From Candidatus Wolfebacteria bacterium GW2011_GWE2_44_13 (GTDB taxonomy: Bacteria > Patescibacteriota > Minisyncoccia > UBA6257 > UBA9933): a stretch of DNA of 64,000 nucleotides. Both the position numbers and the translations under genes were made by a program. Under the pieces are notes generated by a model, which searched no databases, was not told where the DNA came from, and was given only the letters and a program-made list of their open reading frames with translations. The stretch covers positions 289,424 to 353,423 of the forward strand of contig LCHW01000001.1 of NCBI GenBank assembly GCA_001000675.1, written 5' to 3'. How positions within the stretch are numbered: the stretch's first letter is position 1; each line of letters opens with the position of its first letter. Below, in pieces: positions 1 to 64,000 of this stretch.

Positions 1-29
1 AGGGTTTTTTGTGATATATTTTCCACATT

Positions 30-1271
30 GTGAAAAAACACGCCAGACTTATTTTAACCGGTATTGTACTTGTAGCCGCTTTGGCTGCAGTGTTTGTTCT
101 CCCAATATCGAAAAAACCGTTTGATTTCGGAAAGCAGATCGCTCCATGGAGATTGGGGCTTGATCTTGTTGGTGGGTCGCATCTGGTCTATGAAGTAGAC
201 ATGTCTAATGTCACTGCAAGCGATCGTGATTCGGTCATGAGTGGATTAAAAGACGTTATTGAACGTCGCGTAAATTTATTCGGTGTTAGTGAGCCGCAGG
301 TTGTTACTGCACGAGAAGGAGATTCTTATCGCCTTATCGTTGAGCTTGCCGGTATTCCTGTTGATCAGGCTATTAAGCAAATCGGAGAAACTCCAATGCT
401 TGATTTCCGTGAAGTCATTGAAGTCGGTACATCGACCGCTTTCTTGCCGACACAGCTCACTGGGCGTTATCTAAAAAAGGCGCAAATGACTTTTGATCAA
501 ACAATTGGCACACCAAGCGTGAGCCTTGAGTTTAACGAAGAAGGTGCCGCATTGTTCGAAGAATTAACAGGGCGCAATGTTGGAAAACCGATTGCAATCT
601 TTTTGGACGGACAGCCAATTGAAGTTCCTACTGTAAGCGAAAAAATTTCCGGAGGAACCGCGCAGATTACGGGTAAGTTTACTACTGACGAAGCCCGTAA
701 GATGGTAGAGCGATTTAATGCGGGTGCACTATCTGCTCCTATGGAGTTAGTGAGTCAGCAAACTGTTGGTGCAAGTCTTGGACAAGAGTCATTAAAGAAA
801 GCAGTTAACGCGGGACTTCTTGGAACCATTATCATTATGTTGTTCATGCTCGCATATTATCGCGGGTTTGGATTATACGCATCAATTGCGTTGATTATTT
901 ACATCTTCCTATCATTGGCAATATTTAAGCTTGGTGTCACTATGACCCTTGCTGGTATTGCAGGATACATTCTTTCTATCGGTATGGCTGTTGATGCAAA
1001 CGTGCTTATCTTCGAGCGCACTAAGGAAGAATTGAAAAAAGGTATTTCGAAGTCTGCTGCAATTGAAGAAGGATTTCGCCGTGCATGGCCTTCAATTCGC
1101 GACTCAAACATCTCGACGGGCATTACCTGCGCAATCTTGTTTGTTACTACTTCGAGCTTTGTGAAAGGATTTGCATTGACGCTTGGTATCGGTGTGCTTG
1201 TGAGTATGTTCACGGCAATTACCGTAACTAGATTGCTCATGTACACAATCGCTTTAAAAGCAAAAAAGTAA
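30..1271 (+). CDS. secD: protein-export membrane protein SecD
   Basis: 413-aa ORF with an N-terminal TM segment, a periplasmic domain and a C-terminal six-TM SecD/SecF-type bundle (GLDLVGGSHLVYEV..., ...VDANVLIFER). It is followed immediately by secF. Confidence 0.9.
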   Translation: MKKHARLILTGIVLVAALAAVFVLPISKKPFDFGKQIAPWRLGLDLVGGSHLVYEVDMSNVTASDRDSVMSGLKDVIERRVNLFGVSEPQVVTAREGDSYRLIVELAGIPVDQAIKQIGETPMLDFREVIEVGTSTAFLPTQLTGRYLKKAQMTFDQTIGTPSVSLEFNEEGAALFEELTGRNVGKPIAIFLDGQPIEVPTVSEKISGGTAQITGKFTTDEARKMVERFNAGALSAPMELVSQQTVGASLGQESLKKAVNAGLLGTIIIMLFMLAYYRGFGLYASIALIIYIFLSLAIFKLGVTMTLAGIAGYILSIGMAVDANVLIFERTKEELKKGISKSAAIEEGFRRAWPSIRDSNISTGITCAILFVTTSSFVKGFALTLGIGVLVSMFTAITVTRLLMYTIALKAKK

Positions 1272-1295
1272 CCTTAGTCACTATTTAATCGGTCT

Positions 1296-2183
1296 ATGAA
1301 TATCATAAAAAACAAAGCATGGTTTCTCGGATTTTCCGGCCTATTGATTGTAGCGAGCATTGCTGCACTAGCGCTGTTTGGGCTGAAGACGGGCATCGAT
1401 TTCCGAGGAGGAGCGATGTGGCAAGTTAAGCAGGTTTCTGGAGAGGTTATTATGGATGATGTGGCGTTGAAGAATTTTCTTACCACAAATCTTGAAGATA
1501 AGAATTTTGTGCTGTTTCCTGTTGCAGAAGGGGGATACCTTATCCGCATGGCCGCCGTTTCTGAGGAAATGCACCAACAGTATTTGAGTGATTTGCGAAC
1601 CACGTTTGGCACTATCGAAGAAGGACAATTTCAATCAATTGGTTCTACGATTGGTCAGGAGCTGAAGAACAAGTCACTTTGGGCTATCGTGTACGTTGTT
1701 TTGGGTATTTCTTTGTATGTCACGTATGCATTTCGAAAAGTTTCCTATCCGGTTAAGTCTTGGAAGTACGGTGTCATTACCTTGATAACGCTGTTACATG
1801 ACGTAATTGTGCCGGCAGGAGTATTCGCAGTTCTTGGGTGGAAGTTTGGCATTGAAATAGACACCAATTTTATTGTCGCGTTGCTCGTGGTTATGGGCTT
1901 TTCTGTGCACGATACTATCGTTGTGTTTGACCGAGTTCGTGAAAATGTGCTCAATCACAGTGCGAATACTTCATTTGCCGAGGTTGTAAACAAGAGTATT
2001 AACCAGACATTTGCACGTTCTATCAATACGTCGTTGACCGTTTTGGTTGTACTTGTCGCTCTGTATTTCTTTGGCCCAGCTACTTTACAGTACTTTGTTC
2101 TTACCTTGCTTATCGGTATTGCAATGGGAACATACTCGTCAATATTCGTTGCGAGCCCGCTCTTGACAATATTTCGTAAATGA
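1296..2183 (+). CDS. secF: protein-export membrane protein SecF
   Basis: 295-aa ORF directly downstream of secD with SecF-type TM topology (GIDFRGG..., HDTIVVFDRVREN). Confidence 0.9.
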   Translation: MNIIKNKAWFLGFSGLLIVASIAALALFGLKTGIDFRGGAMWQVKQVSGEVIMDDVALKNFLTTNLEDKNFVLFPVAEGGYLIRMAAVSEEMHQQYLSDLRTTFGTIEEGQFQSIGSTIGQELKNKSLWAIVYVVLGISLYVTYAFRKVSYPVKSWKYGVITLITLLHDVIVPAGVFAVLGWKFGIEIDTNFIVALLVVMGFSVHDTIVVFDRVRENVLNHSANTSFAEVVNKSINQTFARSINTSLTVLVVLVALYFFGPATLQYFVLTLLIGIAMGTYSSIFVASPLLTIFRK

Positions 2184-2223
2184 AGTAGAGTTTAATCACA
2201 CTAAATTGGTAGGTTAAAACACT

Positions 2224-3252
2224 ATGAAGAACGTAGGAAACATAATCGAACACGTAACACACACCCTCTCTGCCCGACAACGAGAAATCGTTGAGGAGCG
2301 GTTTGGGCTTCGGGATAACCAGGAAAAGACCTTACAGGAGCTTGGCGAGCGCAACGGGATTACCCGAGAGCGCGTTCGTCAAATCGAAGCTGAAGGGCTT
2401 CGTTTGGCACGGGAGCATTTTAAGGATAGTGATGGCGACCAGTTGGTTGCTATTGCGAAAGCACACTTAACATCATTAGGTGGCATCCGTAAGGAAAACG
2501 ATTTTGTAAAGGATATGCAGACCATCCTTAAGGATGATTCTGTAAATCAGTGTCAACTTCGCTTCTTGTTCAAGATTGCTGGTGAGCCAATGCACTACAA
2601 CGAAGACGATAGTTTCTATAGCTTCTGGTGCTTAGACAAAGCAATCATCAAGAAAGCAGAAACATTTATCGAAAAGGCAGTAAAGTTTTTTGGAGGGAAA
2701 AAGGAAGAGCTTGTATTTAAAGGCCAGTTCGATCCTCACTTTAAACAGCTTGCGACAGCCTCGAATGTTGATCTCGTTGCGGGTATGGATTACCTGAGCA
2801 TTTCTAAGAAGTTTGCTACCAATCCTTATTCTGATTTTGGACTTTCCCATTGGGAAGAAATAACTCCAAAGACGGCACGCGCAAAGGCATATTTGATCTT
2901 GCGAAAGCATGGCAAGCCAATGCACTTCCGTGACATTGCAGGGACTATTAATACCACTGGATTTGATAAAAAGCCGGTATACGCACAAACAATTCATAAC
3001 GAATTAATCAAGGACAATCGTTTTGTCTTGGTTGGACGAGGTATGTATGGTTTGACTGAACATGGATTTTTCCCAGGAACTGCGAAGGATGTTATCCGAC
3101 AAGTTCTTATTGATAACGGACCGCTTGCACAGCAAAATGTTGTACAGATGGTTTCATCACAGCGATTTCTTAAAGAAAATACTATTTTGCTTAACTTGCA
3201 AAACAAGAAACACTTCAAGCGCTTAGAAGACGGAACATATCACGTTGCATAA
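2224..3252 (+). CDS. sigma-70 region-4-like HTH domain protein with a ~270-aa C-terminal domain of unknown function
   Basis: N-terminal LSARQREIVEERFGL...TLQELGERNGITRERVRQIEAEGLRLAR is a classic sigma-70 region 4.2 helix-turn-helix. No region 2 is visible. A rho-independent terminator follows. Confidence 0.55.
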   Translation: MKNVGNIIEHVTHTLSARQREIVEERFGLRDNQEKTLQELGERNGITRERVRQIEAEGLRLAREHFKDSDGDQLVAIAKAHLTSLGGIRKENDFVKDMQTILKDDSVNQCQLRFLFKIAGEPMHYNEDDSFYSFWCLDKAIIKKAETFIEKAVKFFGGKKEELVFKGQFDPHFKQLATASNVDLVAGMDYLSISKKFATNPYSDFGLSHWEEITPKTARAKAYLILRKHGKPMHFRDIAGTINTTGFDKKPVYAQTIHNELIKDNRFVLVGRGMYGLTEHGFFPGTAKDVIRQVLIDNGPLAQQNVVQMVSSQRFLKENTILLNLQNKKHFKRLEDGTYHVA

Positions 3253-3255
3253 TAA

Positions 3256-3291
3256 AAAAGAAGCACTAACTGTGCTTCTTTTTTTAAACTA
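3256..3291 (+). terminator. rho-independent terminator
   Basis: Hairpin gaagcac-taact-gtgcttc followed by a T-run. Confidence 0.5.
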
Positions 3292-3361
3292 TGTATTAGC
3301 ATGCTAGTTGGCATACGGTTGGTAAAACGGTATACTAGAAAGAGTAAATCATCGAGAGGAT

Positions 3362-4705
3362 ATGCAAGAAATTTTTAATTATTTATTTGGCGGGTTGCCT
3401 ATACCTGCGATTGTGAGTGAGATTGGACTCGGCATCTTGCAGAGTATCTTTGAGGTTTTTTCGTATGTATGGTGGATTGTGCTCCCCGTGTTTCTTTCCT
3501 TTTACTTATGGGATCTGTATGTTGCTGCAAATAAAAAAGCAGCGGGGAAGGCGGCAAAATCTGTCGTACTTGAACTTCGTATTCCAAAAGAGAATCTTCG
3601 CAGCCCAAAGGCTATGGAGCAGGTATTTGCCACACTCCACGGTACGTACGAGGGCGAGATTGGCTGGTGGGATAAAAACATCAAGGGCAAGTCGCAAAGT
3701 TCAATGTCGTTTGAAATGGTTGGACGCAGTGGCGGGGTCTATTTCTATATTCGCGTTCCCGATGGACAACGCAACTTAGTGGAGTCTGCTCTTTTTGCTC
3801 AATATCCGAACGCAGAAATTTCCATTGTCGATGACTATGTTGATTATTTGCCGGCGTCGCTTCCAAACCCCGTGTATGATGTGTGGGGCGCTGACCTGGT
3901 TCTTGATAAAGAGAGTGCATATCCGATAAAGACATACCTCTATTTTGAAGAAAAAGAAGAAGAGCAGCGTCTTGATCCGCTTACGGTTATTTTGGAAACC
4001 ATGTCAAAGTTGCGCGAGAATGAAATGATTTTCTTGCAATACGTTATCAAGGCAACGGGAGAAAAGACAAATGATTACAAAAAGAAAGGACAAGCAATCG
4101 TTGATAAGATGCTTGGCAGGGAAGTAAAGGAAGTTGTGGAGCTGGGTGTGTTTGAGCACTTGTTGTTGTGGGTGCAAAATTTCTTGACCGCGTTTATCGC
4201 TGAGCCGAAGTGGCCAGAACCACCTAAAAAGTCAGAAGCCGCTCCTAAGTCTATCGCATCCCTAAGCTTTACCGAAAAGGAAGTACTTGAAGGAATAGAA
4301 GGGAAAATTTCAAAGTTGTGTTTTGAAGTAAATGTACGTGCGGTGTATATCGACCGACAAGAGTCTTTTCATAAGGCGTATATTAGTGGTATTACAAGTG
4401 CGTTTAAGCAATTTGGATCACATCACATCAATTCATTTAAAACAAACAAAGATACATCAGTAAGCCCACCGAAAGGATTTAAGGCATGGGTATTCTCTGA
4501 TTGGAAAAAACAGCAGGAATATTTGAAAAAGCGTGCGATGTTTACTGCATATAAGGAGCGATCGATGATTAAAAAACCGCCCGTTTTCTCTATTGAAGAA
4601 TTAGCAACACTCTATCACGTACCGACATCGTTGGTGGGTGCTCCAAGTATGCGACGTATTGAGGCAAAGAAAGGCGAGCCACCAGAGAATTTACCTATTG
4701 GATAA
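3362..4705 (+). CDS. membrane protein (two N-terminal TM helices plus ~380-aa soluble domain), partner of the downstream ATPase
   Basis: 447-aa ORF with hydrophobic segments IPAIVSEIGLGILQSIFEVF and WWIVLPVFLSFYLW. It sits 17 nt upstream of the ATPase gene on the same strand. Confidence 0.5.
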   Translation: MQEIFNYLFGGLPIPAIVSEIGLGILQSIFEVFSYVWWIVLPVFLSFYLWDLYVAANKKAAGKAAKSVVLELRIPKENLRSPKAMEQVFATLHGTYEGEIGWWDKNIKGKSQSSMSFEMVGRSGGVYFYIRVPDGQRNLVESALFAQYPNAEISIVDDYVDYLPASLPNPVYDVWGADLVLDKESAYPIKTYLYFEEKEEEQRLDPLTVILETMSKLRENEMIFLQYVIKATGEKTNDYKKKGQAIVDKMLGREVKEVVELGVFEHLLLWVQNFLTAFIAEPKWPEPPKKSEAAPKSIASLSFTEKEVLEGIEGKISKLCFEVNVRAVYIDRQESFHKAYISGITSAFKQFGSHHINSFKTNKDTSVSPPKGFKAWVFSDWKKQQEYLKKRAMFTAYKERSMIKKPPVFSIEELATLYHVPTSLVGAPSMRRIEAKKGEPPENLPIG

Positions 4706-4721
4706 TTGTTCCTAAATACCC

Positions 4722-6593
4722 ATGAGTAACAAAGAAGTTTCAATTTTTGCAAAAACAAATTTTCGCAACCAAAGCGTTAATTTTGGTATCAAGGCGAATG
4801 ACCGATTGCGTCATATGTATCTTATTGGGAAGAGTGGTACGGGAAAAACGACGCTGATGAAAAACTTGATGATCAATGATATCAAGAACGGTTTCGGCGT
4901 TGCGGTGCTTGACCCACATGGAGAATTCGTGGAAGAGCTTTTGAAGCACGTGCCCGAAGACCGTATTAAGGATGTTATCTATGTGAATCCGTCTGATATT
5001 GAAAATCCGGTTGGCTTTAATCCGCTCGAGCGTGTTGGGGAAGAACACGCGCACCTTGTCGCTTCGGCCGTCATGGGCGTATTTCAAAAGATTTGGGTGG
5101 ATGCATGGTCCGCGCGTATGGAATACATTTTAAACAATACATTGTTGGCGTTGCTGGAATATCCAGGCACAACGCTCTTGAGTATTATGCGTATGCTTGC
5201 GGAGAAGGAATATCGTTTGAAGGTTGTGTCTAATTTGAAAGATCCGGTCATTAAATCGTTTTGGGAAAACGAGTTTGCAAAATATACCGACAAATTTATG
5301 ACCGAGGCCATCGCGCCGTTGCAAAACAAGGTTGGGCAATTTAGTTCCAACCCGGTCATCCGTAATATTATCGGGCAGCCAAAATCGACCATCAATATGC
5401 GCAAGGCAATGGATGAAGGAAAGATTCTTATCTGCAATCTTTCGCAGGGAAGATTGGGTGAGGACAATTCCGCACTGCTTGGCGCTATGATCATCACAAA
5501 GATTCAGCTTGCGGCAATGAGTCGTATTGATATGCCCGAGGCAGAACGAAGGCCATTCTTTCTATACATCGATGAGTTCCAAAACTTTTCGACGGGTGCG
5601 TTTACAAAGATTTTTGCTGAAGCCCGCAAGTATGGCCTTGGCCTGGTGCTCGCCCACCAGTACGTCGATCAGCTCAAACAGGAAGAAGGTCTTGCGGAAG
5701 CGATCGTCGGAAACGTCGGTACGTTGGCGATGTTCCGGGTTGGCTCAATTGACGCCATGTTCTTTGAACATGAGTTTGAACCCGAATTCACTCCGCAGGA
5801 TATGATTGGCTTATCAAATCGACATATTTATCTTAAATTATTGGTTGACGGTCAGGCATCTCGACCGTTTTCCGCCGAGACGCTGCCGCCGTATCCAATC
5901 CCACAGCCCAATTACGAGGACGTCATTATTGAAAATTCTCGGAGAAATTACTCAATGCCCAAGGCATTGGTTGATGAAATGATATCCAAAGAATACATGG
6001 GGTCGGGAAAAGCATCGATGGACGACAAGGTTATGCGCCGCGATGAAAAATCACTGGGGTCAATGCTAACTCCTCGCGAACATTCGGCGAAGCGTGACTA
6101 TCCAAGGCAAGATAACAACAATCGCTCTTCAGAGCGACCGAGACCGGCTACATCAAATACTTCTCCTGCAAAACCCGCTTTTGGTGGAGATAGGCGCGTT
6201 GATTCCAATCAGCAGCGACCCTTCGTCCGTCAGGTGACGGATCAGGGTAAGTCCATTGTTCGTCCGCCGATGCACCACGATAAAACGCCTAACCCTGATT
6301 CTGCGTTTGCTAAGATAGTTTCTGGGGAACCTATGTCTCGCCCTGTAACGAACCATGATCGGCCAAAGCATGTGTATGAAAAAAAGCCGGTCAATATTGA
6401 TGACTTGAAAAAGGCAATCGAAGAATCGTTGCAAAAAAGAAAGGAAATTAAGCCCTTCGACTCCGCTCCCTCCTTCGCTAAAGCTGCGGAAGGCAAGCAG
6501 AACAAGCCCCTCGGCGCTGCTCAGGACAAGCAGCCTGAAGAAAAGACTGTGCAACCACCAAAGGATATTGAGGGAAATAGCTCTACCCTTTGA
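4722..6593 (+). CDS. VirD4/TraD/HerA-like P-loop NTPase (coupling-protein-like) with a long disordered C-terminal tail
   Basis: Walker A LIGKSGTGKTTL near the N-terminus, Walker B FFLYIDEFQNF, and LVLAHQY. There is no N-terminal TM segment. The last ~250 aa are low-complexity and rich in P/K/Q/S. Confidence 0.6.
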   Translation: MSNKEVSIFAKTNFRNQSVNFGIKANDRLRHMYLIGKSGTGKTTLMKNLMINDIKNGFGVAVLDPHGEFVEELLKHVPEDRIKDVIYVNPSDIENPVGFNPLERVGEEHAHLVASAVMGVFQKIWVDAWSARMEYILNNTLLALLEYPGTTLLSIMRMLAEKEYRLKVVSNLKDPVIKSFWENEFAKYTDKFMTEAIAPLQNKVGQFSSNPVIRNIIGQPKSTINMRKAMDEGKILICNLSQGRLGEDNSALLGAMIITKIQLAAMSRIDMPEAERRPFFLYIDEFQNFSTGAFTKIFAEARKYGLGLVLAHQYVDQLKQEEGLAEAIVGNVGTLAMFRVGSIDAMFFEHEFEPEFTPQDMIGLSNRHIYLKLLVDGQASRPFSAETLPPYPIPQPNYEDVIIENSRRNYSMPKALVDEMISKEYMGSGKASMDDKVMRRDEKSLGSMLTPREHSAKRDYPRQDNNNRSSERPRPATSNTSPAKPAFGGDRRVDSNQQRPFVRQVTDQGKSIVRPPMHHDKTPNPDSAFAKIVSGEPMSRPVTNHDRPKHVYEKKPVNIDDLKKAIEESLQKRKEIKPFDSAPSFAKAAEGKQNKPLGAAQDKQPEEKTVQPPKDIEGNSSTL

Positions 6594-6699
6594 TTTTTGA
6601 GGAAAATTTGGTACAACAGTATACAAACGTAATTATTAATTATCTTCGGTGAGGCACTTAGCTACTTAGTACGGCGCCTTGCTCTGAGGAAAAATTCGC

Positions 6700-7272
6700 A
6701 TGTTAGATATTAACGATTTAGAAAAAGGAAGTTCTATTATTATGGATGGGGACCCGTTTACTGTCCTTGAAATTTCGCACCAACACGTAGGGCGTGGCGG
6801 TTCTTCTATACAGACAAAATTGAAGAATTTACGCACAGGGCAAGTGTTGTCGCGTAACTTTAAGCCAGCGGATGAATTTGAAGAAGCTGAAGTTGAGGAA
6901 TTAAAAGCAAAATATTTATATGTAGCGAAAGGGGAGTATTGGTTTTCTGAACTCGCAAATCCAGGTAAGCGCTTTAGCTTGACCGAAGAAACGATTGGCG
7001 ACCAAAAAGATTTTCTTAAGCCAGAAATGGAGCTTGTTGCACTTATTTTTAGCGAAAAGATTTTTGCTGTACGATTGCCAATTAAGATTGAATATCTTGT
7101 TGTTGAAGCTCCACCGGCGATTAAAGGGAACACTGCACAAGGGGGAACGAAGGTTGTTGTTATTGAATCCGGCGCAAAGGTAAACGTTCCGATGTTTATT
7201 GGTGAAAACGATATCATCCGCGTCAATACACAGACAGGTGAATATGCAGAACGTGTAGAAAAAGGGAAATAA
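6700..7272 (+). CDS. efp: translation elongation factor P
   Basis: 190-aa ORF with KPGKG-type loop region (HQHVGRGGSSIQTKLKNLRTGQ) and the typical three-domain length. Confidence 0.9.
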   Translation: MLDINDLEKGSSIIMDGDPFTVLEISHQHVGRGGSSIQTKLKNLRTGQVLSRNFKPADEFEEAEVEELKAKYLYVAKGEYWFSELANPGKRFSLTEETIGDQKDFLKPEMELVALIFSEKIFAVRLPIKIEYLVVEAPPAIKGNTAQGGTKVVVIESGAKVNVPMFIGENDIIRVNTQTGEYAERVEKGK

Positions 7273-7286
7273 CAAAATTTGTAGGC

Positions 7287-7910
7287 ATGAATTTCTCTTC
7301 ACTACAAGCATTACTTTCTTCAGGCATTGATTTGATACCGTTCGCATTCTTTGTGGTAATGGTTATTAGTGCTGGATACGTATATCTTCGCTCTCCGTTG
7401 TTAGGCGGGCAGCGTTTAGCTGTATTTACCCGACTTATTGTTGCCGTGGTTAGTTTTCGCATTGCATTTGCTGCTGCAAAAAGCGGTTTACAATATTATG
7501 CTTGGGTGCAAGACGAGTTAGGAAAGTTACTGCTTCCGCCAACGCAACCTATCACGTATTTTTTTCAGTACATATGGACGCATTTTTGGGCCAATGTCGT
7601 TCTTTCGCTTGGGGTTGGATTACTTACGTTTATTGTCTTGCGTACTTTACAAAAAAAGAATCAACGATTCTTTGATGTGGGTGAAGTTGAGCTAGGCACA
7701 TTACTTGCGCTTGTTGTTGGGTGGCCCCATTTTGTTGTGTTTGTTCCGCTCGTTTTTGTACTTGTGGTGCTTATTAGCATTATTCGTGGCATCGTAGTAA
7801 AGGAACCGTTTACCACCCTTGGGTTACCCTTTATTGTCGCAGCATGTATTGCGTTATTTACTGCAGTGCCCGTACTTACGTTTCTGCACCTTGAGGAGTG
7901 GATTATGTAA
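7287..7910 (+). CDS. polytopic membrane protein (possibly prepilin-peptidase-like)
   Basis: 207-aa ORF that is almost entirely hydrophobic helices. No diagnostic catalytic motif was confirmed. Confidence 0.4.
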   Translation: MNFSSLQALLSSGIDLIPFAFFVVMVISAGYVYLRSPLLGGQRLAVFTRLIVAVVSFRIAFAAAKSGLQYYAWVQDELGKLLLPPTQPITYFFQYIWTHFWANVVLSLGVGLLTFIVLRTLQKKNQRFFDVGEVELGTLLALVVGWPHFVVFVPLVFVLVVLISIIRGIVVKEPFTTLGLPFIVAACIALFTAVPVLTFLHLEEWIM

Positions 7911-7959
7911 GAGTGCTTGGGGTTTACATTCTGTTGAATTTTGGTAGGCTATCGGGACT

Positions 7960-9048
7960 ATGGGTGCGCAAAAGAAAAAAGTTTTTGTCATGATGTCGGG
8001 TGGCGTTGATTCAAGCGTCGCCGCTTTTTTGTTGCGCGAGCAGGGAGCGTATGAAGTTATTGGCGTTTTTATTAAAGGCTATAACGTCGATGGCTGCCAA
8101 GACCGAGAAGCGGAGGATGCGCGAAGAGTTGCAGAGCACTTAAGAATTTCTTTTTATGTAATTGATCTTGAGGAAGAATACAAACATTTCGTAGTGGAGT
8201 ATTTGGTAAACGGGTATCGTAATGGTATTACGCCAAACCCAGATGTGATGTGCAATAAAGAAATAAAGTTTGGTGTATTTTTAGAAAAGGCGCTTGCGCT
8301 GGGTGCTGATTTTGTGGCTACGGGACACTACGTTCAAATTACAAGCACCAAGGTACAAGATGCAAACGGAGACACACAGGTTGTGCATGCATTACAACAG
8401 GGGGTTGATGAAAATAAAGACCAGAGCTATTTCTTATGGACGCTTACGCAAGATCAGCTACAGTACTGCTTGTTTCCAATAGGCGAGTATACTAAGCCTG
8501 AAATTCGGGTGATAGCCACTAACGCGGGTTTGCCGACGGCACAGAAAAAGGATTCTCAAGGAATTTGTTTTTTGGGAAATATTTCATTACGTGGATTTTT
8601 GGAACAGTACTTACCCAAAAAGCGCGGGGATATTATTACGATGGATGGCGTGAAAGTGGGTGAACATGACGGTGCATGGTTCTACACTATTGGCCAGCGA
8701 CACGGGCTCCATATTGGTGGAGGGCCAGCCTACTTTGTTATCAAAAAAGATGTATTAGATAATATCGTTACCGTTGCTCATGATGACCGATTACTCGCAC
8801 AGGTAATCAATTGTGTTGAGCTTGTTGATATGAATTTTATGGGCGCGCATGCTATCGATTGCCCGAAATCTATCCCCGTTATGGCACGTATTCGCTATCG
8901 CCAACCGTTGTTTTCTGCGACACTCATTGTAGAAGATGAACGGTATCAATTGCAATTTGATGCACCGCAGAAATTTGTTGCTTCGGGACAATCGGCTGTA
9001 CTGTATACTCCCGATGGAGTTGTCGTTGGCGGAGGGATTATCGCATAA
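7960..9048 (+). CDS. mnmA: tRNA-specific 2-thiouridylase MnmA
   Basis: PP-loop motif MMSGGVDSSVAA. Matching length and motifs throughout (CNKEIKF, GHY). Confidence 0.9.
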   Translation: MGAQKKKVFVMMSGGVDSSVAAFLLREQGAYEVIGVFIKGYNVDGCQDREAEDARRVAEHLRISFYVIDLEEEYKHFVVEYLVNGYRNGITPNPDVMCNKEIKFGVFLEKALALGADFVATGHYVQITSTKVQDANGDTQVVHALQQGVDENKDQSYFLWTLTQDQLQYCLFPIGEYTKPEIRVIATNAGLPTAQKKDSQGICFLGNISLRGFLEQYLPKKRGDIITMDGVKVGEHDGAWFYTIGQRHGLHIGGGPAYFVIKKDVLDNIVTVAHDDRLLAQVINCVELVDMNFMGAHAIDCPKSIPVMARIRYRQPLFSATLIVEDERYQLQFDAPQKFVASGQSAVLYTPDGVVVGGGIIA

Positions 9049-9105
9049 CAATTTTATTTTTTACGACAAAAAAATCGACGATTGCCGATTTTTTTGTAGC
9101 GCTCT

Positions 9106-9585
9106 TTATGGGCGAGCGATAAACCAAATGTTATTTACGCCGTGGCCTGTAGTGTCGCCGACGTTCACGTCTTTAATCCAAAAATAGAGCGGCATACCAT
9201 TATAGGTAAGCTGTATTGACCCATCCGCTCTTTGTACTGTTCCGACCTGCCCTGTGATCGTTGAGTCAGCTGCACGCGCTCCTTCTGCGGGGACGATATA
9301 GGGTGGCCAATTTGTGGCGCATGCCCCTGTGCAATTACTTATGCCGATTTTATCATTTGCAAATGTGTAGAGAGAAAAACCGTTTGCTCCAACGATATAG
9401 TTGCCAAGTGTTGCACTGGCCCCTATTTTTAGAACAGCTTCTGTTGCTGTGGCGGGCTGCTGGCGTTCGAGCGAAGTTGGTTCCTGAACCGATTGTGTTG
9501 GAAAGGTCGCCTGATAAGACATTATGTAATAAATGCCTCCAATGATAATAATTCCAACAATCACCCCAATAATTTTCTTATTCAT
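9106..9585 (-). CDS. secreted/lipoprotein with two Yx(FWY)xxD-type repeats (COG4315-like)
   Basis: Likely start is MNKKIIGVIVG..., a signal/TM segment. Two repeats (GFSLYTFANDKIGISNCTGACATNWPPY and GMPLYFWIKDVNVGDTTGHGVNNIWFIA) are characteristic of the 'secreted repeat of unknown function' family. Confidence 0.6.
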   Translation of the reverse strand: MNKKIIGVIVGIIIIGGIYYIMSYQATFPTQSVQEPTSLERQQPATATEAVLKIGASATLGNYIVGANGFSLYTFANDKIGISNCTGACATNWPPYIVPAEGARAADSTITGQVGTVQRADGSIQLTYNGMPLYFWIKDVNVGDTTGHGVNNIWFIARP

Positions 9586-9739
9586 ATTGTGTTTTTGAAA
9601 CAAATGAATTCGACCTTTATGGAAATGTCTTATAAGTAGTATAACAAAATATACCAACGCAATCTATCTTGATAGGTTTGATAAGTTAGTGTATAAAGAA
9701 CTTAGAATAGGGAAAATAAAAAGCAAGGAGGAAAAGCAG

Positions 9740-10078
9740 ATGGCGACGAGAATTTTTGATGAGAAAGCATTAGCAAAAGGCTATCCCATTCAGCCAAGGG
9801 ATATTGACTGGGAAAAAGATTTTTTGAGCATCTTTAGTCCTACTCCTACGGCCAATGCAGCCCGCACTCTTGGCAAGCTCGCACTTGAAAAAGGGGGTTG
9901 GGACCCGTTTACGAGAGAAGAAATTCGCAAGTTTTCTGGCAGCCTTCTCTTTTGCGGACTTTCGGGCGGAGATACATCATCCGCGGAAAAGCTCATTGTC
10001 CTTGGAAAGGATGGCAAGTACAGATATACGGAAGAATTTATCCGTCTCTGCCACTTGGCTTCTTTAACGGTTAAATAG
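9740..10078 (+). CDS. hypothetical protein
   Basis: ATG at 9740 is preceded by aaggagg (9725-9731). 112-aa product. A terminator hairpin follows at ~10097-10130. Confidence 0.4.
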   Translation: MATRIFDEKALAKGYPIQPRDIDWEKDFLSIFSPTPTANAARTLGKLALEKGGWDPFTREEIRKFSGSLLFCGLSGGDTSSAEKLIVLGKDGKYRYTEEFIRLCHLASLTVK

Positions 10079-10206
10079 GTCTGTAGAGGTACTATCGAAG
10101 CCCTGCATTGCGTGGGGCTTCTTTTTTTATTGTAGACTCTTGCGGAATGGCGTATAAGAGGGGATCGGTTTAAACAATACAGTTAATAGCGTATAATAAG
10201 ACCATT

Positions 10207-12381
10207 ATGGTCCATGATTTATTGAAAGATACAACGGTTACCTACACCTGTTCGATGCACCCCGAAATTACATCGGAAACTCCAGGAAACTGCCCTAAGT
10301 GTGGCATGGGGCTTGTTTTGCAAGGTTCAACCGATGTTGCACTTCCGGGAGCTATTCCTCATGCATCTGATAAGCATGCGGGTCATACGGCAGCGTCTTT
10401 TTTGCGTAAATTTTGGATTGGACTATTGTTAAGTATTCCCGTTGTGTTGTACTCGGAGCTTCCTGAGGTACTACTAGGTGTGCGCATGCCTACATTCCCT
10501 GGGATGCAGTATCTTGGACCATTATTAGGCTCAATCATTTTTTTCTATGGCGGGTGGATTTTTCTTATTGGCGCGGTTAATGAAATTCGTGCAAAGTTGC
10601 CGGGGATGATGACACTTATTTCGCTTGCTATTGTGAGTGCGTATACCTATAGCATGTATGTTTTTGCTATAGGAGCTACGCATGCATTGTTCTGGGAGCT
10701 CGCAACGCTTATCACAATTATGTTATTGGGACATTATTTGGAAATGCGTTCGATTGATACGGCTCAGCACGCTTTGCGTGAGCTTGCTGCCTTATTGCCT
10801 GATACCGCCGAGATAATGGTTGGGCAAGTTACCCGCGGCGTTACGTTAGCAGAGCTAAATGTAAACGATCTTGTTATTGTAAAGCCAGGAGGAAAAATTC
10901 CAGCCGATGGTGTTGTTATTGAGGGAGAGTCTCAGGTGAATGAATCAATGATGACTGGCGAATCGAAACCGGTTGAGAAGAAGGTTAATAGCACTGTTGT
11001 GGCTGGAACAATTAATGGAGATGGACGATTAGTTGTTGCAATTACAAGAATTGGCGAAGGCACTTTTTTGGCGGGGGTTATGCGACTTGTTGCCGGTGCA
11101 CAAACGTCAAAGTCGCGATTACAGGTACTTGCCGACAAGACTGCTTTTTATTTAACAGGTATTGCAATTGTAACCGCGCTAAGTACGCTATTTATTTGGC
11201 TTTCGCTGGATAAGGGGACTGCTTTTGCGATGGAGCGTTTTATCGCCGTATTAGTTGTCGCATGTCCGCATGCACTGGGGCTCGCAGTGCCGCTTGTTGT
11301 TGCGATTTCAACCTCGATCGCTTCGCGTAATGGACTATTTATTAAAGATCGCCTTGCGCTTGAAGCAGCACGAACAATTGATATCGTATTGTTTGATAAA
11401 ACAGGCACGTTAACCGAGGGAGCGTATGGAGTGAATGCAATTATCCCCCTTACTAACACAACCACCGACGCAGATAAACAGGCTACTGTTGCGGCTCGTG
11501 AACAGGAGAATATTTTACGACTCGCTGCTTCGCTTGATTTTGCATCTGAACACCCTGTTTCACGTGCTATTGCAGGAGAGGCGATGAAGCGGGGTATTGA
11601 ACTCTTTCCCGTGACGCACTTTGTTCGAGTGCCTGGGAAAGGGGTAAGAGGGATTGTTCGCGGTATGCGTGTTGAAATTGGCGGTGAATCGCTAGTCGGA
11701 TCTAAAATGATAGATGGACTAGTGCAGGATGTGCATAGGGAGATAGCGCTTCTCGCAGGTAAGGGGCAGACAATCGTGTATGTTATGGCTGATGATAATC
11801 CGATTGGTGTTATTGCACTTGCCGACATTATTCGTCCTGAGGCAAAAGAGGCGATTGTTGCTTTGAAACGCCTCGGCATAAAGCCAGTTATGGTTACGGG
11901 AGATGCTGAGGAAGTTGCTGAATGGGTTGCACAGGATGTGGGTATTGCTGAATATTTCTTCCGCGTATCACCTCATGATAAAGTAGAAAAAATAAAAGCA
12001 TATCAAGAAAAAGGACTACGGGTTGCGATGGTTGGTGATGGTGTTAATGATGCTGCTGCATTGATGCAGGCAAATGTAGGTATTGCAATTGGTGCGGGAA
12101 CAAACGTCGCAATTGAATCAGCGGGTATTGTGTTGGCCAAAAACGATCCACGTGATGTTGTTAAAATAATTCGATTGGCGCGATTAACCTATCGCAAGAT
12201 GGTACAGAATTTATTCTGGGCTGCTGGCTATAATGTTATTGCCATTCCACTTGCTGCAGGAGCTTTGTATGCATGGGGTATTGTATTATCGCCCGCGATT
12301 TCTGCCATATTTATGTCAGTGAGTACGATTATCGTTGCTGCAAACGCATTGTTATTACGTCGAAATGGGCAGGTACTATAG
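10207..12381 (+). CDS. copper-translocating P1B-type ATPase (CopB-like, CPH motif)
   Basis: Motifs DKTGTLT, GDGVNDAAAL, TGES and transmembrane CPH (VVACPHALG). The N-terminal CxxC...CxxC metal-binding module (CSMHPE...CPKCGM) is followed by a His-rich stretch. Confidence 0.85.
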   Translation: MVHDLLKDTTVTYTCSMHPEITSETPGNCPKCGMGLVLQGSTDVALPGAIPHASDKHAGHTAASFLRKFWIGLLLSIPVVLYSELPEVLLGVRMPTFPGMQYLGPLLGSIIFFYGGWIFLIGAVNEIRAKLPGMMTLISLAIVSAYTYSMYVFAIGATHALFWELATLITIMLLGHYLEMRSIDTAQHALRELAALLPDTAEIMVGQVTRGVTLAELNVNDLVIVKPGGKIPADGVVIEGESQVNESMMTGESKPVEKKVNSTVVAGTINGDGRLVVAITRIGEGTFLAGVMRLVAGAQTSKSRLQVLADKTAFYLTGIAIVTALSTLFIWLSLDKGTAFAMERFIAVLVVACPHALGLAVPLVVAISTSIASRNGLFIKDRLALEAARTIDIVLFDKTGTLTEGAYGVNAIIPLTNTTTDADKQATVAAREQENILRLAASLDFASEHPVSRAIAGEAMKRGIELFPVTHFVRVPGKGVRGIVRGMRVEIGGESLVGSKMIDGLVQDVHREIALLAGKGQTIVYVMADDNPIGVIALADIIRPEAKEAIVALKRLGIKPVMVTGDAEEVAEWVAQDVGIAEYFFRVSPHDKVEKIKAYQEKGLRVAMVGDGVNDAAALMQANVGIAIGAGTNVAIESAGIVLAKNDPRDVVKIIRLARLTYRKMVQNLFWAAGYNVIAIPLAAGALYAWGIVLSPAISAIFMSVSTIIVAANALLLRRNGQVL

Positions 12382-12396
12382 CCCTATTTCACAAAA

Positions 12397-13692
12397 TTGG
12401 CTTTTTATATACAATACAAACATATGCATATTTTGGATGAATTAAAGGAACGGGGGCTTGTCTATCAGGTTTCCAATGAAGCAGCGGTGCGTGAATTAAT
12501 CGATCAAAAAGGTGGGTTATTTTATATTGGTTTTGACCCAACAGCATCGAGCTTGCATGTGGGGGGATTGTTGGGGATTGTATTTTCAAAGCGACTTGAA
12601 CTTGCGGGGATGATTCCGGTCATGCTTGTAGGGGGCGCAACAGGGCGTATTGGTGATCCGAGTGGACGCTCACAGGAGCGAACGCTGAATACCTACGACG
12701 CTGTTGAGTCAATGACCTCAGGCCTTGAGAAGCAAATTGGTCAATTCAATTTTGAACATGCTCATTTTGTAAATAATTATGATTGGCTTGGCATGATGCC
12801 ACTTGTTGATTTTTTGCGTGATGCAGGAAAATATTTTACCGTCAATGAAATGCTTGCAAAAGATTCGGTAAAAACGCGCATGGAAGATGGTATTTCATTT
12901 ACCGAATTTAGCTACCAACTATTACAAGCGTATGATTTTTTGAAGTTGTATGAATCGCGTAATGTTACCTTGCAACTTGGCGGTTCCGATCAGTGGGGAA
13001 ATATTACTGCCGGCATCGAGTTGGTCCGCAAGGTGAAGCATGTTGAAGTGCTTGGCATGACGATGCCATTGGTTACGCGTGCCGATGGAAAGAAAATGGG
13101 AAAGAGCGAGAGTGGCGCTGTGTGGCTTGATCCGACGATGACATCACCGTACCACCTGTATCAGTTTTGGCTTAATGTTGATGACGCTGATGTTGTTAAG
13201 TTTTTAAAATATTATACGTTTTTGGCGCTGGAAGAAATCGCCGTACTTGAACAGTCATTACAGACTGAGCCTGAAAAGCGTGAGGCACACAAGGCGCTTG
13301 CGGATGCGGTAACTGAATTTGTACATGGCAAGGAGGCGTTGGAGCAGGCAAAGAAAATGTCCGAAGTGTTGTTCGGAGGCGATATATTCGAAATCGTTTC
13401 GGATAAAAAGAAGTGCGAAGCATTGTTTGTCGGAAATATTGCTGTGCAGCAAATTAAAACGCTTAATACAATGACAATTGTAGATTTTCTTGCGTCGCTT
13501 GCGTGGAAGGCGCCGTTATCAAAGCGACAGGCAAAGGAAGATATCGAGGCTGGAGCAATTGAAATAAATGGAAAGAAAGTGAGTGATGGGGAGCAGGTAT
13601 TGGGCGTAGGGGAAAACGATGTATTATTTAACCGATATATTATCGTAAAAAGAGGCAAGAAAAATTACCATTTTGTAGAGGTTGTGCAATAA
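12397..13692 (+). CDS. tyrS: tyrosyl-tRNA synthetase
   Basis: Class I motifs HVGG (HIGH-like) and KMGKS, and a C-terminal S4-like domain. An alternative in-frame start MHILDE lies at 12424. Confidence 0.9.
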   Translation: MAFYIQYKHMHILDELKERGLVYQVSNEAAVRELIDQKGGLFYIGFDPTASSLHVGGLLGIVFSKRLELAGMIPVMLVGGATGRIGDPSGRSQERTLNTYDAVESMTSGLEKQIGQFNFEHAHFVNNYDWLGMMPLVDFLRDAGKYFTVNEMLAKDSVKTRMEDGISFTEFSYQLLQAYDFLKLYESRNVTLQLGGSDQWGNITAGIELVRKVKHVEVLGMTMPLVTRADGKKMGKSESGAVWLDPTMTSPYHLYQFWLNVDDADVVKFLKYYTFLALEEIAVLEQSLQTEPEKREAHKALADAVTEFVHGKEALEQAKKMSEVLFGGDIFEIVSDKKKCEALFVGNIAVQQIKTLNTMTIVDFLASLAWKAPLSKRQAKEDIEAGAIEINGKKVSDGEQVLGVGENDVLFNRYIIVKRGKKNYHFVEVVQ

Positions 13693-13693
13693 A

Positions 13694-13725
13694 TTAAAAT
13701 CCGCCTTTAAGGCGGATTTTTATTT
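13694..13725 (+). terminator. rho-independent terminator
   Basis: aaatccgcc-tttaa-ggcggattt followed by a T-run. Confidence 0.5.
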
Positions 13726-13770
13726 GGTTGATTTTTCGCTCAGTATCCCTATAATAAATAGGCTAATAAT

Positions 13771-13841
13771 GGGCCTGTAGTCTAGTGGTAGAACACGGCA
13801 TTCGCATTGCTGAGACGCGAGTTCGATTCTCGCCAGGTCCA
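13771..13841 (+). tRNA. tRNA-Ala (anticodon CGC)
   Basis: Manual fold: acceptor GGGCCUG/CAGGUCC with the G3:U70 Ala identity pair. Anticodon loop UUCGCAU. T-loop GTTCGATTC. CCA is not encoded. Confidence 0.8.
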
Positions 13842-14029
13842 CCCATATGCAAAAAGAACTCCGGAATGATTCTTTTTGCTACTTTTCTTGCTTTGTATGG
13901 GATATAATTAAGGGGAAATAGTCGTTGGCTCTTTATTATGCTCGGATCGGCGTGGAGTTTTGTGTTACTACGATTCCATGCTGACCTGACCGTTTGGAAA
14001 ATCAAATTAATAGTCGCTCAATCAAAACC

Positions 14030-14824
14030 ATGGAAGATATAAACGAAAAGCAAAAAGAAGTTGCAGAAACAAAGGTGTGCCCATTCTGCAGGAAAGAAAT
14101 ATCCATAGAGGCTACGAAGTGCCCCTATTGTCAATCAACCTTAATAACAGATAAAAATGCAAAATTAATTTTGATGTCGTCGTTAGGTTTATTTTTGATT
14201 TCATTTGGGGCCTTTATATTTTTCATTTCCATATTTTCTGCAGTCTTTGGAATAAATGTTACGCAGTATGTATGGTGGCTTATTATTCCATTTGCGCTAG
14301 GATTTATTTGGAAAAAACAAAAAATGGGTCAACAGAAGAAAATAGAATCCTCGCCAAGTCTTAAAAAAATTCCACTTCTAATATGGGCGCTCATTCTGTT
14401 GGTGGCGCCAATAGTAATAGTGGGGGTAATTTTTTTAGGAATTGTAATTATGGCCCCTGCGCCTTCTAATAGAAATAGTGCTCCCGTAATAAATACTCCT
14501 GCTCAACAAAAGGGTATCCAAGTGACAGCGATTCAGCTCGCAACAGATTATGAAGCGAATGAAATAGCCGCAGATACGAAGTATAAAGACCAGATTGTTG
14601 AGGTGACAGGAACGATTAAAGATATTAGTAAGGACATACTCGGTGCACCCTATATTATTTTAAGTGGGGACCCAAACTCGATTACAGATGTGCAGTGTAC
14701 CTTTGATAAGAGTAAACAAAACCAGCTTATACCGCTTACTAAAGATACAAAGATCACGCTACTTGGGAAAGTAAGCAGAAAACTTCTTAATGTACGTGTT
14801 GATGAGTGTTCTATAATTCAATAA
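14030..14824 (+). CDS. zinc-ribbon membrane protein, hypothetical
   Basis: Start MEDINEKQ. N-terminal CPFC...CPYC zinc ribbon, multiple TM helices and a ~150-aa C-terminal domain. AT-rich codon usage. Confidence 0.5.
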   Translation: MEDINEKQKEVAETKVCPFCRKEISIEATKCPYCQSTLITDKNAKLILMSSLGLFLISFGAFIFFISIFSAVFGINVTQYVWWLIIPFALGFIWKKQKMGQQKKIESSPSLKKIPLLIWALILLVAPIVIVGVIFLGIVIMAPAPSNRNSAPVINTPAQQKGIQVTAIQLATDYEANEIAADTKYKDQIVEVTGTIKDISKDILGAPYIILSGDPNSITDVQCTFDKSKQNQLIPLTKDTKITLLGKVSRKLLNVRVDECSIIQ

Positions 14825-15054
14825 ATTGTGTAATGCAAAAGAGCCTTAAATGGCTCTTTTTTATCCTATATTTAGGCTCCATGGCCTATTTCTGGGTTGG
14901 TAGAGTGACGCTGGGGAAACCTTTATTAAAGAGATATATAAACTACCATCTTTAGATTTGGAAGGGTTTCTGCGTCACGATTCTTGATATGTGAGAAGTT
15001 GGTTTGATTTATGCTCTGATTAAGGCAGGGCCTATATATGGAAAATCTAAAAAA

Positions 15055-15084
15055 TTGACAATAGGGTCTTGTTTTCGGGATAAT
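15055..15084 (+). promoter_or_regulatory. sigma70-like promoter (TTGACA-18 nt-GATAAT) upstream of the PHP-ATPase gene
   Basis: ttgaca at 15055-15060 and gataat at 15079-15084. RBS aaagggga lies before the ATG at 15113. Confidence 0.4.
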
Positions 15085-15112
15085 AGGTGCACAAAGGGGA
15101 ACATCTAATTAA

Positions 15113-17887
15113 ATGCCTAATAATAATCAATTTTTAAATGGTTCTGAGTGGCGCAAATGGGATTTACACGTCCATGCCCCTGGATCAAAACAACAGGAGT
15201 TGTATGTAACGGAGGATGGGAGCAATCCATTGGATGTTTTTTGTGACATTATAGAGCAATCTGATACCGATGTTTTTGGAATAACAGATTATTTTTCCGT
15301 AGAGAACTACTTTATTTTTCTTGAGTGGTTTAAGACAAAATTCCCTGATTCAAAGAAGGCGTTTTTCCCAAATATTGAATTTCGATTGGATGATAAAAAT
15401 AAAGAAAGTGACTATGTAAATTTTCATGTTATTTTTTCTGATGAAGTTGCGCAGGACGATATACAGAAATTTTTATGTGATATTGAACTTAAAAATTTGC
15501 ATCCTGATGGAGGGGGTTCAACTTTAAAGTGTAATCCAATTGATCTTGGAATGATTGGGTATGATAAAGCACTTGTGACCATCGATGCTATATTAGAGTC
15601 TCATAAAAAAACTTTTGGCAAGAGGGATATTTCCTTTATGTGTGGAGTTGCAAACGGATATGGTGGTATCAGGCCACCCCAGCAACAGGGGCGCCATACG
15701 GAATATGCAAAAATTGTTGACGATGTGTGCCAAATTTTTTTTGGGAGAGCTCAAGATAAAGACTTCTTTTTAGGCACTACTCGTTATGAGGGGTCAATAA
15801 GTAAGCCAGTAATATGCGGGTGTGATGCGCATTCATTTGATCAACTTAACGCATGGTTGGGGAAGCAAGTAATTAGTAATAACGAAAAGGGAGAAAGTTA
15901 TATTGAAAAGGATGTTACTTGGATTAAAGCTGACCAGACCTTTGAAGGTTTGCGCCAAATTCTTTATGAGCCAAGTGATAGGGTAAAAATTCAAGAGCAT
16001 TCTCCTTATGCAGATAATAGCAAAATATATTTTAAATCCCTTGATTTATCGGGCAGTGTAAATTTTATTTTGCCCGATATTGAACTACCGATAAATAGGG
16101 AGCTTGTAGCTATAATTGGTGGGAGAGGTAGTGGGAAAAGCGCCCTTTTGGATACTTTTGCTTTTTTAAATGAAGAGCATCTTAAAAAAGATCAGAATGG
16201 TAAAAAGAAAATAATCGAATATTATCGAGATAATGAGGGGTATGTAGAACCACGCCCTTCTTTTATGCTTACTACGACCCTAGTTGATAAGGATGGAGTT
16301 GAGCAGGATTTTGAAAAAACGCTTATTGATAGAGATGATATAGAGCTGCCCTTTTTATATCTCGGGCAGGAACAGTTAAGTGGTATTGCAACGAATGATT
16401 CTGAGCTTACGCGTACCGTTTGCCAATTGATTGGTATTGATATAAATGAAATTGGTACGGAAAGTCTTATTGCGCGTGCACGCACGACTCTTAGCGACAT
16501 TAATAATACTCGGAAATCACTTAGTGATATTTATGAAAGGTGTGCTTTAGTTGGGTATGTTCTTGGAACTGATATTACAGTTTGGTTAAGAGAGTATTGT
16601 AACAAGTTAAAAGAGCAGCAAAAAAGACTTTCTTCTAGGGAGACAAGGGATGTTCTAGAAGATATAAGTACTAAAACAAAGCGAGGTTTGAGGCTTAAAG
16701 ATTTAAATGAAAAAGTAGCCGTTCTCCTATCGACTCTAAAGGACATACCACTTAATGTCGAAATTAGTGCATTCAATCTTCAATTGAGAGAAATTTATAC
16801 CGACTGCCCAGAGCTTGCGCCTTTAAGCTCATCTTCTCAGATAGCAGCAGTTATAGCTCTCCAAAATAGAATAACAGCAGAAATGGATAAGTTGCGAACG
16901 GAAATTGCAACAAAGAAAATCGAGTTGATTAAGCAAGATATTAAGGAAGATGTAAATAGTCTTTTGCAGGCAAGCGAATCGCTTGAGCGTGAGATTGGCG
17001 TGGTTGAAAAAGATCAAAAAAACTGCGCTGATGCCGTTCTTAGGCTTGAAAATTTACATATTCAGCGTGGTAAAATTTTAGAGGATATTCAAACTTCTCT
17101 TAAATCGCTTGGCGAATCTATCTCTTCTGCCTTCAATTCTTTTCAGGGGTCTCGCTCTGATTCGATTACTATTGAGAAAGAATTGTTTGAGAAGATGATT
17201 AAAGGGATTAGTATAGAAGGGGCTATCGAGTTTAATCAAAGGGTATTTGCTAATAAGGTATTGACTGAGTTTGTGGATAGACGAACAGTCCCGAATGAAA
17301 TTACTCTGAGAGAATTAATAGCTGGTAAAAATACAGATGGCACAATAAAAGAGATTACACTTGAGAACCTTTTTTTGTGGGCACAATCTGATTTAGGTTC
17401 GCAAAAATGCTTCAGCCGTGGCGGGCTAGATAATTTAGTTGAGTACATTTTTACAGAATGGCCCGATTTTTTGAAAGTAAGGGCGGTGGCAAAACTTAAT
17501 GGAAAATCTACTGAAGTTCTATCTATCGGACAGCGAGGCACCTTGCTTTTGAAAGTGTATCTTGCGACAGCATCAGCAAAACAAGTTTTTGTAATCGACC
17601 AACCAGAGGATAATCTTGATAATAATTTTATAATGAATGAGCTTGTTCCGTTGATTCGAAATGCGAAACGCTCTAGGCAAATCATAATGTCTACCCATAA
17701 TGCAAACTTGGTTGTTAATGCAGATGCGGAGCAGGTGATTATAGCCCAGCTAGATCATCATCCGGCTGGCAGCTATTTAACTGGCAGTATTGAAGCCCCC
17801 GAAATAAATAAAAATATTAGGGATATTCTTGAGGGTGGCGAAGAAGCTTTTAGACAACGCGAGCGTAAATATTTTTTTAAGAGCTAA
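15113..17887 (+). CDS. PHP-domain phosphoesterase fused to Rad50/SbcC-like split ABC ATPase with a coiled-coil insert
   Basis: N-terminal PHP motif WRKWDLHVHAPGS. Rad50/RecF-type N-terminal head with Walker A (VAIIGGRGSGKSALLD). ~350-aa heptad-rich coiled-coil region. C-terminal ABC signature LSIGQRGTLLLK, Walker B/D-loop QVFVIDQPEDNLD and H-loop MSTHNANLV. Confidence 0.75.
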   Translation: MPNNNQFLNGSEWRKWDLHVHAPGSKQQELYVTEDGSNPLDVFCDIIEQSDTDVFGITDYFSVENYFIFLEWFKTKFPDSKKAFFPNIEFRLDDKNKESDYVNFHVIFSDEVAQDDIQKFLCDIELKNLHPDGGGSTLKCNPIDLGMIGYDKALVTIDAILESHKKTFGKRDISFMCGVANGYGGIRPPQQQGRHTEYAKIVDDVCQIFFGRAQDKDFFLGTTRYEGSISKPVICGCDAHSFDQLNAWLGKQVISNNEKGESYIEKDVTWIKADQTFEGLRQILYEPSDRVKIQEHSPYADNSKIYFKSLDLSGSVNFILPDIELPINRELVAIIGGRGSGKSALLDTFAFLNEEHLKKDQNGKKKIIEYYRDNEGYVEPRPSFMLTTTLVDKDGVEQDFEKTLIDRDDIELPFLYLGQEQLSGIATNDSELTRTVCQLIGIDINEIGTESLIARARTTLSDINNTRKSLSDIYERCALVGYVLGTDITVWLREYCNKLKEQQKRLSSRETRDVLEDISTKTKRGLRLKDLNEKVAVLLSTLKDIPLNVEISAFNLQLREIYTDCPELAPLSSSSQIAAVIALQNRITAEMDKLRTEIATKKIELIKQDIKEDVNSLLQASESLEREIGVVEKDQKNCADAVLRLENLHIQRGKILEDIQTSLKSLGESISSAFNSFQGSRSDSITIEKELFEKMIKGISIEGAIEFNQRVFANKVLTEFVDRRTVPNEITLRELIAGKNTDGTIKEITLENLFLWAQSDLGSQKCFSRGGLDNLVEYIFTEWPDFLKVRAVAKLNGKSTEVLSIGQRGTLLLKVYLATASAKQVFVIDQPEDNLDNNFIMNELVPLIRNAKRSRQIIMSTHNANLVVNADAEQVIIAQLDHHPAGSYLTGSIEAPEINKNIRDILEGGEEAFRQRERKYFFKS

Positions 17888-17962
17888 TTAAGATAAGGCG
17901 TTTTATCTGCTGGCAGAATTTTTTGAACCATGGTATTATTTTGAATAAATGTCTACACAAAT

Positions 17963-18910
17963 ATGGAAATAGAAATTTTTGAAGAAGATGGTAGCAATAC
18001 ACTTTCTCTTAGCGATAAAGACGTTGATTTTACTATTAACGTAGACACGGAGTCAAAAACTTATAGGTCAAGAATGAGTTTAAATGATGATGTCTATTAT
18101 CGCACGGAAAATTTTCAATATAGAATTTCTGTAGACCCTATTCGCCTTGAAGTTCGATTAGTTGCGCGACTCGATGAACCGCCACCTGACAAATACTCAG
18201 TCAAAGATGGGGTAGTTTTGGAGTCTGAAATTCTTGCAGACCGAGGTGAACTTATGGCTTCAATGACTAAGGAATTTATTAATGGCCTCAAAAAAGAAGT
18301 TGAATGGCATGAGGAGTGGGTTGGCGACCCTGTTTCCATGTACCTCCTTTTAAAGCACCCTGAAATAATTTCCCCCGATGATTACCGACGTCACTTGCGA
18401 CAGTTAGCAGAAAAAATAAAGTCAGCAACTCTTAAAGTTAGGAAAGCACTTGAACTAGATAAAACGGGTTTGCAAATAACCGATGAGTACGAAGGTTCAG
18501 GGCGTGCAATTTGGTATTCGAAATCAAAACAGGACGGAATGTCCGAAGAGGAAATCAATGACGCCATAAAGCACCAGAAAAAAGTTCAAGAGAGATTGTT
18601 TGATGAGAAATCAAATGAATATGTCGGCATTTCCGAAAGTGAGTTTAGGTCGAGCGACCAAATACTAAAATATATTGATGTGTTTCTGAGTAAGAAGTCC
18701 GCGCCTACCAAAAAAGAAGAAAAGAACAAGGCATCTTTTGGTATTAACTTTGGAGCTTTTATTATTAAATGGATTTGGCTATTTGTTGTTGTGTCTGTAG
18801 CCCTCGGGCTACTTTCTTTGATTGTTAACATCCTTCAATACGATTTTACCTTTGCGTTTGTTACTTCGGGCATCTTGGCGTTTTCCCTAATTCTTCGACA
18901 GAATAAGTGA
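17963..18910 (+). CDS. hypothetical protein with a C-terminal two-TM membrane anchor, partner of the PHP-ATPase
   Basis: 315-aa ORF 75 nt downstream on the same strand. Soluble ~250-aa N-terminal domain, then FGINFGAFIIKWIWLFVVVSVALGLLSLIV and FAFVTSGILAFSLIL. Confidence 0.55.
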   Translation: MEIEIFEEDGSNTLSLSDKDVDFTINVDTESKTYRSRMSLNDDVYYRTENFQYRISVDPIRLEVRLVARLDEPPPDKYSVKDGVVLESEILADRGELMASMTKEFINGLKKEVEWHEEWVGDPVSMYLLLKHPEIISPDDYRRHLRQLAEKIKSATLKVRKALELDKTGLQITDEYEGSGRAIWYSKSKQDGMSEEEINDAIKHQKKVQERLFDEKSNEYVGISESEFRSSDQILKYIDVFLSKKSAPTKKEEKNKASFGINFGAFIIKWIWLFVVVSVALGLLSLIVNILQYDFTFAFVTSGILAFSLILRQNK

Positions 18911-19118
18911 AGTGGGTTTGTGTGAAATTAGGGTCGTTTTTGCTTGCCTAAGCAATTCCGGCAACTTCTTGATATATTCCGATAGTTCCAATAAGTGGTC
19001 CCCATTTCCACAATTTGTAATTTTAATAAGAAATTGACATATTATTTAAAATATGTCACTGTATTTTTAGTGCGTACGTTCTTTTTTAACCTCATAACAG
19101 ATAGAAAGGAGTCTTCCT

Positions 19119-20372
19119 ATGTGGGATCCATATTCGGAATTTCAGTCGGCAATATTGCCAAATGGTCTGACGGTGCACGCGGCTTATTGGCCAGGACGTC
19201 CATGGGAATCTATAGGATTCCTTGTTCACAGTGGAGCTGAACATGATCCGATTGGACTCGAAGGGTTGGCGCATTTTGTTGAGCATTTGGTTTCTGATAA
19301 TGCAAACGTCCCCAATAAAGAAATACACGCGTTTTTTGAAGACTGCGGCGGTAGAGTTAATCTTGGAATAACTGATTATCCGGACACGCGTTATAATTTT
19401 TTTGTGCCGACGGGTAAGGCAGTTCTTGCAAGAGCTTTCTCAGTATTTGGCCACATGTTGTTTTCGGCCAAGTTTGAAAAATGCATCGAACGAGAGCGCC
19501 AAGTTGTTCTCGAGGAGTTTAATCGTCGCTACACAAACAATCTTAAGTTTGACCTGGATACTCGCGAACGCAAGGCGCTTTATACTGATTGTTGGCTCGG
19601 ACGATTTGTTCGTCCGCTTGGCAATCCCGAATCGGTTAAACGAATAACGCAAGCTGACTTGCAGTCGTATTACAACACGCATTACGTACCCGCAAACATG
19701 AGTATTGTGGCGGTTGGTGGTATGCAACTTTCGGAACTCGTCGAACTTCTCTCAGAAAGTCCTTTTGCGATGAGCAAGAACGGGGCGCGAACGTCGCTGC
19801 CAATTCCAGTAACTAATATTTCTTTACCCTTGGAGGCTTGTTATGTGGTCGAAGCTTCTAAGTACGTTTCCATCCCAATCAACGTCGGTTCCTACCGAAG
19901 TGTTGCTAAGGTGCCAGGTAATATCAATGGACAGGCGCTTTACATTCTGAAGAAGATGCTTGATGAAATATTGAACGAAGAAGTACGAGAGCGGCGCGCT
20001 TGGGCGTATGCCATTGATAGCTCTCGCCGTAGCTTTCGACATTTCTATGAATTTTCAATCAACTGTAGCGCGCTCGCGCTCAAGGCGATTGATAATCTCG
20101 AGAAAGTTGTCGAGACTTGTATTGCTACAGCGGGAAGCAGCGAGGGCTTATTTGCTCAAATCAAGCGTCAGTCTCTCGCGAATCATTTCATGATTGACCC
20201 GACGGGCAGAGGTGTCTGCGATGGCGCACTTGATGATCTTACTCACGCACACCGAATCATCTCTCTTTCAGAAAACGCTCATGATCTTGAATGCGTGACG
20301 ATGGACGATGTTCGTGATGCACTTCAGTGGCTTCGACCAGAACAACGGTGGACGCTTATCACGAAGCCCTGA
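19119..20372 (+). CDS. M16-family (insulinase-like) zinc peptidase
   Basis: Inverted zinc-binding motif HFVEH (HxxEH) near the N-terminus. RBS aaggag precedes the ATG. Confidence 0.75.
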   Translation: MWDPYSEFQSAILPNGLTVHAAYWPGRPWESIGFLVHSGAEHDPIGLEGLAHFVEHLVSDNANVPNKEIHAFFEDCGGRVNLGITDYPDTRYNFFVPTGKAVLARAFSVFGHMLFSAKFEKCIERERQVVLEEFNRRYTNNLKFDLDTRERKALYTDCWLGRFVRPLGNPESVKRITQADLQSYYNTHYVPANMSIVAVGGMQLSELVELLSESPFAMSKNGARTSLPIPVTNISLPLEACYVVEASKYVSIPINVGSYRSVAKVPGNINGQALYILKKMLDEILNEEVRERRAWAYAIDSSRRSFRHFYEFSINCSALALKAIDNLEKVVETCIATAGSSEGLFAQIKRQSLANHFMIDPTGRGVCDGALDDLTHAHRIISLSENAHDLECVTMDDVRDALQWLRPEQRWTLITKP

Positions 20373-20502
20373 CTTTTGTCGAATAGCACGGCGGCTAAAT
20401 ATTCATCTTAGGATGATTGATTTAGCCGCTTTTTTTATATTACTTTTGTTTTATTGGGTGGATTTGGCTATACTTAGAAAATAGATTTATCGAGATTAAC
20501 GT

Positions 20503-22281
20503 ATGATACACCAAGCACTTATCGATGTAGTAAAAAGCCAATTAGGCGGAGGCGTAAGTGAAACGGAGGTAAGAGAATTTTTGCTAAGACGGGGGACAAG
20601 TGATGAGGAAATACAGGAGATTTTTGAACTTATTTCTCCCGACGCTCCGACATTACGCGAAATTCCTCTTGAGCCGGTTGAGCAGACTATCCCGACACTC
20701 GATCCAATAATAGAGCCTGTTGTTGCGGAGATTCCTACCCCTGAGCCAGTAGTAGCGGCTCCTATTGTTGCCGACATCCCTGCTCAGTCTGTAGCGCATG
20801 GCGTAGTCCGCGATATTCCCCCTATTTCTCCTAGTGTTCCTTTTGCTATGACAAATGGCACACAGCCGCTTGTAGCGTCGATTCCGGCCTCAATGACAGA
20901 ATCTTTGACTGTTGCCACCTCGGAAGCTCAGCCAATTGAAGAAAAAAGTAAAAAGAAGCGGATTGCGCTTATCACAGGCCTTATTGGTGGTATCGTTATT
21001 CTCGGTGCGAGTGGGTGGTTTGCCTATTCTGTCTTTCTCGCTTCGCCCGAAAAGGTTTTAGACGTAATGATGTTGAATCTTCGCGATGTCCGTTCGGGTG
21101 CATTTTCTGGTGAAGTAACACTACAGACAAACGCATTACTCGATTCGCTTACTTCGGCAACATCCACACGCGATAGTCAGTTTGCACCCTTATTTGCGAT
21201 TGACGGAGCGGTGACCATTCGTGCGAAAGCATCGGGTGCTATTGATATGATCGATAGCACAAATAAAAAATCTTATTTTATCAGCGAGTTATCAATGGAT
21301 AAATGGCCGATGGGAGATTTTATCCTGGGTGCCGAATATCGCAATGTTGCTCAACGAACATACGTACAGATCAAAGACGTTCCCGATCTTGGATTCTTTA
21401 GCCTAAGCTTTTTAAAGAACAGCTGGTTTATGCTTGAAAATACAGATGTTGCTGCTCAGCTTGGAACAGAAGAGCGCGCGGCGTTAACGGAGGAACAACG
21501 AGGTCAATTGATTGATGCATGGAGAGAAAATCGTTTTCTATTGGTTAACGCAACGCTTCCCGCAGAAGATATTGAAGGGGTTGCCACTCGGCACTACGCG
21601 CTAACACTTGATAAAGAAGCTTTTGTGTCATGGATTATTACCGCTAACGCTATTATGCAGAATCCGCCTACCGATCAAGGTTCGCTTGCTAAGCAGCTTG
21701 ATTCGTTGACGATTAATACATTTGAACTATGGGTTGGACGTCGCGATAGGTTGCCGCACAAATTGCTTTTAGAGGCAACAATGCGCGATACAAGTGACGC
21801 AAGTAAAACATCCGCGATTTCGATTGCTCTTACGGGAAAAGATTTTAATAAGCCCGTGGACGTGATTGTGCCGGAAGATGCAAAATCATTTGAAGAAGTG
21901 CTGCAGGGTATCTTTGGACAAATGTTAGGAGGACAAGAGGCTAAGGTTTCGTCTTCGACAACGCCACAAGTGCGCAATACGCAACGAAAGAAAGACGTTA
22001 CGATAATTGCCGATGCAATTAAGAAAAATATAGCACAAAATAATGGAACGTTTGTGTGTGCTACGGGTGTGCTTCCGCAAAAAGCAACCTTTATTGGGAA
22101 AGATGGATATGATGTTGAGCCATGTATTCGCTCGATTACATTGCCGACTTTGCCCAAAGATCCTACGAAAGGAACGGCTACTATAACTGGATATTCATTG
22201 TTTTATGATGCAAAAACGAATAAGTTAACGGTGCGTGCTCCGTATGCGGAGTTAGGGGTAAAAATCAGTATTACTAAGTAA
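20503..22281 (+). CDS. hypothetical single-pass membrane protein (cytoplasmic N-domain, Pro-rich linker, TM, ~420-aa extracytoplasmic domain)
   Basis: 592-aa ORF. The N-terminal ~45 aa are shared with the next gene. TM segment IALITGLIGGIVILGASGWFAYSVFL. Confidence 0.55.
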   Translation: MIHQALIDVVKSQLGGGVSETEVREFLLRRGTSDEEIQEIFELISPDAPTLREIPLEPVEQTIPTLDPIIEPVVAEIPTPEPVVAAPIVADIPAQSVAHGVVRDIPPISPSVPFAMTNGTQPLVASIPASMTESLTVATSEAQPIEEKSKKKRIALITGLIGGIVILGASGWFAYSVFLASPEKVLDVMMLNLRDVRSGAFSGEVTLQTNALLDSLTSATSTRDSQFAPLFAIDGAVTIRAKASGAIDMIDSTNKKSYFISELSMDKWPMGDFILGAEYRNVAQRTYVQIKDVPDLGFFSLSFLKNSWFMLENTDVAAQLGTEERAALTEEQRGQLIDAWRENRFLLVNATLPAEDIEGVATRHYALTLDKEAFVSWIITANAIMQNPPTDQGSLAKQLDSLTINTFELWVGRRDRLPHKLLLEATMRDTSDASKTSAISIALTGKDFNKPVDVIVPEDAKSFEEVLQGIFGQMLGGQEAKVSSSTTPQVRNTQRKKDVTIIADAIKKNIAQNNGTFVCATGVLPQKATFIGKDGYDVEPCIRSITLPTLPKDPTKGTATITGYSLFYDAKTNKLTVRAPYAELGVKISITK

Positions 22282-22285
22282 AACT

Positions 22286-22621
22286 ATGGATAAACAAAAA
22301 CTAGTTGCAATAGGGAAAGATCAATTAAAAGGCGGGATTGCAATCGACCAAGTGCGCGAGTTGCTAACATATCGCGGTGTGGAAGAAAAGGACGTTGAAG
22401 AGATTATGCAGGAAGTGCTTGCTGACGAGAGCGCGCGTCCAGAGCAGATAAGTGGCAGCGCTGTGGTTGATAAAACAGACGCCGCATTGCTCGATGTTTC
22501 GGCGGACGCACCGCTTAATCCAGTGGCTGCAAAGCAGGAACGTACGATTATTTTACTTGCAACGATTGGGGCGGTTATCGTTGCTATCGCAGGATCGGTT
22601 GTCTATTTTCTGTATTTTTGA
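22286..22621 (+). CDS. hypothetical tail-anchored protein sharing its N-terminal domain with the upstream gene
   Basis: 111-aa ORF. Its N-terminus (QLKGGIAIDQVRELLTYRGVEEKDVEEI) is paralogous to the N-terminus of the 20503 gene (QLGGGVSETEVREFLLRRGTSDEEIQEI). C-terminal TM. Confidence 0.5.
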   Translation: MDKQKLVAIGKDQLKGGIAIDQVRELLTYRGVEEKDVEEIMQEVLADESARPEQISGSAVVDKTDAALLDVSADAPLNPVAAKQERTIILLATIGAVIVAIAGSVVYFLYF

Positions 22622-22717
22622 GGCCTAATAAGGCGTTTTTCGGAGAAATATAAGATACACTCCTGCAGAGCGCAGGTTTGTTGACATTTTAATGGTCTTC
22701 AGGTATCTTTAAGTGAT

Positions 22718-23041
22718 ATGAAATTCGCAGTAATCGAAACAGGGGGAAAGCAATATAAGGTTTCCGCCGGACAAAAACTGAAGGTGGAGAAAATGGACGT
22801 CGAAATTGGCGCACAGTTTTCTTTTGACAAGGTTTTACTTGTTGCAGATGAGCAAAAGGATGGCGCCGATACCACTATTGGAACCCCATACGTTGCCGAT
22901 GTTAAAGTTGGTGCAACCGTACTAAGCAAGGATCGCGATGATAAAAAAATCGTATTCCGCTATCACAACAAGAACCGCTATCGAAAGTTTAAGACACACC
23001 GACAGCACTATATAGAGGTGGAGATTAACACCATCGGTTAA
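22718..23041 (+). CDS. rplU: 50S ribosomal protein L21
   Basis: MKFAVIETGGKQYKV... is a canonical L21 N-terminus. 107 aa. Confidence 0.9.
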   Translation: MKFAVIETGGKQYKVSAGQKLKVEKMDVEIGAQFSFDKVLLVADEQKDGADTTIGTPYVADVKVGATVLSKDRDDKKIVFRYHNKNRYRKFKTHRQHYIEVEINTIG

Positions 23042-23064
23042 ATTGCTCGCTCTTTTGTGGCCTA

Positions 23065-23157
23065 CTGTGTTACGGGGCCCCATCGATTCGGTCGCAGTAC
23101 TTCTGTACAGCTCTCTCGTCGATTTCCCCGTGCCTTGTATTCCATCAAAATATCAAG
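23065..23157 (+). repeat. conserved structured intergenic element, copy A (downstream of rplU)
   Basis: ~74% gapless identity to 53020-53111. Hairpin gtacTTCTgtac here corresponds to gtgcTACTgcac in copy B, a compensatory change. Confidence 0.45.
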
Positions 23158-23247
23158 CAATTTGATAAAAAATCGTCAGCTCACTAGGCTGGCGATTTTT
23201 TGTAATGAAAGAAAATTATAGGCAAAAACGTAGTATACTGTATCTAT

Positions 23248-23838
23248 ATGATTGACCACGATTCATACGAGGAAAAATCCGATACAGAGTTGGTCGCATT
23301 AACCTTGCAAGACCGCAATGTATACGCGTATTTAATCCGTCGATATGAGATTCCGCTTGTGCGTTATGTGCGTCGGATCTCGGGATATTCTGATGACGAT
23401 ATCGCGGATATTCTGCAAGACGCATTTATTGGGGCGTATCGTAATTTAAATGATTTCGACACTTCGTTGAAATTTTCCTCGTGGATATATCGAATTGTGC
23501 ATAATGAAACAATATCGCACCACCGAAAGAGGCAAACACGACCACAAACCGTTTTTGTGGAAGAGGGAAGTGATTTGTTTGAATCGCTTGCATCGGAAGT
23601 GGATGTACCTCGGGACGTAGATCAAGCGTTAGTTGCGCAGCGTATCCGAGCAATTCTCGACACTATGGATGCAAAGTATCGAGATGTGCTGGTGCTTAAA
23701 TTTCTCGAGGATAAAGATTATCGAGAAATATCCGATATTTTGCAAAAGCCTATGGGGACAGTTGCTACATTAATTAATCGTGCGAAGAAACAGTTCAAGG
23801 AAAAGGTTGAGCATGATGTCGCGATATCGTCGACATAA
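23248..23838 (+). CDS. ECF-type RNA polymerase sigma factor (sigma-70 family)
   Basis: Region 2 (DAFIGAYRNLNDFD...FSSWIYRIVHN) and region 4 (YRDVLVLKFLEDKDYREISDILQKPMGTVATLINRAKK). Confidence 0.8.
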   Translation: MIDHDSYEEKSDTELVALTLQDRNVYAYLIRRYEIPLVRYVRRISGYSDDDIADILQDAFIGAYRNLNDFDTSLKFSSWIYRIVHNETISHHRKRQTRPQTVFVEEGSDLFESLASEVDVPRDVDQALVAQRIRAILDTMDAKYRDVLVLKFLEDKDYREISDILQKPMGTVATLINRAKKQFKEKVEHDVAISST

Positions 23839-23845
23839 CACTACT

Positions 23846-24634
23846 ATGAAAGATTATTCAAAAGATATTTTGCAAACATTACAAAACAAGCAGATTGAAC
23901 CGCTTCCACGGTGGGTGTTTTTAGCTCGTCAAATTGCAATCATTAGCGCCTTCGTACTCTCTGTGGTTATTGGAGGTATTTCTGTTTCCGTCATCCTTTC
24001 TTCATTGTCTGAGGTTGCCGATTTTGGTATGGGGCGGATAATGCGTATGCATCCGGGGCCATTCTTATTTACCTATTTGCCCTACATTTGGGTTGTTGTC
24101 ATGGGGCTGTTTAGTATTTCCGCATACATGGAGATGCGACACACAAAAGGCGGATATCGATATCAATCCATTACTATCGTAGGCGCAAGTATTTTAGCGA
24201 GCTTGCTACTCGGAGTGGCGTTTCATACTGTTGGCATGGGGCGATTTGTTGATCGTCGGGTTTCAGAAGCAATCCCACAGTATCGCGGGCTTGATGCACG
24301 GAAGATGCACTTATGGATGCAACCGCAGATGGGCATGCTCGCAGGACGTATTGTTTCAGGGAATGCCACGACGACATTTGTTCTCGAAGATTTTTCCGGC
24401 ACACAATGGATTGTAGAAAGTGCTGATGCGGTGGTGCGTGGATCAATTGAAGGGACTTCTGGAGAACGTATTCGCGCGGCCGGTACTATTATCCGAGCGG
24501 GTGTTTTTCGCGCAACCGAACTATTTCCTTGGGAGCGAAACGGAATGATGCAGGGGGGTATGCGACCCGTAACTGACATTGAACAACGAGGCATGTTATT
24601 GCGTGAAAGAAATATGCGCGGTATGCCGTATTAA
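23846..24634 (+). CDS. putative anti-sigma factor / membrane protein downstream of the ECF sigma
   Basis: ATG 8 nt after the sigma-factor stop. Cytoplasmic N-terminus, then several TM helices. Assigned by position only. Confidence 0.45.
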   Translation: MKDYSKDILQTLQNKQIEPLPRWVFLARQIAIISAFVLSVVIGGISVSVILSSLSEVADFGMGRIMRMHPGPFLFTYLPYIWVVVMGLFSISAYMEMRHTKGGYRYQSITIVGASILASLLLGVAFHTVGMGRFVDRRVSEAIPQYRGLDARKMHLWMQPQMGMLAGRIVSGNATTTFVLEDFSGTQWIVESADAVVRGSIEGTSGERIRAAGTIIRAGVFRATELFPWERNGMMQGGMRPVTDIEQRGMLLRERNMRGMPY

Positions 24635-24718
24635 TAAATAAGAACAACGGTCAAGAACTACAACGTGCACATTGTGGAATCGTGCGACCGTGTTCGATAT
24701 TCATTTTTACTTTTTATT

Positions 24719-25159
24719 ATGAACAAGAAACTTATATTAGGAGTTGCGGGGCTGGCGATTGTTGCAGGCGTTGTTGGTATCGCAACAAGCACGACCTACG
24801 CTGCTCGCGGTGGTAGAATGATGGGAGGAAATAATGCTACTTCGACGGTTGCTATTGCAGCACAGCGAGACGCTATGACAGCCCATCGTGATGCAGTTAG
24901 CAAAGCAATTGCTGCAGGGGATTATACCGCATGGAAAACAGCCATGAGTACACTTCCAGGTAACGGACGTGGAATCGATATGATGAGTGGTATTACCGAG
25001 GCAAATTTCTCTCGATTCGTTGAGATGCATAACCTTATGACGCAGGCAGACGCTATTCGCACTGAGCTTGGCCTCGGAGAACGAGGAAATATGCAGGGTG
25101 GTATGCATGGACGTGGGCAAGGCATGGGTATGCAGATGCGGACGGCTGTCAATCAATAA
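24719..25159 (+). CDS. hypothetical secreted protein (signal peptide; Gly/Met-rich C-terminus)
   Basis: MNKKLILGVAGLAIVAGVVGIA is a signal-like start. The start codon is uncertain; the ORF extends upstream to 24665. Confidence 0.4.
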   Translation: MNKKLILGVAGLAIVAGVVGIATSTTYAARGGRMMGGNNATSTVAIAAQRDAMTAHRDAVSKAIAAGDYTAWKTAMSTLPGNGRGIDMMSGITEANFSRFVEMHNLMTQADAIRTELGLGERGNMQGGMHGRGQGMGMQMRTAVNQ

Positions 25160-25187
25160 GAAAAATAAATAATAAAAAATACGAAGC

Positions 25188-25808
25188 GTGGGGCTTCGTA
25201 TTTTTATGTTGGAGGAAGTGGCATACTCTTATATTATGAATAATTATAAAAATGGGTTTGCTCCAATTTTTGTTATCTTACTGATTGTTGTTGCGGTTTT
25301 GGCTATCGGTAGCGGTGCATATTATATAGGGAGTAAGAAAAACAGTAAAGGAGGAGAATCTCCTGAGATTATTATTCCGACCACTCAAATAAACGAACAA
25401 ACGAATCTTGTAGATGTGCCTATAAATCAACAAAACACAACAACTCAGCAAGATGCTTCGATAGGTCAAGAAACCGCAACCCCAATAATTCCCAGTTTTT
25501 CCCCAGTCTCCGTTAATTCAAAAATATATACGGGACCATATCATGATTCCAGTGGTCCAGTTTCAGTAGCATACAACACAAAGGTTTCGATTAGCTGGAC
25601 TTCATCTACTTCGTCTGGAGATAAAAGTCAAAAATGCTATGCAGCATATGATAATGGTGGCGCAAATAAAGAGAAAATAACTCTTGACGGGCGTTATGGA
25701 GTCTTCTCAACCAAACCACTCATAAAGGATACGGAAGTCACTATTGCTTGCATTGATCAAAATGGAAATATTGGAAGCGACATCATTGTTATCAACATTA
25801 CGCGTTAA
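25188..25808 (+). CDS. hypothetical membrane-anchored secreted protein
   Basis: TM/signal segment FAPIFVILLIVVAVLAIGSGAYYI. Likely start at 25206 or 25236. AT-rich. Confidence 0.4.
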   Translation: MGLRIFMLEEVAYSYIMNNYKNGFAPIFVILLIVVAVLAIGSGAYYIGSKKNSKGGESPEIIIPTTQINEQTNLVDVPINQQNTTTQQDASIGQETATPIIPSFSPVSVNSKIYTGPYHDSSGPVSVAYNTKVSISWTSSTSSGDKSQKCYAAYDNGGANKEKITLDGRYGVFSTKPLIKDTEVTIACIDQNGNIGSDIIVINITR

Positions 25809-26012
25809 TTGGTGAGGTAAATAAGATAAAAAGCAATTTATTTAAAAGTTTAAAGTGGATAAGTACCTTTAGCGCGACAACATAGAACAAGTTATCTAAA
25901 AGGTGACTTTGTTTTCTGCTATTTTACGTGACTGGTGCTAGGGGGCCATGTGGGAACTTTTTTAAAATACTAATATTATACAAAAACATAATTTTCGTAT
26001 ATAGTATTAAAA

Positions 26013-26714
26013 ATGGAAAAAGACGTAACTCAAAATTTTACGTGGAAAGCCGCGTTCCGAAAATTATTTTTGGCAATAGTATGGTTTATAATGTTGTCGA
26101 TCATTGGGCTTGTGATCCTCGGGGTTATAATGGGCGGCTCTAAAGATGGCGGTGAAAACTGGGGACCGGGTCTCGGACTTGCTTTAATATTTGTTGCGGT
26201 TGTCCTTCCAATATCGGCCCTTATTGCTATTTTAGTAGTTTCTGTTAAATCCCCAAAGGGAACTCGGCTGAAATATTTTTTTGCACTAGCCCTATTTATA
26301 GGGGCATTGGCTGCGCTATGGGGGGCTGGGATGGTGGCAATAGTAAAAACTAAGGATATTCTTGGTTCTTCATCAACGATGTGTAAGCTCGAGCCATCTC
26401 AAGAGAAAAAGGATTACTGCTATAAAGAGCAGGCAAGAATTAATAAAGATCTGACTATATGCGAACAATCATCTACTCAAGATAGTTGTATCGATGCTTA
26501 TTATTTTGACTTATCTCGGGCGGGAAATAATATTGATTTTTGTAAACAATCACCAAGGCCAGATAAATGCTTCTACGACAATATCAAATTCAGGGCAGAC
26601 TATAACTTGTTTCTAGATAAAAATATCGAAACATATAAGTCAATATGTAATTCTATTGGCGGAGTACAGCTGAAGAATGGCTGTATAGAGTTGTTAAATG
26701 AAAACTTCAAGTAA
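26013..26714 (+). CDS. hypothetical membrane protein with a Cys-rich C-terminal domain
   Basis: Four hydrophobic helices followed by a soluble domain with at least 10 Cys residues. A bidirectional terminator follows at 26716-26748. Confidence 0.45.
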   Translation: MEKDVTQNFTWKAAFRKLFLAIVWFIMLSIIGLVILGVIMGGSKDGGENWGPGLGLALIFVAVVLPISALIAILVVSVKSPKGTRLKYFFALALFIGALAALWGAGMVAIVKTKDILGSSSTMCKLEPSQEKKDYCYKEQARINKDLTICEQSSTQDSCIDAYYFDLSRAGNNIDFCKQSPRPDKCFYDNIKFRADYNLFLDKNIETYKSICNSIGGVQLKNGCIELLNENFK

Positions 26715-26775
26715 GCAAAGAAAAATCGCCTTATTGGCGATTTTTCTTAATGGGCTGGCGGTCATGGATTCGAAC

Positions 26776-27375
26776 CTAAATTCTTCGTTCTAGCGCTTGC
26801 TCAAGGGTGTCTTCATCGGCGAATTCTATTTCTCCACCGGTTGGAATGCCTCGGCCGAGGCGAGTGAACTTTTTCGCATACCCTTCGAGCTCATTTTTGA
26901 TAACCATGGCGTTTAGGTCGCCATATGTTGTTGGGTTGGTTGCGATAATTATTTCTTCTGCCTGTCCGTCTAGCTTCTTCTGAATAACACTTTTTAAATG
27001 TCCCATGCGTAATCGTTGTGTTGCGTCGAGAATACCTCCTTTGGTGAGCTCGCCGATAATAAGATAGCGCCCTGTAAACTTTCGTGTGCGTTCAATGGAC
27101 ATCAAGTCCGTCTCTTTTTCGACGATCATAATTGTTTCTTGTGCGCGATTTGGATTTTCACAAATAGTGCAAAGATTTTCTTCGTTGGAATGGATAAAAA
27201 AACAATTTGTGCATACTTTTATTGAGCTGAGATCTACGATTGCGCGTGCCATTTCGTTTATCTTACTCTTGCCGCTACTGATAAGAAAAAAAGCAAGCCG
27301 TGTTGCTTGGCGGGGTCCTATGGCAGGTAGTTTTGCAAATACGTCGATGAAGTTGCGAATTTGTTGGGGAAGCAT
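26776..27375 (-). CDS. recR: recombination protein RecR
   Basis: N-terminal HhH (FAKLPAIGPRQATRLAFFLI), C4 zinc finger (CTNC...CTIC) and Toprim domain. Confidence 0.9.
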   Translation of the reverse strand: MLPQQIRNFIDVFAKLPAIGPRQATRLAFFLISSGKSKINEMARAIVDLSSIKVCTNCFFIHSNEENLCTICENPNRAQETIMIVEKETDLMSIERTRKFTGRYLIIGELTKGGILDATQRLRMGHLKSVIQKKLDGQAEEIIIATNPTTYGDLNAMVIKNELEGYAKKFTRLGRGIPTGGEIEFADEDTLEQALERRI

Positions 27376-27425
27376 GGGGGATAGCTCGTTAGAAGGGAAG
27401 CTTATTAGCGAATACGCTCGAGAGT

Positions 27426-27497
27426 GTCACCCCGGCGGAGACCGGGGTCCAGTTTTTTAAACCTATACTTCTAGATTCCGGCCTCCGCCGGAATGAC
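27426..27497. repeat. REP-like palindromic element (GTCACCCCGGCGGAGACCGGGGTCCAG ... GATTCCGGCCTCCGCCGGAATGAC)
   Basis: Two GC-stem hairpins in inverted orientation. A covarying variant of the GTCATTCCCGCG...GCGGGAAT family. Lies between recR and dnaB. Confidence 0.5.
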
Positions 27498-27518
27498 ACC
27501 CTCTTGGGTTTATATTTT

Positions 27519-28904
27519 TTAAATCGTATGTACGGTATCTACCTCGGTAAAAGAAACCTTTTCTGGATTCCACAAAAGAGGAACATCTCCGAGCGGACCG
27601 TTACGATGTTTAGATACAATAATGGCTGCCTTATTTTTTTCTTCTGCGGACATAAGATCTTTGTTATCTCGATTGTATCGATGGATAAACATAACGATGT
27701 CCGCGTCTTGTTCCCATGATCCTGTTTCACGAAGGTCGGAAAGTTTTGGCTCGCCACCGCGAGATTCGATATTACGGCTGAGCTGTGATAGTGCAAGCAC
27801 GGGAACGTTTAATTCACGAGCAAGGCCTTTGATGCCATGACTGATTTCGGTAAATTGCTGTACGCTGTTTTCGTTGTGTCTTCCTGGCTGAATAAGCTGG
27901 ACGTAGTCTATGACAATCATGTCGAGGTCATGTTCCATCTTTAACTTTCGCGCCATGGAGCGGATTTGTAATACAGTTGGCGACGGGGTGTCGTCGATGT
28001 ATATCTTCATGCGTGATAGACGGTCGAGCGCCGCTTGTATCATCTGGAAATCCATTTCGTCGGTTATGCGGCCTGAACGAAGGTTCCACAACGGAACGCC
28101 AGATTCTGTAGAAATGAGACGATCGATAAGTTGCTCCTTGGACATTTCGAGCGAGAACACGGCAACTGAAGCGCCTGTCTTTGCGGCACCGCGAACCATG
28201 TCGAGCGTTACTGCAGTTTTACCCATGGATGGACGAGCGCCGAGGATGACCATGTCTGATTTTTGAAACCCTGAAAGGAGGTCATCAAGCCCCTTGAAGC
28301 CCGAGCTTGTGCCTGAAAGGCCTTGCATGCCCAAATTCTTTTCCATGCGCTCGTAGGCCGCTTTAAGGTGGTCAGAGATTGGGGTGAATGCGTATGTCTT
28401 TGATTTTTGATTGATTGCAAAAATTTTCTGCTCAATCATATCGAGCATTTCCTCGGGCTCTTCTTGGTTCTGGAATACGTCTTCGCTAATACGGGCTGCG
28501 GTGGTTAATAGCTCTCGCAACACTTTCTTTTGACGCACAATGCCTCCGTAGTGGTCTACGTGCGCGGCAGAAGGGACGGTGTTAATAAGTTCAGTTAAAT
28601 AGGACGTACCACCCACGGTGTCCATCTGATTTTTGTCCTTTAGCTTAGTGCTAACGGTTAAAATATCGATGGGCTGATTTTTTTCGAACAATTCAACGAT
28701 TGATTGATAGATCTTTTGGTGTGCAGGAACATAAAAATCCTTCTCTTCAAGGAAGTCTACGACGCGTAAGACAGCGTTTTTGTCCAACATTAATGAGCCG
28801 AGAACAGATTTTTCGGCGTCGAGATCTTGCGGCGGTAATTTTGGATTTAAGCCTTCTTTCATAGTTTGGGTAGACACTTCCGTAATGTTTCTATTGTAGG
28901 GCAA
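27519..28904 (-). CDS. dnaB: replicative DNA helicase DnaB
   Basis: N-terminal DnaB domain (PPQDLDAEKSVLGSLM) and RecA-like domain with Walker A GARPSMGKTA and Walker B MIVIDYVQL. Confidence 0.9.
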   Translation of the reverse strand: MPYNRNITEVSTQTMKEGLNPKLPPQDLDAEKSVLGSLMLDKNAVLRVVDFLEEKDFYVPAHQKIYQSIVELFEKNQPIDILTVSTKLKDKNQMDTVGGTSYLTELINTVPSAAHVDHYGGIVRQKKVLRELLTTAARISEDVFQNQEEPEEMLDMIEQKIFAINQKSKTYAFTPISDHLKAAYERMEKNLGMQGLSGTSSGFKGLDDLLSGFQKSDMVILGARPSMGKTAVTLDMVRGAAKTGASVAVFSLEMSKEQLIDRLISTESGVPLWNLRSGRITDEMDFQMIQAALDRLSRMKIYIDDTPSPTVLQIRSMARKLKMEHDLDMIVIDYVQLIQPGRHNENSVQQFTEISHGIKGLARELNVPVLALSQLSRNIESRGGEPKLSDLRETGSWEQDADIVMFIHRYNRDNKDLMSAEEKNKAAIIVSKHRNGPLGDVPLLWNPEKVSFTEVDTVHTI

Positions 28905-28976
28905 GAGTTGCCCAGGGGCAAGGGTAAATGAATATGCACAGGCTGTGAGCGGGCTATTTGCCGCTCGTTTTATGTA

Positions 28977-29624
28977 TTGCTTTTTAGGTGTAAATGTTCT
29001 TTAATATCCCTAATGATGAGTAAATTATATCTCAAAGTTCCTCGGCAGGTTCGTCTGTTCGTATTGCTACTCATAGCAATGTTTTTGGTATATTTTGTTG
29101 GGCGATTTTTACTTGCCCAAACAGCTACTGTTCCGGAGAGTTTTACGCAAGCACGACAGCAAGCTTCGCTTATTGCGCAAGATATTGTAGGAATGTCTAA
29201 AGACTCCGCAATGCGTGTTAGCGCTATTTCTACACTTAATAATGATGGAAAATATGCTGAGGCACTTGCGTTGGTTACGCAAGAGCTTGAGCGAAATAGA
29301 CAGATTCGCGATAAGGCAATCGCATTGTCTGAGCAGTTGCAGGCCATGACATTAAACGTTTCTGCTATTGAACCAAAAACGTCTGCTCAGGCCGCGCTCG
29401 GGGCGGTGAGTACAGAAGTAACGCTTATTGGGCACTTGCTTACGTATAACGACTACCTTAATCAGCTCCTCGGGATCATCAAAGGAAAAATCGTGCGAGA
29501 CCCAGAAGCGTTATCATCTGATGTCTCTGAGTTGGTAAAAAAGATTAACGATGAGTCAATCGTTGTAAATGAGCTGAACGAAACGTTCAATGATCAGCTC
29601 GATACATTTGATCGAGGGTTTTAA
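28977..29624 (+). CDS. hypothetical membrane-anchored coiled-coil protein
   Basis: TM segment LFVLLLIAMFLVYFVGRFLLA followed by an alpha-helical soluble region. The start may be at MMSK (29013). A terminator follows at ~29640-29665. Confidence 0.4.
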   Translation: MLFRCKCSLISLMMSKLYLKVPRQVRLFVLLLIAMFLVYFVGRFLLAQTATVPESFTQARQQASLIAQDIVGMSKDSAMRVSAISTLNNDGKYAEALALVTQELERNRQIRDKAIALSEQLQAMTLNVSAIEPKTSAQAALGAVSTEVTLIGHLLTYNDYLNQLLGIIKGKIVRDPEALSSDVSELVKKINDESIVVNELNETFNDQLDTFDRGF

Positions 29625-29801
29625 TATGTGTAAATAAAACTCGCTCGCATGAGCGGGTTTTATTTTTGCGTAAATGCTCCTTTTAAAAAGGTAACTGTGA
29701 TATACTATATATTATTCATAAAAAATTCCGTTGCGTATAGTATATGGTAACCTATGCGAAGGTAGGCGATAGTGGTTGGAGCGGTTCACTAGCGTATAAT
29801 T

Positions 29802-30356
29802 ATGAACAACATAAATGAAAAATTAGCGCAGATGTCAGGCGGGGAGGTGATTGCAATTGACGTGCCGGCAGATGGCATCATGCGTGCTAATGTGGAAATC
29901 ATAAAGAATCTACATGCGCAAGGGTATGTAGGTGTGTACATTGCATTGTCTAAGAATTATCAAGAGCTTGCGCAAATATTTGATTACGCAGGCATTGACA
30001 AGACGAAGCTCTACATTGTCGACGGTATTTCGAATGTATATGGAAGTGCTCTATCAAAGTTGCCAAATGTGAAATACGTCGATAGCCCATCTGCAATCAA
30101 GACTATTGATGGCGCAGTTAAAGATTTTCTCGATACAATACAAGGAGATAAAAAGTTTGTTTTGCTGGATTCTGCTACGGTACTATTACTGTACAATTCT
30201 TTTGAGCAGGTAGTGTCTTTGTGCGGCATGTTGTCGGAGAGAGCTAAAAAAGATCGGAGTGTTTGCATTATCATGTCTCTTTTCTTAGGGGTGCCAAATA
30301 AGAAAATGAGTGAAGGCCTAGTAGCCGTCGTTGATGAATTTGTTAGTTTCTCATAA
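29802..30356 (+). CDS. KaiC/RecA-fold domain protein with a degenerate P-loop
   Basis: 184-aa ORF with RecA-like strand/helix pattern (VIAIDVPADG, GVYIALSKNY, KFVLLDSATVLL) but no intact GKS/T Walker A. Immediately upstream of a PAS histidine kinase. Confidence 0.4.
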   Translation: MNNINEKLAQMSGGEVIAIDVPADGIMRANVEIIKNLHAQGYVGVYIALSKNYQELAQIFDYAGIDKTKLYIVDGISNVYGSALSKLPNVKYVDSPSAIKTIDGAVKDFLDTIQGDKKFVLLDSATVLLLYNSFEQVVSLCGMLSERAKKDRSVCIIMSLFLGVPNKKMSEGLVAVVDEFVSFS

Positions 30357-30374
30357 ATCGGCTAACTCATAATC

Positions 30375-32651
30375 GTGGAAGAATATTTATATATACGAGT
30401 TATGGAAAAAGAAGAAAAAATTATCAGTGGCATTACACTGGATGAAATGCGGAGCGTCATCGACGGTCTTGATATGGTGGTTTTTATGACAGATCTTGTT
30501 TCCCGCAAGATGCTTTTTATGTCCGCTGGTTGTGAAAAGATCTATGGCGTTCCGGCTCAAGCATTTTACGATAACCCTGATCTATGGTTGACGTTTTTCC
30601 CGTCCGATGAAAAGGAGGCTATTGCGAATGTGATGCAAGAATGGAGCAAAGGAAAATCTGCTACCGCAACGCATCGCATCGTCCGCGCCGATGGAGGCGT
30701 GAGATGGGTGGAAGCTCGAACGATGCCTATCGTTGATGCGCATGGTACAGTGATACGCATTACTGGTTTTTTGACCGATATCACAAAGCGAAAAATAGAA
30801 GAAGCGGATTCTGTTAAAATGCGGCAAGCAATTCAAACATCTTTTGACGCCGTATTGGAAACTGACGTGCAAGGCATCATTACATATGTCAATGATGCAT
30901 TTGTAACATTATATGGTTATCAGCCGGAAGAGGTGATAGGGAAGGTGACGCCGCGTATTTTAAATAGTGGCACAAAAACAAAAGAACAATTTAAAGAATT
31001 CTGGGATACCCTGTTGCGAAAACAAAACATGCAATGGGAGATTGTCAATAAAACAAAGGAGGGTAAATTAGTGGTCATTGATGCAAATGCTAATTCAATT
31101 CTAGATAGTAGTGGTAATATCGCGGGCTTTATTGAATTTCAAAAGAATATTACCGATCAAAAATCTGCTGAGAATGCATTAATTTCTAGCAAAAAGGAGC
31201 TTTCATTGGCGGTCGAGTTGGCAAAAATTGCTCCGTGGCGGTATGATTCGCAGAAGAACGTTTTTGTATTTGGGGATGAGTTTTATGCGCTTTATGGCAC
31301 CAGTGTTGAAAAAGAAGGAGCCACTATGACCCCCGAAGCATATACCAAAAAATTCGTGCACCCCGATGATGCTTCAATTATGAATACGGAAATCGGCAAG
31401 GCGATGCAATCACCGGAGCGTGAACAAATAATACAGCTTGAATCGCGGATTATTCGGTTAGATGGAGAGGTTCGTGATGTTTCCGTGTTGCTTAAGATTA
31501 CAAAAGATGATAATGGAGAGATTATTGATTGGTATGGAGTGAATCAAGATATTACCGAACAAAAAACGAGGGAATTCGAACTCACTATATTTAGGGAGTC
31601 AATGAAACAAACGCTCGATATCGTGTATATCATGGATACGCATGAAATAATAACTGAGGTAAACGATGCGTTTTTGGAGGCATATGGATATCAACGTGAT
31701 GAAGTTGTCGGGAAAATGAACGGGCGCACATTGAGTGGCATGTCTGAGTCCGATTTTGACCCTCTTGCAAAGGAATTTTATGCAAAAGGAAAATTGCATA
31801 CGCAAGTGGTGGGGAAATTAAAAGACGGAAAATCGATCCTCCTCGATACGGCCATAACCCTTGTTGTAGATGGGCGTGGCGCTCCAATTGCCATATTGGT
31901 GGCTCAGCGTGATGTGAGTGAACGCGAGAGACAAATAACTCGGATTAAGGAGCTGAATGATTTGCGTATGAAATTTATTCAGATCGTATCTCATCAGTTG
32001 CGCACACCACTTGGATCGATCCGGTGGAATCTCGAAGTGTTGATGGATGGCAGTATGGGGGTGCTTACTGATGCACAAAAACAATTTTTGCGCGTAACAT
32101 ACAATGCGGATGTCGAGGTACTCGATCGCATTAATGATCTCTTAGTTGTTATAGATATTGAAGAGAATCGCGTTGCGTTTATGAAAGAAAATATCTCGAT
32201 TGAGAGCTTGCTTAATTCTGTCGTAGGAGAGCTAAAGCCGCGCTGCATGGCAAAAGAGCTTACGTGTAATTTTCATATACCGGAAGTGCCACTTGATCCG
32301 GTATCTGTTGATCCGCAGAAAATGCGGCAAGTGTTCGTAAAATTGATAGAAAATGCCATAACATATACGCTAGAGAAAGGGAGTATCGAAGGTGCGCTGA
32401 CGAAGATTGGTGATCGGATTCGGTTTGAACTTACTGATACGGGTATCGGCATTCCCGTTGCAGAGCAGAAAAATATATTCCTGAGTTTTGTACGAGGCAC
32501 GAATGCATTTTTAGCAAAGCCCGATTCGACAGGTGTGGGGCTTACTATTGCAAAATATTTTGTGGAGCAACACGGTGGAACGATAGGGTTTACTTCAGAG
32601 GAAGGAAAGGGAAGTACGTTTTGGTTTGAAATACCGATTGTTAATAAATAA
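30375..32651 (+). CDS. multi-PAS sensor histidine kinase
   Basis: Four PAS/PAC-like modules (e.g. ATHRIVRADGGVRWVEARTMPI and RIIRLDGEVRDVSVL). HisKA H-box SHQLRTPLGSI. HATPase_c G-boxes DTGIGIP and GVGLTI. Confidence 0.8.
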   Translation: MEEYLYIRVMEKEEKIISGITLDEMRSVIDGLDMVVFMTDLVSRKMLFMSAGCEKIYGVPAQAFYDNPDLWLTFFPSDEKEAIANVMQEWSKGKSATATHRIVRADGGVRWVEARTMPIVDAHGTVIRITGFLTDITKRKIEEADSVKMRQAIQTSFDAVLETDVQGIITYVNDAFVTLYGYQPEEVIGKVTPRILNSGTKTKEQFKEFWDTLLRKQNMQWEIVNKTKEGKLVVIDANANSILDSSGNIAGFIEFQKNITDQKSAENALISSKKELSLAVELAKIAPWRYDSQKNVFVFGDEFYALYGTSVEKEGATMTPEAYTKKFVHPDDASIMNTEIGKAMQSPEREQIIQLESRIIRLDGEVRDVSVLLKITKDDNGEIIDWYGVNQDITEQKTREFELTIFRESMKQTLDIVYIMDTHEIITEVNDAFLEAYGYQRDEVVGKMNGRTLSGMSESDFDPLAKEFYAKGKLHTQVVGKLKDGKSILLDTAITLVVDGRGAPIAILVAQRDVSERERQITRIKELNDLRMKFIQIVSHQLRTPLGSIRWNLEVLMDGSMGVLTDAQKQFLRVTYNADVEVLDRINDLLVVIDIEENRVAFMKENISIESLLNSVVGELKPRCMAKELTCNFHIPEVPLDPVSVDPQKMRQVFVKLIENAITYTLEKGSIEGALTKIGDRIRFELTDTGIGIPVAEQKNIFLSFVRGTNAFLAKPDSTGVGLTIAKYFVEQHGGTIGFTSEEGKGSTFWFEIPIVNK

Positions 32652-32762
32652 TTAATCGGACTTTTGCATAGAAAAACCCGTTCCTTGTGGACGGGTTTTT
32701 TGGTATACTAGTCGTAACGTAATGGAATATTCATTTTCGCCTCAATGAGTATTGTATAATTT

Positions 32763-33944
32763 ATGGAACAAGAATCAATTAAACAGAGTACGGTAATCAA
32801 GGATTTTCTAGAGAAGGGGGTAGTGGCAAAACAATATCTTGATGTTGTCAGGGTAATGATCTGCGTTATCGACCCTGCGGGGATAGTTCTTTCAATTAAT
32901 AAAAGAGGGTTCGATATTTTGGGATATCCTGAAGAAGCTGTTTTGGGAGTTAATTGGATCGACAATTTTGTTACCAAAGAGCACCAAGAAAAGGTGCGAG
33001 AGGTTGTGGCTCAATTAGCAGTGGGTAATATCGCACCGTTTCAGTATTATGAAAATGATATTATTGATGCGCAGGGCATTGTGCATAATATCGCTTTCCA
33101 TAACGAAGTGCTACGTGATGACGGTGGACTAGTTGTTGGTATTCTTTTTGCGGGTGAAGATATTACGCACCATAAAAAGCTCGAAAAAAAGTTGAGCGAG
33201 CAGGCGAACATACTTGAAGCAATCGGAGAACATTTGCCTATCGGATATGCTGTTAACACGATTTCAGATGGAAAGATTGTCGTAATGAATAAAAAATTTG
33301 AAGATATTTATGGATGGCCATTGAGTGTTATTTCTAACGTTGATCTGTTTTTCGAAAATGTATATCCAGACCCAGAGTTTCGTAAAAAGATATCAGAACA
33401 AGTGCGTGCTGATATGATGAGCGCAGATCCTCGACGTATGATTTGGGAACATATACCCATCACTCGCCAATCAGGTGAAACCGCTATTATTACTGCGCAA
33501 AACATTCCGCTATACGAGAACAATCTTATGATTTCAACTGTCTGGGATGTGACGCGACAAGTGCATATTGAAAAAGCACTTCGTGAAAGTGAACAGCTAA
33601 AGCGTTCCATTCTGGATAATTTAACAGAGCTTGTGTTTGTAAAGGATAATGACGGGCGATTCGTTGCTGCAAACGAAGCATTCCTTGTATTTACTGGAAG
33701 GACACTCGAAGGACTTGTTGGGAAAAATGATTTTGATTTATTTGATAAAGAGAATGCTGGGAAATATATACGAGATGATAAAGAGGTTATGGAAACTCGA
33801 AAAAATAAAGCAATTAACGAAACGAGCGTTAACGCCGCAGGGGAGGTTGTGCAATGCGAAACGACAAAAGTTCCATTTTTGATTAACGGAGAGGTTAACG
33901 GAATTATTGGGGTTGTGCGTATTGTTAGCTCGCTTTCAAAATAA
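32763..33944 (+). CDS. PAS-domain-only signalling protein (three PAS modules, no output domain)
   Basis: Repeated PAS cores (VIDPAGIVLSINKRGFDILGY, LVFVKDNDGRFVAANEAFLVFTG). The ORF ends at a bidirectional terminator shared with tRNA-Pro. Confidence 0.65.
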   Translation: MEQESIKQSTVIKDFLEKGVVAKQYLDVVRVMICVIDPAGIVLSINKRGFDILGYPEEAVLGVNWIDNFVTKEHQEKVREVVAQLAVGNIAPFQYYENDIIDAQGIVHNIAFHNEVLRDDGGLVVGILFAGEDITHHKKLEKKLSEQANILEAIGEHLPIGYAVNTISDGKIVVMNKKFEDIYGWPLSVISNVDLFFENVYPDPEFRKKISEQVRADMMSADPRRMIWEHIPITRQSGETAIITAQNIPLYENNLMISTVWDVTRQVHIEKALRESEQLKRSILDNLTELVFVKDNDGRFVAANEAFLVFTGRTLEGLVGKNDFDLFDKENAGKYIRDDKEVMETRKNKAINETSVNAAGEVVQCETTKVPFLINGEVNGIIGVVRIVSSLSK

Positions 33945-33989
33945 TACATATTCGATAACAAAAAACGGCGTAAGCCGTTTTTTGTTTGG

Positions 33990-34063
33990 TGGTCGGGATG
34001 CCGGGAATCGAACCCGGACCGTATGCTCCCAAAGCATATATACTACCACTATACTACATCCCG
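33990..34063 (-). tRNA. tRNA-Pro (anticodon UGG)
   Basis: Reverse complement folds as acceptor CGGGAUG/CAUCCCG, anticodon stem UAUGC/GCAUA with loop UUUGGGA, T-arm CCGGG-UUCGAUU-CCCGG, and encoded CCA. Confidence 0.8.
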
Positions 34064-34140
34064 CTGCTGTTGCAGTTTTCAGCCTTCTCATTATAATGAA
34101 ATAAGCGTAAAAGTAAACCTCGCGTCTATTTTTACCTATT

Positions 34141-34212
34141 GCCCTCGTAGTTCAATGGATAGAACTGGAGACTTCTAATCTCCCAATCTAGGTCCGATTC
34201 CTAGCGAGGGCA
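34141..34212 (+). tRNA. tRNA-Arg (anticodon UCU)
   Basis: Acceptor GCCCUCG/CGAGGGC, anticodon stem GGAGA/UCUCC with loop CUUCUAA, T-arm CUAGG-UCCGAUU-CCUAG, discriminator A. Confidence 0.8.
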
Positions 34213-34286
34213 CATAATGGCTTACAAGTAGGGGAATATTCAATAGGCTTAAAAGTGAACTTATGCTATACTATTAGTATTAAATA

Positions 34287-35009
34287 GTGCATAGGTTCAT
34301 TTTTATGCGTACTGATAAACAAAAAGCATTTGCATTGCGATTGAGCGGAAAGAGTTATAGGGATATTTCGGCCACATTGCATATTCCAAAATCGACTTTG
34401 TCGAGCTGGTTTTCGAACGTGCAACTTTCAGAAGACGTGAGAAATAAAATAAACGAAAAGGGTAGGAAAAAGTCGATACAGCTGCTTCTGGAAAGAAATA
34501 AGAAGCAAACTGAGCTTGCCGCAAAAAGAAATTACAAAATAAGAAAAGAGTCTTCTGAAGAAATTAGGGATATTTCTTCAGAAAATCTTTTACTTATAGG
34601 AGTTGCGCTGTATTGGGCCGAAGGCCATAAAAAAATGCTTGTAAGAAATGGGCAGGAGGTTACAAGCCATCCTGTTAGTCTGACAAATTCCGATCCAGTA
34701 TTAGTAAAAGTTTTTCTTAGGTTTATTCGAGAAATATGTAACGTTGATGAAGATAGAATAAAGGCGAGTGTTCGTATGTTTGACCATCAAAATGAACAGC
34801 ATGTTTCTGATTATTGGCGCGGGGTCACGGGGATAAAAAAAGAAAATTTTTGTAAAACATATACAGGGATAAGCAAATCAAGCCAAGGAAAGCGTCCATA
34901 TAATCGATTGCCGTATGGTACGATTCAAATAAGAGTTTCGGATACGAAGTTATTTCATCGAATTATTGGACTAATAGAGGGATTGAAAAAAAAATGTAGT
35001 TATGTATAA
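34287..35009 (+). CDS. HTH plus LAGLIDADG-like homing-endonuclease-family protein (freestanding)
   Basis: N-terminal HTH (SYRDISATLHIPKSTLSSWF). A single LAGLIDADG-like motif (LLLIGVALYWAEGHK) followed by the typical helix (DPVLVKVFLRFIREI). Lies immediately upstream of an intron-containing tRNA. Confidence 0.5.
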   Translation: MHRFIFMRTDKQKAFALRLSGKSYRDISATLHIPKSTLSSWFSNVQLSEDVRNKINEKGRKKSIQLLLERNKKQTELAAKRNYKIRKESSEEIRDISSENLLLIGVALYWAEGHKKMLVRNGQEVTSHPVSLTNSDPVLVKVFLRFIREICNVDEDRIKASVRMFDHQNEQHVSDYWRGVTGIKKENFCKTYTGISKSSQGKRPYNRLPYGTIQIRVSDTKLFHRIIGLIEGLKKKCSYV

Positions 35010-35036
35010 TGCATACATACCGTAAATAGGTATGTG

Positions 35037-35345
35037 GCCGCGGTAGCTCAGCGGTAGAGCGTAGCCCTGAATCTTCGGGGCCTTCTATAGTAATGTAGAT
35101 TGAATAACTGGGTGAATTCGGGGAAGGCTGTTGTGAAAGCAACGGATAATCCCGAGCCGAGCTCCATTGGGTTCGCCATCGGCGAAGTGGTGGAGAAGGT
35201 GTAGAGACTAGCGAGTGAGTCCCAACAATAATCTTGCAATAGCGCCCGGCTCCGTACCTTGCTTTTAGCAAGGCGGAGGTGAGATAGTCCAAATTAGCCT
35301 TGGAAGAGGCTAGCGTCGGGGGTTCAACTCCCTCCCGCGGCACCA
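35037..35345 (+). tRNA. tRNA-Phe (anticodon GAA) interrupted by a group I intron between positions 33 and 34
   Basis: Exons: GCCGCGG-UA-GCUC-AGCGGUA-GAGC-G-UAGCC-CU | GAAGA-GGCUA-GCGUC-GGGGG-UUCAACU-CCCUC-CCGCGGC-A-CCA. After splicing the anticodon loop is CUGAAGA; G37 is atypical for Phe. The D-arm and variable loop closely resemble bacterial tRNA-Phe. Confidence 0.75.
35069..35302 (+). ncRNA. group I self-splicing intron (234 nt, no ORF)
   Basis: P1: exon GCCCU pairs with internal guide GGGGC, with a U·G wobble at the splice site. P10: guide CUUC pairs with 3' exon GAAG. R-like (GUAGAGACUAG) and S-like (GAGAUAGUCC) core elements are present. The intron ends in G. Confidence 0.7.
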
Positions 35346-35358
35346 ATATGGGATTTGA
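35325..35358 (+). repeat. 34-bp direct repeat, copy 1 (tRNA-Phe T-loop/acceptor 3' end plus 13 nt)
   Basis: caactccctcccgcggcaccaatatgggatttga is identical to 35546-35579. Confidence 0.6.
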
Positions 35359-35545
35359 TTAACATAAAAAACAGTCTTGTGAGGAGGCTGTTTTTTATGT
35401 TAAGGAGGGCGCTTGGTGTCGTGGAGTGGGCAAACTGCTTTGCCCACGTGGGGAGTTTAAGACCGCAGCGATATACGTTCAGTAGGACGTATCGCGAGGG
35501 GCGGCCTGCGAGCTTGCTGAGCGACGGCGAAGCAAGACTTGTAGG

Positions 35546-35579
35546 CAACTCCCTCCCGCGGCACCAATATGGGATTTGA
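35546..35579 (+). repeat. 34-bp direct repeat, copy 2 (att-like partial duplicate of tRNA-Phe 3' end)
   Basis: Perfect copy ~190 bp downstream. The flanking terminator-like hairpins are also similar (cttgtgaggagg...). Confidence 0.6.
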
Positions 35580-35703
35580 AAAACTAGAAATGACCCTTGT
35601 GAGGAGGGTCATTTTTAGTTCCCGATATGCTTGACTTTTTAGTATGTTTGGGGCGAAGATGAAGACAGCTACATTTAATTCTGAAAAGAGAAGGAGTTAG
35701 GGC

Positions 35704-36351
35704 ATGAAGAGGAATCGTCTTATGGTTGAGGCTGCTGCAGTATTGCGAAGTGCTGCGAGTAAGGGGTTTTGCTGCGGCGAGATGTGCGAGCTTGAACGTC
35801 GGATGCGACATGCGTTTAGCGTGGCACTTTGCAATGGCATTGGGATTGTCCCTGAGCCCCTGCGAGAATATGCTGGTGGCGTATTACACACGGTGATTAC
35901 GCTGAACCAGGTGGGCGAAGAATCTGCGGTGGTTGGAGTCAGTATCACATGTTTTACGGATGGGGTGCTGACTACGCTTGATATTGACGCGGAAGAGAAC
36001 ATCATTTGTCGATATCAGGGTACGGGGAAGGTGTTCAAGTTTTTGTGGCATAACCCCACACAACTCATTGCAAAACCTCGAGATTTTTTTGGGGAAGGGT
36101 TTTTGTATGAGCCGAATCGGTTAGCGCTTTCTGCGGTGCACATGGGGACTGTCGCGTGTGTACGGGGAGCTGCGAATACTTCTTTCATGACGAGTGGCTT
36201 GTGCCTCGTTTCCGAGAGTCGTATCGAGGATATTCGCCACTATCCTGATCAGGGCAAGCTTGATTATGATCTCCGTGTTTTGTATGAAGAGATGACTTCG
36301 GGTGACGAAGAAGAGCGCGGACATGTGCTTTCCTTGCTCGCTTCTGCATAA
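35704..36351 (+). CDS. hypothetical protein (GC-richer orphan ORF)
   Basis: 215-aa ORF whose composition is visibly more GC-rich than its neighbours. Lies between the duplicated tRNA-Phe 3' repeat and tRNA-His. A terminator follows at 36358-36392. Confidence 0.4.
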   Translation: MKRNRLMVEAAAVLRSAASKGFCCGEMCELERRMRHAFSVALCNGIGIVPEPLREYAGGVLHTVITLNQVGEESAVVGVSITCFTDGVLTTLDIDAEENIICRYQGTGKVFKFLWHNPTQLIAKPRDFFGEGFLYEPNRLALSAVHMGTVACVRGAANTSFMTSGLCLVSESRIEDIRHYPDQGKLDYDLRVLYEEMTSGDEEERGHVLSLLASA

Positions 36352-36439
36352 CTTCTATTATGTGTCCGGCCCTTCGAGGCCGGACTTTTTTCACCTTGTA
36401 TTTTTTTAACAATCGGGTTATTATAGTAAACGTTTACAT

Positions 36440-36512
36440 GGTGCCCATAGTTCAGTGGTAGAATGTCTGTTTGTGGTACAGAAGGTCGAGGGTTCGATCC
36501 CCTCTGGGCACC
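36440..36512 (+). tRNA. tRNA-His (anticodon GUG) with genomically encoded G-1
   Basis: G-1 then acceptor GUGCCCA/UGGGCAC then C73. Anticodon stem UCUGU/ACAGA with loop UUGUGGU. T-arm GAGGG-UUCGAUC-CCCUC. Confidence 0.8.
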
Positions 36513-36577
36513 CATTTTTGAAGCAATAGTCTAGGGCAGGTCTAGTAAGGGCTGGTATTTTTGATATAATAAAATAT

Positions 36578-37021
36578 ATGAATAATAAAAAACTTCTCCT
36601 CTCGGTCATAAATATTTTTGTGCTCTGCACTATCGTATTTTTTGTGAGTATGTCCTTTGTGTATAACGAAAAGTTGATAGGACAGGTGCTTATTGTACTA
36701 GGCCTTCTTTGTCTTGTATCTCTAAAACTCTTCAAAATGGAAATCCGCCCAGTAGGACCAGATATTGTCTTTGGCATTATTGATAACGGTATTCTTGCGG
36801 CCATGGCGTTGCTCGGAGGGCAAGTTGCTGGAGTTGAGGGTGCAATCATCGGAGGAGTTGTTGGTAATGCGATTACCGATGGAATTGCGGGACTTTTTGA
36901 GGGATATTGGGCAGAATTGTTTGTTTCTGAGCAAAGAACTGTTTTGGGTTCGGCTGTCGGCAAGATGGCGGGCTGTTTGTTTGGTGCAGGAGTTGTTTTA
37001 GTTGTTGCAAGCTTTTTATAG
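36578..37021 (+). CDS. small membrane protein with glycine-zipper-rich helices
   Basis: 147-aa ORF with an N-terminal TM helix and GxxxG-rich segments (LLGGQVAGVEGAIIGGVVGNAITDGIAGL). Confidence 0.45.
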   Translation: MNNKKLLLSVINIFVLCTIVFFVSMSFVYNEKLIGQVLIVLGLLCLVSLKLFKMEIRPVGPDIVFGIIDNGILAAMALLGGQVAGVEGAIIGGVVGNAITDGIAGLFEGYWAELFVSEQRTVLGSAVGKMAGCLFGAGVVLVVASFL

Positions 37022-37096
37022 GCGATTATATGGTGAATGTGGTATGATTACTGAAAGACGTAATAATTATTTACCCTTTACATCACTTGCATTTAT

Positions 37097-37519
37097 ATGG
37101 ATACATTTATTTGGACTCCGGAATATAGCGTTGGCGTGCAATTAGTAGACGAACAGCATCAGCATTTTTTTACTATTGCGAATAAGCTCATCGTGCTTGC
37201 GCGTGAAGAACAGCCAGATCGGGATGCGTTATTCGCATTATTTGGCGAACTAGGGAATTATGCGCTGTATCATTTAAGTACTGAAGAAAGCTTTTTTAGG
37301 GAATTTGCGTATGTAGATGCGGAAGAACACATTGCTGCTCATAATGTATATCGTGAAATGGTTGCGAGCCGGTTTACAAATGCGATAAGCGATCCGAATG
37401 CCGATGTTAAAAAATTAGCCGAAGAAATGGCTTTGTATTCGGGTGAATGGCTGCAAAAACATATCTTGGTCATGGATAAGAAGTTTACTGTATTTTTTAA
37501 TACACATGGGTTTAATTAA
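37097..37519 (+). CDS. hemerythrin-like (HHE cation-binding) protein
   Basis: MDTFIWTPEYSVGVQLVDEQHQHFF is a canonical bacteriohemerythrin start (W..y..gi..iD.qH). Further His/Glu ligand positions (EEHIAAH, EWLQKHI) are present. Confidence 0.75.
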   Translation: MDTFIWTPEYSVGVQLVDEQHQHFFTIANKLIVLAREEQPDRDALFALFGELGNYALYHLSTEESFFREFAYVDAEEHIAAHNVYREMVASRFTNAISDPNADVKKLAEEMALYSGEWLQKHILVMDKKFTVFFNTHGFN

Positions 37520-37659
37520 AGAGCCGCTTCTTGTAAAAATCCGCTTAATAGCGGATTTTTTATTACTATCTGTATAAATTCTGTAACGGGGTGTATACTA
37601 TAAAGACTACGAATACTGATTCGTATTAAATACTCATCAATCAATTATTTTAGAACTGT

Positions 37660-37953
37660 ATGGATACCTTGCCACGATGGGAATGCCAAAAATGCGGCCA
37701 TATGCATAACGGCATGATAGCACCTGCGGAATGCCCGTATTGCGGAGAACCTCGAGAACAATTTAAACAAATAGAAAACGAGCCAGAAGGAAATGTGTTC
37801 GTTGCTGAAGAACATATTCCACGCCATAAGAAACGATGGGAGTGTGATGTCTGTGGACATATTGCACTTACCGATGAAGCACCTGCAGATTGTCCGAGTT
37901 GTGGATCATCGAACGAACATTTTAAACAACTAGAAGGGAACTCAATGGAATAA
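37660..37953 (+). CDS. tandem rubredoxin-like zinc-ribbon protein
   Basis: Two CxxC...CxxC knuckle pairs (WECQKCGH...CPYCGE and WECDVCGH...CPSCGS). Confidence 0.55.
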   Translation: MDTLPRWECQKCGHMHNGMIAPAECPYCGEPREQFKQIENEPEGNVFVAEEHIPRHKKRWECDVCGHIALTDEAPADCPSCGSSNEHFKQLEGNSME

Positions 37954-38031
37954 TATATACTAACGCACGTCTGATTGGTATTAGAGTGGGAAACCGACGA
38001 GAAATATGTTGTGACGTGCATATACACTACT

Positions 38032-38208
38032 ATGAAAAAATTCATTATGTGGAAATGTGATATGTGCGAAGCAGTATTTGAATTTGATGTCGAGGTTCCG
38101 CCGCTGCGATGCCCGGATTGTTTTTCCCCTAAAGATCACTTGCATTGTGTAGATGAAAATGTTTCGAAAAATAGCGATGCAAACGACGCGCATCAAAAAC
38201 AATCCTAA
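38032..38208 (+). CDS. small rubredoxin-like zinc-ribbon protein
   Basis: MKKFIMWKCDMCEAVFE...LRCPDCFSP is a single Cys4 ribbon. Start inferred at 38032. Confidence 0.4.
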   Translation: MKKFIMWKCDMCEAVFEFDVEVPPLRCPDCFSPKDHLHCVDENVSKNSDANDAHQKQS

Positions 38209-38229
38209 TACAGTAAAAATTTTATTTCT

Positions 38230-38523
38230 ATGATGTCACAATTACCAATTGACCTTACAAAAGTAAGTAAAGAGACTATTGATAAAAAAATATTGCGCAC
38301 TGGCATTATTGCCGAACTTGATGCAATTAGCTTATATGAGCAACTTGCTGCTATGGCAACGAGCGAAGATATTAAAAAGGTACTCCTTGATATCGCAAAA
38401 GAAGAAAAAACGCACGTGGGGGAGTTTCAAGAGATGTTATTGCGTCTTGATAGCGAACAGCTCGAGGAGCTTGGGCATGCACGTGAAGAAATAGACGAAT
38501 TAACGGGCACAAAAGAAGAATAG
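38230..38523 (+). CDS. ferritin-like/rubrerythrin diiron half-domain protein
   Basis: 97-aa helical protein with E...ExxH ligand pattern (IIAELDAISLYEQLA ... EEKTHVGEF). A terminator follows. Confidence 0.5.
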   Translation: MMSQLPIDLTKVSKETIDKKILRTGIIAELDAISLYEQLAAMATSEDIKKVLLDIAKEEKTHVGEFQEMLLRLDSEQLEELGHAREEIDELTGTKEE

Positions 38524-38726
38524 TTCGGCAAAATTCGGCAATCATGTAAATGGTTGCCGAATTTTTTATTGTATTTTTGTATGTGTTATTTTGTAATACA
38601 CATACACAGTTGCAATAGCAATTAAATAAAAAACAACTCGGCAAACAGGGTATTTTTTTGCTGGTATTTGTAGTATAATAAACGGCATACACCAATAAGA
38701 AATTTAATCATAAGAACCCGTATCGT

Positions 38727-41192
38727 ATGGAAAAAAAATATACCGTAAAAATGGACCAAGTCGGCATCAAGGATGTCGCCGAGGTTGGAGGTAAGAATGC
38801 ATCTCTTGGTGAGATGTTGCAGTTTTTGGTTCCGCAGGGCGTTAACATCCCTGGAGGTTTTGTTGTTACCGCAAGCGCGTACCGCTATTTCTTGGAAGAG
38901 ACTGGCTTAAAGGACTTGATTAAGACAACATTGACAGGTCTTAACTCAAAGAACATCCCCCAGTTGCAGAAAAAGTGTAAATTGATTCGCGAAGCGATTA
39001 AAAAAGCTGAATTTCCAGCTGATATGCAAAAGCAGGTTGAAGACGCATATCGTGCAATGGAAAAGCAGTATGGCAAGAATGTTGATGTTGCTGTGCGTTC
39101 TTCTGCTACTGCGGAAGATCTTCCAGGAGCTTCGTTTGCTGGTGAGCATGAAACGTTTTTGAATATTCGTGGCGCAAAAGATGTTGCTGTTGCAGTGCGC
39201 GCAGCAATGGCGTCGCTCTTTACTGATCGTGCAACCAGCTATCGCGTAGATAAAGGATTTGATCACTTCAAGGTGGCTTTGTCTGTTGGCGTACAAAAGA
39301 TGGTCCGCTCAGATATTGGTAGCTCGGGTGTTATGTTCTCAATCGATACCGAATCCGGTTTCAAGGACGTTGTTGTTGTGAACGCTGTTTGGGGATTGGG
39401 CGAAATGATTGTGCAGGGAGAAGTTACTCCTGATGAATTTTTGGTATTTAAGCCACGCTTGAAGGAAATGGTTGCGGGTAAGAATCTCGGCATGAACCCA
39501 ATTATCAATAAACACCTCGCATTGAAGGATGCAAAGATGTTGTATGATACGGGCGCGAAAGGTGTTCAACAGACGAAGATTGTCAAAACAACGCCAAAGG
39601 AGCGCGATTCATTCGTGTTAAATGATAAAGAAATTTTGCAGTTAGCAAAGTGGGGCGTATTGATTGAAGACCATTATACCAAGGTGCACAACAAATGGAC
39701 TCCGATGGATATGGAGTGGGCAAAAGATGGAAAGACGGGTGAGTTGTTCATCGTACAGGCTCGACCAGAAACCATTCACGCTGAGCGTGATATGACAAAG
39801 GTAAAGGAGTACGTCTTAGAAGGAGCTGCAAAGCCAATCGTCACCGGTATCTCTGTTGGAAGTAAAATTGCTACCGGTAAAGTGCACATGATTATGAGTG
39901 TGAAAAATATCACTCAGTTCAAAGCAGGTGAAGTGTTGGTTACTGACATGACTGACCCTGATTGGGAACCTATTATGAAAATTGCTTCGGCTATCGTTAC
40001 TGATAAAGGTGGCCGAACATCACACGCAGCTATTGTTTCGCGTGAGTTGGGTATTCCTTGTATTGTTGGAAGCCTTGATGCAACTAAGAAGTTGAAGAGC
40101 GGTAAAATCGTTACTGTTGATACGGCAGGCGCTGAGGGATATGTCTATGATGGTGCGGTGAAGTTTAGCGTGCGCGAACATGACGTTAAAAAGATTCCGA
40201 AAACGAAGACAAAGATTACGATGAACATTGCGACTCCGGATACGGCATTTGAGAAATCATTCTTGCCGAACGACGGTGTCGGATTGCTTCGCGAAGAATT
40301 TATTATTGCAGGATCAATTGGCATTCACCCGAATGCATTGTTGAATTATAAGAAGTTGCAGGCACAGGCAAAAAAGAAAGATGCTGTTGCGAAGAAGATT
40401 GTTGCAGCAATCGACCAGAAAACGATTGGCTATACCGACAAGACCCAGTTTTATGTTGATAAACTTGCCTATGGTATCGCAAAAATTGGCGCCGCATTTT
40501 ATCCAAAACAGGTCATTGTACGATTCTCAGATTTTAAGACGAACGAATATCGAACATTGGTTGGTGGAGAATTGTATGAGCCAAAGGAAGAAAACCCAAT
40601 GATCGGATGGCGCGGAGCATCTCGTTACTATCACCCTGATTTTTCTGATGCATTTATCCTTGAGCTAAAAGCAATCAAGAAGGTGCGCGAAGAGATGGGG
40701 CTCGATAACGTGCATGTTATGATTCCATTCTGTCGCACTACTGAAGAAGGTAAAAAGAACCTTGCCATTATGGAAAAGAACGGCCTTGGTAAAAAGACTG
40801 GAATTAAGACCTATGTAATGTGCGAAATTCCGGCAAACGTTATCTTGGCTGATAAGTTCCTCGATATCTTTGATGGTATGAGTATTGGGTCAAATGATCT
40901 TACTCAGCTTACCGTTGGTATTGATCGTGATGGAAACGAAAAGATTAAATACATCACCAACGAAAAGGACGAAGCAGTAACCACGCTTATCAAAGACGTT
41001 ATCGCTAAGTGCAAGGCACGCAATAAGTACATTGGTATTTGCGGACAGGCACCGAGTGATTATCCTGATTTTGCGCAATTCCTTGTTGAAGCAGGCATTG
41101 AAGCTATCTCGCTTAACCCCGATACAGTTGTGAAAACGACAATTGCTATTGCGGAGAAGGAAGCGGCGCTTGCTAAAAAGTCATCTAAATAA
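38727..41192 (+). CDS. ppsA: phosphoenolpyruvate synthase (pyruvate, water dikinase)
   Basis: 821 aa. Phosphohistidine domain GGRTSHAAIVSRELGIPCIVG. ATP-grasp N-terminal domain and PEP-utilizing C-terminal domain. Confidence 0.9.
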   Translation: MEKKYTVKMDQVGIKDVAEVGGKNASLGEMLQFLVPQGVNIPGGFVVTASAYRYFLEETGLKDLIKTTLTGLNSKNIPQLQKKCKLIREAIKKAEFPADMQKQVEDAYRAMEKQYGKNVDVAVRSSATAEDLPGASFAGEHETFLNIRGAKDVAVAVRAAMASLFTDRATSYRVDKGFDHFKVALSVGVQKMVRSDIGSSGVMFSIDTESGFKDVVVVNAVWGLGEMIVQGEVTPDEFLVFKPRLKEMVAGKNLGMNPIINKHLALKDAKMLYDTGAKGVQQTKIVKTTPKERDSFVLNDKEILQLAKWGVLIEDHYTKVHNKWTPMDMEWAKDGKTGELFIVQARPETIHAERDMTKVKEYVLEGAAKPIVTGISVGSKIATGKVHMIMSVKNITQFKAGEVLVTDMTDPDWEPIMKIASAIVTDKGGRTSHAAIVSRELGIPCIVGSLDATKKLKSGKIVTVDTAGAEGYVYDGAVKFSVREHDVKKIPKTKTKITMNIATPDTAFEKSFLPNDGVGLLREEFIIAGSIGIHPNALLNYKKLQAQAKKKDAVAKKIVAAIDQKTIGYTDKTQFYVDKLAYGIAKIGAAFYPKQVIVRFSDFKTNEYRTLVGGELYEPKEENPMIGWRGASRYYHPDFSDAFILELKAIKKVREEMGLDNVHVMIPFCRTTEEGKKNLAIMEKNGLGKKTGIKTYVMCEIPANVILADKFLDIFDGMSIGSNDLTQLTVGIDRDGNEKIKYITNEKDEAVTTLIKDVIAKCKARNKYIGICGQAPSDYPDFAQFLVEAGIEAISLNPDTVVKTTIAIAEKEAALAKKSSK

Positions 41193-41194
41193 AA

Positions 41195-41278
41195 AACAGT
41201 AATAAATGCCTATGTGGCATCAGGAGAAGAGCTCTTTGCATCCTCCTTCAGTCACATAGGCATTTACTGTTTTTATCT
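41195..41278 (+). terminator. long perfect hairpin (~23-bp stem) terminator after ppsA
   Basis: aaaaacagtaataaatgcctatgtg ... cacataggcatttactgtttttat. Confidence 0.45.
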
Positions 41279-41288
41279 CCTTTTGCAT

Positions 41289-41353
41289 TGTCATTCCCGC
41301 GAAGGCGGGAATCCAGAGTTATTAATTATAGATTCCCGCCTTTGCGGGAATGA
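41289..41353. repeat. REP-like palindromic element (canonical copy)
   Basis: gtcattcccgcgaaggcgggaatccag ... gattcccgcctttgcgggaatgac. Two 8-bp GC-rich hairpins arranged as terminal inverted repeats. Confidence 0.55.
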
Positions 41354-41362
41354 CAGAAGAAA

Positions 41363-41656
41363 ATGATCGATCTCACGCAACTACTTGCAGTACTCGCTGG
41401 CTTCATGGGGATACTCATGGGCTTTGCTAATATTCCGCAAGCGGTAAAAATTTATAAGAAGCGAAGCGCGAAAGATGTTTCGGAATTAACCTACGGTGTT
41501 TTGGCGGTGGGGTATTTTGTGCTTTTGCTCTATAGTATTTTGCTCGATAATGTTGCGCTTATTGTGACTAACTTGTTTGGGTTGCTTGGAGTGGTCTTAG
41601 TCCTTTCTGGTATTATCCGATACGAAAAAAAGGGGATTCGCCATCGAGGTATTTAA
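41363..41656 (+). CDS. SemiSWEET/PQ-loop family small transporter
   Basis: 97 aa, three TM helices, and the PQ motif (FANIPQAVKIYKKRSAKDVS) after TM1. Confidence 0.55.
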   Translation: MIDLTQLLAVLAGFMGILMGFANIPQAVKIYKKRSAKDVSELTYGVLAVGYFVLLLYSILLDNVALIVTNLFGLLGVVLVLSGIIRYEKKGIRHRGI

Positions 41657-41658
41657 AA

Positions 41659-42207
41659 ATGAATATGCAACTCTATAAGAAGGTTGAACAATTTGTCGTT
41701 GATGCATTTACTAAAGCAGAAAAATCGACTGATGTTTTTCATGCGCAGAGAACTGCGTATTGGATTACACAGTTAAAACCGGATGCGGATGAAGCGTTGC
41801 AAATCGCAGGATTTGCACATGATATTGAACGCGCATTCTATGGCGATTGGAAAAAGGGTTCTAGCGATGCTGATGCGTTGCGCAAGCATCAAGATATGTC
41901 TGCTGCCGAAATTACCAAATTCTTACGTGCTGAGCATGCTTCTGAAGAATTAATAGATCGCGTAAGTTATTTAGTAGCGCATCACGAAGAAGGGGGAGAT
42001 GTTGACCAAACTGTATTGTGCGATGCTGATTGTCTTGCATATTTTGAAGAAAAGGCAGTTCGTAATGCTAAAGAAAAGAAACAGCAAGGGAAAAATGCTG
42101 AAATGATAAAAAAGATAGACTATGTATTTAGTCGAATCGCCTCGTCAAAGGCGCGTGAAATTGCACGGCCATTTTATGATGAGGCGATGCATATATTACG
42201 CGATTGA
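41659..42207 (+). CDS. HD-domain phosphohydrolase
   Basis: H...HD motif (GFAHDIER) and a downstream His cluster (LVAHHEEGGDVD). Confidence 0.6.
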   Translation: MNMQLYKKVEQFVVDAFTKAEKSTDVFHAQRTAYWITQLKPDADEALQIAGFAHDIERAFYGDWKKGSSDADALRKHQDMSAAEITKFLRAEHASEELIDRVSYLVAHHEEGGDVDQTVLCDADCLAYFEEKAVRNAKEKKQQGKNAEMIKKIDYVFSRIASSKAREIARPFYDEAMHILRD

Positions 42208-42274
42208 TTGTGCGGTGTATAATTCCTTTTGCATTATTTAACGAGGTGCGATACGCTAGCAGTATACTGTTTTT

Positions 42275-43336
42275 ATGATCCTCGCTAATAAAGAAAAAGT
42301 GAATATATTATCCATTGAAACGAGCTGCGACGAGACAGCCCTTTCTTTTGTTACCGCAAGCGGGGGATTAAAAAAGCCGACTTTTGTCGTGCATGGCGAT
42401 GTGGTAGCTTCGCAGATCAAATTGCATCAGCCATTTGGTGGTGTTGTGCCGGCCCTTGCAAAGCGTGCGCATATAGAACATTTACCTCTTTTGTTTAAGG
42501 AAATTGTGGACGGAGGCATGCGCCCAGAAGAACTCGATTTTATTACGGTCACTGTTGGTCCGGGGCTTGAGCCTGCTTTGTGGACGGGGATTGAATTTGC
42601 AAAGCAACTTGCCGAGCAGTATAACAAGCCACTTATCGGAACGAACCATCTCGAAGGGCATTTATATAGTATCTTGGTATCAAAAGAAAAGCCCGATCCT
42701 AAAAAAATATTTCCTGCGATTGCGCTTATTGTAAGTGGTGGGCACACGCTTTTATTACAGATGGATGATTTGACGCATTTTAAAAAAATTGGAGAGACAG
42801 TAGATGATGCCGTTGGTGAAGCGTTTGATAAAGTTGCGCGCATGATCGACTTGCCGTATCCAGGGGGTCCTGAGATAGAACGCCTTGCAAAAGAGGGTAA
42901 TCCTATGGCGATTAATTTTCCGCGACCAATGGTCGGACATAAAAATTATAACTTTAGCTTTTCTGGATTAAAAACCTCAGTATTATATTATTTACGTGAT
43001 TCTGCTAAAGCTAAAAAAGATATTGTAAAAGCGGATATTGCAGCAAGCTTTCAACGAGCAGTTTCTGATGTGTTAATTAAAAAAACGTTACGTGCTGTAG
43101 AAGAGTTTGATGCGAAGTCGATTATGATTTCAGGAGGTGTTTCTGCAAATCGCACGTTACGTGCGGAGTTTGCCGCCTCCATTGAAAAACGATTTCCTAT
43201 TAAGAAGGATCGACCTGAACTCTTAGTGAGTGAGTTTTCGACTGATAATGCATTGATGATTGCCGCATCAGGATATATGGATTATTTACGAGGTAAGGAA
43301 TACAAAATAGAAGCGGATGGTAATCTTAACCTTTGA
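42275..43336 (+). CDS. tsaD: tRNA N6-adenosine threonylcarbamoyltransferase TsaD (Kae1/YgjD family)
   Basis: ILSIETSCDETALSF start and paired His metal site (GTNHLEGHLYS). Confidence 0.9.
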   Translation: MILANKEKVNILSIETSCDETALSFVTASGGLKKPTFVVHGDVVASQIKLHQPFGGVVPALAKRAHIEHLPLLFKEIVDGGMRPEELDFITVTVGPGLEPALWTGIEFAKQLAEQYNKPLIGTNHLEGHLYSILVSKEKPDPKKIFPAIALIVSGGHTLLLQMDDLTHFKKIGETVDDAVGEAFDKVARMIDLPYPGGPEIERLAKEGNPMAINFPRPMVGHKNYNFSFSGLKTSVLYYLRDSAKAKKDIVKADIAASFQRAVSDVLIKKTLRAVEEFDAKSIMISGGVSANRTLRAEFAASIEKRFPIKKDRPELLVSEFSTDNALMIAASGYMDYLRGKEYKIEADGNLNL

Positions 43337-43361
43337 CGTGATTTACTGACTTATATAATAT

Positions 43362-44432
43362 ATGCTTTCCTATTTACGACATTTTGATTGGAAGTTAAAC
43401 GCCGCGGTTGCGTTTCTTTCGTTTGTGAGTTTGGTTGAATTGGCGAGTATTAGCATGGATCTCTTTTGGAAGCAGTTACTTTTTGTGGGTATCGGGGTAT
43501 TGCTGATGCTCTTCGTGACCTATTTCGATTGGCGTTCATTTGTAAATTATCGTGGTGTTATTATGGGTATTTATGGAGGCGCGATTGCGCTTCTTGTGTT
43601 GACGCTTCTTATTGCCCCAGAAATTCGTGGAAATAAAGCATGGATTCCTATTGGTCCTTTTCAATTTCAAGCTTCGGTGTTTGCGAACCTCGCACTCATC
43701 GTGGTCTTGGCGAGCTTTTTCCGAAAAAGTCATCGCGCTATTGCGCGTCTCTCTACGCTTGCTAAATCGTTCATCTATTTCGCTATTCCTGCGGCGCTTA
43801 TTTATTTGCAGCCCGATTTAGGTTCTGTGTTGCTCATGCTTTCCGTCTGGTTTGGGTTTGTGCTGGTATCGGGAATTCGCTTACAACATTTAGTTGCGGC
43901 ACTTACGTTGTTTGCTGTGGTTGGCGCATTGGGATGGGCTGTATTTCTTGAGCCGTATCAGAAAAACCGTATTGTTGGGGTGTTTTTCCCAGATCAAGAT
44001 GTGCTGGGGGTCAACTATAACGTTATTCAAGCAAAAATCGCTATCGGATCGGCTGGCTTCTTAGGTAAGGGGTTTGGGCAGGGCACGCAAGTACAGCTCG
44101 GGTTTCTCCCTGAAGCACACACCGACTTTATATTTTCTGCGGTTACTGAAGAGTGGGGATTGATTGCCGGCTTCTTACTTATCGGGGCGTTTCTTGCTAT
44201 GATTGTGCGCATTGTCGCTATTGGACTTGAGGAGCGAAGTAATTTCGGTCAATTTATTTGTTTAGGTACTGCGATATTCTTTATTGCAAATTTTATATTT
44301 AACACCGGGTCTAACGTAGGGCTTTTGCCGGTTATCGGTGTTCCGTTCCCGTTTCTTAGCTATGGAGGATCTCATATTCTTGCAGAATTTATCTTGCTTG
44401 GCATGGTGCAGTCGATAAAGTTGAGAAAATAA
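43362..44432 (+). CDS. SEDS-family peptidoglycan glycosyltransferase (FtsW/RodA)
   Basis: Ten-TM topology with conserved PIGPFQFQASVFANLAL and SAVTEEWGLIAG motifs. Confidence 0.85.
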   Translation: MLSYLRHFDWKLNAAVAFLSFVSLVELASISMDLFWKQLLFVGIGVLLMLFVTYFDWRSFVNYRGVIMGIYGGAIALLVLTLLIAPEIRGNKAWIPIGPFQFQASVFANLALIVVLASFFRKSHRAIARLSTLAKSFIYFAIPAALIYLQPDLGSVLLMLSVWFGFVLVSGIRLQHLVAALTLFAVVGALGWAVFLEPYQKNRIVGVFFPDQDVLGVNYNVIQAKIAIGSAGFLGKGFGQGTQVQLGFLPEAHTDFIFSAVTEEWGLIAGFLLIGAFLAMIVRIVAIGLEERSNFGQFICLGTAIFFIANFIFNTGSNVGLLPVIGVPFPFLSYGGSHILAEFILLGMVQSIKLRK

Positions 44433-44437
44433 TAATT

Positions 44438-45469
44438 ATGCAATCTATATTTTCATTTTGTAAATCGTGTATTTCTGCGAGCCTGCTCTTTTTTGTCATT
44501 ATGGCGCTATTGTTGGGTGGAGCTGCTTTTGCCGATGCGTTGAAGCCAGTATCTGGTGGAGCAACTGTTCCCGAAGCGATAGAATTTTCAGTTCGCCCTG
44601 GTATGGGAGGAAAAGAAATTGCTCAGGAGCTTGAAGACAATCATATCATCAAATCAAAGACTGCATTTTGGACATATAGTATTCTTACTAGCAATGCAGG
44701 TGCGTTTCAGCCAGGAATTTATACCGTTGGTCCAGAACAATCAGTACGAGATATTATCTCACTTATGACCAAGGGTCCGCTTGAAGTTGAGGTGCTGGTT
44801 ACTCCTGGGATGACCATACTAGAGGCCGAAGATGTGCTTGTTGCGAGTAAAGTTCTTGCAGAAGGGGATATTGTTGAATTTCCTATTGATACGATTCGGG
44901 AGCAATATCCATTTTTAGGGGATGCGGAAATACTTGAAGGGTTCTTATTTCCTGATACATATCGATTTTACCCTCATTCTGACCCGAAATTGGTCGTGAG
45001 CAAGTTTTTGGACAATTTTGAGGCCAAACTGGCTCCGCTCTTGACAGACTTGCGCAATCCAGAAAATAATGATACTATTCATTGGCTTATTATTGCTTCA
45101 ATATTAGAGAAGGAAGTGACCAATAAAAAAGAGGATCAAACAGTCGCCGGTATCTTAGAGAAACGGTTGGCAATAGGCATGCCGCTGCAGGTCGACGCAT
45201 CGATTATCTATGCGAAATGCAAGCGTTTCATGAGCTGTCCCGCCCTAACCCGTGCCGATTTTCGTATTGATTCTCCGTATAATTCGTACCTTCATAAGGG
45301 GTTACCACCTACGCCAATTTCCAACCCCGGTATCGATGCAATAAGCGCAGCACGTTTACCTGTTCGCTCAAATTACCTGTACTACTTGTCTGATCCTCAG
45401 ACAGGGCAAACAATATTCTCAAAAACGTTTGAAGAACATAATGCGAACCGAACTAAATACCTACATTAA
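44438..45469 (+). CDS. mltG: endolytic murein transglycosylase MltG (YceG family)
   Basis: N-terminal TM segment and YceG-like domain (LQVDASIIYA ... YNSYLHKGLPPTPISNPG). Confidence 0.8.
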   Translation: MQSIFSFCKSCISASLLFFVIMALLLGGAAFADALKPVSGGATVPEAIEFSVRPGMGGKEIAQELEDNHIIKSKTAFWTYSILTSNAGAFQPGIYTVGPEQSVRDIISLMTKGPLEVEVLVTPGMTILEAEDVLVASKVLAEGDIVEFPIDTIREQYPFLGDAEILEGFLFPDTYRFYPHSDPKLVVSKFLDNFEAKLAPLLTDLRNPENNDTIHWLIIASILEKEVTNKKEDQTVAGILEKRLAIGMPLQVDASIIYAKCKRFMSCPALTRADFRIDSPYNSYLHKGLPPTPISNPGIDAISAARLPVRSNYLYYLSDPQTGQTIFSKTFEEHNANRTKYLH

Positions 45470-45509
45470 ATAAATCGTAAGGCCGTCGAATAACGGTTAT
45501 TTGTTTTTT

Positions 45510-48500
45510 ATGGCAAAGCAACTCCCAACAAAAGTTTTTTCAAAGCATCCCGGCGCGTTCATCGAACAGCCGTACCTTGCGACACTCCAGGCCGAGTCAT
45601 GGGACTGGTTTGTAAAGAAAGGTCTTCGAGAACTCTTCGACGAAATTTCTCCAATTAAGGATTACACCGGCAATGAAATAGAATTGCACTTCCTTGATTA
45701 TCACTTTGACGAACCGCGCTATGACGAGGACACAACCCGTTTGAAAGGGTTAACCTACGAAGCACCGTTGCGCGTTAACGTGAAACTTATTAATAAGGTA
45801 TTAAACGACGAAAAAGAACAGGAAGTATACCTGGGCGATTTTCCGATTATGACAAGCCGACACACATTCATTATGAATGGCGTTGAGCGTGTTATGGTTT
45901 CCCAACTTATCCGTTCGAGCGGTGTGTATTTCAGTGGAAATATGCTCCGAGGTAAAAAGGTATTTGGTGCGAAGATTATTCCAAACCGCGGAAGCTGGTT
46001 GGAATTTGAAACCGAGCTCGATGGCTTTATTGGCGTAAAGATCGATCGACATCGTAAAGCACCGGTAACAGAACTGCTGCGCGTCTTTGCTAATCACTTA
46101 GACATTACTCTTACCAATGAAAAGATCCTTGAGATGTTTGCGGACATCGATAAAGGTTCGGTTAAACACATTGAAGCAACATTAAAGAAGGATGCGGCAA
46201 AAACCGCTTCTGAATCGTATGTTGAAATTTACAAACGGCTTCGCCCGGGAGATTTGGCGACTCCGGAAAACGCACAGAGCTTAATTGATTCCATGTTCCA
46301 TCGTGATGACCGCTATAGCTTGTCCCGCGTAGGACGCTTTAAGGTTAATCAGCGATTGGAATTAAAAGATAAAGAATCAACATTACTTGATTTGGAAGAT
46401 ATCGTACAGATCGTACGCGAAATTATTCGTTTGAATAATGACAAGCATGCTGAGCCTGATGATATCGATCACTTGGGTAACCGACGCATTCGTGCGGTAG
46501 GTGAATTGTTGCAGGGCCGATTGTATGTCGGATTTGCACGTATGCGCCGCGCCATTCAGGATAAGATTTCAACTGCGGAAGCAGATGTTGTGTTGACCCC
46601 AGTACAACTTATTAACGGACGCCCATTGGTTGCCGTTATGAAGGAATTTTTAACCTCTTCCCAGTTGTCCCAGTTTATGGACCAGGTAAACCCATTGGCC
46701 GAAGTTGAGCACAAGCGACGCTTGTCGCTCCTTGGACCGGGTGGTTTAACTCGTGAGCACGCAGGGTTCGAAGTGCGTGACGTTCACCCATCTCACTACG
46801 GACGCATCTGTCCAATTGAAACTCCAGAAGGACAATCAATCGGTTTGGTAAACCACCTTTCAAACTATTCTCGTATTAACGAGTTTGGTTTCTTAGAAAC
46901 ACCGTATGCAAAGGTAAAGAATGGTAAGGTCACGAGCGAAATCGAGTGGATGAATGCATTGACCGAAACGAAGTTCAAGATCGCACACGGTGGAACCCGT
47001 CTCGATGGTAATAATAAAATTATTGATGAAGTGGTAGGTGCTCGTATTAAAGGTGAACCACGCACCTGTGATCGTGAAGAAGTTGATTTTATCGACGTTT
47101 CAAACGAACAGACCGTTGCTGCCGCAACCGCACTTATTCCTTTCTTGGAACATGACCCTGCAAACCGTGCACTCATGGGAGCGAACATGCAACGACAGGC
47201 TGTGCCGCCAGTAAAGACACAGGCTCCGTGGGTAGGAACCGGTATCGAAGATAAGATTGCTCGTGATTCAGCTCGCGCCATCGTTGCTCCAGAAGATGGA
47301 GAAATCATGGAAGTCGATTCAACACACATTGTGTTGAAGACCAAGAGCGAATTGAAGCACTTTGAATTCACAAAGTTCCAGCGCTCAAACAAATATACAA
47401 ACATTTCTCAGCGACCAATCGTCAACAAGGGCGATAAGGTAAAGAAGGGTGATGTGCTTGCCGATGGTCCGTCTATGGATCACGGAACACTCGCACTTGG
47501 ACAGAACATGCTCGTTGCATTTATGTCATGGGAAGGGCGCAACTTCGAGGATGCTATCATTTTGTCGGATCGCGTTGTAAAGCACGACGTGTTCTCATCT
47601 ATTCAGATTAAAGACTTTGTATGCGATGTTCGTGACACAAAGCTTGGACCTGAAATAACCACAAACGACATCCCGAACGTATCAGAAGAAAAACTCCGCA
47701 ACTTGGATGAAGAAGGTATTATCCGCATTGGCGCTGAAGTGCGCGCCGGAGATATCTTAGTAGGAAAGGTATCACCAAAAGGTGAAACTGAATTGACCGC
47801 AGAAGAAAAATTGCTCCGCGCAATCTTTGAAGAAAAGGCACGCGACGTAAAAGATACTTCGTTGTCCGTACCGCATGGAGAATCAGGACGCGTTATCGGT
47901 ATCAAGATCTTCTCCCGCGATCGTGGCGATAAGCTTGAACCAGGAGTTATCAAGCGCATCCAGATTGAACTTGCAGAACTTCGTAAGGTTCGCGCAGGTG
48001 ATAAACTTGCAGGACGACATGGAAACAAAGGTGTTATTTCACAGATTTGCGCAGCAGAGGACATGCCATACTTGGCGGACGGAACTCCTGTTGACGTTAT
48101 CTTGAACCCACTTGGTGTTACCTCTCGTATGAACCTCGGACAGGTATTGGAAGTGCACTTGGGGCTTGCAGCTCGCAAGCTTGGCTATCGCGCAGTAACG
48201 CCGGTATTCGCAAGTGCAACTGAAGAAGATATCCGTGGCGAATTGAAGAAAGCAGGATATCCAGAACATGGAAAATTGGAATTGTACGATGGACGATCAG
48301 GCGAAAAGTTTGTTGGTCCGGTGACTGTCGGTATCATGTATATGATCAAGCTCGACCACATGGTTGAAGATAAGATCCATATGCGTGCGACTGGTCCGTA
48401 CTCATTGATCACCCAGCAGCCGCTCGGAGGTAAGGCACAGTTTGGTGGACAGCGATTCGGAGAGATGGAAGTGTGGGCCTTGGAAGGATATGGCGCAGCT

Positions 48501-48728
48501 TACACCTTGCAAGAAATGCTCACCATCAAATCTGACGATGTCTTCGGACGCGCCGCAACGTATGAAAGTATTATTCGTGGAGAAAAGATTAAGAGCCCGA
48601 ATATCCCTTCAGCGTTCAACGTGCTCGTGAATGAAATTAAATCGCTCGGCATCTCTGTTGAAAAAGAAGAGATCGAACCGGAGGAAGGTGAAGAATTGCA
48701 TGAACGACCTTCTCGAATCGAGAGCTAA
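45510..48728 (+). CDS. rpoB: DNA-directed RNA polymerase subunit beta
   Basis: Conserved blocks throughout (PLMT-like GANMQRQAVP, NMGQ..., GQRFGEMEVWALE). Start chosen at MAKQLPT (45510) inside the ORF that begins at 45501. Confidence 0.95.
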   Translation: MAKQLPTKVFSKHPGAFIEQPYLATLQAESWDWFVKKGLRELFDEISPIKDYTGNEIELHFLDYHFDEPRYDEDTTRLKGLTYEAPLRVNVKLINKVLNDEKEQEVYLGDFPIMTSRHTFIMNGVERVMVSQLIRSSGVYFSGNMLRGKKVFGAKIIPNRGSWLEFETELDGFIGVKIDRHRKAPVTELLRVFANHLDITLTNEKILEMFADIDKGSVKHIEATLKKDAAKTASESYVEIYKRLRPGDLATPENAQSLIDSMFHRDDRYSLSRVGRFKVNQRLELKDKESTLLDLEDIVQIVREIIRLNNDKHAEPDDIDHLGNRRIRAVGELLQGRLYVGFARMRRAIQDKISTAEADVVLTPVQLINGRPLVAVMKEFLTSSQLSQFMDQVNPLAEVEHKRRLSLLGPGGLTREHAGFEVRDVHPSHYGRICPIETPEGQSIGLVNHLSNYSRINEFGFLETPYAKVKNGKVTSEIEWMNALTETKFKIAHGGTRLDGNNKIIDEVVGARIKGEPRTCDREEVDFIDVSNEQTVAAATALIPFLEHDPANRALMGANMQRQAVPPVKTQAPWVGTGIEDKIARDSARAIVAPEDGEIMEVDSTHIVLKTKSELKHFEFTKFQRSNKYTNISQRPIVNKGDKVKKGDVLADGPSMDHGTLALGQNMLVAFMSWEGRNFEDAIILSDRVVKHDVFSSIQIKDFVCDVRDTKLGPEITTNDIPNVSEEKLRNLDEEGIIRIGAEVRAGDILVGKVSPKGETELTAEEKLLRAIFEEKARDVKDTSLSVPHGESGRVIGIKIFSRDRGDKLEPGVIKRIQIELAELRKVRAGDKLAGRHGNKGVISQICAAEDMPYLADGTPVDVILNPLGVTSRMNLGQVLEVHLGLAARKLGYRAVTPVFASATEEDIRGELKKAGYPEHGKLELYDGRSGEKFVGPVTVGIMYMIKLDHMVEDKIHMRATGPYSLITQQPLGGKAQFGGQRFGEMEVWALEGYGAAYTLQEMLTIKSDDVFGRAATYESIIRGEKIKSPNIPSAFNVLVNEIKSLGISVEKEEIEPEEGEELHERPSRIES

Positions 48729-48869
48729 ACAATAACATAAAGAACGAGTAGTATTGCTTCGTCGTTTCATCGACAGGTCAGGATCACAGTATCCCTTGTC
48801 ATCGTGAACGACGAACGCAATGCATCGAGTTCTTCCCGTTCTCGAATTCATTTTCAAATTCTATTCCCT

Positions 48870-51800
48870 ATGAATTTTAACGCTATTAAATTGAAAGTCG
48901 CTTCGCCGGAGGACATTCTGAAATGGTCCCATGGTGAAGTTACCAAGCCGGAAACAATCAACTACCGAACCCAGCGTCCGGAAAAGGATGGTTTGTTTTC
49001 TGAGCGTATCTTTGGACCAACAAAAGATTACGAGTGCTATTGTGGAAAATACCGACGCGTTCGTTATAAAGGACTTACGTGTGATAAGTGTGGTGTAGAA
49101 GTAACGCACTCCAGTGTTCGACGAGAACGCATGGGGCATATTTCGCTTGCCGCTCCGGTTGCCCATATTTGGTTCTTGAAAGTTGTTCCATCTCGTTTGT
49201 CACTCTTTTTGGATATTCCAGTGCAGAAGCTTGAAAAGGTTGTGTACTATGCAGCGTATGTTATTACCCGCGTCAATGATGATGCTCGTAAGCGTGTGTT
49301 GAAAGAGCTTGAGGACGAGGTAAAAATGAAGAAGAAGGAGTACGAGGACGACAAGGATAAAGCCAAGATTGTCGAAGATCGCTCTGAGCAAATCAAGAAG
49401 CAATTGAAGTCCCTTAAAGAGGGTCAGATTCTTGCCGAAGCAGAATATTTTGAATTATCTCGAAAATACGGTGATGTGCTTGAGGCACTTTCTGGAGCAG
49501 GCGCTATGCGTCAGCTGTTGGAGAGAATCGACCTTAAGAAGTTGCTCACCCAGACCGAGCGTGAATTAGAAGAAACCGGTGACGAAGGGCAGAAAAAGAA
49601 GTTGCTCATGCGCTTGCGCTTGATCCATGCATTTACTCGACACAATATGCGTCCTGAGTGGATGATCATGACTCAGTTGCCAGTATTGCCGCCAGAAATC
49701 CGACCGATGGTCGCACTTGATGGAGGCCGTTATGCAACATCTGATTTGAACGATTTGTATCGTCGTGTTATCAACCGCAACAACCGTTTGAAGAAGCTCA
49801 TGGAGTTGCATGCGCCGGAGATCATTGTGGTCAACGAAAAGCGCATGTTGCAGGAAGCGGTGGATGCATTGATCGACAATGCGAGCCGTGGAGGAAGTGC
49901 TGTGCAGTTGTCTGCTCAAAAGCGACCATTGCGCTCACTTGCTGATATTTTGAAAGGTAAGCAGGGCCGTTTCCGACAGAACTTGCTTGGAAAGCGCGTA
50001 GATTATTCCGGACGTTCCGTTATTATCGTTGGACCTGAATTGCCGTTGAATTGCTGTGGATTGCCAAAGAAGATGGCACTTGAATTGTTCAAGCCATTTG
50101 TCATTAGCCGTATCATCAGCGACGGACTTGCACACACCATCAAGAATGCTACTCGTTTGATCGAGCAAGCACCTGCTGAAGTGTGGGCAATTCTCGAAGA
50201 CGTTATCAAGGACAAGAAGGTGTTGCTTAACCGTGCACCGACATTGCATCGTCTTGGTATCCAAGCCTTTAAGCCGATTTTGCATGAAGAGCTTGCTATT
50301 AAGATTCCGCCTATGGTTTGTTCTGCGTTTAACGCCGACTTCGACGGAGACCAAATGGCTGTTCACTTGCCACTCTCCGATGAAGCACAGAAAGAGGCAA
50401 CAGAGCTGATGCTCTCTAGCCGCAATATTTTGAAGCCAGCTGACGGTGCACCTGTTGCGTCGCCATCACTCGATATTGTTTTGGGTTGTTACTATTTGAC
50501 CAGTATCGTAGAAGGTGCGAAGGGAGAAGGAAAAGTATTTTCATCACCTGATGAAGCAAAAATCGCGCTTGAAGCCGGATACGTTGCTATCAACGCATCA
50601 GTGAAGATATTAATGGGTCGTGGCAATCTTGTTGAAACCAGCGTAGGCCGCATCATTTTCAATGAAGCGCTTCCTGAGAACTTTGGCTATGAGAATACCC
50701 TTATGAATAAGAAGGGACTCCAGCGCGTTGTTGCTACTGTTACTAGTGAGTACGGTATCGATAACACATGGATGATTCTTGATGCTATCAAAGATCTTGG
50801 ATTCAAATACGCAACTTTGTCTGCTACTACGTGGGCAATGGCCGATCTTATCATTCCAAAAGATAAGAAGGCGATTATCACCCAGGCAGAAAAGGAAGTC
50901 GAAGTTATTGAACAACAGTACGAAGAAGGATTCTTGACCGACGAAGAACGCCGAGAGCGCGTTGTCGAAACGTGGACAGGAACAATGGATAAGGTATCCA
51001 AAGTTACTCCGCTTGCGTTGAAAGAATCAGGACCAGGAAACTCAGCATATTCCATCATCGATTCTGGTGCTCGTGGATCATGGGCATCTGCTATGCAGAT
51101 GATCGGTATGAAAGGTTTGGTGCAGAACCCGCAAGGAGACATTATCGAACTTCCGGTAAAGTCATCCTTCAAGGAAGGACTTTCGGTATTGGAGTTCTTC
51201 ATCAACTCACACGGTGCGCGTAAAGGTTTGACTGATACTGCATTGAAAACTGCAGAGGCAGGATACCTTACTCGTAAGCTCGTGGATGTATCACAGAACT
51301 TAATCATTCGTGAAGATGATTGTAAGACGACCGAAGGGATTGAAATGTATCGCTCCGATGGAGATGAATATGGATATCCGTTTGGAACACGTTGCTTTAG
51401 CCGAACCGTCCTTGAGGATGTAAAGGTAGGTAACAAAGTTATCGTAAAGGCAGGGGAGAGCGTTACGCGCGAAGCTGCTGAAATCATTAACAACGAACCG
51501 AAGATTGAATCTATCAAGATGCGATCACCGCTCCGCTGTAAGACCCTCTATGGTGCTTGCTCGAAGTGTTATGGATACGATTTGGGACGTGGTGAATTGA
51601 TTAAGACCGGAGAAGCTGTTGGTGTTATCGCCGCACAGTCTATCGGTGAACCAGGAACGCAGCTCACGCTCCGTACTTTCCACAAGGGAGGTATCGCGGG
51701 AGTCGACATTACCCATGGTTTACCTCGTGTTCAAGAAATCTTTGAGTGCCGTTTGCCAAAGGGAAAGGCTATCCTTGCCGATGACGATGGTACGATTGAA

Positions 51801-52451
51801 GAAATTGAAGACAAGGACGCATTGAAAGCAGTTCGTTTGAAAATTATCAAGGCAAAGAAAACAAAGATTATTGAATACCTTGTACCACGCAGCATCCGCT
51901 TGTACGTAAAGGTAGGCGATGTCGTTGAACGAGGACAACAGTTGTGCGAAGGAAGCCTTGATTTGAAAGAATTGTTTGAATACCGTGGTATTGAAGCAGT
52001 TGAACGCTATGCAGTGAACGAAATCCAGCGCATTTATGTGCCGGAAGGTAACACGATTAACGATAAGCACATCGAAATCATCGTGAAGCAAATGTTCTCT
52101 CGCGTTATGATTAAGGAGGCGGGTGAGACAGAGTTCGTTACCGGAGAGGTAATCGAAAAGTCTCGTTTCCTTGAAATCAATCGTGAAATGCGAAAGGCAG
52201 GCAAAGCGCCAGCAAAAGCCAAACAGCTCTTACTGGGTATCGCACGGGTATCGCTTTCAACCGAAAGCTTCCTGTCGAGTGCATCCTTCCAGGAAACAAA
52301 CCGCGTACTCGTTGCCGCAGCCACTGAAGGTAAGGAAGATCGTCTCCGAGGACTTAAGGAAAACGTTATTATCGGTAAGCTCATTCCTGCGGGAACTGGC
52401 TATAATTTAACGGGAACCGAAGAGTTTCTTGAAGAGGAAGTGTTGGAATAA
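48870..52451 (+). CDS. rpoC: DNA-directed RNA polymerase subunit beta'
   Basis: Zinc finger [23 protein letters not shown], catalytic NADFDGDQM and a trigger-loop region. The ORF opens at GTG 48804, but [16 protein letters not shown] at 48870 matches the conserved N-terminus. Confidence 0.95.
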
Positions 52452-52486
52452 TCAACAATTAACTGAAAAGACTCCGCCTCCCCGTG

Positions 52487-52513
52487 TCATTCCCGCGGAG
52501 GCGGGAATCCAGT
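52487..52513. repeat. REP-like palindromic half-element
   Basis: gtcattcccgcggaggcgggaatccag lies between rpoC and rpsF. Confidence 0.45.
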
Positions 52514-52558
52514 ATTTCTGCTTTGACATTAAGCAAATAATCTAGTACAGTACACACC

Positions 52559-52993
52559 ATGGAACAGCAAGTAAAAAAATATGAAATCGGGTTTTTGGTA
52601 AGGGAAGAATCCGAAGTCGACGAAATCAAGAACGCACTCGCAGCCGCAAAGGCAGAAGTCGTTTCTGAAGGTCGATTGAAGAAGATTCGCTTATCCTATC
52701 CTATTAAAAAGGAAACAGTAGCCCATTTCGGTTATTACTGGTTCATGCTTGATACTCAGGCCGTAAAGGAAATGGACGCAAAATTGCGTCTCAATACCAA
52801 AGTTTTGCGACACATCATAATCGCGGAACCGCTTGAGCTCAACAATGAAGAACGAGTAGCCGGAGTACGTGGTGAAAAGACCGAGAAACCTCGAGAGCGT
52901 TCTGCTGAGAAGCCTGCAACAAAAAAACCAGCTGATTTTGATGCAGTCGACAATGCTGTGCTTGAGAAGACGTTAGAAGACATCCTAAAATAA
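52559..52993 (+). CDS. rpsF: 30S ribosomal protein S6
   Basis: MEQQVKKYEIGFLVRE...GRLKKIRLSYPIKKETVAHFGYYWF with an acidic/basic C-terminal tail. Confidence 0.9.
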   Translation: MEQQVKKYEIGFLVREESEVDEIKNALAAAKAEVVSEGRLKKIRLSYPIKKETVAHFGYYWFMLDTQAVKEMDAKLRLNTKVLRHIIIAEPLELNNEERVAGVRGEKTEKPRERSAEKPATKKPADFDAVDNAVLEKTLEDILK

Positions 52994-53019
52994 TCATACT
53001 TCATGTGTTTGGCGATCTG

Positions 53020-53111
53020 CTGTGTTGCGGGTCCTCGTTGTTTCGGTCGAAGTGCTACTGCACGTCTTCCTCGACAACGTTCCCGCGCCTTGCATCTCAT
53101 CCAAACACAAG
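53020..53111 (+). repeat. conserved structured intergenic element, copy B (downstream of rpsF)
   Basis: Paralog of 23065-23157 (see copy A). Starts 27 nt after the rpsF stop and ends 28 nt before ssb. Confidence 0.45.
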
Positions 53112-53138
53112 AACTATGAGCACAATTAATACTCATTT

Positions 53139-53618
53139 ATGGATCTAAACAAAGTATTCGTAGCCGGTCGTTTAACCGCAGATCCGATCCTGAAGACAAC
53201 ACCGCAAGGTCAGTCAGTAGCAACCTTCTCAATCGCAACTAACAGTTCGTGGATTGATAAGAGTGGTGCGAAAAAGGAAGAGGTCGAATATCACAACATT
53301 GTGGTATGGGGGCGACAGGCGGAAAATTCTGCAAAGTTTCTCACCAAGGGAGCAATCGCACTCGTCGAAGGACGAATGAAGACGCGCTCATGGCAAAACC
53401 AGCAAGGACAGACCGTAAAAACTACCGAGATCATCGCTGATCGTGTCCAGTTTGGACCACGAGCAGGCGGAGGAGGAGGTATGGCTGCGCACACAAATCA
53501 TGCTGATGCGCCAGCGCACGACGACTTTGGATCAGGCCCTTCTTCACTTGAAGAAGAAGCCCTTCCACAAATCGATATCGATGAAGAAGATATCAAGCCG
53601 GAGGACTTACCGTTCTAA
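53139..53618 (+). CDS. ssb: single-stranded DNA-binding protein
   Basis: OB-fold start MDLNKVFVAGRLTADP, a Gly-rich linker and an acidic C-terminal tip ...DIKPEDLPF. Confidence 0.9.
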   Translation: MDLNKVFVAGRLTADPILKTTPQGQSVATFSIATNSSWIDKSGAKKEEVEYHNIVVWGRQAENSAKFLTKGAIALVEGRMKTRSWQNQQGQTVKTTEIIADRVQFGPRAGGGGGMAAHTNHADAPAHDDFGSGPSSLEEEALPQIDIDEEDIKPEDLPF

Positions 53619-53706
53619 GGCAGCAGGAGTTGATACGTTAGCCGGTTCGTCGAACCGTGGCGACCGAACAACGTTCCACCAACCAATCAACTAATACAAC
53701 AAACAT

Positions 53707-53913
53707 ATGGTAACAAAGCAATGCTTTTTCTGTTCTCAAAACTTGAAGACACTCGACTATAAAGAAGTCGATTTACTGAAGCGTTTCGTTTCTGGTCAGG
53801 CTAAGATCATCGATCCTCGCCACACCGGAACATGCGCAAAGCACCAGCGTATGATTGCGAGTGCTGTAAAGCGTTCCCGATTCATGGCGCTGCTTCCGTT
53901 CGTAAAACGATAA
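53707..53913 (+). CDS. rpsR: 30S ribosomal protein S18
   Basis: 68 aa. CFFC...YKEVDLLKRFVSGQAKI...R is typical of S18. Confidence 0.9.
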   Translation: MVTKQCFFCSQNLKTLDYKEVDLLKRFVSGQAKIIDPRHTGTCAKHQRMIASAVKRSRFMALLPFVKR

Positions 53914-53998
53914 GAATTTTTTCGAAAATTCTTTACTCGGTTTGCTCGCCCAACATGCAAATGCATTTGCCCGTTGGCGCTCGCTGCCGAGCATGAAC

Positions 53999-54036
53999 AA
54001 CTAAAAATCCCCAGCCTTTGGCTGGGGATTTTTAGT
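53999..54036 (+). terminator. rho-independent terminator
   Basis: ctaaaaatccccagcc-tttg-gctggggatttttag. Confidence 0.55.
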
Positions 54037-54046
54037 TAAACAGCCT

Positions 54047-54110
54047 GTCATTCCCCGCGGAGCTTGCCGCGTGGTCCATCTCGGGTGGACTTTACGTGGG
54101 CGGGAATCCA
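54047..54110. repeat. REP-like element with internal insertion
   Basis: gtcattccccgcgga...[~35 nt]...gggcgggaatcca. Confidence 0.4.
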
Positions 54111-54589
54111 TCTTTTCGTACTTTTTCAAAAAAGTACATCCGTCGGATTCGTGTCGGAGTAATCGAATCCGACAGCCCGGCACGTTGCACGTTTACTTCG
54201 CTCACTAGCAACGCCAAGGGCAAAACTTCGAACCAGAAATATTTCGGGGTCGCCTCCAAAACGGCTGAAGCTCGGAACTCGTACGCCGAGGGTAGGCGCA
54301 CTCAAACACCGAGCTTCTTCCGATATTTTTCCAGCGCCCTTAATCCGAAATATTTCCATGTTCGTAAACTCAAAATCCGTCCCTTCCGTCATTCCTGCGA
54401 AAGCCCAAATTTGTGCGACGATTTTATTAGTTATAACTTTACGCTATAGCGTAAAGTTATGGCTAATATAAAAAGGGTGTGTTGCCCCCCTGAAAGCCAA
54501 GGGTGCTTCTGGGAAATTTGACAATTTTCTGCTATTCGTGTTAGATAAAGCCAGATCTAAAACAACTTTAAGGAATGGGAGATTGTGCG

Positions 54590-55351
54590 ATGAAGCAGAT
54601 TATTTGGTTGGTATTGGTAATGGCACTGTGTTCCTCCGCCGTACTTGCTGCTGATGTTGTGCAGCGAGAGGGAAAGGATGTGGTCCGGTATAGCATGGTT
54701 GAATTGGAACGGTACAAAGATGTTCCTTCGGCCGTGCCTAACGAAGAGGCGATCAAGATTGTGCAAAGTGGCAAAGGGGAGTATGTTCTGCCGGAGAAAA
54801 AATTAAAGCTTATACTCCGCGCAAGATTGCCAATCATGCACACGTATATTAGCGAAGAAACTGCTTGGCAATATCGTGATGGAGCTTGGGTTTCGTCTGC
54901 GACGCAGGAAAAGCCGCCTTTCAAGAACAGCACATGGGGCACTATTTTTCTATTAGTGTTCCCAACCGTGGCGCTGATGGTTATGAGTATCGGCAATCGA
55001 ATAACCTCAACAGGGGGTTCTCGCTTGCTCCTGCCGTATGGGTTTTTCGTGACTGCTCCGCTTGTAACGATGTGGTGGAGCAATTACCTAGGACCTTTCT
55101 TGGTTGCTGCGATAGTGCTTATATTTTTAGCAATATGCAGTGATGACTTCGAGTGGAAATTTTTTCCCGCTATCGCGAATATTTTAGGCCTTCTTCTTGT
55201 CTCTGCTGCGACGTATTTTCCGACATGGGAGTCGGAGATGGCATTTTCAATTATTTACCCCACGCTTCTCTCTGGGAGTTGCCTGGCTTCGTATGTAGTC
55301 AGTCGGCTGTTCTTTAAACGCCCCGTTCCCCCCGTTCCTTTGGAATCCTGA
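54590..55351 (+). CDS. hypothetical membrane protein with a signal peptide
   Basis: Start MKQIIWLVLVMALCSSAVLA is a cleavable signal peptide. Several TM helices lie in the C-terminal half. gggaga sits 7 nt before the ATG. Confidence 0.5.
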   Translation: MKQIIWLVLVMALCSSAVLAADVVQREGKDVVRYSMVELERYKDVPSAVPNEEAIKIVQSGKGEYVLPEKKLKLILRARLPIMHTYISEETAWQYRDGAWVSSATQEKPPFKNSTWGTIFLLVFPTVALMVMSIGNRITSTGGSRLLLPYGFFVTAPLVTMWWSNYLGPFLVAAIVLIFLAICSDDFEWKFFPAIANILGLLLVSAATYFPTWESEMAFSIIYPTLLSGSCLASYVVSRLFFKRPVPPVPLES

Positions 55352-55450
55352 TACCCCTTTGGGATCCAGGGCCGTTAGCTTGCTGACGGCCCTTTTTTGT
55401 GCCTCTATTTTTGTAGCCCCTGTGCTTATTTTTTGGTATACTTGCTTTGT

Positions 55451-55624
55451 ATGGCTAACTTTATATTATTGAAAGCCTTTGATTCAAAGGCAAAAGCAGA
55501 AGAATTTCGTTTTTTGTTTGAAATGATGGGTGTTGACGCCAAAACTGATAAAGGGAATCTATTAGTTTCTGAGGATCACTTACAAAAAGCAAAAGAATTG
55601 GCAGAAGATTATTTTAAGGAATAA
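55451..55624 (+). CDS. small hypothetical protein
   Basis: 57-aa helical acidic protein (MANFILLKAFDSKAKAEEF...). The ORF extends upstream to 55397. Weak call. Confidence 0.3.
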   Translation: MANFILLKAFDSKAKAEEFRFLFEMMGVDAKTDKGNLLVSEDHLQKAKELAEDYFKE

Positions 55625-55626
55625 GT

Positions 55627-56532
55627 ATGACATTATACACGCACAAGGATTCTAATATCCGAAAAACCTGGTTTTTATTTACCGCATTTCTCATTGTCGT
55701 TATTGGCATTGGATACCTTTTTTCGAGCATCTATCAGTCATCCGCTATTTTGTATGGCGTAATTGGCTTTGCATTTTTTATGAATTTCTTTTCGTATTGG
55801 TTCTCCGACAAAATTGTTTTGTCTATGGCACATGCGAAACAAATTGAGAAAAAGGACAATCCTGATTTGTATAACATTGTGGAAAATTTATGCATTACTG
55901 CGGGCTTGCCTATGCCGCGACTGTATATTGTACATGAATCGCAACCAAACGCATTTGCAACAGGGCGTGATCCAAAGCACGCAGTCGTCGCGGTTACGCA
56001 AGGGCTCCTTGATAAGCTCGATCGCGCTGAACTTGAAGGTGTTATTGCGCATGAATTGTCCCACGTTGGTAATCGAGATATGTTGATTGGTACGGTAGTT
56101 GTGGTTCTTGTAGGATTCATTTCTATTTTGGCAGATATTTTTATGCGCTCTGCGCTATGGGGAAGTTTTTCTGATCGAGATAATCGTGACAGTGGGCAGG
56201 CAGGGGCTATTATATTTGTTATCGGCATTGCTGTTTCAATCCTTGCGCCTATTTCTGCACAGTTGATGCATTTGGCTATTTCACGTAAGCGTGAATTTCT
56301 TGCGGATGCTTCGGGTGCATTATTGACCCGCTATCCAGAAGGCCTTGCGAGTGCGTTAGAAAAGATTTCCAGCGCTTCTGTGCCCATGAGCGTAGCAAAT
56401 AATACCACGGCTCACTTATGGCTCGATGACCCGTTCAAGGGCCGCCAGAAGACAAATTGGCTGCATAAGATGTTTATGACCCATCCACCTGCGGAGGAGC
56501 GAATAGCAGCGCTTCGCGGTATGAAAGTTTGA
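55627..56532 (+). CDS. htpX: M48-family zinc metalloprotease HtpX
   Basis: HELSH (HExxH) followed by a downstream Glu. Two N-terminal TM helices. Confidence 0.85.
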   Translation: MTLYTHKDSNIRKTWFLFTAFLIVVIGIGYLFSSIYQSSAILYGVIGFAFFMNFFSYWFSDKIVLSMAHAKQIEKKDNPDLYNIVENLCITAGLPMPRLYIVHESQPNAFATGRDPKHAVVAVTQGLLDKLDRAELEGVIAHELSHVGNRDMLIGTVVVVLVGFISILADIFMRSALWGSFSDRDNRDSGQAGAIIFVIGIAVSILAPISAQLMHLAISRKREFLADASGALLTRYPEGLASALEKISSASVPMSVANNTTAHLWLDDPFKGRQKTNWLHKMFMTHPPAEERIAALRGMKV

Positions 56533-56588
56533 AATTGAATTGGTCGATTTTCACATTCACTCACGTAATAATTTGACGATTTATCTAT

Positions 56589-57242
56589 ATGATACAACGT
56601 GTAGAACAACTTGAGGCAAAAGTGAAAGCGTTGAAGAAAGAAATTTCTGGGTGTAAAAAGGAATTAACAAGGCTGCAAAAAACTGCTGAGTTTGATTTTT
56701 TAACTGGCGTATATAATCGGCATGGATTTATGCGTGAGTCTGAGCGTTTTATCCGAGAAATGGAGGCTGAACGAAAACATCAAGGGAGACGACAAACCCC
56801 TCTTGTTTCGCGTATATCTATAATTTTTATCGACGTAGACAACCTCAAGCGCGTCAATGATACCTTAGGACATAAAGAGGGTGATCGATATTTGCTGCTT
56901 ATTGCTCGAGTGCTTACCCGTTCGGTACGAAGTACTATCGATATCGTTGGACGCTGGGGCGGAGATGAATTTGTCATTGCATTGATTAATGCAACCGATG
57001 CGGAAGCACTTCGCGTTGCAGAAAAGCTAAAGCGACGAATAGGAAAAATTCCGCTGTACAAAAAAATGGATTCCGATTTTGTTTGCAGCGCCAGCTTTGG
57101 GTTGATCTCTACCGACGGGACGCACCAGCATCCGAATTATGGTTTACACGAACTGATAGAGAAAGCGGATAAGGCCATGTATGAAGCAAAGACAACGGAA
57201 GGAAAAGGGGTCATTGTTTCCTTTTCAGAAATAACAGAGTAA
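56589..57242 (+). CDS. GGDEF-domain diguanylate cyclase with an N-terminal coiled coil
   Basis: RWGGDEFVIAL active-site motif. N-terminal heptad region (VEQLEAKVKALKKEISGCKKELTRLQK). Confidence 0.8.
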   Translation: MIQRVEQLEAKVKALKKEISGCKKELTRLQKTAEFDFLTGVYNRHGFMRESERFIREMEAERKHQGRRQTPLVSRISIIFIDVDNLKRVNDTLGHKEGDRYLLLIARVLTRSVRSTIDIVGRWGGDEFVIALINATDAEALRVAEKLKRRIGKIPLYKKMDSDFVCSASFGLISTDGTHQHPNYGLHELIEKADKAMYEAKTTEGKGVIVSFSEITE

Positions 57243-57253
57243 AATACTCATAT

Positions 57254-57511
57254 ATGGGATTTTCGCTATTTCGCGTTAAATATATTCCGGTGTATGTTGC
57301 CTTCAATGCAAATCTTGCGTGGATTGTGCAGGATTATTTATTGGCAAATGGCATTGATGCGAGTATTGAGGTTGAACCGTGTTCCCGAGAAGGTGTTTGC
57401 GAGACAAAAGACTCCTACGCCGTTTGTGTTCCTGGAAGCAAGGCTGAGGCTGCACAAAAATTTGTTGAGCAATGTGAAGCAACGAAGATAATTGGTTTTC
57501 TTGCTGCATAA
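57254..57511 (+). CDS. small DUF2007-like (PII-like fold) protein
   Basis: 85-aa ORF whose pattern (VKYIPVYVAFNANLAWIVQDYLLANGIDASIE) resembles the 'putative signal transducing protein' family. A bidirectional terminator follows. Confidence 0.35.
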   Translation: MGFSLFRVKYIPVYVAFNANLAWIVQDYLLANGIDASIEVEPCSREGVCETKDSYAVCVPGSKAEAAQKFVEQCEATKIIGFLAA

Positions 57512-57549
57512 ACAAAAAAACGCCCAAGGCGTTTTTTTGTTTATGCAAA

Positions 57550-57969
57550 TTAGTGCCACATCCCGAGAATAAGACCAAAAAGCACAAAGAGAACGAGTTG
57601 ATATCCTGCTTGAATCAAGAATCGTGCCCATGATACTTTTGCGGAGTCGTTATTCCACATAGCAGATCCTGCCACCGTTGGCATAATGAACGCCGCCCAA
57701 ATCCAAAGTGCATTTATTAATCCAGAGGCATCTGTCCATCCTGCAATATAGTAGGCAAGTACCCAGACTTGGAAAAGTGAAAGAATAAATTGAACGACAT
57801 AGAGTTTATTCGCGCGCTTCATCATTTCTCTTCTTACGATCTCGTCGAGCTTAGTTGCCCCGGTTATTTCCAGCCATTTTTTACCGAAGAGTGGTCCGTA
57901 CCAGATAAACCCCAAAACCATAGAAAGAATAGCACATACTAATACTGCCCAGTAGTTTATTGTAATCAT
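57550..57969 (-). CDS. DUF1761-like integral membrane protein
   Basis: MITINYWAVLVCAILSMVLGFIWYGPLFGKKW matches the DUF1761 N-terminal signature. Four TM helices. Confidence 0.5.
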   Translation of the reverse strand: MITINYWAVLVCAILSMVLGFIWYGPLFGKKWLEITGATKLDEIVRREMMKRANKLYVVQFILSLFQVWVLAYYIAGWTDASGLINALWIWAAFIMPTVAGSAMWNNDSAKVSWARFLIQAGYQLVLFVLFGLILGMWH

Positions 57970-58001
57970 AGTGTTATAAAAAATTATTCGACCTTTTGTT
58001 C

Positions 58002-58622
58002 TTAGTGGTTATGTTGCTTTATTGTAAAGACATGAGCATCTGCAGCTTTTGAATCTTCCGAGAGTAATAGTAGTTCTGAGTTTCCGAAGTGAAACATTGT
58101 GAGAATATCCTTCCAGTCAAGATTGTAATAGGCTGCGTAGAGCATCTTTCCTAAATCTCCGTGAGAAACGAGTAAGATATTTTCATCATCTGCGTGTGCA
58201 TCTTTTATTTCTTGTAGTGCGCGCTTTGCCCGTTCTAGAAGCTGGGGAAATGTTTCTGCGTTTTCAGCGGTAAGAAAATAGGTAACGATGTTCGTTTTGA
58301 TAATATTAGGGGCACAAAGTAATGCTATGTCCTTTACTAATTTACCAGTCATTACTCCAAAATCTCGCTCAATTAGCAGGGGCATTTTTTGGGGATCTAG
58401 TAATCCAAGTTTTTTCGTTACTATTTCTGCGGTAGCATATGCGCGACATAGGGGAGAGCTATATACGGCGTCAAAAGTAAGCCCAAGCTTTTCAATGTGT
58501 GTGGCTAATTGCTGCGCTTGTTCGATACCAATCGCAGTAAGTGGACGATCTCTGTGTCCGTTTAAAATACCCTCGGCATTATCTTCGTTTTGTCCGTGAC
58601 GCGAAAGGTATATGTGTAACAT
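58002..58622 (-). CDS. histidine phosphatase family protein (phosphoglycerate-mutase-like)
   Basis: LSRHGQNEDN... RHG catalytic motif and a second His in LLVSHGD. Confidence 0.75.
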   Translation of the reverse strand: MLHIYLSRHGQNEDNAEGILNGHRDRPLTAIGIEQAQQLATHIEKLGLTFDAVYSSPLCRAYATAEIVTKKLGLLDPQKMPLLIERDFGVMTGKLVKDIALLCAPNIIKTNIVTYFLTAENAETFPQLLERAKRALQEIKDAHADDENILLVSHGDLGKMLYAAYYNLDWKDILTMFHFGNSELLLLSEDSKAADAHVFTIKQHNH

Positions 58623-58768
58623 TAGTATAATCCTATCATATTTTGATCATAAGTTGCCAAAGGCCCTGTTTTCACTTACAATACCATGGTATTTACTACA
58701 TGGAGGGGTCGCATCCAGCCCAAGGCTGGTCCGCCCTGGGCGGAAGTGGTCGTCTACTTATTTTATAT

Positions 58769-59056
58769 ATGCATTACGTGTATATTATCAGGAGTGATAA
58801 AAATGGTAAGTTGTATAAAGGATCAACCTGTGATTTAAAAACGCGATTACGTGAACATAATAGCGGTGTGACGCAATCTACGAAGGCTTACGCTCCGTGG
58901 CGATTAGTGTATTATGCGGTATTTGCGGATAAGACAGACGCGTTGCGTGAGGAGTTGTTTTTAAAGAGTGGCAAAGGGAGAGAGCGTGTAAACTTTTTAC
59001 TTGCCAATACTCTTGTGAGATGCCAAAATACAAAGAATATTGGAGGGGTCGCATAG
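58769..59056 (+). CDS. GIY-YIG nuclease-superfamily protein
   Basis: MHYVYIIRSDKNGKLYKGSTCDLKTRLREHN carries the GIY-YIG catalytic motifs. 95 aa. The stop codon lies inside the first 15 nt of tRNA-Ser. Confidence 0.6.
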   Translation: MHYVYIIRSDKNGKLYKGSTCDLKTRLREHNSGVTQSTKAYAPWRLVYYAVFADKTDALREELFLKSGKGRERVNFLLANTLVRCQNTKNIGGVA

Positions 59057-59126
59057 TGGCCGATTGCGCTCGCTTGGAAAGCGGGTATACCGCAAGGTAT
59101 CAAGGGTTCGAATCCCTTCCCCTCCG
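59042..59126 (+). tRNA. tRNA-Ser (anticodon GGA), class II with long variable arm
   Basis: Acceptor GGAGGGG/CCCCUCC and discriminator G. Anticodon loop UUGGAAA. Variable-arm hairpin UAUACC-GCAA-GGUAUC. T-arm AAGGG-UUCGAAU-CCCUU. Confidence 0.8.
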
Positions 59127-59374
59127 CACATAGCAACATAAGCGCCTACTCTTTACGGGTAGGCGTTTATGTTGCTGCTATGAGTGGAGATAAAGAGGGA
59201 TTCGAAAACTACTTTTAAAAGCAAACTGCTTTGCTTTTAAAAGAGTCGGCGATGGAGGAGTTTCGAAGCTTGTTTCGAGTATTCGAGGAACGCTGAGTAA
59301 CGGGGGAAGAGGAATCCCTTCCCCTCCGCCATTTAGAATAGGTATTCCAATGAGATATTTGGCAAATTGATTCT

Positions 59375-59626
59375 ATGATCAAAAAAGAAATTGCTGGTGG
59401 TGTGGTGCATAAGCTACCGTTGGACTTACAAAGCGCCTTGTCGTCTAACCCTGATGCGTTAGCAGTGTGGGGAGATATTACGCCGCTCGCGCGCAACGAG
59501 TGGATTTGCTGGGTCACATCCGGCAAAAAAGAGGAGACGCGAAGCGTTCGAATCGAGAAGGCTATCTCAAAACTAAAAGGAGGAATGCGTAGACCTTGTT
59601 GTTGGGCTGGTTGCCTTCATCGGTAA
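59375..59626 (+). CDS. YdeI/OmpD-associated family protein
   Basis: LPLDLQSALSSNPDALAVWGDITPLARNEWICWVTSGKKEETRSVRIEKAISKL fits the family pattern (LPADL...A...F..L....R.EY..WI..AK..ETR..RI...I..L). Confidence 0.5.
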   Translation: MIKKEIAGGVVHKLPLDLQSALSSNPDALAVWGDITPLARNEWICWVTSGKKEETRSVRIEKAISKLKGGMRRPCCWAGCLHR

Positions 59627-59792
59627 AATAAAAAAATTAAAGATGCTTAGCCCTTTTAATCGGTGCTAAAACCTCAAAAAAGCCTTATACTAACTGTAGT
59701 GTATAGGGGCTTACCCTTGGTGTGTTGTGACGATTTTAATAGCAAGTATTTAATTGGTAAGAAATTAAATTAATTTTTAAAAGATTCGAACT

Positions 59793-60377
59793 ATGGGTAT
59801 AGAAAGCGAAAATAATTTCAAATCTCAATTCGAAAAGGCGCCGATAAAAATTGCGGAAATCGCTCCTATTGAGGAGTCGAGAAATACATGGGTACGAGAT
59901 AGGAAGCATCTTAAAGAGCTCGTCGAAGCACCACTTTTGAGTGCATGTGAAGTATTATGGGACAAAAACATTCGAACCTTAAGTACGAGCGCAAACACGA
60001 AGGATATTAAATATGGGTCAGCGCATCTTATAATTGATTTTGATAGCTTGTCCGATGAAAATAAAAAGATCGGAGAGAATCTCGGAGAAGTATTCTGGGG
60101 AGATAACATGAATCAGTTAAAAATCGAAATTCCAGTTACAGAAAGTAGTACGACTAATGATATTAAGAGTCTCGCCGATTCTATCGCTCATAAGTTTGGA
60201 AACCAAAAAATGACATGGGCCCCTTTCTATACGCTCGAACAAGTGAGACGAATTTACGGCATAGACCCAAATGATGAAGCGTATGGAGTAGATGACTTTA
60301 CTAGTCAATTTCATTATGATTCTGAACGAAAGCTATTCTTTTTGAGCGAAGAGCATGCTAGAAAATCAAAAGATTAA
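59793..60377 (+). CDS. hypothetical protein (AT-rich accessory gene)
   Basis: 194-aa ORF with no recognisable motifs. Its composition is visibly AT-richer than the core genes. Confidence 0.4.
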   Translation: MGIESENNFKSQFEKAPIKIAEIAPIEESRNTWVRDRKHLKELVEAPLLSACEVLWDKNIRTLSTSANTKDIKYGSAHLIIDFDSLSDENKKIGENLGEVFWGDNMNQLKIEIPVTESSTTNDIKSLADSIAHKFGNQKMTWAPFYTLEQVRRIYGIDPNDEAYGVDDFTSQFHYDSERKLFFLSEEHARKSKD

Positions 60378-60381
60378 GCTT

Positions 60382-60720
60382 ATGAAAAAGGAATTTGGAT
60401 TATTGTTTTGGATACATATTCTGCTTTTAATACCGGCATATCTTTCCCCTTTATTTATAGACTGGAAGCTTATCGTTATTGGGATAGTTATTTTGCAAAT
60501 TCAGTATTGGGTTATTGATGGATGCATCCTAACTCACCTAGAAATGGGGAAGGATAAGAATGAAACTTTTATTTGGTATTATCTTAGTAAAAGGTATCCG
60601 AATATTAATCCCAAAAGAACGAAATTTGTCATTAGGGTCATTGTCCCAGTTGCTCTTGTAATGGCAGGATTTTTTCTCCAGACTAAATTTGGATTAGAGC
60701 CTTTGATAAAAATATTTTAA
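60382..60720 (+). CDS. hypothetical small membrane protein (DUF2784-like)
   Basis: Start MKKEFGLLFW. Three or four TM helices. DGCILTHLE resembles the conserved Cys-containing loop of that family. Confidence 0.35.
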   Translation: MKKEFGLLFWIHILLLIPAYLSPLFIDWKLIVIGIVILQIQYWVIDGCILTHLEMGKDKNETFIWYYLSKRYPNINPKRTKFVIRVIVPVALVMAGFFLQTKFGLEPLIKIF

Positions 60721-60739
60721 CTTTAATATCCTTGAGTTT

Positions 60740-61105
60740 ATGAACGACCATACAGCAGATGAGCTACAGGAGATTCTTCGACCAATAGCGTCGCTTATTA
60801 GTAAATCTGAAAAAGCGCAGCAGAAGCTTACGCCAGGAACATGGCAACGCACGATGCTGCGAGATAACCTCAAGGCGTTGCACATTGCGTTTTCATTACT
60901 AAGTAAAGATATTAGTGATATGCATAATTTCACTCGGGGCGATTTCCCCGAAGCCCTTCAGGCACTTACTTCGATGATAAGCAAAGTTGAAAAAGCCCAG
61001 ACTAAATTTTTACCCGGTACTTCTCATTACACATTGCAAAAAAATAGGCTTAAGGCATTGCGCGTTGCGTCGTTTGTTATAGCTAAATCATTAAATTCTG
61101 CGTAA
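60740..61105 (+). CDS. hypothetical protein built from two ~45-aa tandem repeats
   Basis: ASLISKSEKAQQKLTPGTWQRTMLRDNLKALHIAFSLL aligns with TSMISKVEKAQTKFLPGTSHYTLQKNRLKALRVASFVI. Confidence 0.45.
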   Translation: MNDHTADELQEILRPIASLISKSEKAQQKLTPGTWQRTMLRDNLKALHIAFSLLSKDISDMHNFTRGDFPEALQALTSMISKVEKAQTKFLPGTSHYTLQKNRLKALRVASFVIAKSLNSA

Positions 61106-61122
61106 GTAAGAATATATACACC

Positions 61123-61431
61123 ATGGCAACCTACATTCTCGTAGCAAGTATTGCGGCAATTATACAAATTGGGACAATCTATTTTTTGCGGGCAAACTTT
61201 TTAGGAAGTTTTCTTTATGCAGTACCCTTTATTTTGATTTCTCAGTTCCTATTCCTATGGAGTTATGCAAGCGCGCCAAAATTTCTTACTATCTGGTTTA
61301 TTGTTACGGCATTAACAAACAGCCTCGCATTTTTACTTGGGTACTTTTTATGGCACGAACAAATATCTGCCGTAAACATCGTCGGGATGGTGCTAATTGT
61401 TGGAGGGGTTATTTTACTGCAAATAAAGTAA
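61123..61431 (+). CDS. SMR/DMT-like small four-TM membrane protein
   Basis: 102 aa with four hydrophobic helices, in the size class of small multidrug-resistance proteins. No diagnostic Glu in TM1 was confirmed. Confidence 0.4.
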   Translation: MATYILVASIAAIIQIGTIYFLRANFLGSFLYAVPFILISQFLFLWSYASAPKFLTIWFIVTALTNSLAFLLGYFLWHEQISAVNIVGMVLIVGGVILLQIK

Positions 61432-61440
61432 TATATAGTA

Positions 61441-62162
61441 TGTCTAAAAACAGATCCTCTTGTCCTCCAACACTAGAGAAAAAGCTTAATAGGGAGGTTC
61501 ATTATAGATGTCCAATTTGTGGTAACTTCCCCTTAGTTCGAGCTCATACGATCAAACTCTATGCCGAAGTTGGGTGGCATTACGATTACCTTTTAGCAAT
61601 ATGTATTGCATGTGAAAAAAAGGTAGAAAATGGTGAAATAGAAAGGAATACGTTACATACTATTAAGAATAGTATTAAAAAATCTTTTTCTGAGACTACT
61701 CGCAATAAGCCCTATCAAATCGCACCGATTATCGGAGGCGATGTATATGTGGGGAGCAACTACATATCTTCGGTTAATATAATTTTTGCATATCGCGGTC
61801 TGCCAATTTTATGGTTCGAAGATGAAGGAGGAGTAAAAACACTCAACGCTCGATTTTATGATGTAAGGGGTACTGTAATTACTGCAATTGATAAAAATAT
61901 GTGGACTGCGGATAGAAATCGATTTTATGACATTGAGGTTGATACTAGTAGTAGGGGAATGGATATGGAAATAATGGGCCGTAGTGATGATACGCATATT
62001 AAATTTACAATTTGTGATAAAGGTATCATTTTGGGGTGTTCCGAATTTTATATACCCGGCGAGAAAATTAAAATTTTAGAAGATGGCACATTAAATATTG
62101 GAACAAATAAGTTTTCCAACAACTCTATTTTAAATTGTGCTATTGCGTTCAATTTCGACTAG
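61441..62162 (+). CDS. HNH-endonuclease-domain protein with a C-terminal domain of unknown function
   Basis: Start at ATG 61441; the six-frame ORF from 61257 is an out-of-context extension. CPICGN ... RAHTIKL ... DYLLAICIACEKK is an HNH (ββα-Me) zinc-knuckle motif. AT-rich. Confidence 0.5.
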
Positions 62163-62308
62163 AATTTAACGATTGAATAGTTCTCTATTGTGCTATACCT
62201 AAAATATTGCTCTAAAGGAAAAAGATATTCATACTAGTATTGCGCTGATATAAAGCAAATATTAAGAAAGAGTATGTTTTAAAGCCAATAGCGGGTTCTA
62301 TTATTAAA

Positions 62309-62737
62309 ATGAAAAAATCAAAATTCTCACTTGCGCATAAGGATGAAGTATTAGTTTCTCTTGTGGGAGAAACTGATCAAAAAATATTGGCTCGTTGGGC
62401 GATTGATTGCGCAGAGCGCGTCATGCCGTATTTTGCAAAACAATATCCAAAAGATAGGCGTCCGCAACAAGCGCTTGCAACGCTTAAGGCATGGATAAAA
62501 ACGGGCGTATTTACAATGGCTGTTATCCGCAAAGCCTCTCTGGATTCCCATGCTGCTGCGCGCGAAATAGGAGAAGACAATGCGGCTCGCCATGCCTATG
62601 GCGCGGCTATTTATGCACAGCAAGCTATTTATCGAGCTGTGGGTGTTTCTGAAGCGAACTCCGCGGTTACTGCTGAGCGGAATTGGCAATATCAGCATCT
62701 TGTGGATTTGATTAGTAAAATGAGATCGAAAAAATAA
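62309..62737 (+). CDS. putative immunity-like all-alpha protein (Imm5-like pattern)
   Basis: WAIDCAERVMPYF and Ala-rich helices (AAREIGEDNAARHAYGAAIYAQQAIYRAV). Visibly more GC-rich than the flanking genes. Confidence 0.4.
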   Translation: MKKSKFSLAHKDEVLVSLVGETDQKILARWAIDCAERVMPYFAKQYPKDRRPQQALATLKAWIKTGVFTMAVIRKASLDSHAAAREIGEDNAARHAYGAAIYAQQAIYRAVGVSEANSAVTAERNWQYQHLVDLISKMRSKK

Positions 62738-62751
62738 TATAATTTATATCT

Positions 62752-63561
62752 ATGCTTTTTGCAAAATATAGAAAAGAATTACTCGCTATTGCGTCCATTC
62801 TTCTTTTAGTGGGTATCGGTATCTTTATTTGGGCGCAGTTTTTTGCTGCTGTACCTTGCACGCAAGAGGCGCGAGTTTGTCCCGATGGCAGGATAGTTGG
62901 GCGAACTGAACCGAATTGTACGTTTAGTTCTTGCCACCAAGTATTACAATCTTCCGGGTTTGGTAATAAGCAATTAGAGCAGGCTATTACAAATTATTTA
63001 GTAACACAAAACCGTTTTAGCTGGAAAACGCAGCCCGGCAGTTTTTCTTTGTGTGTGGTTGAAAATCTTGAGCCTCAAAATGAACTTTTCCCGTTAGCTG
63101 TTTGGGCTTATTGTGGAGAATATACTTTGCAAGAGGGTATACTCAAAACACTTAGTGGATCATCGGGCCCCGTGGCCATTAATTATCCTAACGAGCTGTC
63201 TTTTTACGATAGTAATAAATTTTCGTACGAAGCCCCTGGAGATGGTGCGCAGTATTCCGAAGATATAAAACGGATATTCTCCCAGCCTGTTCAGGAAGCT
63301 ATTTTAAACGGTAGCCGAGACGGGCTCATTGATCGCGCTAAGGCGGAGGCATTTGATACAGTGATGCGGTGGAATCGCATTGTTGAGGCTACTATGAATT
63401 GTGAAGTGGCTGAAATTTTTCAAGCCCATAGTTTGTTTGTGAGTGCAACGCTGAAAAACGGAGACAAACTGACCGCTGTTGAGCCGACCATAGACGATAT
63501 TATGGATGTAGCGAATGCGGCAAGTGCGCAATGTGGACGCATTATTATGGCAACGGAATAA
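62752..63561 (+). CDS. hypothetical membrane-anchored protein
   Basis: N-terminal TM segment LLAIASILLLVGIGIFIWAQFFAA followed by a ~230-aa extracytoplasmic domain containing Cys pairs. Confidence 0.45.
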   Translation: MLFAKYRKELLAIASILLLVGIGIFIWAQFFAAVPCTQEARVCPDGRIVGRTEPNCTFSSCHQVLQSSGFGNKQLEQAITNYLVTQNRFSWKTQPGSFSLCVVENLEPQNELFPLAVWAYCGEYTLQEGILKTLSGSSGPVAINYPNELSFYDSNKFSYEAPGDGAQYSEDIKRIFSQPVQEAILNGSRDGLIDRAKAEAFDTVMRWNRIVEATMNCEVAEIFQAHSLFVSATLKNGDKLTAVEPTIDDIMDVANAASAQCGRIIMATE

Positions 63562-63709
63562 GGCCTTCGTGCATTTGGATGTGACATACTGCACGAATTA
63601 GGCAGGCGCAATACCAATAGTACACAACATTTTTCTATTTGACTTGAATGGTTTTTTGTGGTATTTCTGGACTAGCTACCTTTATTAATTCTTAGAGAAG
63701 GAGGCGCCT

Positions 63710-64000
63710 ATGCGCAATCCCATTTGGCATGAAATCTGTTCTCAGGACAGGGAGTTGTATGGTGATATTTGTGCCATGTTTGATCTTATCCCAAACGACA
63801 TCAGTCTTGGATCGGATTGTAACAACAAGCGTGTGGAGCTTTCGTGCCATATCGTGGTGCGTGCGTTCGCGAACACGCTTCCGTCAACTCGGTGTGTGGA
63901 TGGCCTCTTTTCCGCAGGGTTTCAGCATTCGTGGTTAATGACTGAAAACTCTGCGCTGATCGATGTTTTTCCAGTGCAGGTCGTCTCGAGCCCGCTGTTG
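63710..64000 (+). CDS. hypothetical protein, 5' partial (runs off the window end)
   Basis: ATG at 63710 is preceded by gaaggagg (63697-63704). The frame stays open to the end of the window (MRNPIWHEICSQDRELYGDICAMFDLIP...). It is absent from the ORF track only because it has no stop codon. Confidence 0.4.
   Translation, partial: MRNPIWHEICSQDRELYGDICAMFDLIPNDISLGSDCNNKRVELSCHIVVRAFANTLPSTRCVDGLFSAGFQHSWLMTENSALIDVFPVQVVSSPLL

Follow-up and report, generated by a model that had tools for sequence, protein, structure and literature searches.

Are two adjacent genes on the chromosome of a tiny groundwater bacterium, a Wolfebacteria-like member of the Patescibacteria, the halves of a single type IV secretion ATPase, and what would such a motor do there? 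Much of the diversity of bacteria is accounted for by Patescibacteria, which depend on host cells. In a cultivated model of the phylum the system for type IV secretion (T4SS) is essential, and a recent survey described thousands of 'orphan' VirD4-like ATPases in Patescibacteria genomes, which may have been exapted. The analysis covered a 64-kb stretch of DNA, referred to below as the window, in which a sequence-only reading had proposed that the two genes (ORF1 and ORF2, Table 1) encode a 'split coupling protein'.

Table 1. Features of the gene pair and its upstream region (window coordinates).
Feature	Coordinates	Strand	Details
SecD (30-1271) and SecF (1296-2183)	30..2183	+	this order in 53-56/80 loci
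342-aa neighbour with Sigma70 region 4 (residues 14-60) and HARE-HTH (221-278)	2224..3252	+	Pfam
Intrinsic terminator hairpin ending the upstream gene	3254..3284	+	GAAGCAC-TAACT-GTGCTTC, then T7; fold -16.1 kcal/mol, z -5.9
Promoter-like site ahead of ORF1	3308..3336	+	TTGGCA-17-TATACT; consensus scan, 10/12 matches
ORF1	3362..4705	+	447 aa; Pfam DUF8128 (PF26449); N-terminal 'half' of split ATPase
ORF1 membrane anchor, residues ~8-55	3383..3526	+	Kyte-Doolittle windows >1.6; AlphaFold helix 16-64
ORF1 soluble domain, residues ~66-425	3557..4636	+	predicted VirB4-N-terminal-domain-like fold
ORF1 C-terminal conserved motifs	4595..4702	+	EELATLYHVP (residues 412-421) and disordered KKGEPPENLPIG (residues 436-447)
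ORF2	4722..6593	+	623 aa; TM-less VirB4/VirD4-clade P-loop ATPase with C-terminal tail
Walker A, ORF2 residues 36-43	4827..4850	+	GKSGTGKT
Walker B region, ORF2 residues 279-289	5556..5588	+	FFLYIDEFQNF
Post-motor conserved helices, ORF2 residues 400-445	5919..6056	+	DVIIENSRRNY..VDEMISKEY and DDKVMRRDEKSL; alignment; pLDDT 77-97
Disordered variable-length linker, ORF2 residues ~454-553	6081..6380	+	pLDDT <50
Conserved amphipathic C-terminal helix, ORF2 residues 557-574	6390..6443	+	VNIDDLKKAIEESLQKRK; alignment; predicted helix

Conservation of the split and fused relatives

Both genes are real, their lengths and coordinates agreeing with the ORF list, and they are separated by a spacer of 16 nt (4706-4721), ORF2 starting 17 nt past the last base of ORF1. 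Far from never co-occurring, they are both present in 78 of the 80 genomes compared, each independent and representing a species, where the ATPase gene lies immediately 3' of the DUF8128 gene, with spacers ranging from ~8 to ~490 nt. Across the 80 genomes identity amounts to 55-65% for the ATPase and 32-51% for DUF8128, and functional constraint is further supported by 3,596 representatives at 50% clustering. In Paceibacteria-type genomes, a whole class, the protein is therefore encoded by two separate genes, and this division is conserved. Fused forms in other lineages might suggest a pseudogene in decay, or a fused gene that only seems split through an assembly or frameshift artefact; this can be rejected, its probability being negligible, because the split is conserved, with varying spacer lengths and strong constraint on both halves, and is found in three independent assemblies of the source organism.

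Approximately 90 Patescibacteria proteins of 725-1142 aa carry both PF26449 and PF10412 and are collinear with ORF1 followed by ORF2: they align as far as ORF1 residue 445-447 and resume, after 2-12 aa, at ORF2 residue ~4, and in one of them (P0269) the ATPase part is 53% identical to ORF2. The family is Patescibacteria-wide, is fused in most other lineages of the phylum, and is also found as single polypeptides in Bacillus phages and Clostridium plasmids. The phage protein family PHROG 5156 (824 positions) aligns with ORF1 at its own positions 66-330 and with ORF2 at its positions 395-807 (E 8e-12 and 2.4e-70, respectively), and the DUF8128 profile matches the N-terminal half of phage G gp156 (probability 97.9%, E 6e-13) and that of SPO1 gp27.4 (84.8%), gp156 carrying the same DUF8128 domain as the fused CPR proteins. 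It was profile methods that linked them; tblastn of ORF1 against phage genomes found no match, and viral contigs scanned with the DUF8128 alignment held no CPR-type copy. Judged from these alignments, ORF1 and ORF2 appear to be the halves of one ancestral protein that underwent gene fission at an interdomain linker, with the junction exactly at the C-terminus of ORF1. The conserved KKGEPPENLPIG peptide is the interdomain linker in the fused homologues; the invariant columns of this end of ORF1 are E412-T416, H419, P421, P441 and P445, and residues 427-447 have a pLDDT <50.

The phage homologues (0305phi8-36 orf201, SPO1 gp27.4 and phage G gp156), which are homologous to both halves at 25-29% identity, were earlier interpreted as the coupling ATPase in a proposed 'DNA translocation operon' that includes a relaxase, and noted as VirD4-like with a non-TM N-terminal domain (PMC3357382). 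They differ from the pair in being fused, in having no membrane anchor and in adjoining a MobC-type relaxase and VirB6-like or VirB4-like genes, and phage grows in the laboratory without the protein.

The motor subunit

The P-loop and the Walker B region are both present in ORF2, and 94 homologues show no variation at G36, G39, K42, D284, E285 and Q287. The absence of an N-terminal TM domain is likewise confirmed, no 19-residue window exceeding a Kyte-Doolittle hydrophobicity of 1.6; the anchor lies on ORF1 instead. Among the profiles whose comparison the sequence-only reading had proposed, the best match is to a translocase family, TrwB_AAD_bind (PF10412, 54.1 bits vs a cut-off of 20.5), and the DUF87 central domain also passes its Pfam threshold (44 bits), AAA_10 remaining below its own (23.4 vs 27.5). 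T4SS-DNA_transf (PF02534, 31.2 vs 20.1) and TraG-D_C (PF12696, 25.5 vs 22) are also matched, and hhalign aligns ORF2 with TrwB 118-393 (probability 96%, E 2e-9). A P-loop domain of coupling-protein profile with an all-alpha domain inserted in the motor was found, as in type IV coupling proteins (TrwB of R388, VirD4, TraD, TraG). ORF2 nevertheless stays far under the NCBIfam TraD/TraG/VirD4-like equivalog cut-offs (best model conju_CD1115, 50.4 bits vs 250).

By sequence, no VirB4-type C-terminal ATPase (AAA_10, P-loop_TraG or CagE_TrbE_VirB) and no FtsK/SpoIIIE motor with gamma (KOPS-binding) domain was recognized in ORF2, and the NCBIfam helicase_HerA model gave 14 bits vs 970, with no HAS-barrel N-domain and no NurA-like neighbour. 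When the ORF2 model was compared with known folds the scores were 28.8 for VirB4-CTD, 28.1 for DndH-C, 26.9 for TrwB and 24.2 for DotL; ORF2 is thus closest to coupling proteins by sequence, and about equally close to VirB4-CTD, DndH-C and TrwB by structure. The PADLOC hits could be explained by a DndH/Mad8/HerA-type ATPase that defends against phages or plasmids, but these hits reflect the shared motor fold and ORF1 has none. Because of context and conservation (a core family in fixed housekeeping synteny in 80 species rather than in a variable island, with no effector, methylase or nuclease partner), this possibility is rejected as extremely improbable.

The membrane-anchored subunit

The name DUF8128 comes from precomputed annotation only, in which PF26449 is assigned to a protein identical to ORF1 (P0001) and to all 120 listed homologues; ORF1 had no match in NCBIfam scans or in the local copy of Pfam, which lacks the PF26449 model, and a literature search found no paper on 'DUF8128'. 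ORF1 had been taken for a large membrane protein with two N-terminal TM helices. The first description does not hold, since only residues ~8-55 are hydrophobic and ~66-425 are soluble, and the second holds in part: one TM helix is conserved (residues ~33-55, YVWWIVLPVFLSFYLW), but the less conserved hydrophobic segment preceding it is separate in only 15 of 120 homologues, 95 having a single segment, and in the AlphaFold model (pLDDT 85.8) residues 16-64 form one long helix. As a K-rich stretch follows the TM segment, the soluble domain is probably cytoplasmic.

In the predicted structure, this ~360-aa domain has the fold of the VirB4 N-terminal domain. A sequence-profile search of the PDB gave no match and hhalign of the DUF8128 profile with TrwK was not significant, and the likeness is therefore one of predicted structure only. 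With an anchor and a VirB4-N-like domain on ORF1, the pair would thus reproduce a VirB3-VirB4-like architecture around a coupling-protein-like motor. In VirB3-VirB4 (TrwM-TrwK of R388, sometimes fused) an anchor is likewise followed by a ~350-aa N-domain and a ~400-aa P-loop domain, and the fused relatives of the pair total ~800-900 aa. In contrast with that system, ORF1 has no detectable sequence similarity to TrwK, ORF2 matches TrwK at the P-loop only, and in Patescibacteria and phage G a bona fide VirB4-type ATPase is encoded separately, next to members of the family. The proposal of a split coupling protein is consequently upheld as regards a coupling-like ATPase whose membrane part is encoded upstream, but ORF1 is more than the missing TM domain of a coupling protein, being a VirB4-N-like protein rather than a bare TM hairpin.

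Genomic context

As a rule the genes follow one another as SecD-SecF-(sigma r4/HARE-HTH)-DUF8128-ATPase, the sigma-r4/HARE-HTH gene lying directly upstream of the DUF8128 gene in 71 of 80 loci. These conserved neighbours, left out of the sequence-only reading, are not T4SS genes and fall outside the account given by a T4SS-coupling model. The sigma-r4/HARE-HTH protein was also compared with SPO1 gp27.3 (the phage relaxase), phage G gp155 and gp27.9, as it might have been a diverged form of one of them, and showed no similarity; in this respect the CPR locus differs from the phage DNA translocation operon. Given the promoter-like site ahead of ORF1, the two genes might form their own transcription unit; the site is weak evidence, promoter-like sites in the region being no more numerous than expected by chance.

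SecDF raises the possibility of a protein-export or membrane-protein-handling motor functionally linked to it, analogous to EccC/EccE of type VII secretion. SecD-SecF lies two genes upstream in the majority of loci (Table 1) and also adjoins tandem fused paralogues in locus L090, and the two genes have a type IV pilin-like gene between them in Minisyncoccus archaeiphilus. Synteny by itself is weak evidence, however, and SecDF is not adjacent in Southlakia epibionticum (S. epibionticum) or in three of four fused contexts. In sequence and structure the pair is nearer to the nucleic-acid-handling coupling proteins, VirB4 and DndH than to EccC, similarity to EccE/EccC being much weaker and the number of motor domains not EccC-like; no other Ecc genes accompany it, and no signal-recognition or substrate-binding domain was recognized. 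We consider such a motor highly unlikely.

That no other T4SS or conjugation genes lie nearby was borne out in the window by Pfam scans of 24 larger ORFs and by tblastn with TrwK, TrwM and TrwB (R388 reference NC_028464). Neither relaxase or mating-pair-formation genes nor VirB3, VirB6, VirB8 or pilin genes were found in the window, and the 80 loci represent a housekeeping context. Some relatives do have such neighbours: the fused member P0335 adjoins PrgI/VirB3-like and AAA_10/P-loop_TraG (VirB4-type) genes, phage G gp156 adjoins the VirB4-type gp155, and a Clostridium botulinum plasmid member sits after a TrbC/VirB2 gene. Among 5,713 homologues of coupling proteins in Patescibacteria, only 148 are near virB4, and relaxases are rare (PMC12102498).

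Proposed function

Taken as a whole, the best explanation, to which we assign a probability of roughly 0.55, is that the pair is a split VirB4-like/coupling-type motor serving as the second ATPase of a monoderm-type T4SS. In the ancestral protein a VirD4/TrwB-like P-loop motor would have been joined to a membrane anchor and to a scaffold (DUF8128) resembling the VirB4 N-terminal domain. The DUF8128 subunit may tether a hexameric ATPase ring to the cytoplasmic face of the membrane, the role that VirB3 and the VirB4 N-domain have for VirB4, and its C-terminal peptide KKGEPPxxLP, the linker of the fused forms, may dock onto the motor. The motor would then spend ATP in feeding a polymer, most likely nucleic acid and possibly protein, across the membrane. 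Like coupling proteins, relatives of the pair adjoin VirB4-type genes as a second ATPase; unlike them, the pair has no relaxase or mating-pair-formation genes nearby and is chromosomal and phylum-wide, with housekeeping synteny.

Transposon data from S. epibionticum ML1 bear on this. The protein SEML1_0293, a fused orthologue-like single polypeptide of 921 aa flagged as a core and Patescibacteria-enriched family, has the sigma-r4/HARE-HTH gene (SEML1_0294, essential) directly upstream, as here. Its transposon mutants fell from 5817 to 1372 normalized reads over outgrowth, in line with functional constraint, and it was called non-essential; since the T4SS is essential in S. epibionticum, the protein is not an obligatory T4SS part in this organism.

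Alternatively, the pair could be a nucleic-acid translocase independent of the T4SS, pumping DNA or RNA from a tether in the membrane in the service of import, export or segregation (FtsK/SpoIIIE-like or archaeal-Ced-like), perhaps together with the sigma-r4/HARE-HTH protein, its DNA-binding neighbour. This would be in keeping with the fact that most family members, this pair included, are encoded far from virB4, and with the retention of this neighbour in most loci as well as in S. epibionticum. Nucleotide synthesis is missing in Patescibacteria, one cultured member of which imports host RNA (bioRxiv 10.64898/2026.06.21.733656). A weak NCBIfam match of the N-terminal part to the DNA-translocating ATPase CedD points the same way, but it is limited to the P-loop region (38.7 bits vs a cut-off of 600). 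Here, moreover, between the HARE-HTH gene and the pair lie a strong terminator and the promoter-like site, four fused paralogues have no sigma-r4/HARE-HTH neighbour, and, since the HARE-HTH protein of S. epibionticum is essential and the ATPase is not, their functions differ. FtsK is present in Saccharibacteria (PMC10768705), which, together with a fold nearer to T4SS ATPases, led us to reject FtsK replacement as the main idea. We regard a T4SS-independent pump as possible though unlikely. More doubtful still is the view of DUF8128 with its coupling-protein-like motor as an ancestral-type 'VirB4/VirD4 intermediate', a core, largely T4SS-unlinked machine importing host-derived RNA or DNA.

Whichever applies, orphan VirD4-like ATPases now have a defined architecture, consisting of a membrane anchor, a predicted VirB4-like N-domain and a coupling-type motor, and the family is connected with relatives in phages and plasmids whose genes adjoin those of VirB4, VirB2 and relaxases. 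If the motor moves host nucleic acid, it bears on how Patescibacteria feed, and in the case of import it would be the missing energizing component of the nucleic-acid scavenging that nucleotide-auxotrophic epibionts rely on. If the ancestral-intermediate view is true, the ancestor shared by VirB4 and coupling proteins would already have had a VirB4-type N-domain; even a motor that does not move nucleic acid would, as an intermediate, be instructive about how the two families of T4SS ATPases evolved.

The C-terminal tail of the motor

The C-terminus of ORF2 had been read as a ~250-residue, extremely low-complexity tail with repeated motifs, unusual for this ATPase class. Judged by pLDDT the tail comprises ~170 aa (residues 454-623 below 50, save a helix at 559-574 with a pLDDT of ~90), residues 400-450 being folded and conserved. 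In 50-aa stretches its Shannon entropy reaches 3.4-3.8 bits vs 3.7-4.0 in the ORF2 core, no tandem repeat was found in its DNA and there is a single QQRP; it is a polar, disordered tail, not an extremely low-complexity one. Nor is its length conserved, homologues of the ATPase measuring 478-676 aa (median 500) with a linker of 20-200 aa in the alignment. The TraD protein of the F plasmid has a long disordered C-terminal tail with a short conserved partner-binding motif, through which it binds TraM, and because motif-bearing disordered tails are thus already known, that of ORF2 is not unusual for its class.

In the C-terminal alignment, the tail helix (VNIDDLKKAIEESL) is present in nearly all split-type homologues, and a strict regular expression finds it in 73 of 120 split-type proteins but in none of the 92 fused or 28 phage forms; this sequence element is specific to the split subfamily. 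As in TraD-TraM, the helix may be presented by the tail as a tethered element for regulation or for binding a partner, and this helix and the ORF1 C-terminal peptide are the interaction elements that can now be tested. SEML1_0293 and the fused DUF8128-coupling proteins (P0269-P0360) belong to the same family and also have a disordered tail with a terminal element, but their tail motifs are lineage-specific, e.g., SFLDEWLAKK in Saccharibacteria, and the terminal residues 901-920 of SEML1_0293 are parsed within the P-loop domain.

Relationship of the two genes to fused relatives

The adjacent genes ORF1 (a DUF8128 protein) and ORF2 (an ATPase), both on the + strand of a Patescibacteria (CPR) chromosome and separated by a 16-nt spacer, very probably represent the fission of a single protein composed of a DUF8128 domain and a motor (we put this identity and the fission at about 0.9). 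Three independent lines lead to this reading. PHROG 5156, an 824-position profile of unknown function, is matched by ORF1 at positions 66-330 (E 8e-12) and by ORF2 at positions 395-807 (E 2.4e-70). Relatives of ORF2 were found by tblastn in 60 phage genomes, mainly those of SPO1-like Bacillus phages and phage G, and the DUF8128 profile aligns with the N-terminal halves of phage G gp156 (825 aa; probability 97.9%, E 6e-13) and SPO1 gp27.4 (906 aa; probability 84.8%, E 6.6e-6). Finally, a database search with gp156 returned approximately 90 Patescibacteria proteins of 725-1142 aa carrying both PF26449 (DUF8128) and PF10412, from Berkelbacteria, Falkowbacteria, Saccharibacteria, Gottesmanbacteria and others.

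In pairwise comparisons with these fused proteins, ORF1 is aligned to its end (residues 445-447) and ORF2 from residue ~4, with a gap of just 2-12 residues between them, and the break therefore falls exactly in the interdomain linker; in the fused homologue P0269, for example, ORF1 residues 25-446 correspond to 8-381 and ORF2 residues 5-422 to 389-803, the ATPase part being 53% identical. The conserved, disordered C-terminal peptide of ORF1, KKGEPPxxLP, is the linker of the fused homologues. Neither the phage forms nor those fused proteins that are 726-743 aa long have the N-terminal anchor. This collinearity largely bears out the sequence-only reading, which had guessed at a split coupling protein.

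Coordinates of the features discussed, in the window or in homologous loci (L numbers)
Feature	Location	Strand	Description
SecD-SecF	window 30-2183		
Sigma-r4/HARE-HTH gene	window 2224-3252		342 aa
Terminator, 3' of HARE-HTH gene	window 3254-3284		hairpin and T-run, -16.1 kcal/mol, z -5.9
Promoter-like site, 5' of ORF1	window 3308-3336		TTGGCA-17-TATACT, weak evidence
ORF1	window 3362-4705	+	447 aa
ORF2	window 4722-6593	+	623 aa
tRNA-Ala and low-GC stretch	window 13770-18910		GC 0.37 vs ~0.43
Two multi-PAS proteins	window 30375-33944		one a histidine kinase
tRNA-Ser	window 59042-59127		
Second low-GC stretch	window 60001-62000		GC 0.368
ORF in second low-GC stretch	window 61257-62162		301 aa, no Pfam match
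Second ATPase paralogue	L034 5641-6873		44% identical to ORF2
Minisyncoccus archaeiphilus PMX.108, inserted gene	L065 7384-10878		1164 aa
Bacillus phage G gp155	L086 1196-2845		VirB4-type ATPase
Bacillus phage G gp156	L086 2861-5338		fused DUF8128-T4CP-like
Sulfitobacter mediterraneus plasmid, ATPase relative	L091 6986-8173		395 aa
Clostridium botulinum pRSJ10_1, TrbC/VirB2 gene and family member	L092 6588-9388		family member 800 aa

Conservation of the split and of the neighbourhood

ORF1 is 100% identical to ACD_81C00219G0013 from an uncultured groundwater bacterium, the nearest named relatives being Candidatus Wolfebacteria. A DUF8128 profile search retrieved 3,596 representatives at 50% clustering (E <= 1e-3), 1,156 of them with E <= 1e-30, and viral contigs yielded no CPR-type copy. 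When one genome per species was scanned, at least 584 loci had a DUF8128 relative, and the best 80, all from Patescibacteria-type MAGs or isolates (some mislabelled), were examined. An ATPase gene lies downstream on the same strand within 6 kb in 78 of these 80 and follows directly in 77, 8 to ~490 nt past the DUF8128 match, with identities across these loci of 53-66% for the ATPase and 32-51% for DUF8128. The exceptions are a contig end (L062), a locus with no ATPase (L032) and the cultured species Minisyncoccus archaeiphilus, whose two genes are separated by an inserted one encoding a protein with an N-terminus resembling that of type IV pilins (FTLIELLVIIAIIAILA). The co-occurrence on which the split coupling protein idea depended is thus present, the split is conserved rather than accidental, and pseudogenization of the pair is one of the less likely explanations. 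At one locus the first ATPase gene is followed, 0.8 kb downstream, by a second paralogue.

The pair lies among housekeeping genes: SecD, SecF and the sigma-region-4/HARE-HTH protein precede it in that order, and it is followed by EF-P, then by a small membrane protein, then by MnmA. Among the 80 loci the arrangement SecD-SecF-(sigma r4/HARE-HTH)-DUF8128-ATPase is found repeatedly, with the HARE-HTH gene directly upstream in 71, SecF in 56 and SecD in 53; EF-P and MnmA downstream vary in presence and strand. In another lineage (L090 9268-11447) SecD-SecF also adjoin a tandem pair of fused paralogues. Protein handling by the pair linked to Sec is among the less likely readings. The HARE-HTH protein has sigma-70 region 4 and HARE-HTH only, without region 2, and is unrelated to the phage relaxase. 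Since a strong terminator follows its gene and a promoter-like site, weakly supported, precedes ORF1, the pair is probably a bicistronic unit of its own.

Pfam searches of 24 larger ORFs and tblastn with TrwK, TrwM and TrwB of plasmid R388 detected no further type IV secretion genes in the 64-kb window, the sole tblastn match being that of TrwB to ORF2, in line with the earlier remark that no secretion or conjugation genes lie nearby.

ORF1, a membrane anchor and a soluble domain

ORF1 had been described as a large membrane protein, which is misleading, since it is hydrophobic only at residues ~8-55 and the remaining ~360 aa form a soluble domain. Of the two N-terminal transmembrane helices proposed, the hydrophobic N-terminus stands, but one segment only (~33-55) is conserved family-wide; the first is distinct in just 15 of 120 homologues, and AlphaFold predicts a single long helix over residues 16-64.

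Local profile libraries gave no match for ORF1, the DUF8128 assignment coming from a precomputed Pfam match (PF26449) on its protein and all its homologues. In a Foldseek search with the AlphaFold model (81 homologues, pLDDT 85.8, pTM 0.79) the top 13 matches were all chains of TrwK, the VirB4 of R388 (E 2.8e-6 to 4e-3). As ORF1 has no P-loop and no P-loop ATPase other than TrwK was matched, the part of TrwK concerned is probably the VirB4 N-terminal domain. Direct sequence comparison of ORF1 with TrwK gave no significant similarity.

ORF2, the ATPase and its C-terminal tail

The P-loop and Walker B arrangement noticed earlier is present in ORF2 (Walker A GKSGTGKT, residues 36-43; FFLYIDEFQNF, residues 279-289), the key residues being invariant across 94 homologues, and the absence of an N-terminal transmembrane domain extends to the whole chain, which has no hydrophobic segment. 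ORF2 scores above the Pfam cut-offs of TrwB_AAD_bind (54 bits), DUF87, T4SS-DNA_transf and TraG-D_C, its best match being a translocase family, while AAA_10, the VirB4-type model, stays below threshold and every NCBIfam match lies far under the curated cut-off. A profile of the 94 homologues aligns with TrwB, the R388 coupling protein, over residues 118-393 (probability 96%, E 2e-9) and with TrwK/VirB4 at the P-loop only. These matches place ORF2 in the VirB4/VirD4 clade, by sequence nearer the coupling proteins.

The tail had been read as ~250 residues of extreme low complexity, which overstates both properties: residues 400-450 are conserved and folded, leaving a disordered part of ~170 aa (454-623), with 3.4-3.8 bits of Shannon entropy per 50 aa (3.7-4.0 in the core) and no tandem repeat in its DNA. 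ORF2 homologues are mostly 480-500 aa long (median 500), a minority reaching 676 aa. Their alignment gives a common plan: conserved helices DVIIENSRRxY...VEEKIxxEW and EEKVxRRxEQPL, a polar linker 20-200 residues long, a conserved amphipathic helix (I/V)(D/N)IxDL(K/R)KAIEESL (VNIDDLKKAIEESLQKRK in ORF2, residues 557-574) and a short charged end. Plan and helix are what is conserved in the tail; the length of the linker is not. AlphaFold gives the helix of ORF2 a pLDDT of ~90 in an otherwise unstructured tail. The strict helix pattern occurs in 73 of 120 split-type ATPases and in none of 92 fused CPR or 28 phage-type proteins, which have other lineage-specific tail motifs, e.g., SFLDEWLAKK in Saccharibacteria.

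Coupling proteins are known in which a disordered C-terminal tail ends in a partner-binding element, such as F TraD, which binds TraM, so that the tail, earlier called unusual for this ATPase class, is characteristic of it. A published structure-based annotation of the 921-aa SEML1_0293, a fused relative in Southlakia epibionticum, places residues 901-920 and the P-loop core in one ECOD domain, which suggests a terminal element packed on the motor.

Relatives beside secretion genes

The gene for P0335, a fused protein on a 996-kb Patescibacteria contig, adjoins, in divergent orientation, genes for PrgI (VirB3-like), two AAA_10/P-loop_TraG (VirB4-type) ATPases and a Peptidase_M23, which are the T4SS cluster of the phylum. 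In phage G the gene just before gp156, gp155, is of VirB4 type (P-loop_TraG 1.6e-15; AAA_10), so that this jumbo phage has a T4SS-like pair of two ATPases. The family member of Clostridium botulinum plasmid pRSJ10_1, one of 18 Clostridium plasmids carrying it, lies directly behind a TrbC/VirB2 gene that overlaps its start; the ATPase profile aligns with its C-half (probability 98.9%, E 2.8e-17) and DUF8128, weakly, with its N-part (E 3.5e-4), and it has no match in the local Pfam library. Among plasmid-borne relatives of the ATPase, the closest (40% identical, with 90% of the query covered) is a stand-alone protein of Sulfitobacter mediterraneus, encoded beside transposases on an alphaproteobacterial plasmid that is not mobilizable; relatives on plasmids of haloarchaea, Sulfolobus and Streptomyces are 27-32% identical.

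According to Pathria et al. (2012), the VirD4-like coupling ATPase encoded in a phage 'DNA translocation operon', alongside a MobC-type relaxase and a protein resembling VirB6, is orf201 in 0305phi8-36 and gp27.4 in SPO1; the N-domain of this ATPase has no transmembrane helix, and deletion of the operon gave no laboratory phenotype (PMC3357382). Quinonero-Coronel et al. (2025) found that, of 5,713 VirD4-like proteins counted across 2,918 genomes of Patescibacteria, just 148 lay near virB4 and that relaxases were rare; they raised exaptation as a possibility (PMC12102498). SEML1_0293 (921 aa, TrwB_AAD_bind 402-719; Wang et al. 2023, Tables S1, S2), whose N-terminal 360 residues are presumably DUF8128-like to judge by its layout and by P0300, a homologue in Saccharibacteria, belongs to a family flagged as core and Patescibacteria-enriched. 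It was called non-essential by Tn-seq, with normalized reads of 5817, 2940 and 1372 (T0-T2) and flat neighbours, and the sigma-r4/HARE-HTH protein immediately upstream (SEML1_0294) is essential and Patescibacteria-enriched (Wang et al. 2023).

Proposed function

ORF2 has the sequence and structure of the coupling-protein family but not the in-chain transmembrane domain, the linkage to relaxase or MPF genes or the scores of curated equivalogs, and the pair has a VirB4-like fold and architecture without the sequence or gene context of a VirB4. We have therefore filed it as neither VirD4 nor VirB4 but as a distinct branch, a DUF8128-linked T4CP-like ATPase. The Pfam DUF, the orphan T4CP census and the 2012 phage note were already known; in our literature search no paper named DUF8128 or reported that its fold resembles the VirB4 N-domain, that the split is conserved in Paceibacteria-type genomes, or that there is an ORF2-type tail helix or a synteny with SecDF/HARE-HTH.

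ORF1 bears the only membrane anchor of the pair, the catalytic motifs of ORF2 are intact, and the family adjoins VirB4-type ATPases in several unrelated genomes. ORF1 would tether a predicted hexameric ring of ORF2 at the cytoplasmic face of the membrane, on the model of what VirB3 and the VirB4 N-domain do for VirB4, with its C-terminal peptide docking on the motor. The motor would act as a coupling-type second ATPase passing a polymer to a monoderm-type T4SS, most likely nucleic acid because of the kin of the family and the phage relaxase link, though possibly protein, and the tail helix may be a tethered autoregulatory or adaptor-binding element. The chances of this T4SS-coupling mechanism being correct are roughly even. 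Its main rival, a nucleic-acid translocase independent of any T4SS, is considerably less probable, and it stays the main rival because the pair is unlinked from T4SS genes in this window and in most genomes, SEML1_0293 is non-essential in S. epibionticum yet the T4SS is essential, and the SecDF and HARE-HTH synteny has no explanation under T4SS coupling. A defence role of the pair is again less likely.

That the family is a phylum-wide motor importing host nucleic acid is improbable, but such a reading would be relevant to a recent report of host RNA being taken up, by an unknown route, by a cultured member of the Patescibacteria.

Other features of the window

In the low-GC stretch following tRNA-Ala are genes for an OB-fold protein (tRNA_anti-like) and a 924-aa ATPase (AAA_21/SMC_N/AAA_13), along with a 315-aa ORF that has no Pfam match; the stretch resembles an island adjoining a tRNA gene and may be a defence module. 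A second low-GC stretch, which includes a 301-aa ORF, lies near tRNA-Ser. The two neighbouring multi-PAS proteins constitute a sensory module that is fairly elaborate given the reduced genome.

Follow-up and report, generated by a model that had tools for sequence, protein, structure and literature searches.

Palindromic elements abutting the rplU and rpsF stop codons in a Candidatus Wolfebacteria genome are probably relics of a small MITE-like transposon

Introduction

Liang, Rudd and Deutscher (2015) reportedly found that, when a REP sequence is located near the stop codon of a gene, terminating ribosomes can stall and expression can fall. HUH and tyrosine recombinases make no target duplications when they mobilise DNA. 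Transposases of the PHIS/IS5 superfamily are reported to leave duplications of 2 bp (TA) or of 3 bp (PMC12730594). Correia elements are co-transcribed with their neighbours as a long hairpin, which is a reported substrate of RNase III (PMC2229807).

In a stretch of 64,000 nucleotides from a Candidatus Wolfebacteria genome, which was analysed as a whole and is called the window below, a preliminary description made from the sequence alone had pointed to two similar structured stretches, each located directly 3' of a ribosomal-protein gene. The candidate roles that it named included an autoregulatory or attenuator element bound by a ribosomal protein and a small structured mobile repeat. We conclude that both stretches are probably old, immobile copies of a small non-autonomous MITE-like transposon, which is ~125 bp long and almost entirely an imperfect palindrome. 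The family to which they belong is apparently undescribed, and it has several properties that are unusual for a MITE.

Results

Two paralogous hairpins in the window

The two copies (A and B) were found on the + strand at 23065-23157 and 53020-53111, and analysis of the borders showed that both elements extend further, to 121-126 nt each. The flanking genes are those given in the preliminary description, with L21 followed by an ECF-type sigma factor and S6 followed by SSB and S18 (Pfam). The features at the two loci are:

22718..23041, + strand: rplU (ribosomal protein L21), the stop of which adjoins copy A (ORF; PF00829)
23039..23041, + strand: TAA, the present rplU stop, taken to be the left copy of a duplicated target, TNA (sequence; empty sites)
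23042..23162, + strand: copy A, palindromic element ATTGCT...AGCAATT, 121 nt
23065..23137, + strand: conserved core of copy A, CTGTGTTACGGGG...CCCCGTGCCTTG (core-pattern match)
23163..23165, + strand: TGA, read as the right target copy and ancestral rplU stop (alignment to the relatives L028 and L024)
23172..23202, + strand: intrinsic terminator of rplU, with a 9-bp stem and a T-tract (sequence)
23248..23838, + strand: gene for an ECF-type sigma factor, downstream of copy A (ORF; PF04542, PF08281)
52559..52993, + strand: rpsF (ribosomal protein S6), the TAA stop of which (52991-52993) adjoins copy B (ORF; PF01250)
52994..53119, + strand: copy B, palindromic element TCATAC...CTATGA, 126 nt
53020..53092, + strand: conserved core of copy B (core-pattern match)
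53139..53913, + strand: ssb and rpsR, downstream of copy B (ORFs; PF00436, PF01084)

The ungapped alignment of the two originally delimited stretches supports their paralogy, with an identity of 64/92 (69.6%) in place of the 74% given earlier. As had been claimed, this is far above the background, given that random ungapped window pairs are 25.7% +/- 4.7% identical. Every shared sequence block that had been named was found in both copies, and the double change GTAC-TTCT-GTAC (copy A) versus GTGC-TACT-GCAC (copy B) is present in the sequence. With blastn the two copies are 71% identical over 104 nt (E = 5e-9), and this similarity ends at the borders of the element. The flanking genes were therefore not part of the duplication, which disposes of the segmental duplication that had been put forward as a competing explanation. 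For a motif that covers the central hairpin, the window has two occurrences compared to 0.05 expected, and no further copy was found in the 64 kb by blastn, nhmmer or a covariance model run with the filters off, the remaining hits being generic hairpins.

Each copy can be folded into a single long irregular hairpin of ~45 pairs, the first base of which is located at or beside the stop codon of the upstream gene. The hairpin of copy A has a folding energy of -42.5 kcal/mol (folding z = -5.3) and matches the covariance model at 23038-23166 with 128 bits, and the corresponding values for copy B are -52.8 kcal/mol (z = -6.0) and 143 bits at 52994-53120. The ends are inverted repeats, ATTGCT/AGCAAT(T) in copy A and TATGA paired with TCATA in copy B. 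When the 29 pairs that can be compared between A and B were examined, both sides had changed in 9/29, one side in a single pair, and no pair was broken. Double changes are seen in 20/41 pairs once two orthologs of copy B are added.

Near-consensus sigma-70-type promoters were noted directly 5' of rplU (TTGACA-17-TATCTT, 22681-22709) and directly 5' of rpsF (TTGACA-17-TACAGT, 52523-52551), from which it follows that each gene probably heads its own transcript running into the hairpin. Scans of the element for promoters and terminators gave nothing but one terminator-like match in the 5' arm of copy B. The element as an intrinsic terminator was considered and rejected: copy A precedes a separate terminator, and copy B is located inside the rpsF-ssb-rpsR cluster and has no T-tract. 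Bases of the A-tract/T-tract kind do occur in a minority of the family. The conserved CCTTGCAT was likewise rejected as a sigma-70 or sigma-54 promoter, since by eye the spacing and the -10/-24 elements do not fit.

The window also contains other repeats and hairpins. A second, unrelated short palindromic repeat that is rich in GC, GTCATTCCCGCGRAGGCGGGAATC, occurs at several intergenic places (52486-52509, 41290-41354 and 27474-27497 in the window, and 1868-1935 of the related contig L032); one of its copies is located just 5' of the promoter-like site of rpsF, and at 41.3 kb there is a head-to-head inverted pair. At 54040-54420, 3' of rpsR, there is a non-coding stretch of ~400 bp that is dense in repeat fragments. 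Within it, 54169-54218 (CGTTGCACG...CTAGCAACGCCAAG) is 82% identical to a piece that interrupts the element A of L032 (L032 1691-1740), and this likeness suggests that a third repeat family seems to insert into other repeats. Weak covariance-model matches at 41202-41267, 54001-54036 and 59133-59176 are strong hairpins that look like ordinary terminators, and the one at 54001-54036, 3' of rpsR, has the terminator-like sequence AAAAATCCCCAGCC-TTTG-GGCTGGGGATTTTT.

The same hairpin in genomes of about ten phyla

The preliminary description had proposed a search for more copies. Contigs representing one genome per species were searched for exact matches to a core pattern, which on the opposite strand reads CAAGGCRCGGG-N44-60-CCCGYAACRCAG. 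This pattern matches both window copies and at least 117 loci in genomes of about ten phyla, where by our own estimate ~2 loci are expected by chance. More than 100 genomes carry the element, and the 64-kb window holds two copies only. Written on the + strand, the asymmetric core is 5'-CTG-YG-TT-R-CGGG ... TC.YCGTAC-loop-GTACGYCTC ... CCCG-Y-GCC-TTG. Across the core-pattern matches listed the layout of the hairpin is uniform and the outer stems are variable, with the order CTGYGTTRCGGG, a variable stem, the apical TC.YCGTAC-loop-GTACGYCTC, the complementary variable stem and CCCGYGCCTTG.

Among the matches listed are records labelled as Patescibacteria (Wolfebacteria, Parcubacteria, Saccharibacteria, Nomurabacteria and Paceibacterota), Beta- and Gammaproteobacteria (Gallionella, Nitrosomonas, Polaromonas, Methylotenera and Thiotrichales), Myxococcota, Desulfobacterota, Nitrospirota, Acidobacteriota and Dormiibacterota, as well as Chloroflexi, Verrucomicrobia, Bacteroidota and one Firmicutes record. 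Four Wolfebacteria-type copies were used to build a covariance model, which found 63 elements in 84 sources and picked up diverged second copies that adjoin pattern matches and had been missed by the core pattern; in these the bases of the internal loop vary, and the G-C pair, the U-G wobble and the bulged U are retained. All of the at least 117 matches in the species-representative collection are from metagenome-assembled genomes (MAGs), many of them from groundwater or sediment, and cultured isolates are absent. A MAG that is labelled Klebsiella pneumoniae and has at least nine GC-rich copies is probably mislabelled or mis-binned.

The comparison with Rfam that had been proposed showed that no Rfam family covers the element. 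At the gathering score of Rfam 15 there was no match on it in the whole window or at 18 other loci. At E <= 10 nothing was found on copy B, and on copy A there was a single overlap at chance level (IRES_Tobamo, 14.8 bits compared to a gathering score of 50, E = 8.7). Plasmid and phage records gave no blastn match to the element, and a scan of 2.9 million viral contigs gave 0 matches. Literature searches with words of the core sequence returned only chance matches in unrelated papers, sequence words being seldom printed in text, and those on MITEs at stop codons returned no description of this hairpin family.

The genes upstream of the elements are varied and encode S6, S2, L21, FtsA, FtsZ, MreB, DnaK, GyrA, GreA, S-adenosylhomocysteine (SAH) hydrolase, AhpC, PilC, pilin, transketolase, M23 peptidase and others. 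This bears on the suggestion that the element is an autoregulatory leader or attenuator, the hairpin of which would mimic the rRNA binding site of L21, S6/S18 or another ribosomal protein. The location of both window copies 3' of ribosomal-protein genes, and the occurrence of S2 and S6 among the upstream genes in relatives, would agree with such a role. However, most family members follow genes unrelated to the ribosome (such as those for FtsA, DnaK, GyrA and GreA), the element is located 3' of the ribosomal-protein gene and not in a leader, copy A is followed by a terminator of its own so that it leads nothing and is also absent in relatives, and no ribosomal-protein leader of Rfam matched even at E <= 10. 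We consider this role extremely improbable. The association with ribosomal-protein genes is a coincidence of where insertions survive, and the high expression or density of these loci possibly helped such survival.

Four SAH-hydrolase genes in different genomes were seen to carry the element at the stop, and in Polaromonas (L050 3644-3718) a SAH riboswitch is located 5' of a SAH-hydrolase gene that bears the element at its stop.

Register with stop codons and orientation bias

At 39 loci the end of a co-directional upstream ORF is located 12-36 nt 5' of the core, in 37/39 cases at a distance of 21-35 nt, and the stop codons (TAA 20, TAG 13 and TGA 6) fall in the basal stem. Among the Wolfebacteria-type copies 16/18 start within -3 to +2 nt of the stop. 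A TA/TNA target is contained within TAA, TAG and TGA, which would explain the register with stop codons. Such a target is symmetric, though, and leaves the orientation of the elements unaccounted for: 39 elements have a stop at the 5' end and 4 have one at the 3' end (p = 3e-8). For elements between convergent genes the count is 8 versus 1, and given that the bias persists there, replication direction alone is an insufficient explanation. A directional effect thus acts during or after insertion, and RNA, transcription or translation could be involved.

Filled and empty sites in relatives

Identical L21 and S6 proteins are encoded on Rifle groundwater contigs, and among named organisms Parcubacteria, including Candidatus Wolfebacteria, are the closest relatives. 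The organisation of the rpsF-ssb-rpsR operon is the same in the relatives. The rpsF site is filled in relatives with S6 proteins 90% and 82% identical (L016/L018 and L019/L021) and in Wolfebacteria RIFOXYD12_FULL_48_21 (L065), so that orthologous copies of B are available from L065, L016 and L019, and it holds no element in a relative with an S6 that is 78% identical (L023). Copy B is older than copy A and common to related Wolfebacteria.

The rplU site holds no element, and no visible replacement, in L024 and L028 (L21 86% and 79% identical), where the spacer of 76-79 nt consists of the stop TGA and the terminator only. In L032 (L21 83% identical) the 3' arm of element A and the terminator are kept and the interior is broken up by another repeat, one that is also present at 54169-54218 in the window. 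The junction in the window reads GGT-TAA / ATTGCT...AGCAATT / TGA-TAAAAAATCG, and its right-hand part, TGA-TAAAAAATCG, aligns with TGA-TATCAAAAAATCG in L028 and TGA-TCAAAGAAATCCG in L024. On the basis of the empty sites and the TAA...TGA flanks, copy A is read as an insertion into the ancestral TGA stop of rplU. This would have produced a 3-bp duplication, the left copy of which would since have become TAA, still a stop. An equivalent terminator hairpin is present 3' of rplU in L024, L028 and L032, and the rplU terminator of the window, which also aligns to terminator hairpins of Rfam models with scores below threshold, is, judged from these sequences, older than the insertion of copy A.

Between copy B and its ortholog in L065, which have identical flanks, three pairs have undergone compensatory double changes in place. 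These suggest that the hairpin has been kept in place after insertion; template switching within the palindrome could also give such changes without selection.

Dispersed copies, inverted ends and target duplications

The hairpin of 150-190 bp, with 89-99% identity, is all that the copies within each of five MAGs have in common, and their flanks are unrelated. Single MAGs contain 6-9 near-identical copies, the dispersed hairpin repeat being 140-190 bp in several genomes, and a Wolfebacteria-type genome has at least five copies on one 893-kb contig. The inverted ends are perfect or near-perfect in every multi-copy family, and the short direct repeats that flank the elements change from copy to copy (of each inverted end, the beginning is given):

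Anaeromyxobacteraceae: inverted end ACCCGGGTTATTCA; flanking repeats TCA/TCA, TGA/TGA
Myxococcales: inverted end AGATGTGGCAGG; flanking repeats TGA/TGA, TCA/TCA, with TGA being the stop of the upstream gene
'Klebsiella'-labelled MAG: inverted end GGGCCCGCGCAAAAATAA; flanking repeats TTA, TAA
Nitrosomonadales type: inverted end GGGCACCTCTAAAAATCC; flanking repeats TAA, TGA, TCA
Nitrospirota: inverted end GAGCTTGTGAGG; flanking repeats of 3 bp, variable
Many Patescibacteria: inverted end varies; flanks TA...TA

At the window copies the duplications are degenerate, with TAA versus TGA at copy A and TAA versus GCA, that is, none left, at copy B. With a length of 121-190 bp, no coding capacity, stems that vary without regard to codons, inverted ends, copy-specific duplications, dispersed copies and presence/absence polymorphism (rplU being empty in L024 and L028), the elements share these properties with MITEs, which are non-autonomous DDE transposons of less than ~300 bp. 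Among the roles considered in the preliminary description it is therefore the small structured mobile repeat that agrees with the data, given the recurrence in more than 100 genomes, the dispersed copies with inverted ends and target duplications, and the empty copy A site in two relatives.

Searches for a source of mobility gave negative results. Pfam analysis of 182 neighbouring ORFs revealed no transposase or recurrent partner gene beside the elements, ~0.9 Mb of flanking DNA contained no autonomous IS with the same ends, lone half-cores examined as possible IS ends were only truncated copies or chance matches, and a fuzzy search for extra inverted ends found further mini-elements only. One half-core that resembled an IS end with a Shine-Dalgarno sequence and an ATG was rejected, as it is the start of a histidine-kinase-like ORF.

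Tandem or nested copies were observed at L116 7628-7755 and ~7830-7900, at L058 5743-6065, and at L077 5131-5403 with a truncated third copy at ~5450. They suggest either that the element itself is a preferred target or that local duplication has occurred.

Stem covariation and the strand that folds

A MAFFT alignment of 65 diverse members misaligned the variable stems, with RNAalifold keeping 12 pairs, and a model-guided alignment of 62 distinct sequences was used instead. In this alignment, which is biased toward the model's own structure, 87.7% of the cells are paired compared to 58.3% in shuffles, double changes are found in 39/41 pairs, and the covariation score is 0.627 compared to 0.159 in shuffles (0/500 reach 0.627) and 0.08-0.10 when the partners are slid. 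Changes on one side only, through G-U intermediates, are rare (0-3 per pair). The reverse complement folds better than the + strand in 62/65 elements, with mean energies of -71.8 and -59.9 kcal/mol, respectively. Among the non-Watson-Crick cells of the + strand, pyrimidine-pyrimidine combinations outnumber purine-purine ones (163 versus 26) and A-C outnumbers G-U (105 versus 45). Both of these strand comparisons speak against a simple reading as + strand RNA. The invariant U-G wobble and the bulged U, however, are located on the + strand.

The preliminary description had taken the compensatory change in the central hairpin as an argument for selection on RNA structure. The covariation is indeed very strong, but the step to RNA specifically is less safe, given that G-U pairs are rare and that the opposite strand folds better. 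Because of this rarity of G-U pairs, maintenance of a palindrome at the DNA level is as plausible as selection on RNA, and a DNA palindrome kept by transposon biology or by template switching would also give such covariation. The hairpin is clearly maintained, be it as RNA or as DNA.

One possibility is that the host has exapted the element as a hairpin in the 3'-UTR or between cistrons, the + strand RNA being kept for what it does to the upstream mRNA. Possible functions are a block to 3' exonucleases, a site for RNase III through which rpsF and ssb-rpsR would be uncoupled, or a modulation of termination at the stop codon buried in its base. This possibility overlaps with the transposon explanation, and the two are not mutually exclusive. 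It would agree with the orientation bias (both overall and between convergent genes), the double changes between orthologs with identical flanks, the retention of copy B in several species and the + strand location of the invariant wobble and bulge of the core, and there are precedents in Correia elements, as RNase III substrates, and in ERIC, with its orientation-dependent mRNA stability (PMC2229807). However, the + strand is the weaker fold in nearly all elements, its mismatches are mostly pyrimidine-pyrimidine and A-C and not G-U, G-U intermediates are rare, and close relatives lack copy A and have nothing visible in its place. Taken together, these observations make exaptation a real but doubtful possibility.

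The better folding of the - strand could alternatively mean that the element moves as a folded single strand, in the manner of attC, IS200/IS605 or REP/RAYT-like elements, or that the opposite strand encodes an RNA gene. Apart from the advantage of ~12 kcal/mol in 62/65 elements, the - strand has tandem G-A where the + strand has U-C and C-U, an extra-helical base and an asymmetric internal loop are conserved across phyla, and the loop sequence is kept while the stems covary. On the other hand, the flanking repeats of 2-3 bp vary in concert and hence are true target duplications, inspection of the sequences revealed no R''/R' boxes (RYYYAAC / GTTRRRY) or cassette arrays, there is no recombinase gene among the neighbouring ORFs, and no promoter for a - strand RNA was evident. 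We regard movement as a folded single strand, or an RNA gene on that strand, as very unlikely.

Two particular systems were rejected individually. For an integron attC site, the core GTT pairs with GC and not with AAC, and the copies are solitary behind housekeeping genes with no integrase nearby. For REP/RAYT or IS200/IS605 elements, the flanking repeats are duplicated and vary between copies, as opposed to the absence of duplication beside a fixed tetra- or pentanucleotide.

Discussion

According to the MITE-like explanation that we prefer, either strand of the element could fold into one long hairpin, and new copies arise by cut-and-paste or copy-in insertion that duplicates a TA/TNA target, as seen in other genomes and for copy A. 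The transposase would be of the IS5 / PIF-Harbinger type, making TA/TNA duplications of 2-3 bp. Insertion into TAA, TAG or TGA would duplicate the stop and leave the gene whole, and in gene-dense genomes the surviving insertions may be those that fell exactly on stop codons, which would account for the location of both window copies directly at a stop. Copy A would have entered the TGA stop of rplU, 5' of the pre-existing terminator, and the insertion of copy B into the TAA stop of rpsF would have been earlier, preceding the divergence of these Wolfebacteria-like species. Once inserted, the element might be transcribed as a 3'-UTR or intercistronic hairpin, and could perhaps affect the stability of the mRNA 3' end, its processing or the termination of translation; such an effect could explain the orientation bias and the compensatory changes in place.

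Several observations speak against the transposon explanation. There is no autonomous element with matching ends and no transposase near any copy among those searched, and the duplications at both window copies are degenerate. The ends vary by host group and the core is constant, which is the reverse of what recognition by a transposase alone predicts. In addition, a symmetric target does not account for the biases of 39 versus 4 and 8 versus 1, and a dead transposon has no need of the double changes that separate copy B from its L065 ortholog and that point to selection on the hairpin after insertion.

Conserved in the core are a G-C pair, the U-G wobble, the bulged U, a 3x3 loop rich in pyrimidines and, at the apex, a CGUAC...GUACG stem bordered by mismatches, which are U-C on the + strand and G-A on the opposite one. 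It is conceivable, though rather unlikely, that this core is a functional RNA or single-stranded DNA module, which has been spread across about ten phyla in mini-transposons with different ends and is selected in one orientation with the stop in the basal stem. In that case the family would not be a passive transposon scar but a mobile element of 3' ends, with an effect on the termination of translation or on what becomes of the mRNA.

For the window, the analysis removes a tempting lead to a ribosomal-protein regulator. For the family as a whole, an interior that is conserved across phyla with variable ends, a near-nucleotide register with stop codons and an orientation bias of about 10 to 1 are unusual for a MITE. 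If these properties reflect function, the elements would offer a natural system for studying the effect of a mobile hairpin on termination and mRNA decay, also in the streamlined Patescibacteria. Their recognition also helps annotation, as an unrecognised copy could be taken for a structured RNA or a terminator.

Among described repeats, the Correia (NEMIS) elements, a MITE of Neisseria, resemble the present family in their length of ~100-155 bp, inverted ends, TA target and intergenic location (PMC2229807). They share no sequence with it, however, are confined to one genus and are not tied to stop codons, whereas the hairpin family occurs in about ten phyla and has a conserved interior and variable ends. 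RUP of Streptococcus pneumoniae and IS630-type MITEs are likewise small, with a hairpin formed by paired 5' and 3' parts and a TA duplication (PMC2229807). RUP has a partner with matching ends, IS630-Spn1, whereas none was found for the hairpin family, many members of which duplicate 3 bp (TNA).

Tourist-like MITEs of the IS5 / PIF-Harbinger (PHIS) type share the duplications of 2 bp (TA) or 3 bp (PMC12730594). Unlike in PHIS, the ends within the hairpin family are heterogeneous (GAG..., GGGCACC..., GGGCCCGCG... and ACCCGGG...), and assignment to PHIS would need a transposase. The IS1031 group of ISfinder presumably combines TNA duplication with ends beginning GAG, as in several elements of the hairpin family. 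The REPs of E. coli that are located near stop codons are similar in placing a stable hairpin within a few nucleotides of the stop, but they are 20-40 nt long, and the RAYT (HUH) enzymes that move them do not duplicate the target. ERIC (IRU) of enterobacteria has no sequence similarity to the hairpin family, a narrow host range and no stop-codon register. Nevertheless, it too is a co-transcribed imperfect palindrome, of ~127 bp, and its orientation-dependent effect on the upstream mRNA parallels the orientation bias described here (PMC2229807).

Follow-up and report, generated by a model that had tools for sequence, protein, structure and literature searches.

A predicted ORF-less group I intron of IA-type architecture in the tRNA-Phe(GAA) gene of a Wolfebacteria chromosome, with a conserved flanking gene and a tRNA-like downstream element

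[quoted passage not shown] The gene lies in a stretch of 64,000 nucleotides, here called the window, and all coordinates refer to positions in this stretch, with all features of the locus on the + strand. An intron of this kind has already been catalogued in the phylum in 2025-26, and the window copy adds a member; it is a well-supported Wolfebacteria example, with a covariation-backed structure, in a class that has only been tabulated so far. Two further components of the locus, a conserved gene beside tRNA-Phe and a structured element downstream of it (the X element), appear to be new.

The 5' exon (35037..35068) spans tRNA positions 1-33, comprising the acceptor strand, D arm, 5' strand of the anticodon stem, C32 and U33. 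It reads GCCGCGG-UA-GCUC-AGCGGUA-GAGC-G-UAGCC-CU, and its last residue is at 35068. The 3' exon (35303..35345) extends from G34 to A73 and includes the encoded CCA, reading GAAGA-GGCUA-GCGUC-GGGGG-UUCAACU-CCCUC-CCGCGGC-A-CCA from 35303; at the DNA level it opens with GAAGAGGCUA and closes with CCGCGGCACCA. The joined exons form a cloverleaf in which pairing reaches 100% and 12 pairs covary; these figures are biased by the selection filter. Features of bacterial tRNA-Phe, i.e. the cloverleaf, the GAA anticodon and A73, are present after splicing. A37 is the typical residue of bacterial tRNA-Phe, and G37 is found in its place. The first-pass annotation had predicted the spliced loop CUGAAGA with G37, which is correct, and had regarded G37 as an anomaly of the gene, which it is not: G37 occurs in all 21 intron-less and in 78 of the 86 intron-containing Patescibacteria tRNA-Phe genes, the other eight having A37. 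G37 is a trait of the lineage and no defect of the window gene. Both G37 and A38 also take part in the P10 pairing of the intron.

The insert (35069..35302) is 234 nt long and ends with G35302, at exactly the coordinates first given; its longest + strand ORF is 34 aa. Its structure begins with P1 (35064-68/35077-81), in which GCCCU of the 5' exon pairs with the internal guide GGGGC and places a U.G wobble at the splice site. P10 (35072-76/35303-07), proposed previously as CUUC with GAAG, is one pair longer and joins UCUUC to GAAGA over 5 bp. P2 (35084-89/35094-99) is closed by a GUAA loop, P3 (35108-14/35243-49) pairs CUGGGUG with CGCCCGG, P4 (35118-23/35150-55) pairs UCGGGG with UCCCGA, and P5 (35128-34/35139-45) carries a GAAA loop. 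They are accompanied by P6 (35156-58/35198-200), P6a (35162-68/35189-95) and P8 (35250-54/35274-78). The R-like and S-like elements recognised in the first reading do form P7 (35204+35206-10/35285-90), G35204 and GACUA pairing with UAGUCC across a bulged A. Between P7 and the 3' strand of P3 there is an extra hairpin, P7.1 (35211-15/35233-37; GCGAG with CUUGC). Extra helices (P7.1/P7.2) between P7 and P3' mark subgroup IA, and with its P7.1 hairpin the intron has IA-type architecture in its predicted structure. A further helix, between UAGCC at the intron 3' end and the 3' strand of the anticodon stem, was considered and set aside; it is 71.7% paired, poorly aligned and weakly supported.

In the covariance-model search suggested in the first-pass annotation, Rfam RF00028 (Intron_gpI) matches positions 35059-35312 significantly and over its full length (model positions 1-253 of 253), with 46.2 bits and an E-value of 1.7e-10 in 801 nt, which is still about 1e-8 when scaled to the whole window. 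In this match the P7.1 hairpin (35211-35237) shows up as 30 nt inserted into the Rfam consensus. The match came from a permissive scan, since the score falls 3.8 bits short of the curated gathering score of 50, and for this reason the intron is missed by a default Rfam scan at that cut-off. Homologues adjoining the same flanking gene score 48-83 bits, most of them above 50. The split tRNA-Phe is likewise missed by ARAGORN in its default run, and is called as tRNA-Phe(gaa) at 35037-35345 with the intron option. Default annotation therefore silently loses the probable sole tRNA-Phe of the organism.

About 100 homologous tRNA-Phe introns were recovered by two independent routes, one starting from the flanking protein and the other from the intron. 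Fifty intron-containing tRNA-Phe genes were aligned with MAFFT (alignment A2) and assessed for 62 pairs of the named structure (P1-P8, P7.1 and P10). The structure is 92.0% paired. Shuffling lowers this to 77.0%, with none of 500 shuffles as high as the real alignment, and a shift by one column leaves about 50%. Changes on both sides are seen in 36 of the 62 pairs, and the covariation score is 0.430 compared to 0.158 in shuffled alignments (again 0/500 reaching the observed value). Every pair covaries in P2, P6a, P7.1 and P8, as do three pairs in P3; in P7.1, double changes affect 5/5 pairs. Pairing amounts to 99.1% in P3, 99.7% in P4, 98.0% in P6, 98.7% in the invariant P7 and 85.2% in P8, which has five covarying pairs. 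The figure for P5 in the MAFFT alignment is lower, at 65.7%, which length variation of this helix probably explains. P10 is 97.6% paired in the 50 sequences and nearly invariant, so its pairing gives weak support; invariance leaves P7 and the greater part of P4 and P10 without covariation support.

In P1, tRNA position 30 and the guide (columns 30/53) form a CG pair in 28 and a GC pair in 22 of the 50 sequences, with no mispairs, which indicates that the guide tracks the anticodon stem of the tRNA. The splice-site U.G wobble, noted initially in the window copy, occurs in 50/50 aligned sequences. Likewise, the terminal G, another feature seen at the outset, is present in 86/86 parsed intron-containing tRNA-Phe genes, as is U-1; the introns of these genes measure 199-404 nt (median 224). 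Taken together, the full-length covariance-model match, the covariation and the homology to the published Patescibacteria tRNA-Phe 33/34 intron provide good support for the reading that a group I intron interrupts the anticodon loop of tRNA-Phe(GAA) after U33.

The window has a GC content of about 0.43, with most genes on the + strand, including rpoB, rpoC, PEP synthase and PAS histidine kinases. The presence of rpoB, rpoC, PEP synthase and histidine kinases assigns it to the chromosome; phage origin was rejected on these genes and on a megablast search against a phage collection, which gave no match. Proteins identical to those of the window belong to a Rifle groundwater population (ACD_81, GCA_000299275.1, GCA_003508115.1), and UniRef lists them under Candidatus Wolfeibacteriota, within Patescibacteria/CPR. 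The locus sequence is 100% identical across independent assemblies of this population, and these exact-match contigs carry no comparative signal. A predicted sigma-70-like promoter, TTGAAA-16-TATAAT with 11/12 consensus matches (34983..35010), ends 27 nt 5' of the tRNA and overlaps the 3' end of the ORF at 34305-35009. Downstream, a terminator-like hairpin followed by a T run (35359..35403) consists of an inverted repeat with 19-nt arms of 95% complementarity. A 215-aa ORF further downstream is an orphan; no homologues were found outside this population, making it useless for synteny.

The ORF upstream of the tRNA (34305..35009), which ends 27 nt from its 5' end, encodes a protein of 234 aa, a candidate free-standing homing endonuclease. 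It is predicted to have a resolvase/Tc3-type HTH at its N-terminus, followed by a long helix and then by a LAGLIDADG-like domain at the C-terminus. The family counts over 445 homologues, about 231 aa long and at 53-79% identity, spread over Wolfe-, Doudna-, Harrison-, Portnoy- and other Patescibacteria lineages. The family is unusually conserved and nearly always intact, a single in-frame stop having been seen, in locus L089. With Pfam, each of the 24 aligned members shows a weak HTH at its N-terminus; at E<=1 the HTH families alone match these 24, and the LAGLIDADG profile is absent. A PDB sequence search gave no match, and Foldseek comparison of the full-length model with the PDB gave nothing significant. 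In confident AlphaFold models, with a pLDDT of 86.5 over the whole protein and of 87.0 for the C-domain alone, the C-domain adopts the alpha-beta-beta-alpha-beta-beta-alpha fold of LAGLIDADG proteins. The motif LYWAEG(Y/H)K, LYWAEGHK in the window, closes the first helix of this domain. Its E106 is invariant in 24 sequences, and homologues at 31-38% identity still have the motif in the form (Y/F)W(A/G)EG. Membership in the LAGLIDADG group is thus supported by the modelled fold and the motif, not by sequence profiles.

To follow the association of this gene with tRNA-Phe, relatives of the protein were collected with one genome per GTDB species. The scan yielded 262 relatives; 80 of their loci were examined and four earlier ones (the window, L007, L008 and L010) were added. 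tRNA-Phe(GAA) adjoins the gene in 82/82 informative loci, the other two being cut by contig ends, and the distance between gene and tRNA is 0-216 nt where both ends lie within the contig. Gene and tRNA occur in three arrangements: on one strand with the gene first, on one strand with the tRNA first, or divergently. The intron is present in about 62 of the 82 loci and absent from 20, the latter having the more distant proteins (41-49% identity).

In the reverse direction, a metagenome scan with the intron core pattern gave 120 loci. The same intron family was found in tRNA-Phe (52 full-length), tRNA-Thr, tRNA-Asn and a few other tRNAs. The gene lies 15-533 nt away in 27 of the 35 (77%) informative intron-containing tRNA-Phe loci, with no trace of it in the other eight. 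Beside introns of tRNA-Thr, tRNA-Asn or other ARAGORN-called tRNAs in these loci it was never found; the apparent exception, L155, is a full-length match of the tRNA-Phe type which ARAGORN mislabels as tRNA-Pro. In loci L008 and L009, the intact intron-containing gene is followed after 10 nt by an orphan 3' half of tRNA-Phe, which spans positions 44-73 and belongs to a different allele type. This arrangement fits the trace that would be expected if an incoming cassette replaced the resident allele. Among the loci checked, such halves are clear as insertion footprints only in these two. Comparison of intron-less tRNA-Phe beside the gene with spliced exons revealed no clear immunity signature; differences are limited to the variable 31-39 pair and to positions 44-45, and look phylogenetic or imposed by P1.

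The linkage of gene and tRNA-Phe suggests that a free-standing homing endonuclease may act together with the ORF-less intron. Our tentative interpretation is that the protein of about 231 aa, with its HTH and LAGLIDADG-like domains, may be a homing endonuclease for the tRNA-Phe locus that co-mobilises the ORF-less intron, which in turn would protect the host allele. If true, a bacterial tRNA gene would be the site of collaborative (trans) homing. Against this interpretation stand the missing match to LAGLIDADG sequence profiles, the unusual conservation of a family that is almost always intact, and the 20 loci with the gene but no intron, whose tRNAs show no obvious immunity signature. These loci also contain the X element described below. 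Limited mobility of tRNA introns has been deduced from the fact that most of them lack internal endonuclease genes (PMC13011429); in the case of such homing, these "endonuclease-less" tRNA introns would be mobile after all, against the recent conclusion of limited horizontal transfer. The linkage would offer a concrete route for the spread of ORF-less tRNA introns in reduced genomes.

An alternative which we regard as possible, if somewhat doubtful, is that the flanking protein is a domesticated LAGLIDADG-fold regulator of the tRNA-Phe locus, similar to WhiA, and that its link to the intron reflects shared phylogeny only. The HTH domain, the unusual conservation of a nearly always intact family, and the position beside tRNA-Phe whether or not the intron is there all agree with such a role. 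However, the acidic residue of the motif is kept even at 31-38% identity, whereas WhiA is without catalytic residues. Three different arrangements of gene and tRNA also speak against a regulator, as does the frequency of the intron: about 75% of the loci that have the gene also have the intron, compared to 1 of 95 complete Patescibacteria genomes for the Phe intron (PMC13011429). The orphan tRNA-Phe 3' half that follows the cassette in L008 also speaks against a regulator.

It is very unlikely that the LAGLIDADG-like protein (34305-35009) is instead a maturase needed to fold or splice an intron that would not splice by itself. LAGLIDADG maturases, such as I-AniI and the bI3 maturase, serve some fungal mitochondrial group I introns, the C-domain has the predicted LAGLIDADG-like fold, and the gene is found beside the window intron as well as near the 27 intron-containing tRNA-Phe loci mentioned above. 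Against a maturase, eight of those 35 loci show no trace of the gene, the gene adjoins an intron-less tRNA-Phe in 20 loci, and it is never found beside the tRNA-Thr and tRNA-Asn introns of this family. Furthermore, the N-terminal HTH is of the DNA-binding type, and related Patescibacteria introns, those of tRNA-Asn/Asp, are reported to self-splice in vitro free of protein (PMC13011429).

From the sequence and structure described above we infer expression of the gene and catalysis by the intron as follows. tRNA-Phe would be transcribed from its own promoter (34983-35010). P1 would arise from pairing of the guide GGGGC with the last five residues of the 5' exon, G29-U33, three of them in the anticodon stem, the splice-site pair being U.G. 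With P7 as its binding site, an exogenous guanosine would attack after U33, and the 3' exon would be aligned by P10 (UCUUC with G34-A38). The terminal G35302 would then take the place of the exogenous G, and ligation of the exons would give tRNA-Phe with the anticodon loop CUGAAGA. Because the GAA anticodon has no U, U33 is the sole loop U usable as the splice-site U.

Each complete Patescibacteria genome in the supplement of the published survey has one tRNA-Phe gene, and in Doudnabacteria GCA_016699995.1 this single gene is the one with the intron (PMC13011429). By analogy with these genomes, the window tRNA-Phe is most probably the only one of the organism, in which case its splicing would be essential. 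It is highly improbable that the cell relies on another tRNA-Phe while the split gene decays as a pseudogene or its intron is an inactive relic: the Rfam score is slightly below the gathering threshold, but the window copy keeps every invariant column of the 50-sequence alignment, all helices are intact and the cloverleaf is perfect, promoter-like and terminator-like signals are both there, independent assemblies of the population are 100% identical, and the tRNA-Phe counts in complete genomes point the same way.

Downstream of the tRNA terminator-like hairpin lies the X element (35416..35566), tRNA-like and highly structured according to its predicted fold and its duplication of the tRNA-Phe 3' end. 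The region 35404-35570 folds at -92.5 kcal/mol (z -7.3). The last 21 nt of X (35546-35566) are an exact copy of tRNA-Phe from C56 to CCA, and the duplication runs on through 13 nt of trailer, to 35584. A second terminator-like hairpin, with compensatory changes, is located at 35582-35620. The 5' end of X, GUCGUGG, equals the 5' strand of the tRNA-Phe acceptor with two C-to-U changes, so that an acceptor-like stem can form. A 5' segment, GGGAAUCG, pairs with the duplicated T-loop/T-stem strand CGAUUCCC, and a conserved 9-bp hairpin with the loop context AACUGCUU has six covarying pairs of nine. Core strings are also shared among copies, e.g. GAGGGGCGGCC.

A covariance model built from six copies of X gave 18 matches in about 1.1 Mb of Patescibacteria DNA. 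In 16 of them a same-strand tRNA lies 19-78 nt upstream, including tRNAs for Phe, Arg, Gly, Ser, Thr and Val, and 11 cases have an exact block of 13-34 nt common to X and the 3' end of the upstream tRNA. The window itself holds a second, rearranged copy after tRNA-Ser (59206-59331). A search of the stretch from the tRNA terminator to X gave no sigma-70-like promoter, and two core patterns gave no match in IMG/VR. Assignment to a known Rfam family was rejected, as none was found in the window at E<=10, nor in eight loci at E<=1. Identity with tmRNA was also discarded: ARAGORN makes no tmRNA call, and no tag reading frame is consistent. X appears to belong to a family without earlier description. 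It is a candidate tRNA-like RNA gene, or else a candidate small element inserting at tRNA 3' ends, and in either case would represent a new family of structured RNA or small mobile elements.

Comparison with known introns places the window copy away from the reference point used in the first-pass annotation, the tRNA-Leu(UAA) intron of cyanobacteria and plastids (34/35), which is not its closest relative. The tRNA-Leu(UAA) intron belongs to subgroup IC3 and is without P7.1. According to the published survey, IC introns are the most abundant, plastid tRNA-Leu genes included, and make up 81% of all bacterial tRNA introns; none is listed there for Patescibacteria, where nearly all are IA (PMC13011429). 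The IA-type reading of the window intron agrees with this near-universal IA, and never IC, assignment.

The junction between U33 and G34, first thought to be unusual, is no such thing: 33/34 is the well-known, classical site of tRNA-fMet introns and is already tabulated for Phe in Patescibacteria (PMC13011429). The cyanobacterial tRNA-fMet(CAU) intron shares this site with the window intron, with U33 as the splice-site U, although it resides in a different tRNA. Some tRNA-fMet introns hold an internal PD-(D/E)XK endonuclease gene, while the window candidate lies outside the intron (PMC13011429). Patescibacteria tRNA-Asn/Asp introns come from the same phylum and have the same IA-type architecture, but differ in tRNA and site, and some of the Asn introns hold internal HNH endonuclease genes (PMC13011429). 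The 231-aa gene adjoins none of the Asn introns.

The intron most like that of the window is the Phe(GAA) 33/34 intron of Doudnabacteria GCA_016699995.1, found in Table 1 of Nakagawa et al. 2026 (mSystems; PMC13011429). The two have in common the tRNA, the site 33/34, the phylum and the lack of an ORF; in the paper the Doudnabacteria intron is a table entry only, without a structure or splicing test, and no mention of the flanking gene was found in the parts of the article consulted (PMC13011429). Core strings common to both introns are gaatcttcggg, gggtgaactcggggaa, caatcccgagcc, aaggtgtagagactag and atgatatagtccaa, and the P7.1 loop is the same. The Doudnabacteria intron is 211 nt long compared to 234 nt in the window, its P2, P5, P6 and P8 sequences differ, and its host belongs to a class other than that of Wolfebacteria.

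Known trans-homing endonucleases are of the HNH or Endo VII type. Known cases of trans homing concern phage protein-coding genes, whereas here the gene is a bacterial tRNA gene and the predicted fold is LAGLIDADG-like. In addition, 20 loci have the gene without the intron. In collaborative homing, as described for the cyanophage psbA intron and for T4 mobE with the I-TevIII intron (PMC3984707, PMC2790892), the endonuclease gene is outside and beside an ORF-less intron, as here, and the adjacency and co-occurrence that characterize such pairs are found in the Patescibacteria loci far above chance.

The conserved gene of about 231 codons that lies on the forward strand beside the tRNA-Phe gene in the window (34305-35009) encodes a protein combining an HTH with a LAGLIDADG-like fold. 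In Patescibacteria, this gene always adjoins tRNA-Phe(GAA), as was observed in the window, in loci L007-L090, gathered mainly through relatives of the same protein, and in 27 of the 120 metagenome loci L091-L210, collected by the intron core pattern. Three orientations of the gene with regard to tRNA-Phe were found, and the intron is either present or absent. In locus L089 (2501-3190), where the neighbouring tRNA-Phe lacks an intron, codon 183 of the gene is an in-frame stop, which may reflect either decay of this copy or a sequencing error.

The same intron family, recognized among L091-L210 by one core pattern, is also housed in tRNA-Thr (UGU, CGU and GGU) and tRNA-Asn(GUU), and single intron loci were labelled Tyr, Gln, Ile and Pro by ARAGORN. 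In the metagenome loci, the LAGLIDADG-like gene never adjoins the homologous introns of tRNA-Thr and tRNA-Asn. Many Asn and some Thr introns in this set are 540-655 nt long, and may contain ORFs. In addition, the intron mode of ARAGORN returned three putative tRNA calls with insertions of 65-117 nt on a single metagenome contig (L121, 1570-4224; Lys CUU, Thr GGU and Leu CAA). Such lengths are insufficient for a group I intron.

Alignment of 50 intron-containing tRNA-Phe genes shows two sequence classes of the P7.1 hairpin (columns 295-347), one with the loop GUGAGUCCCAACAAUAAUC, which includes the intron of the window, and the other characterized by GGGAGUAC...GGGA. The two classes, as distinguished by sequence, suggest two intron sub-lineages. 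A minority of intron-containing tRNA-Phe genes (8 of 86, e.g. L090, 2063-2433) has A37, giving the spliced loop CUGAAAA instead of CUGAAGA, thus indicating that P10 tolerates this change. At the 3' splice site of the intron in the window (35289-35312), the end of the intron (UAGCCUUG) is similar to the anticodon stem's 5' strand and can pair, across the splice site, with GGCUA of the 3' exon; throughout the family, this helix is only 72% paired.

Partial copies of tRNA-Phe were also disclosed. An orphan 3' half (positions 44-73) at L008 4643-4673, the same in L009, has the acceptor type CCGCGGC and is identical to the allele of another locus, L042; 10 nt upstream stands an intact intron-containing tRNA-Phe of a different allele type (GUCCGGC). 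Judged from these sequences, the orphan half looks like a trace of allele replacement. In L170, a partial copy of the 5' exon (469-493, model positions 1-25) precedes an intron-containing tRNA-Phe gene by 16 nt.

Downstream of the tRNA-Phe terminator, the X element (within 35404-35620, forward strand) forms a very stable structure (z -7.3). Its 3' end duplicates that of tRNA-Phe, from C56 to CCA plus trailer, and is followed by a second terminator-like hairpin. The 215-aa ORF between this element and tRNA-His (35704-36351, forward strand) has no match in Pfam or NCBIfam, and no homologue beyond its own single population among 5.8 billion protein clusters. The X family, absent from Rfam, comprises at least 18 copies, located 3' of various tRNA genes. 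A second, rearranged X-like element (59130-59331, forward strand; 16.9 bits with the covariance model built from six X copies) lies 3' of tRNA-Ser(GGA) (59042-59127). The AACUGCUU hairpin is present in this element, and its terminal GAATCCCTTCCCCTCCGC is a copy from the tRNA-Ser 3' end.
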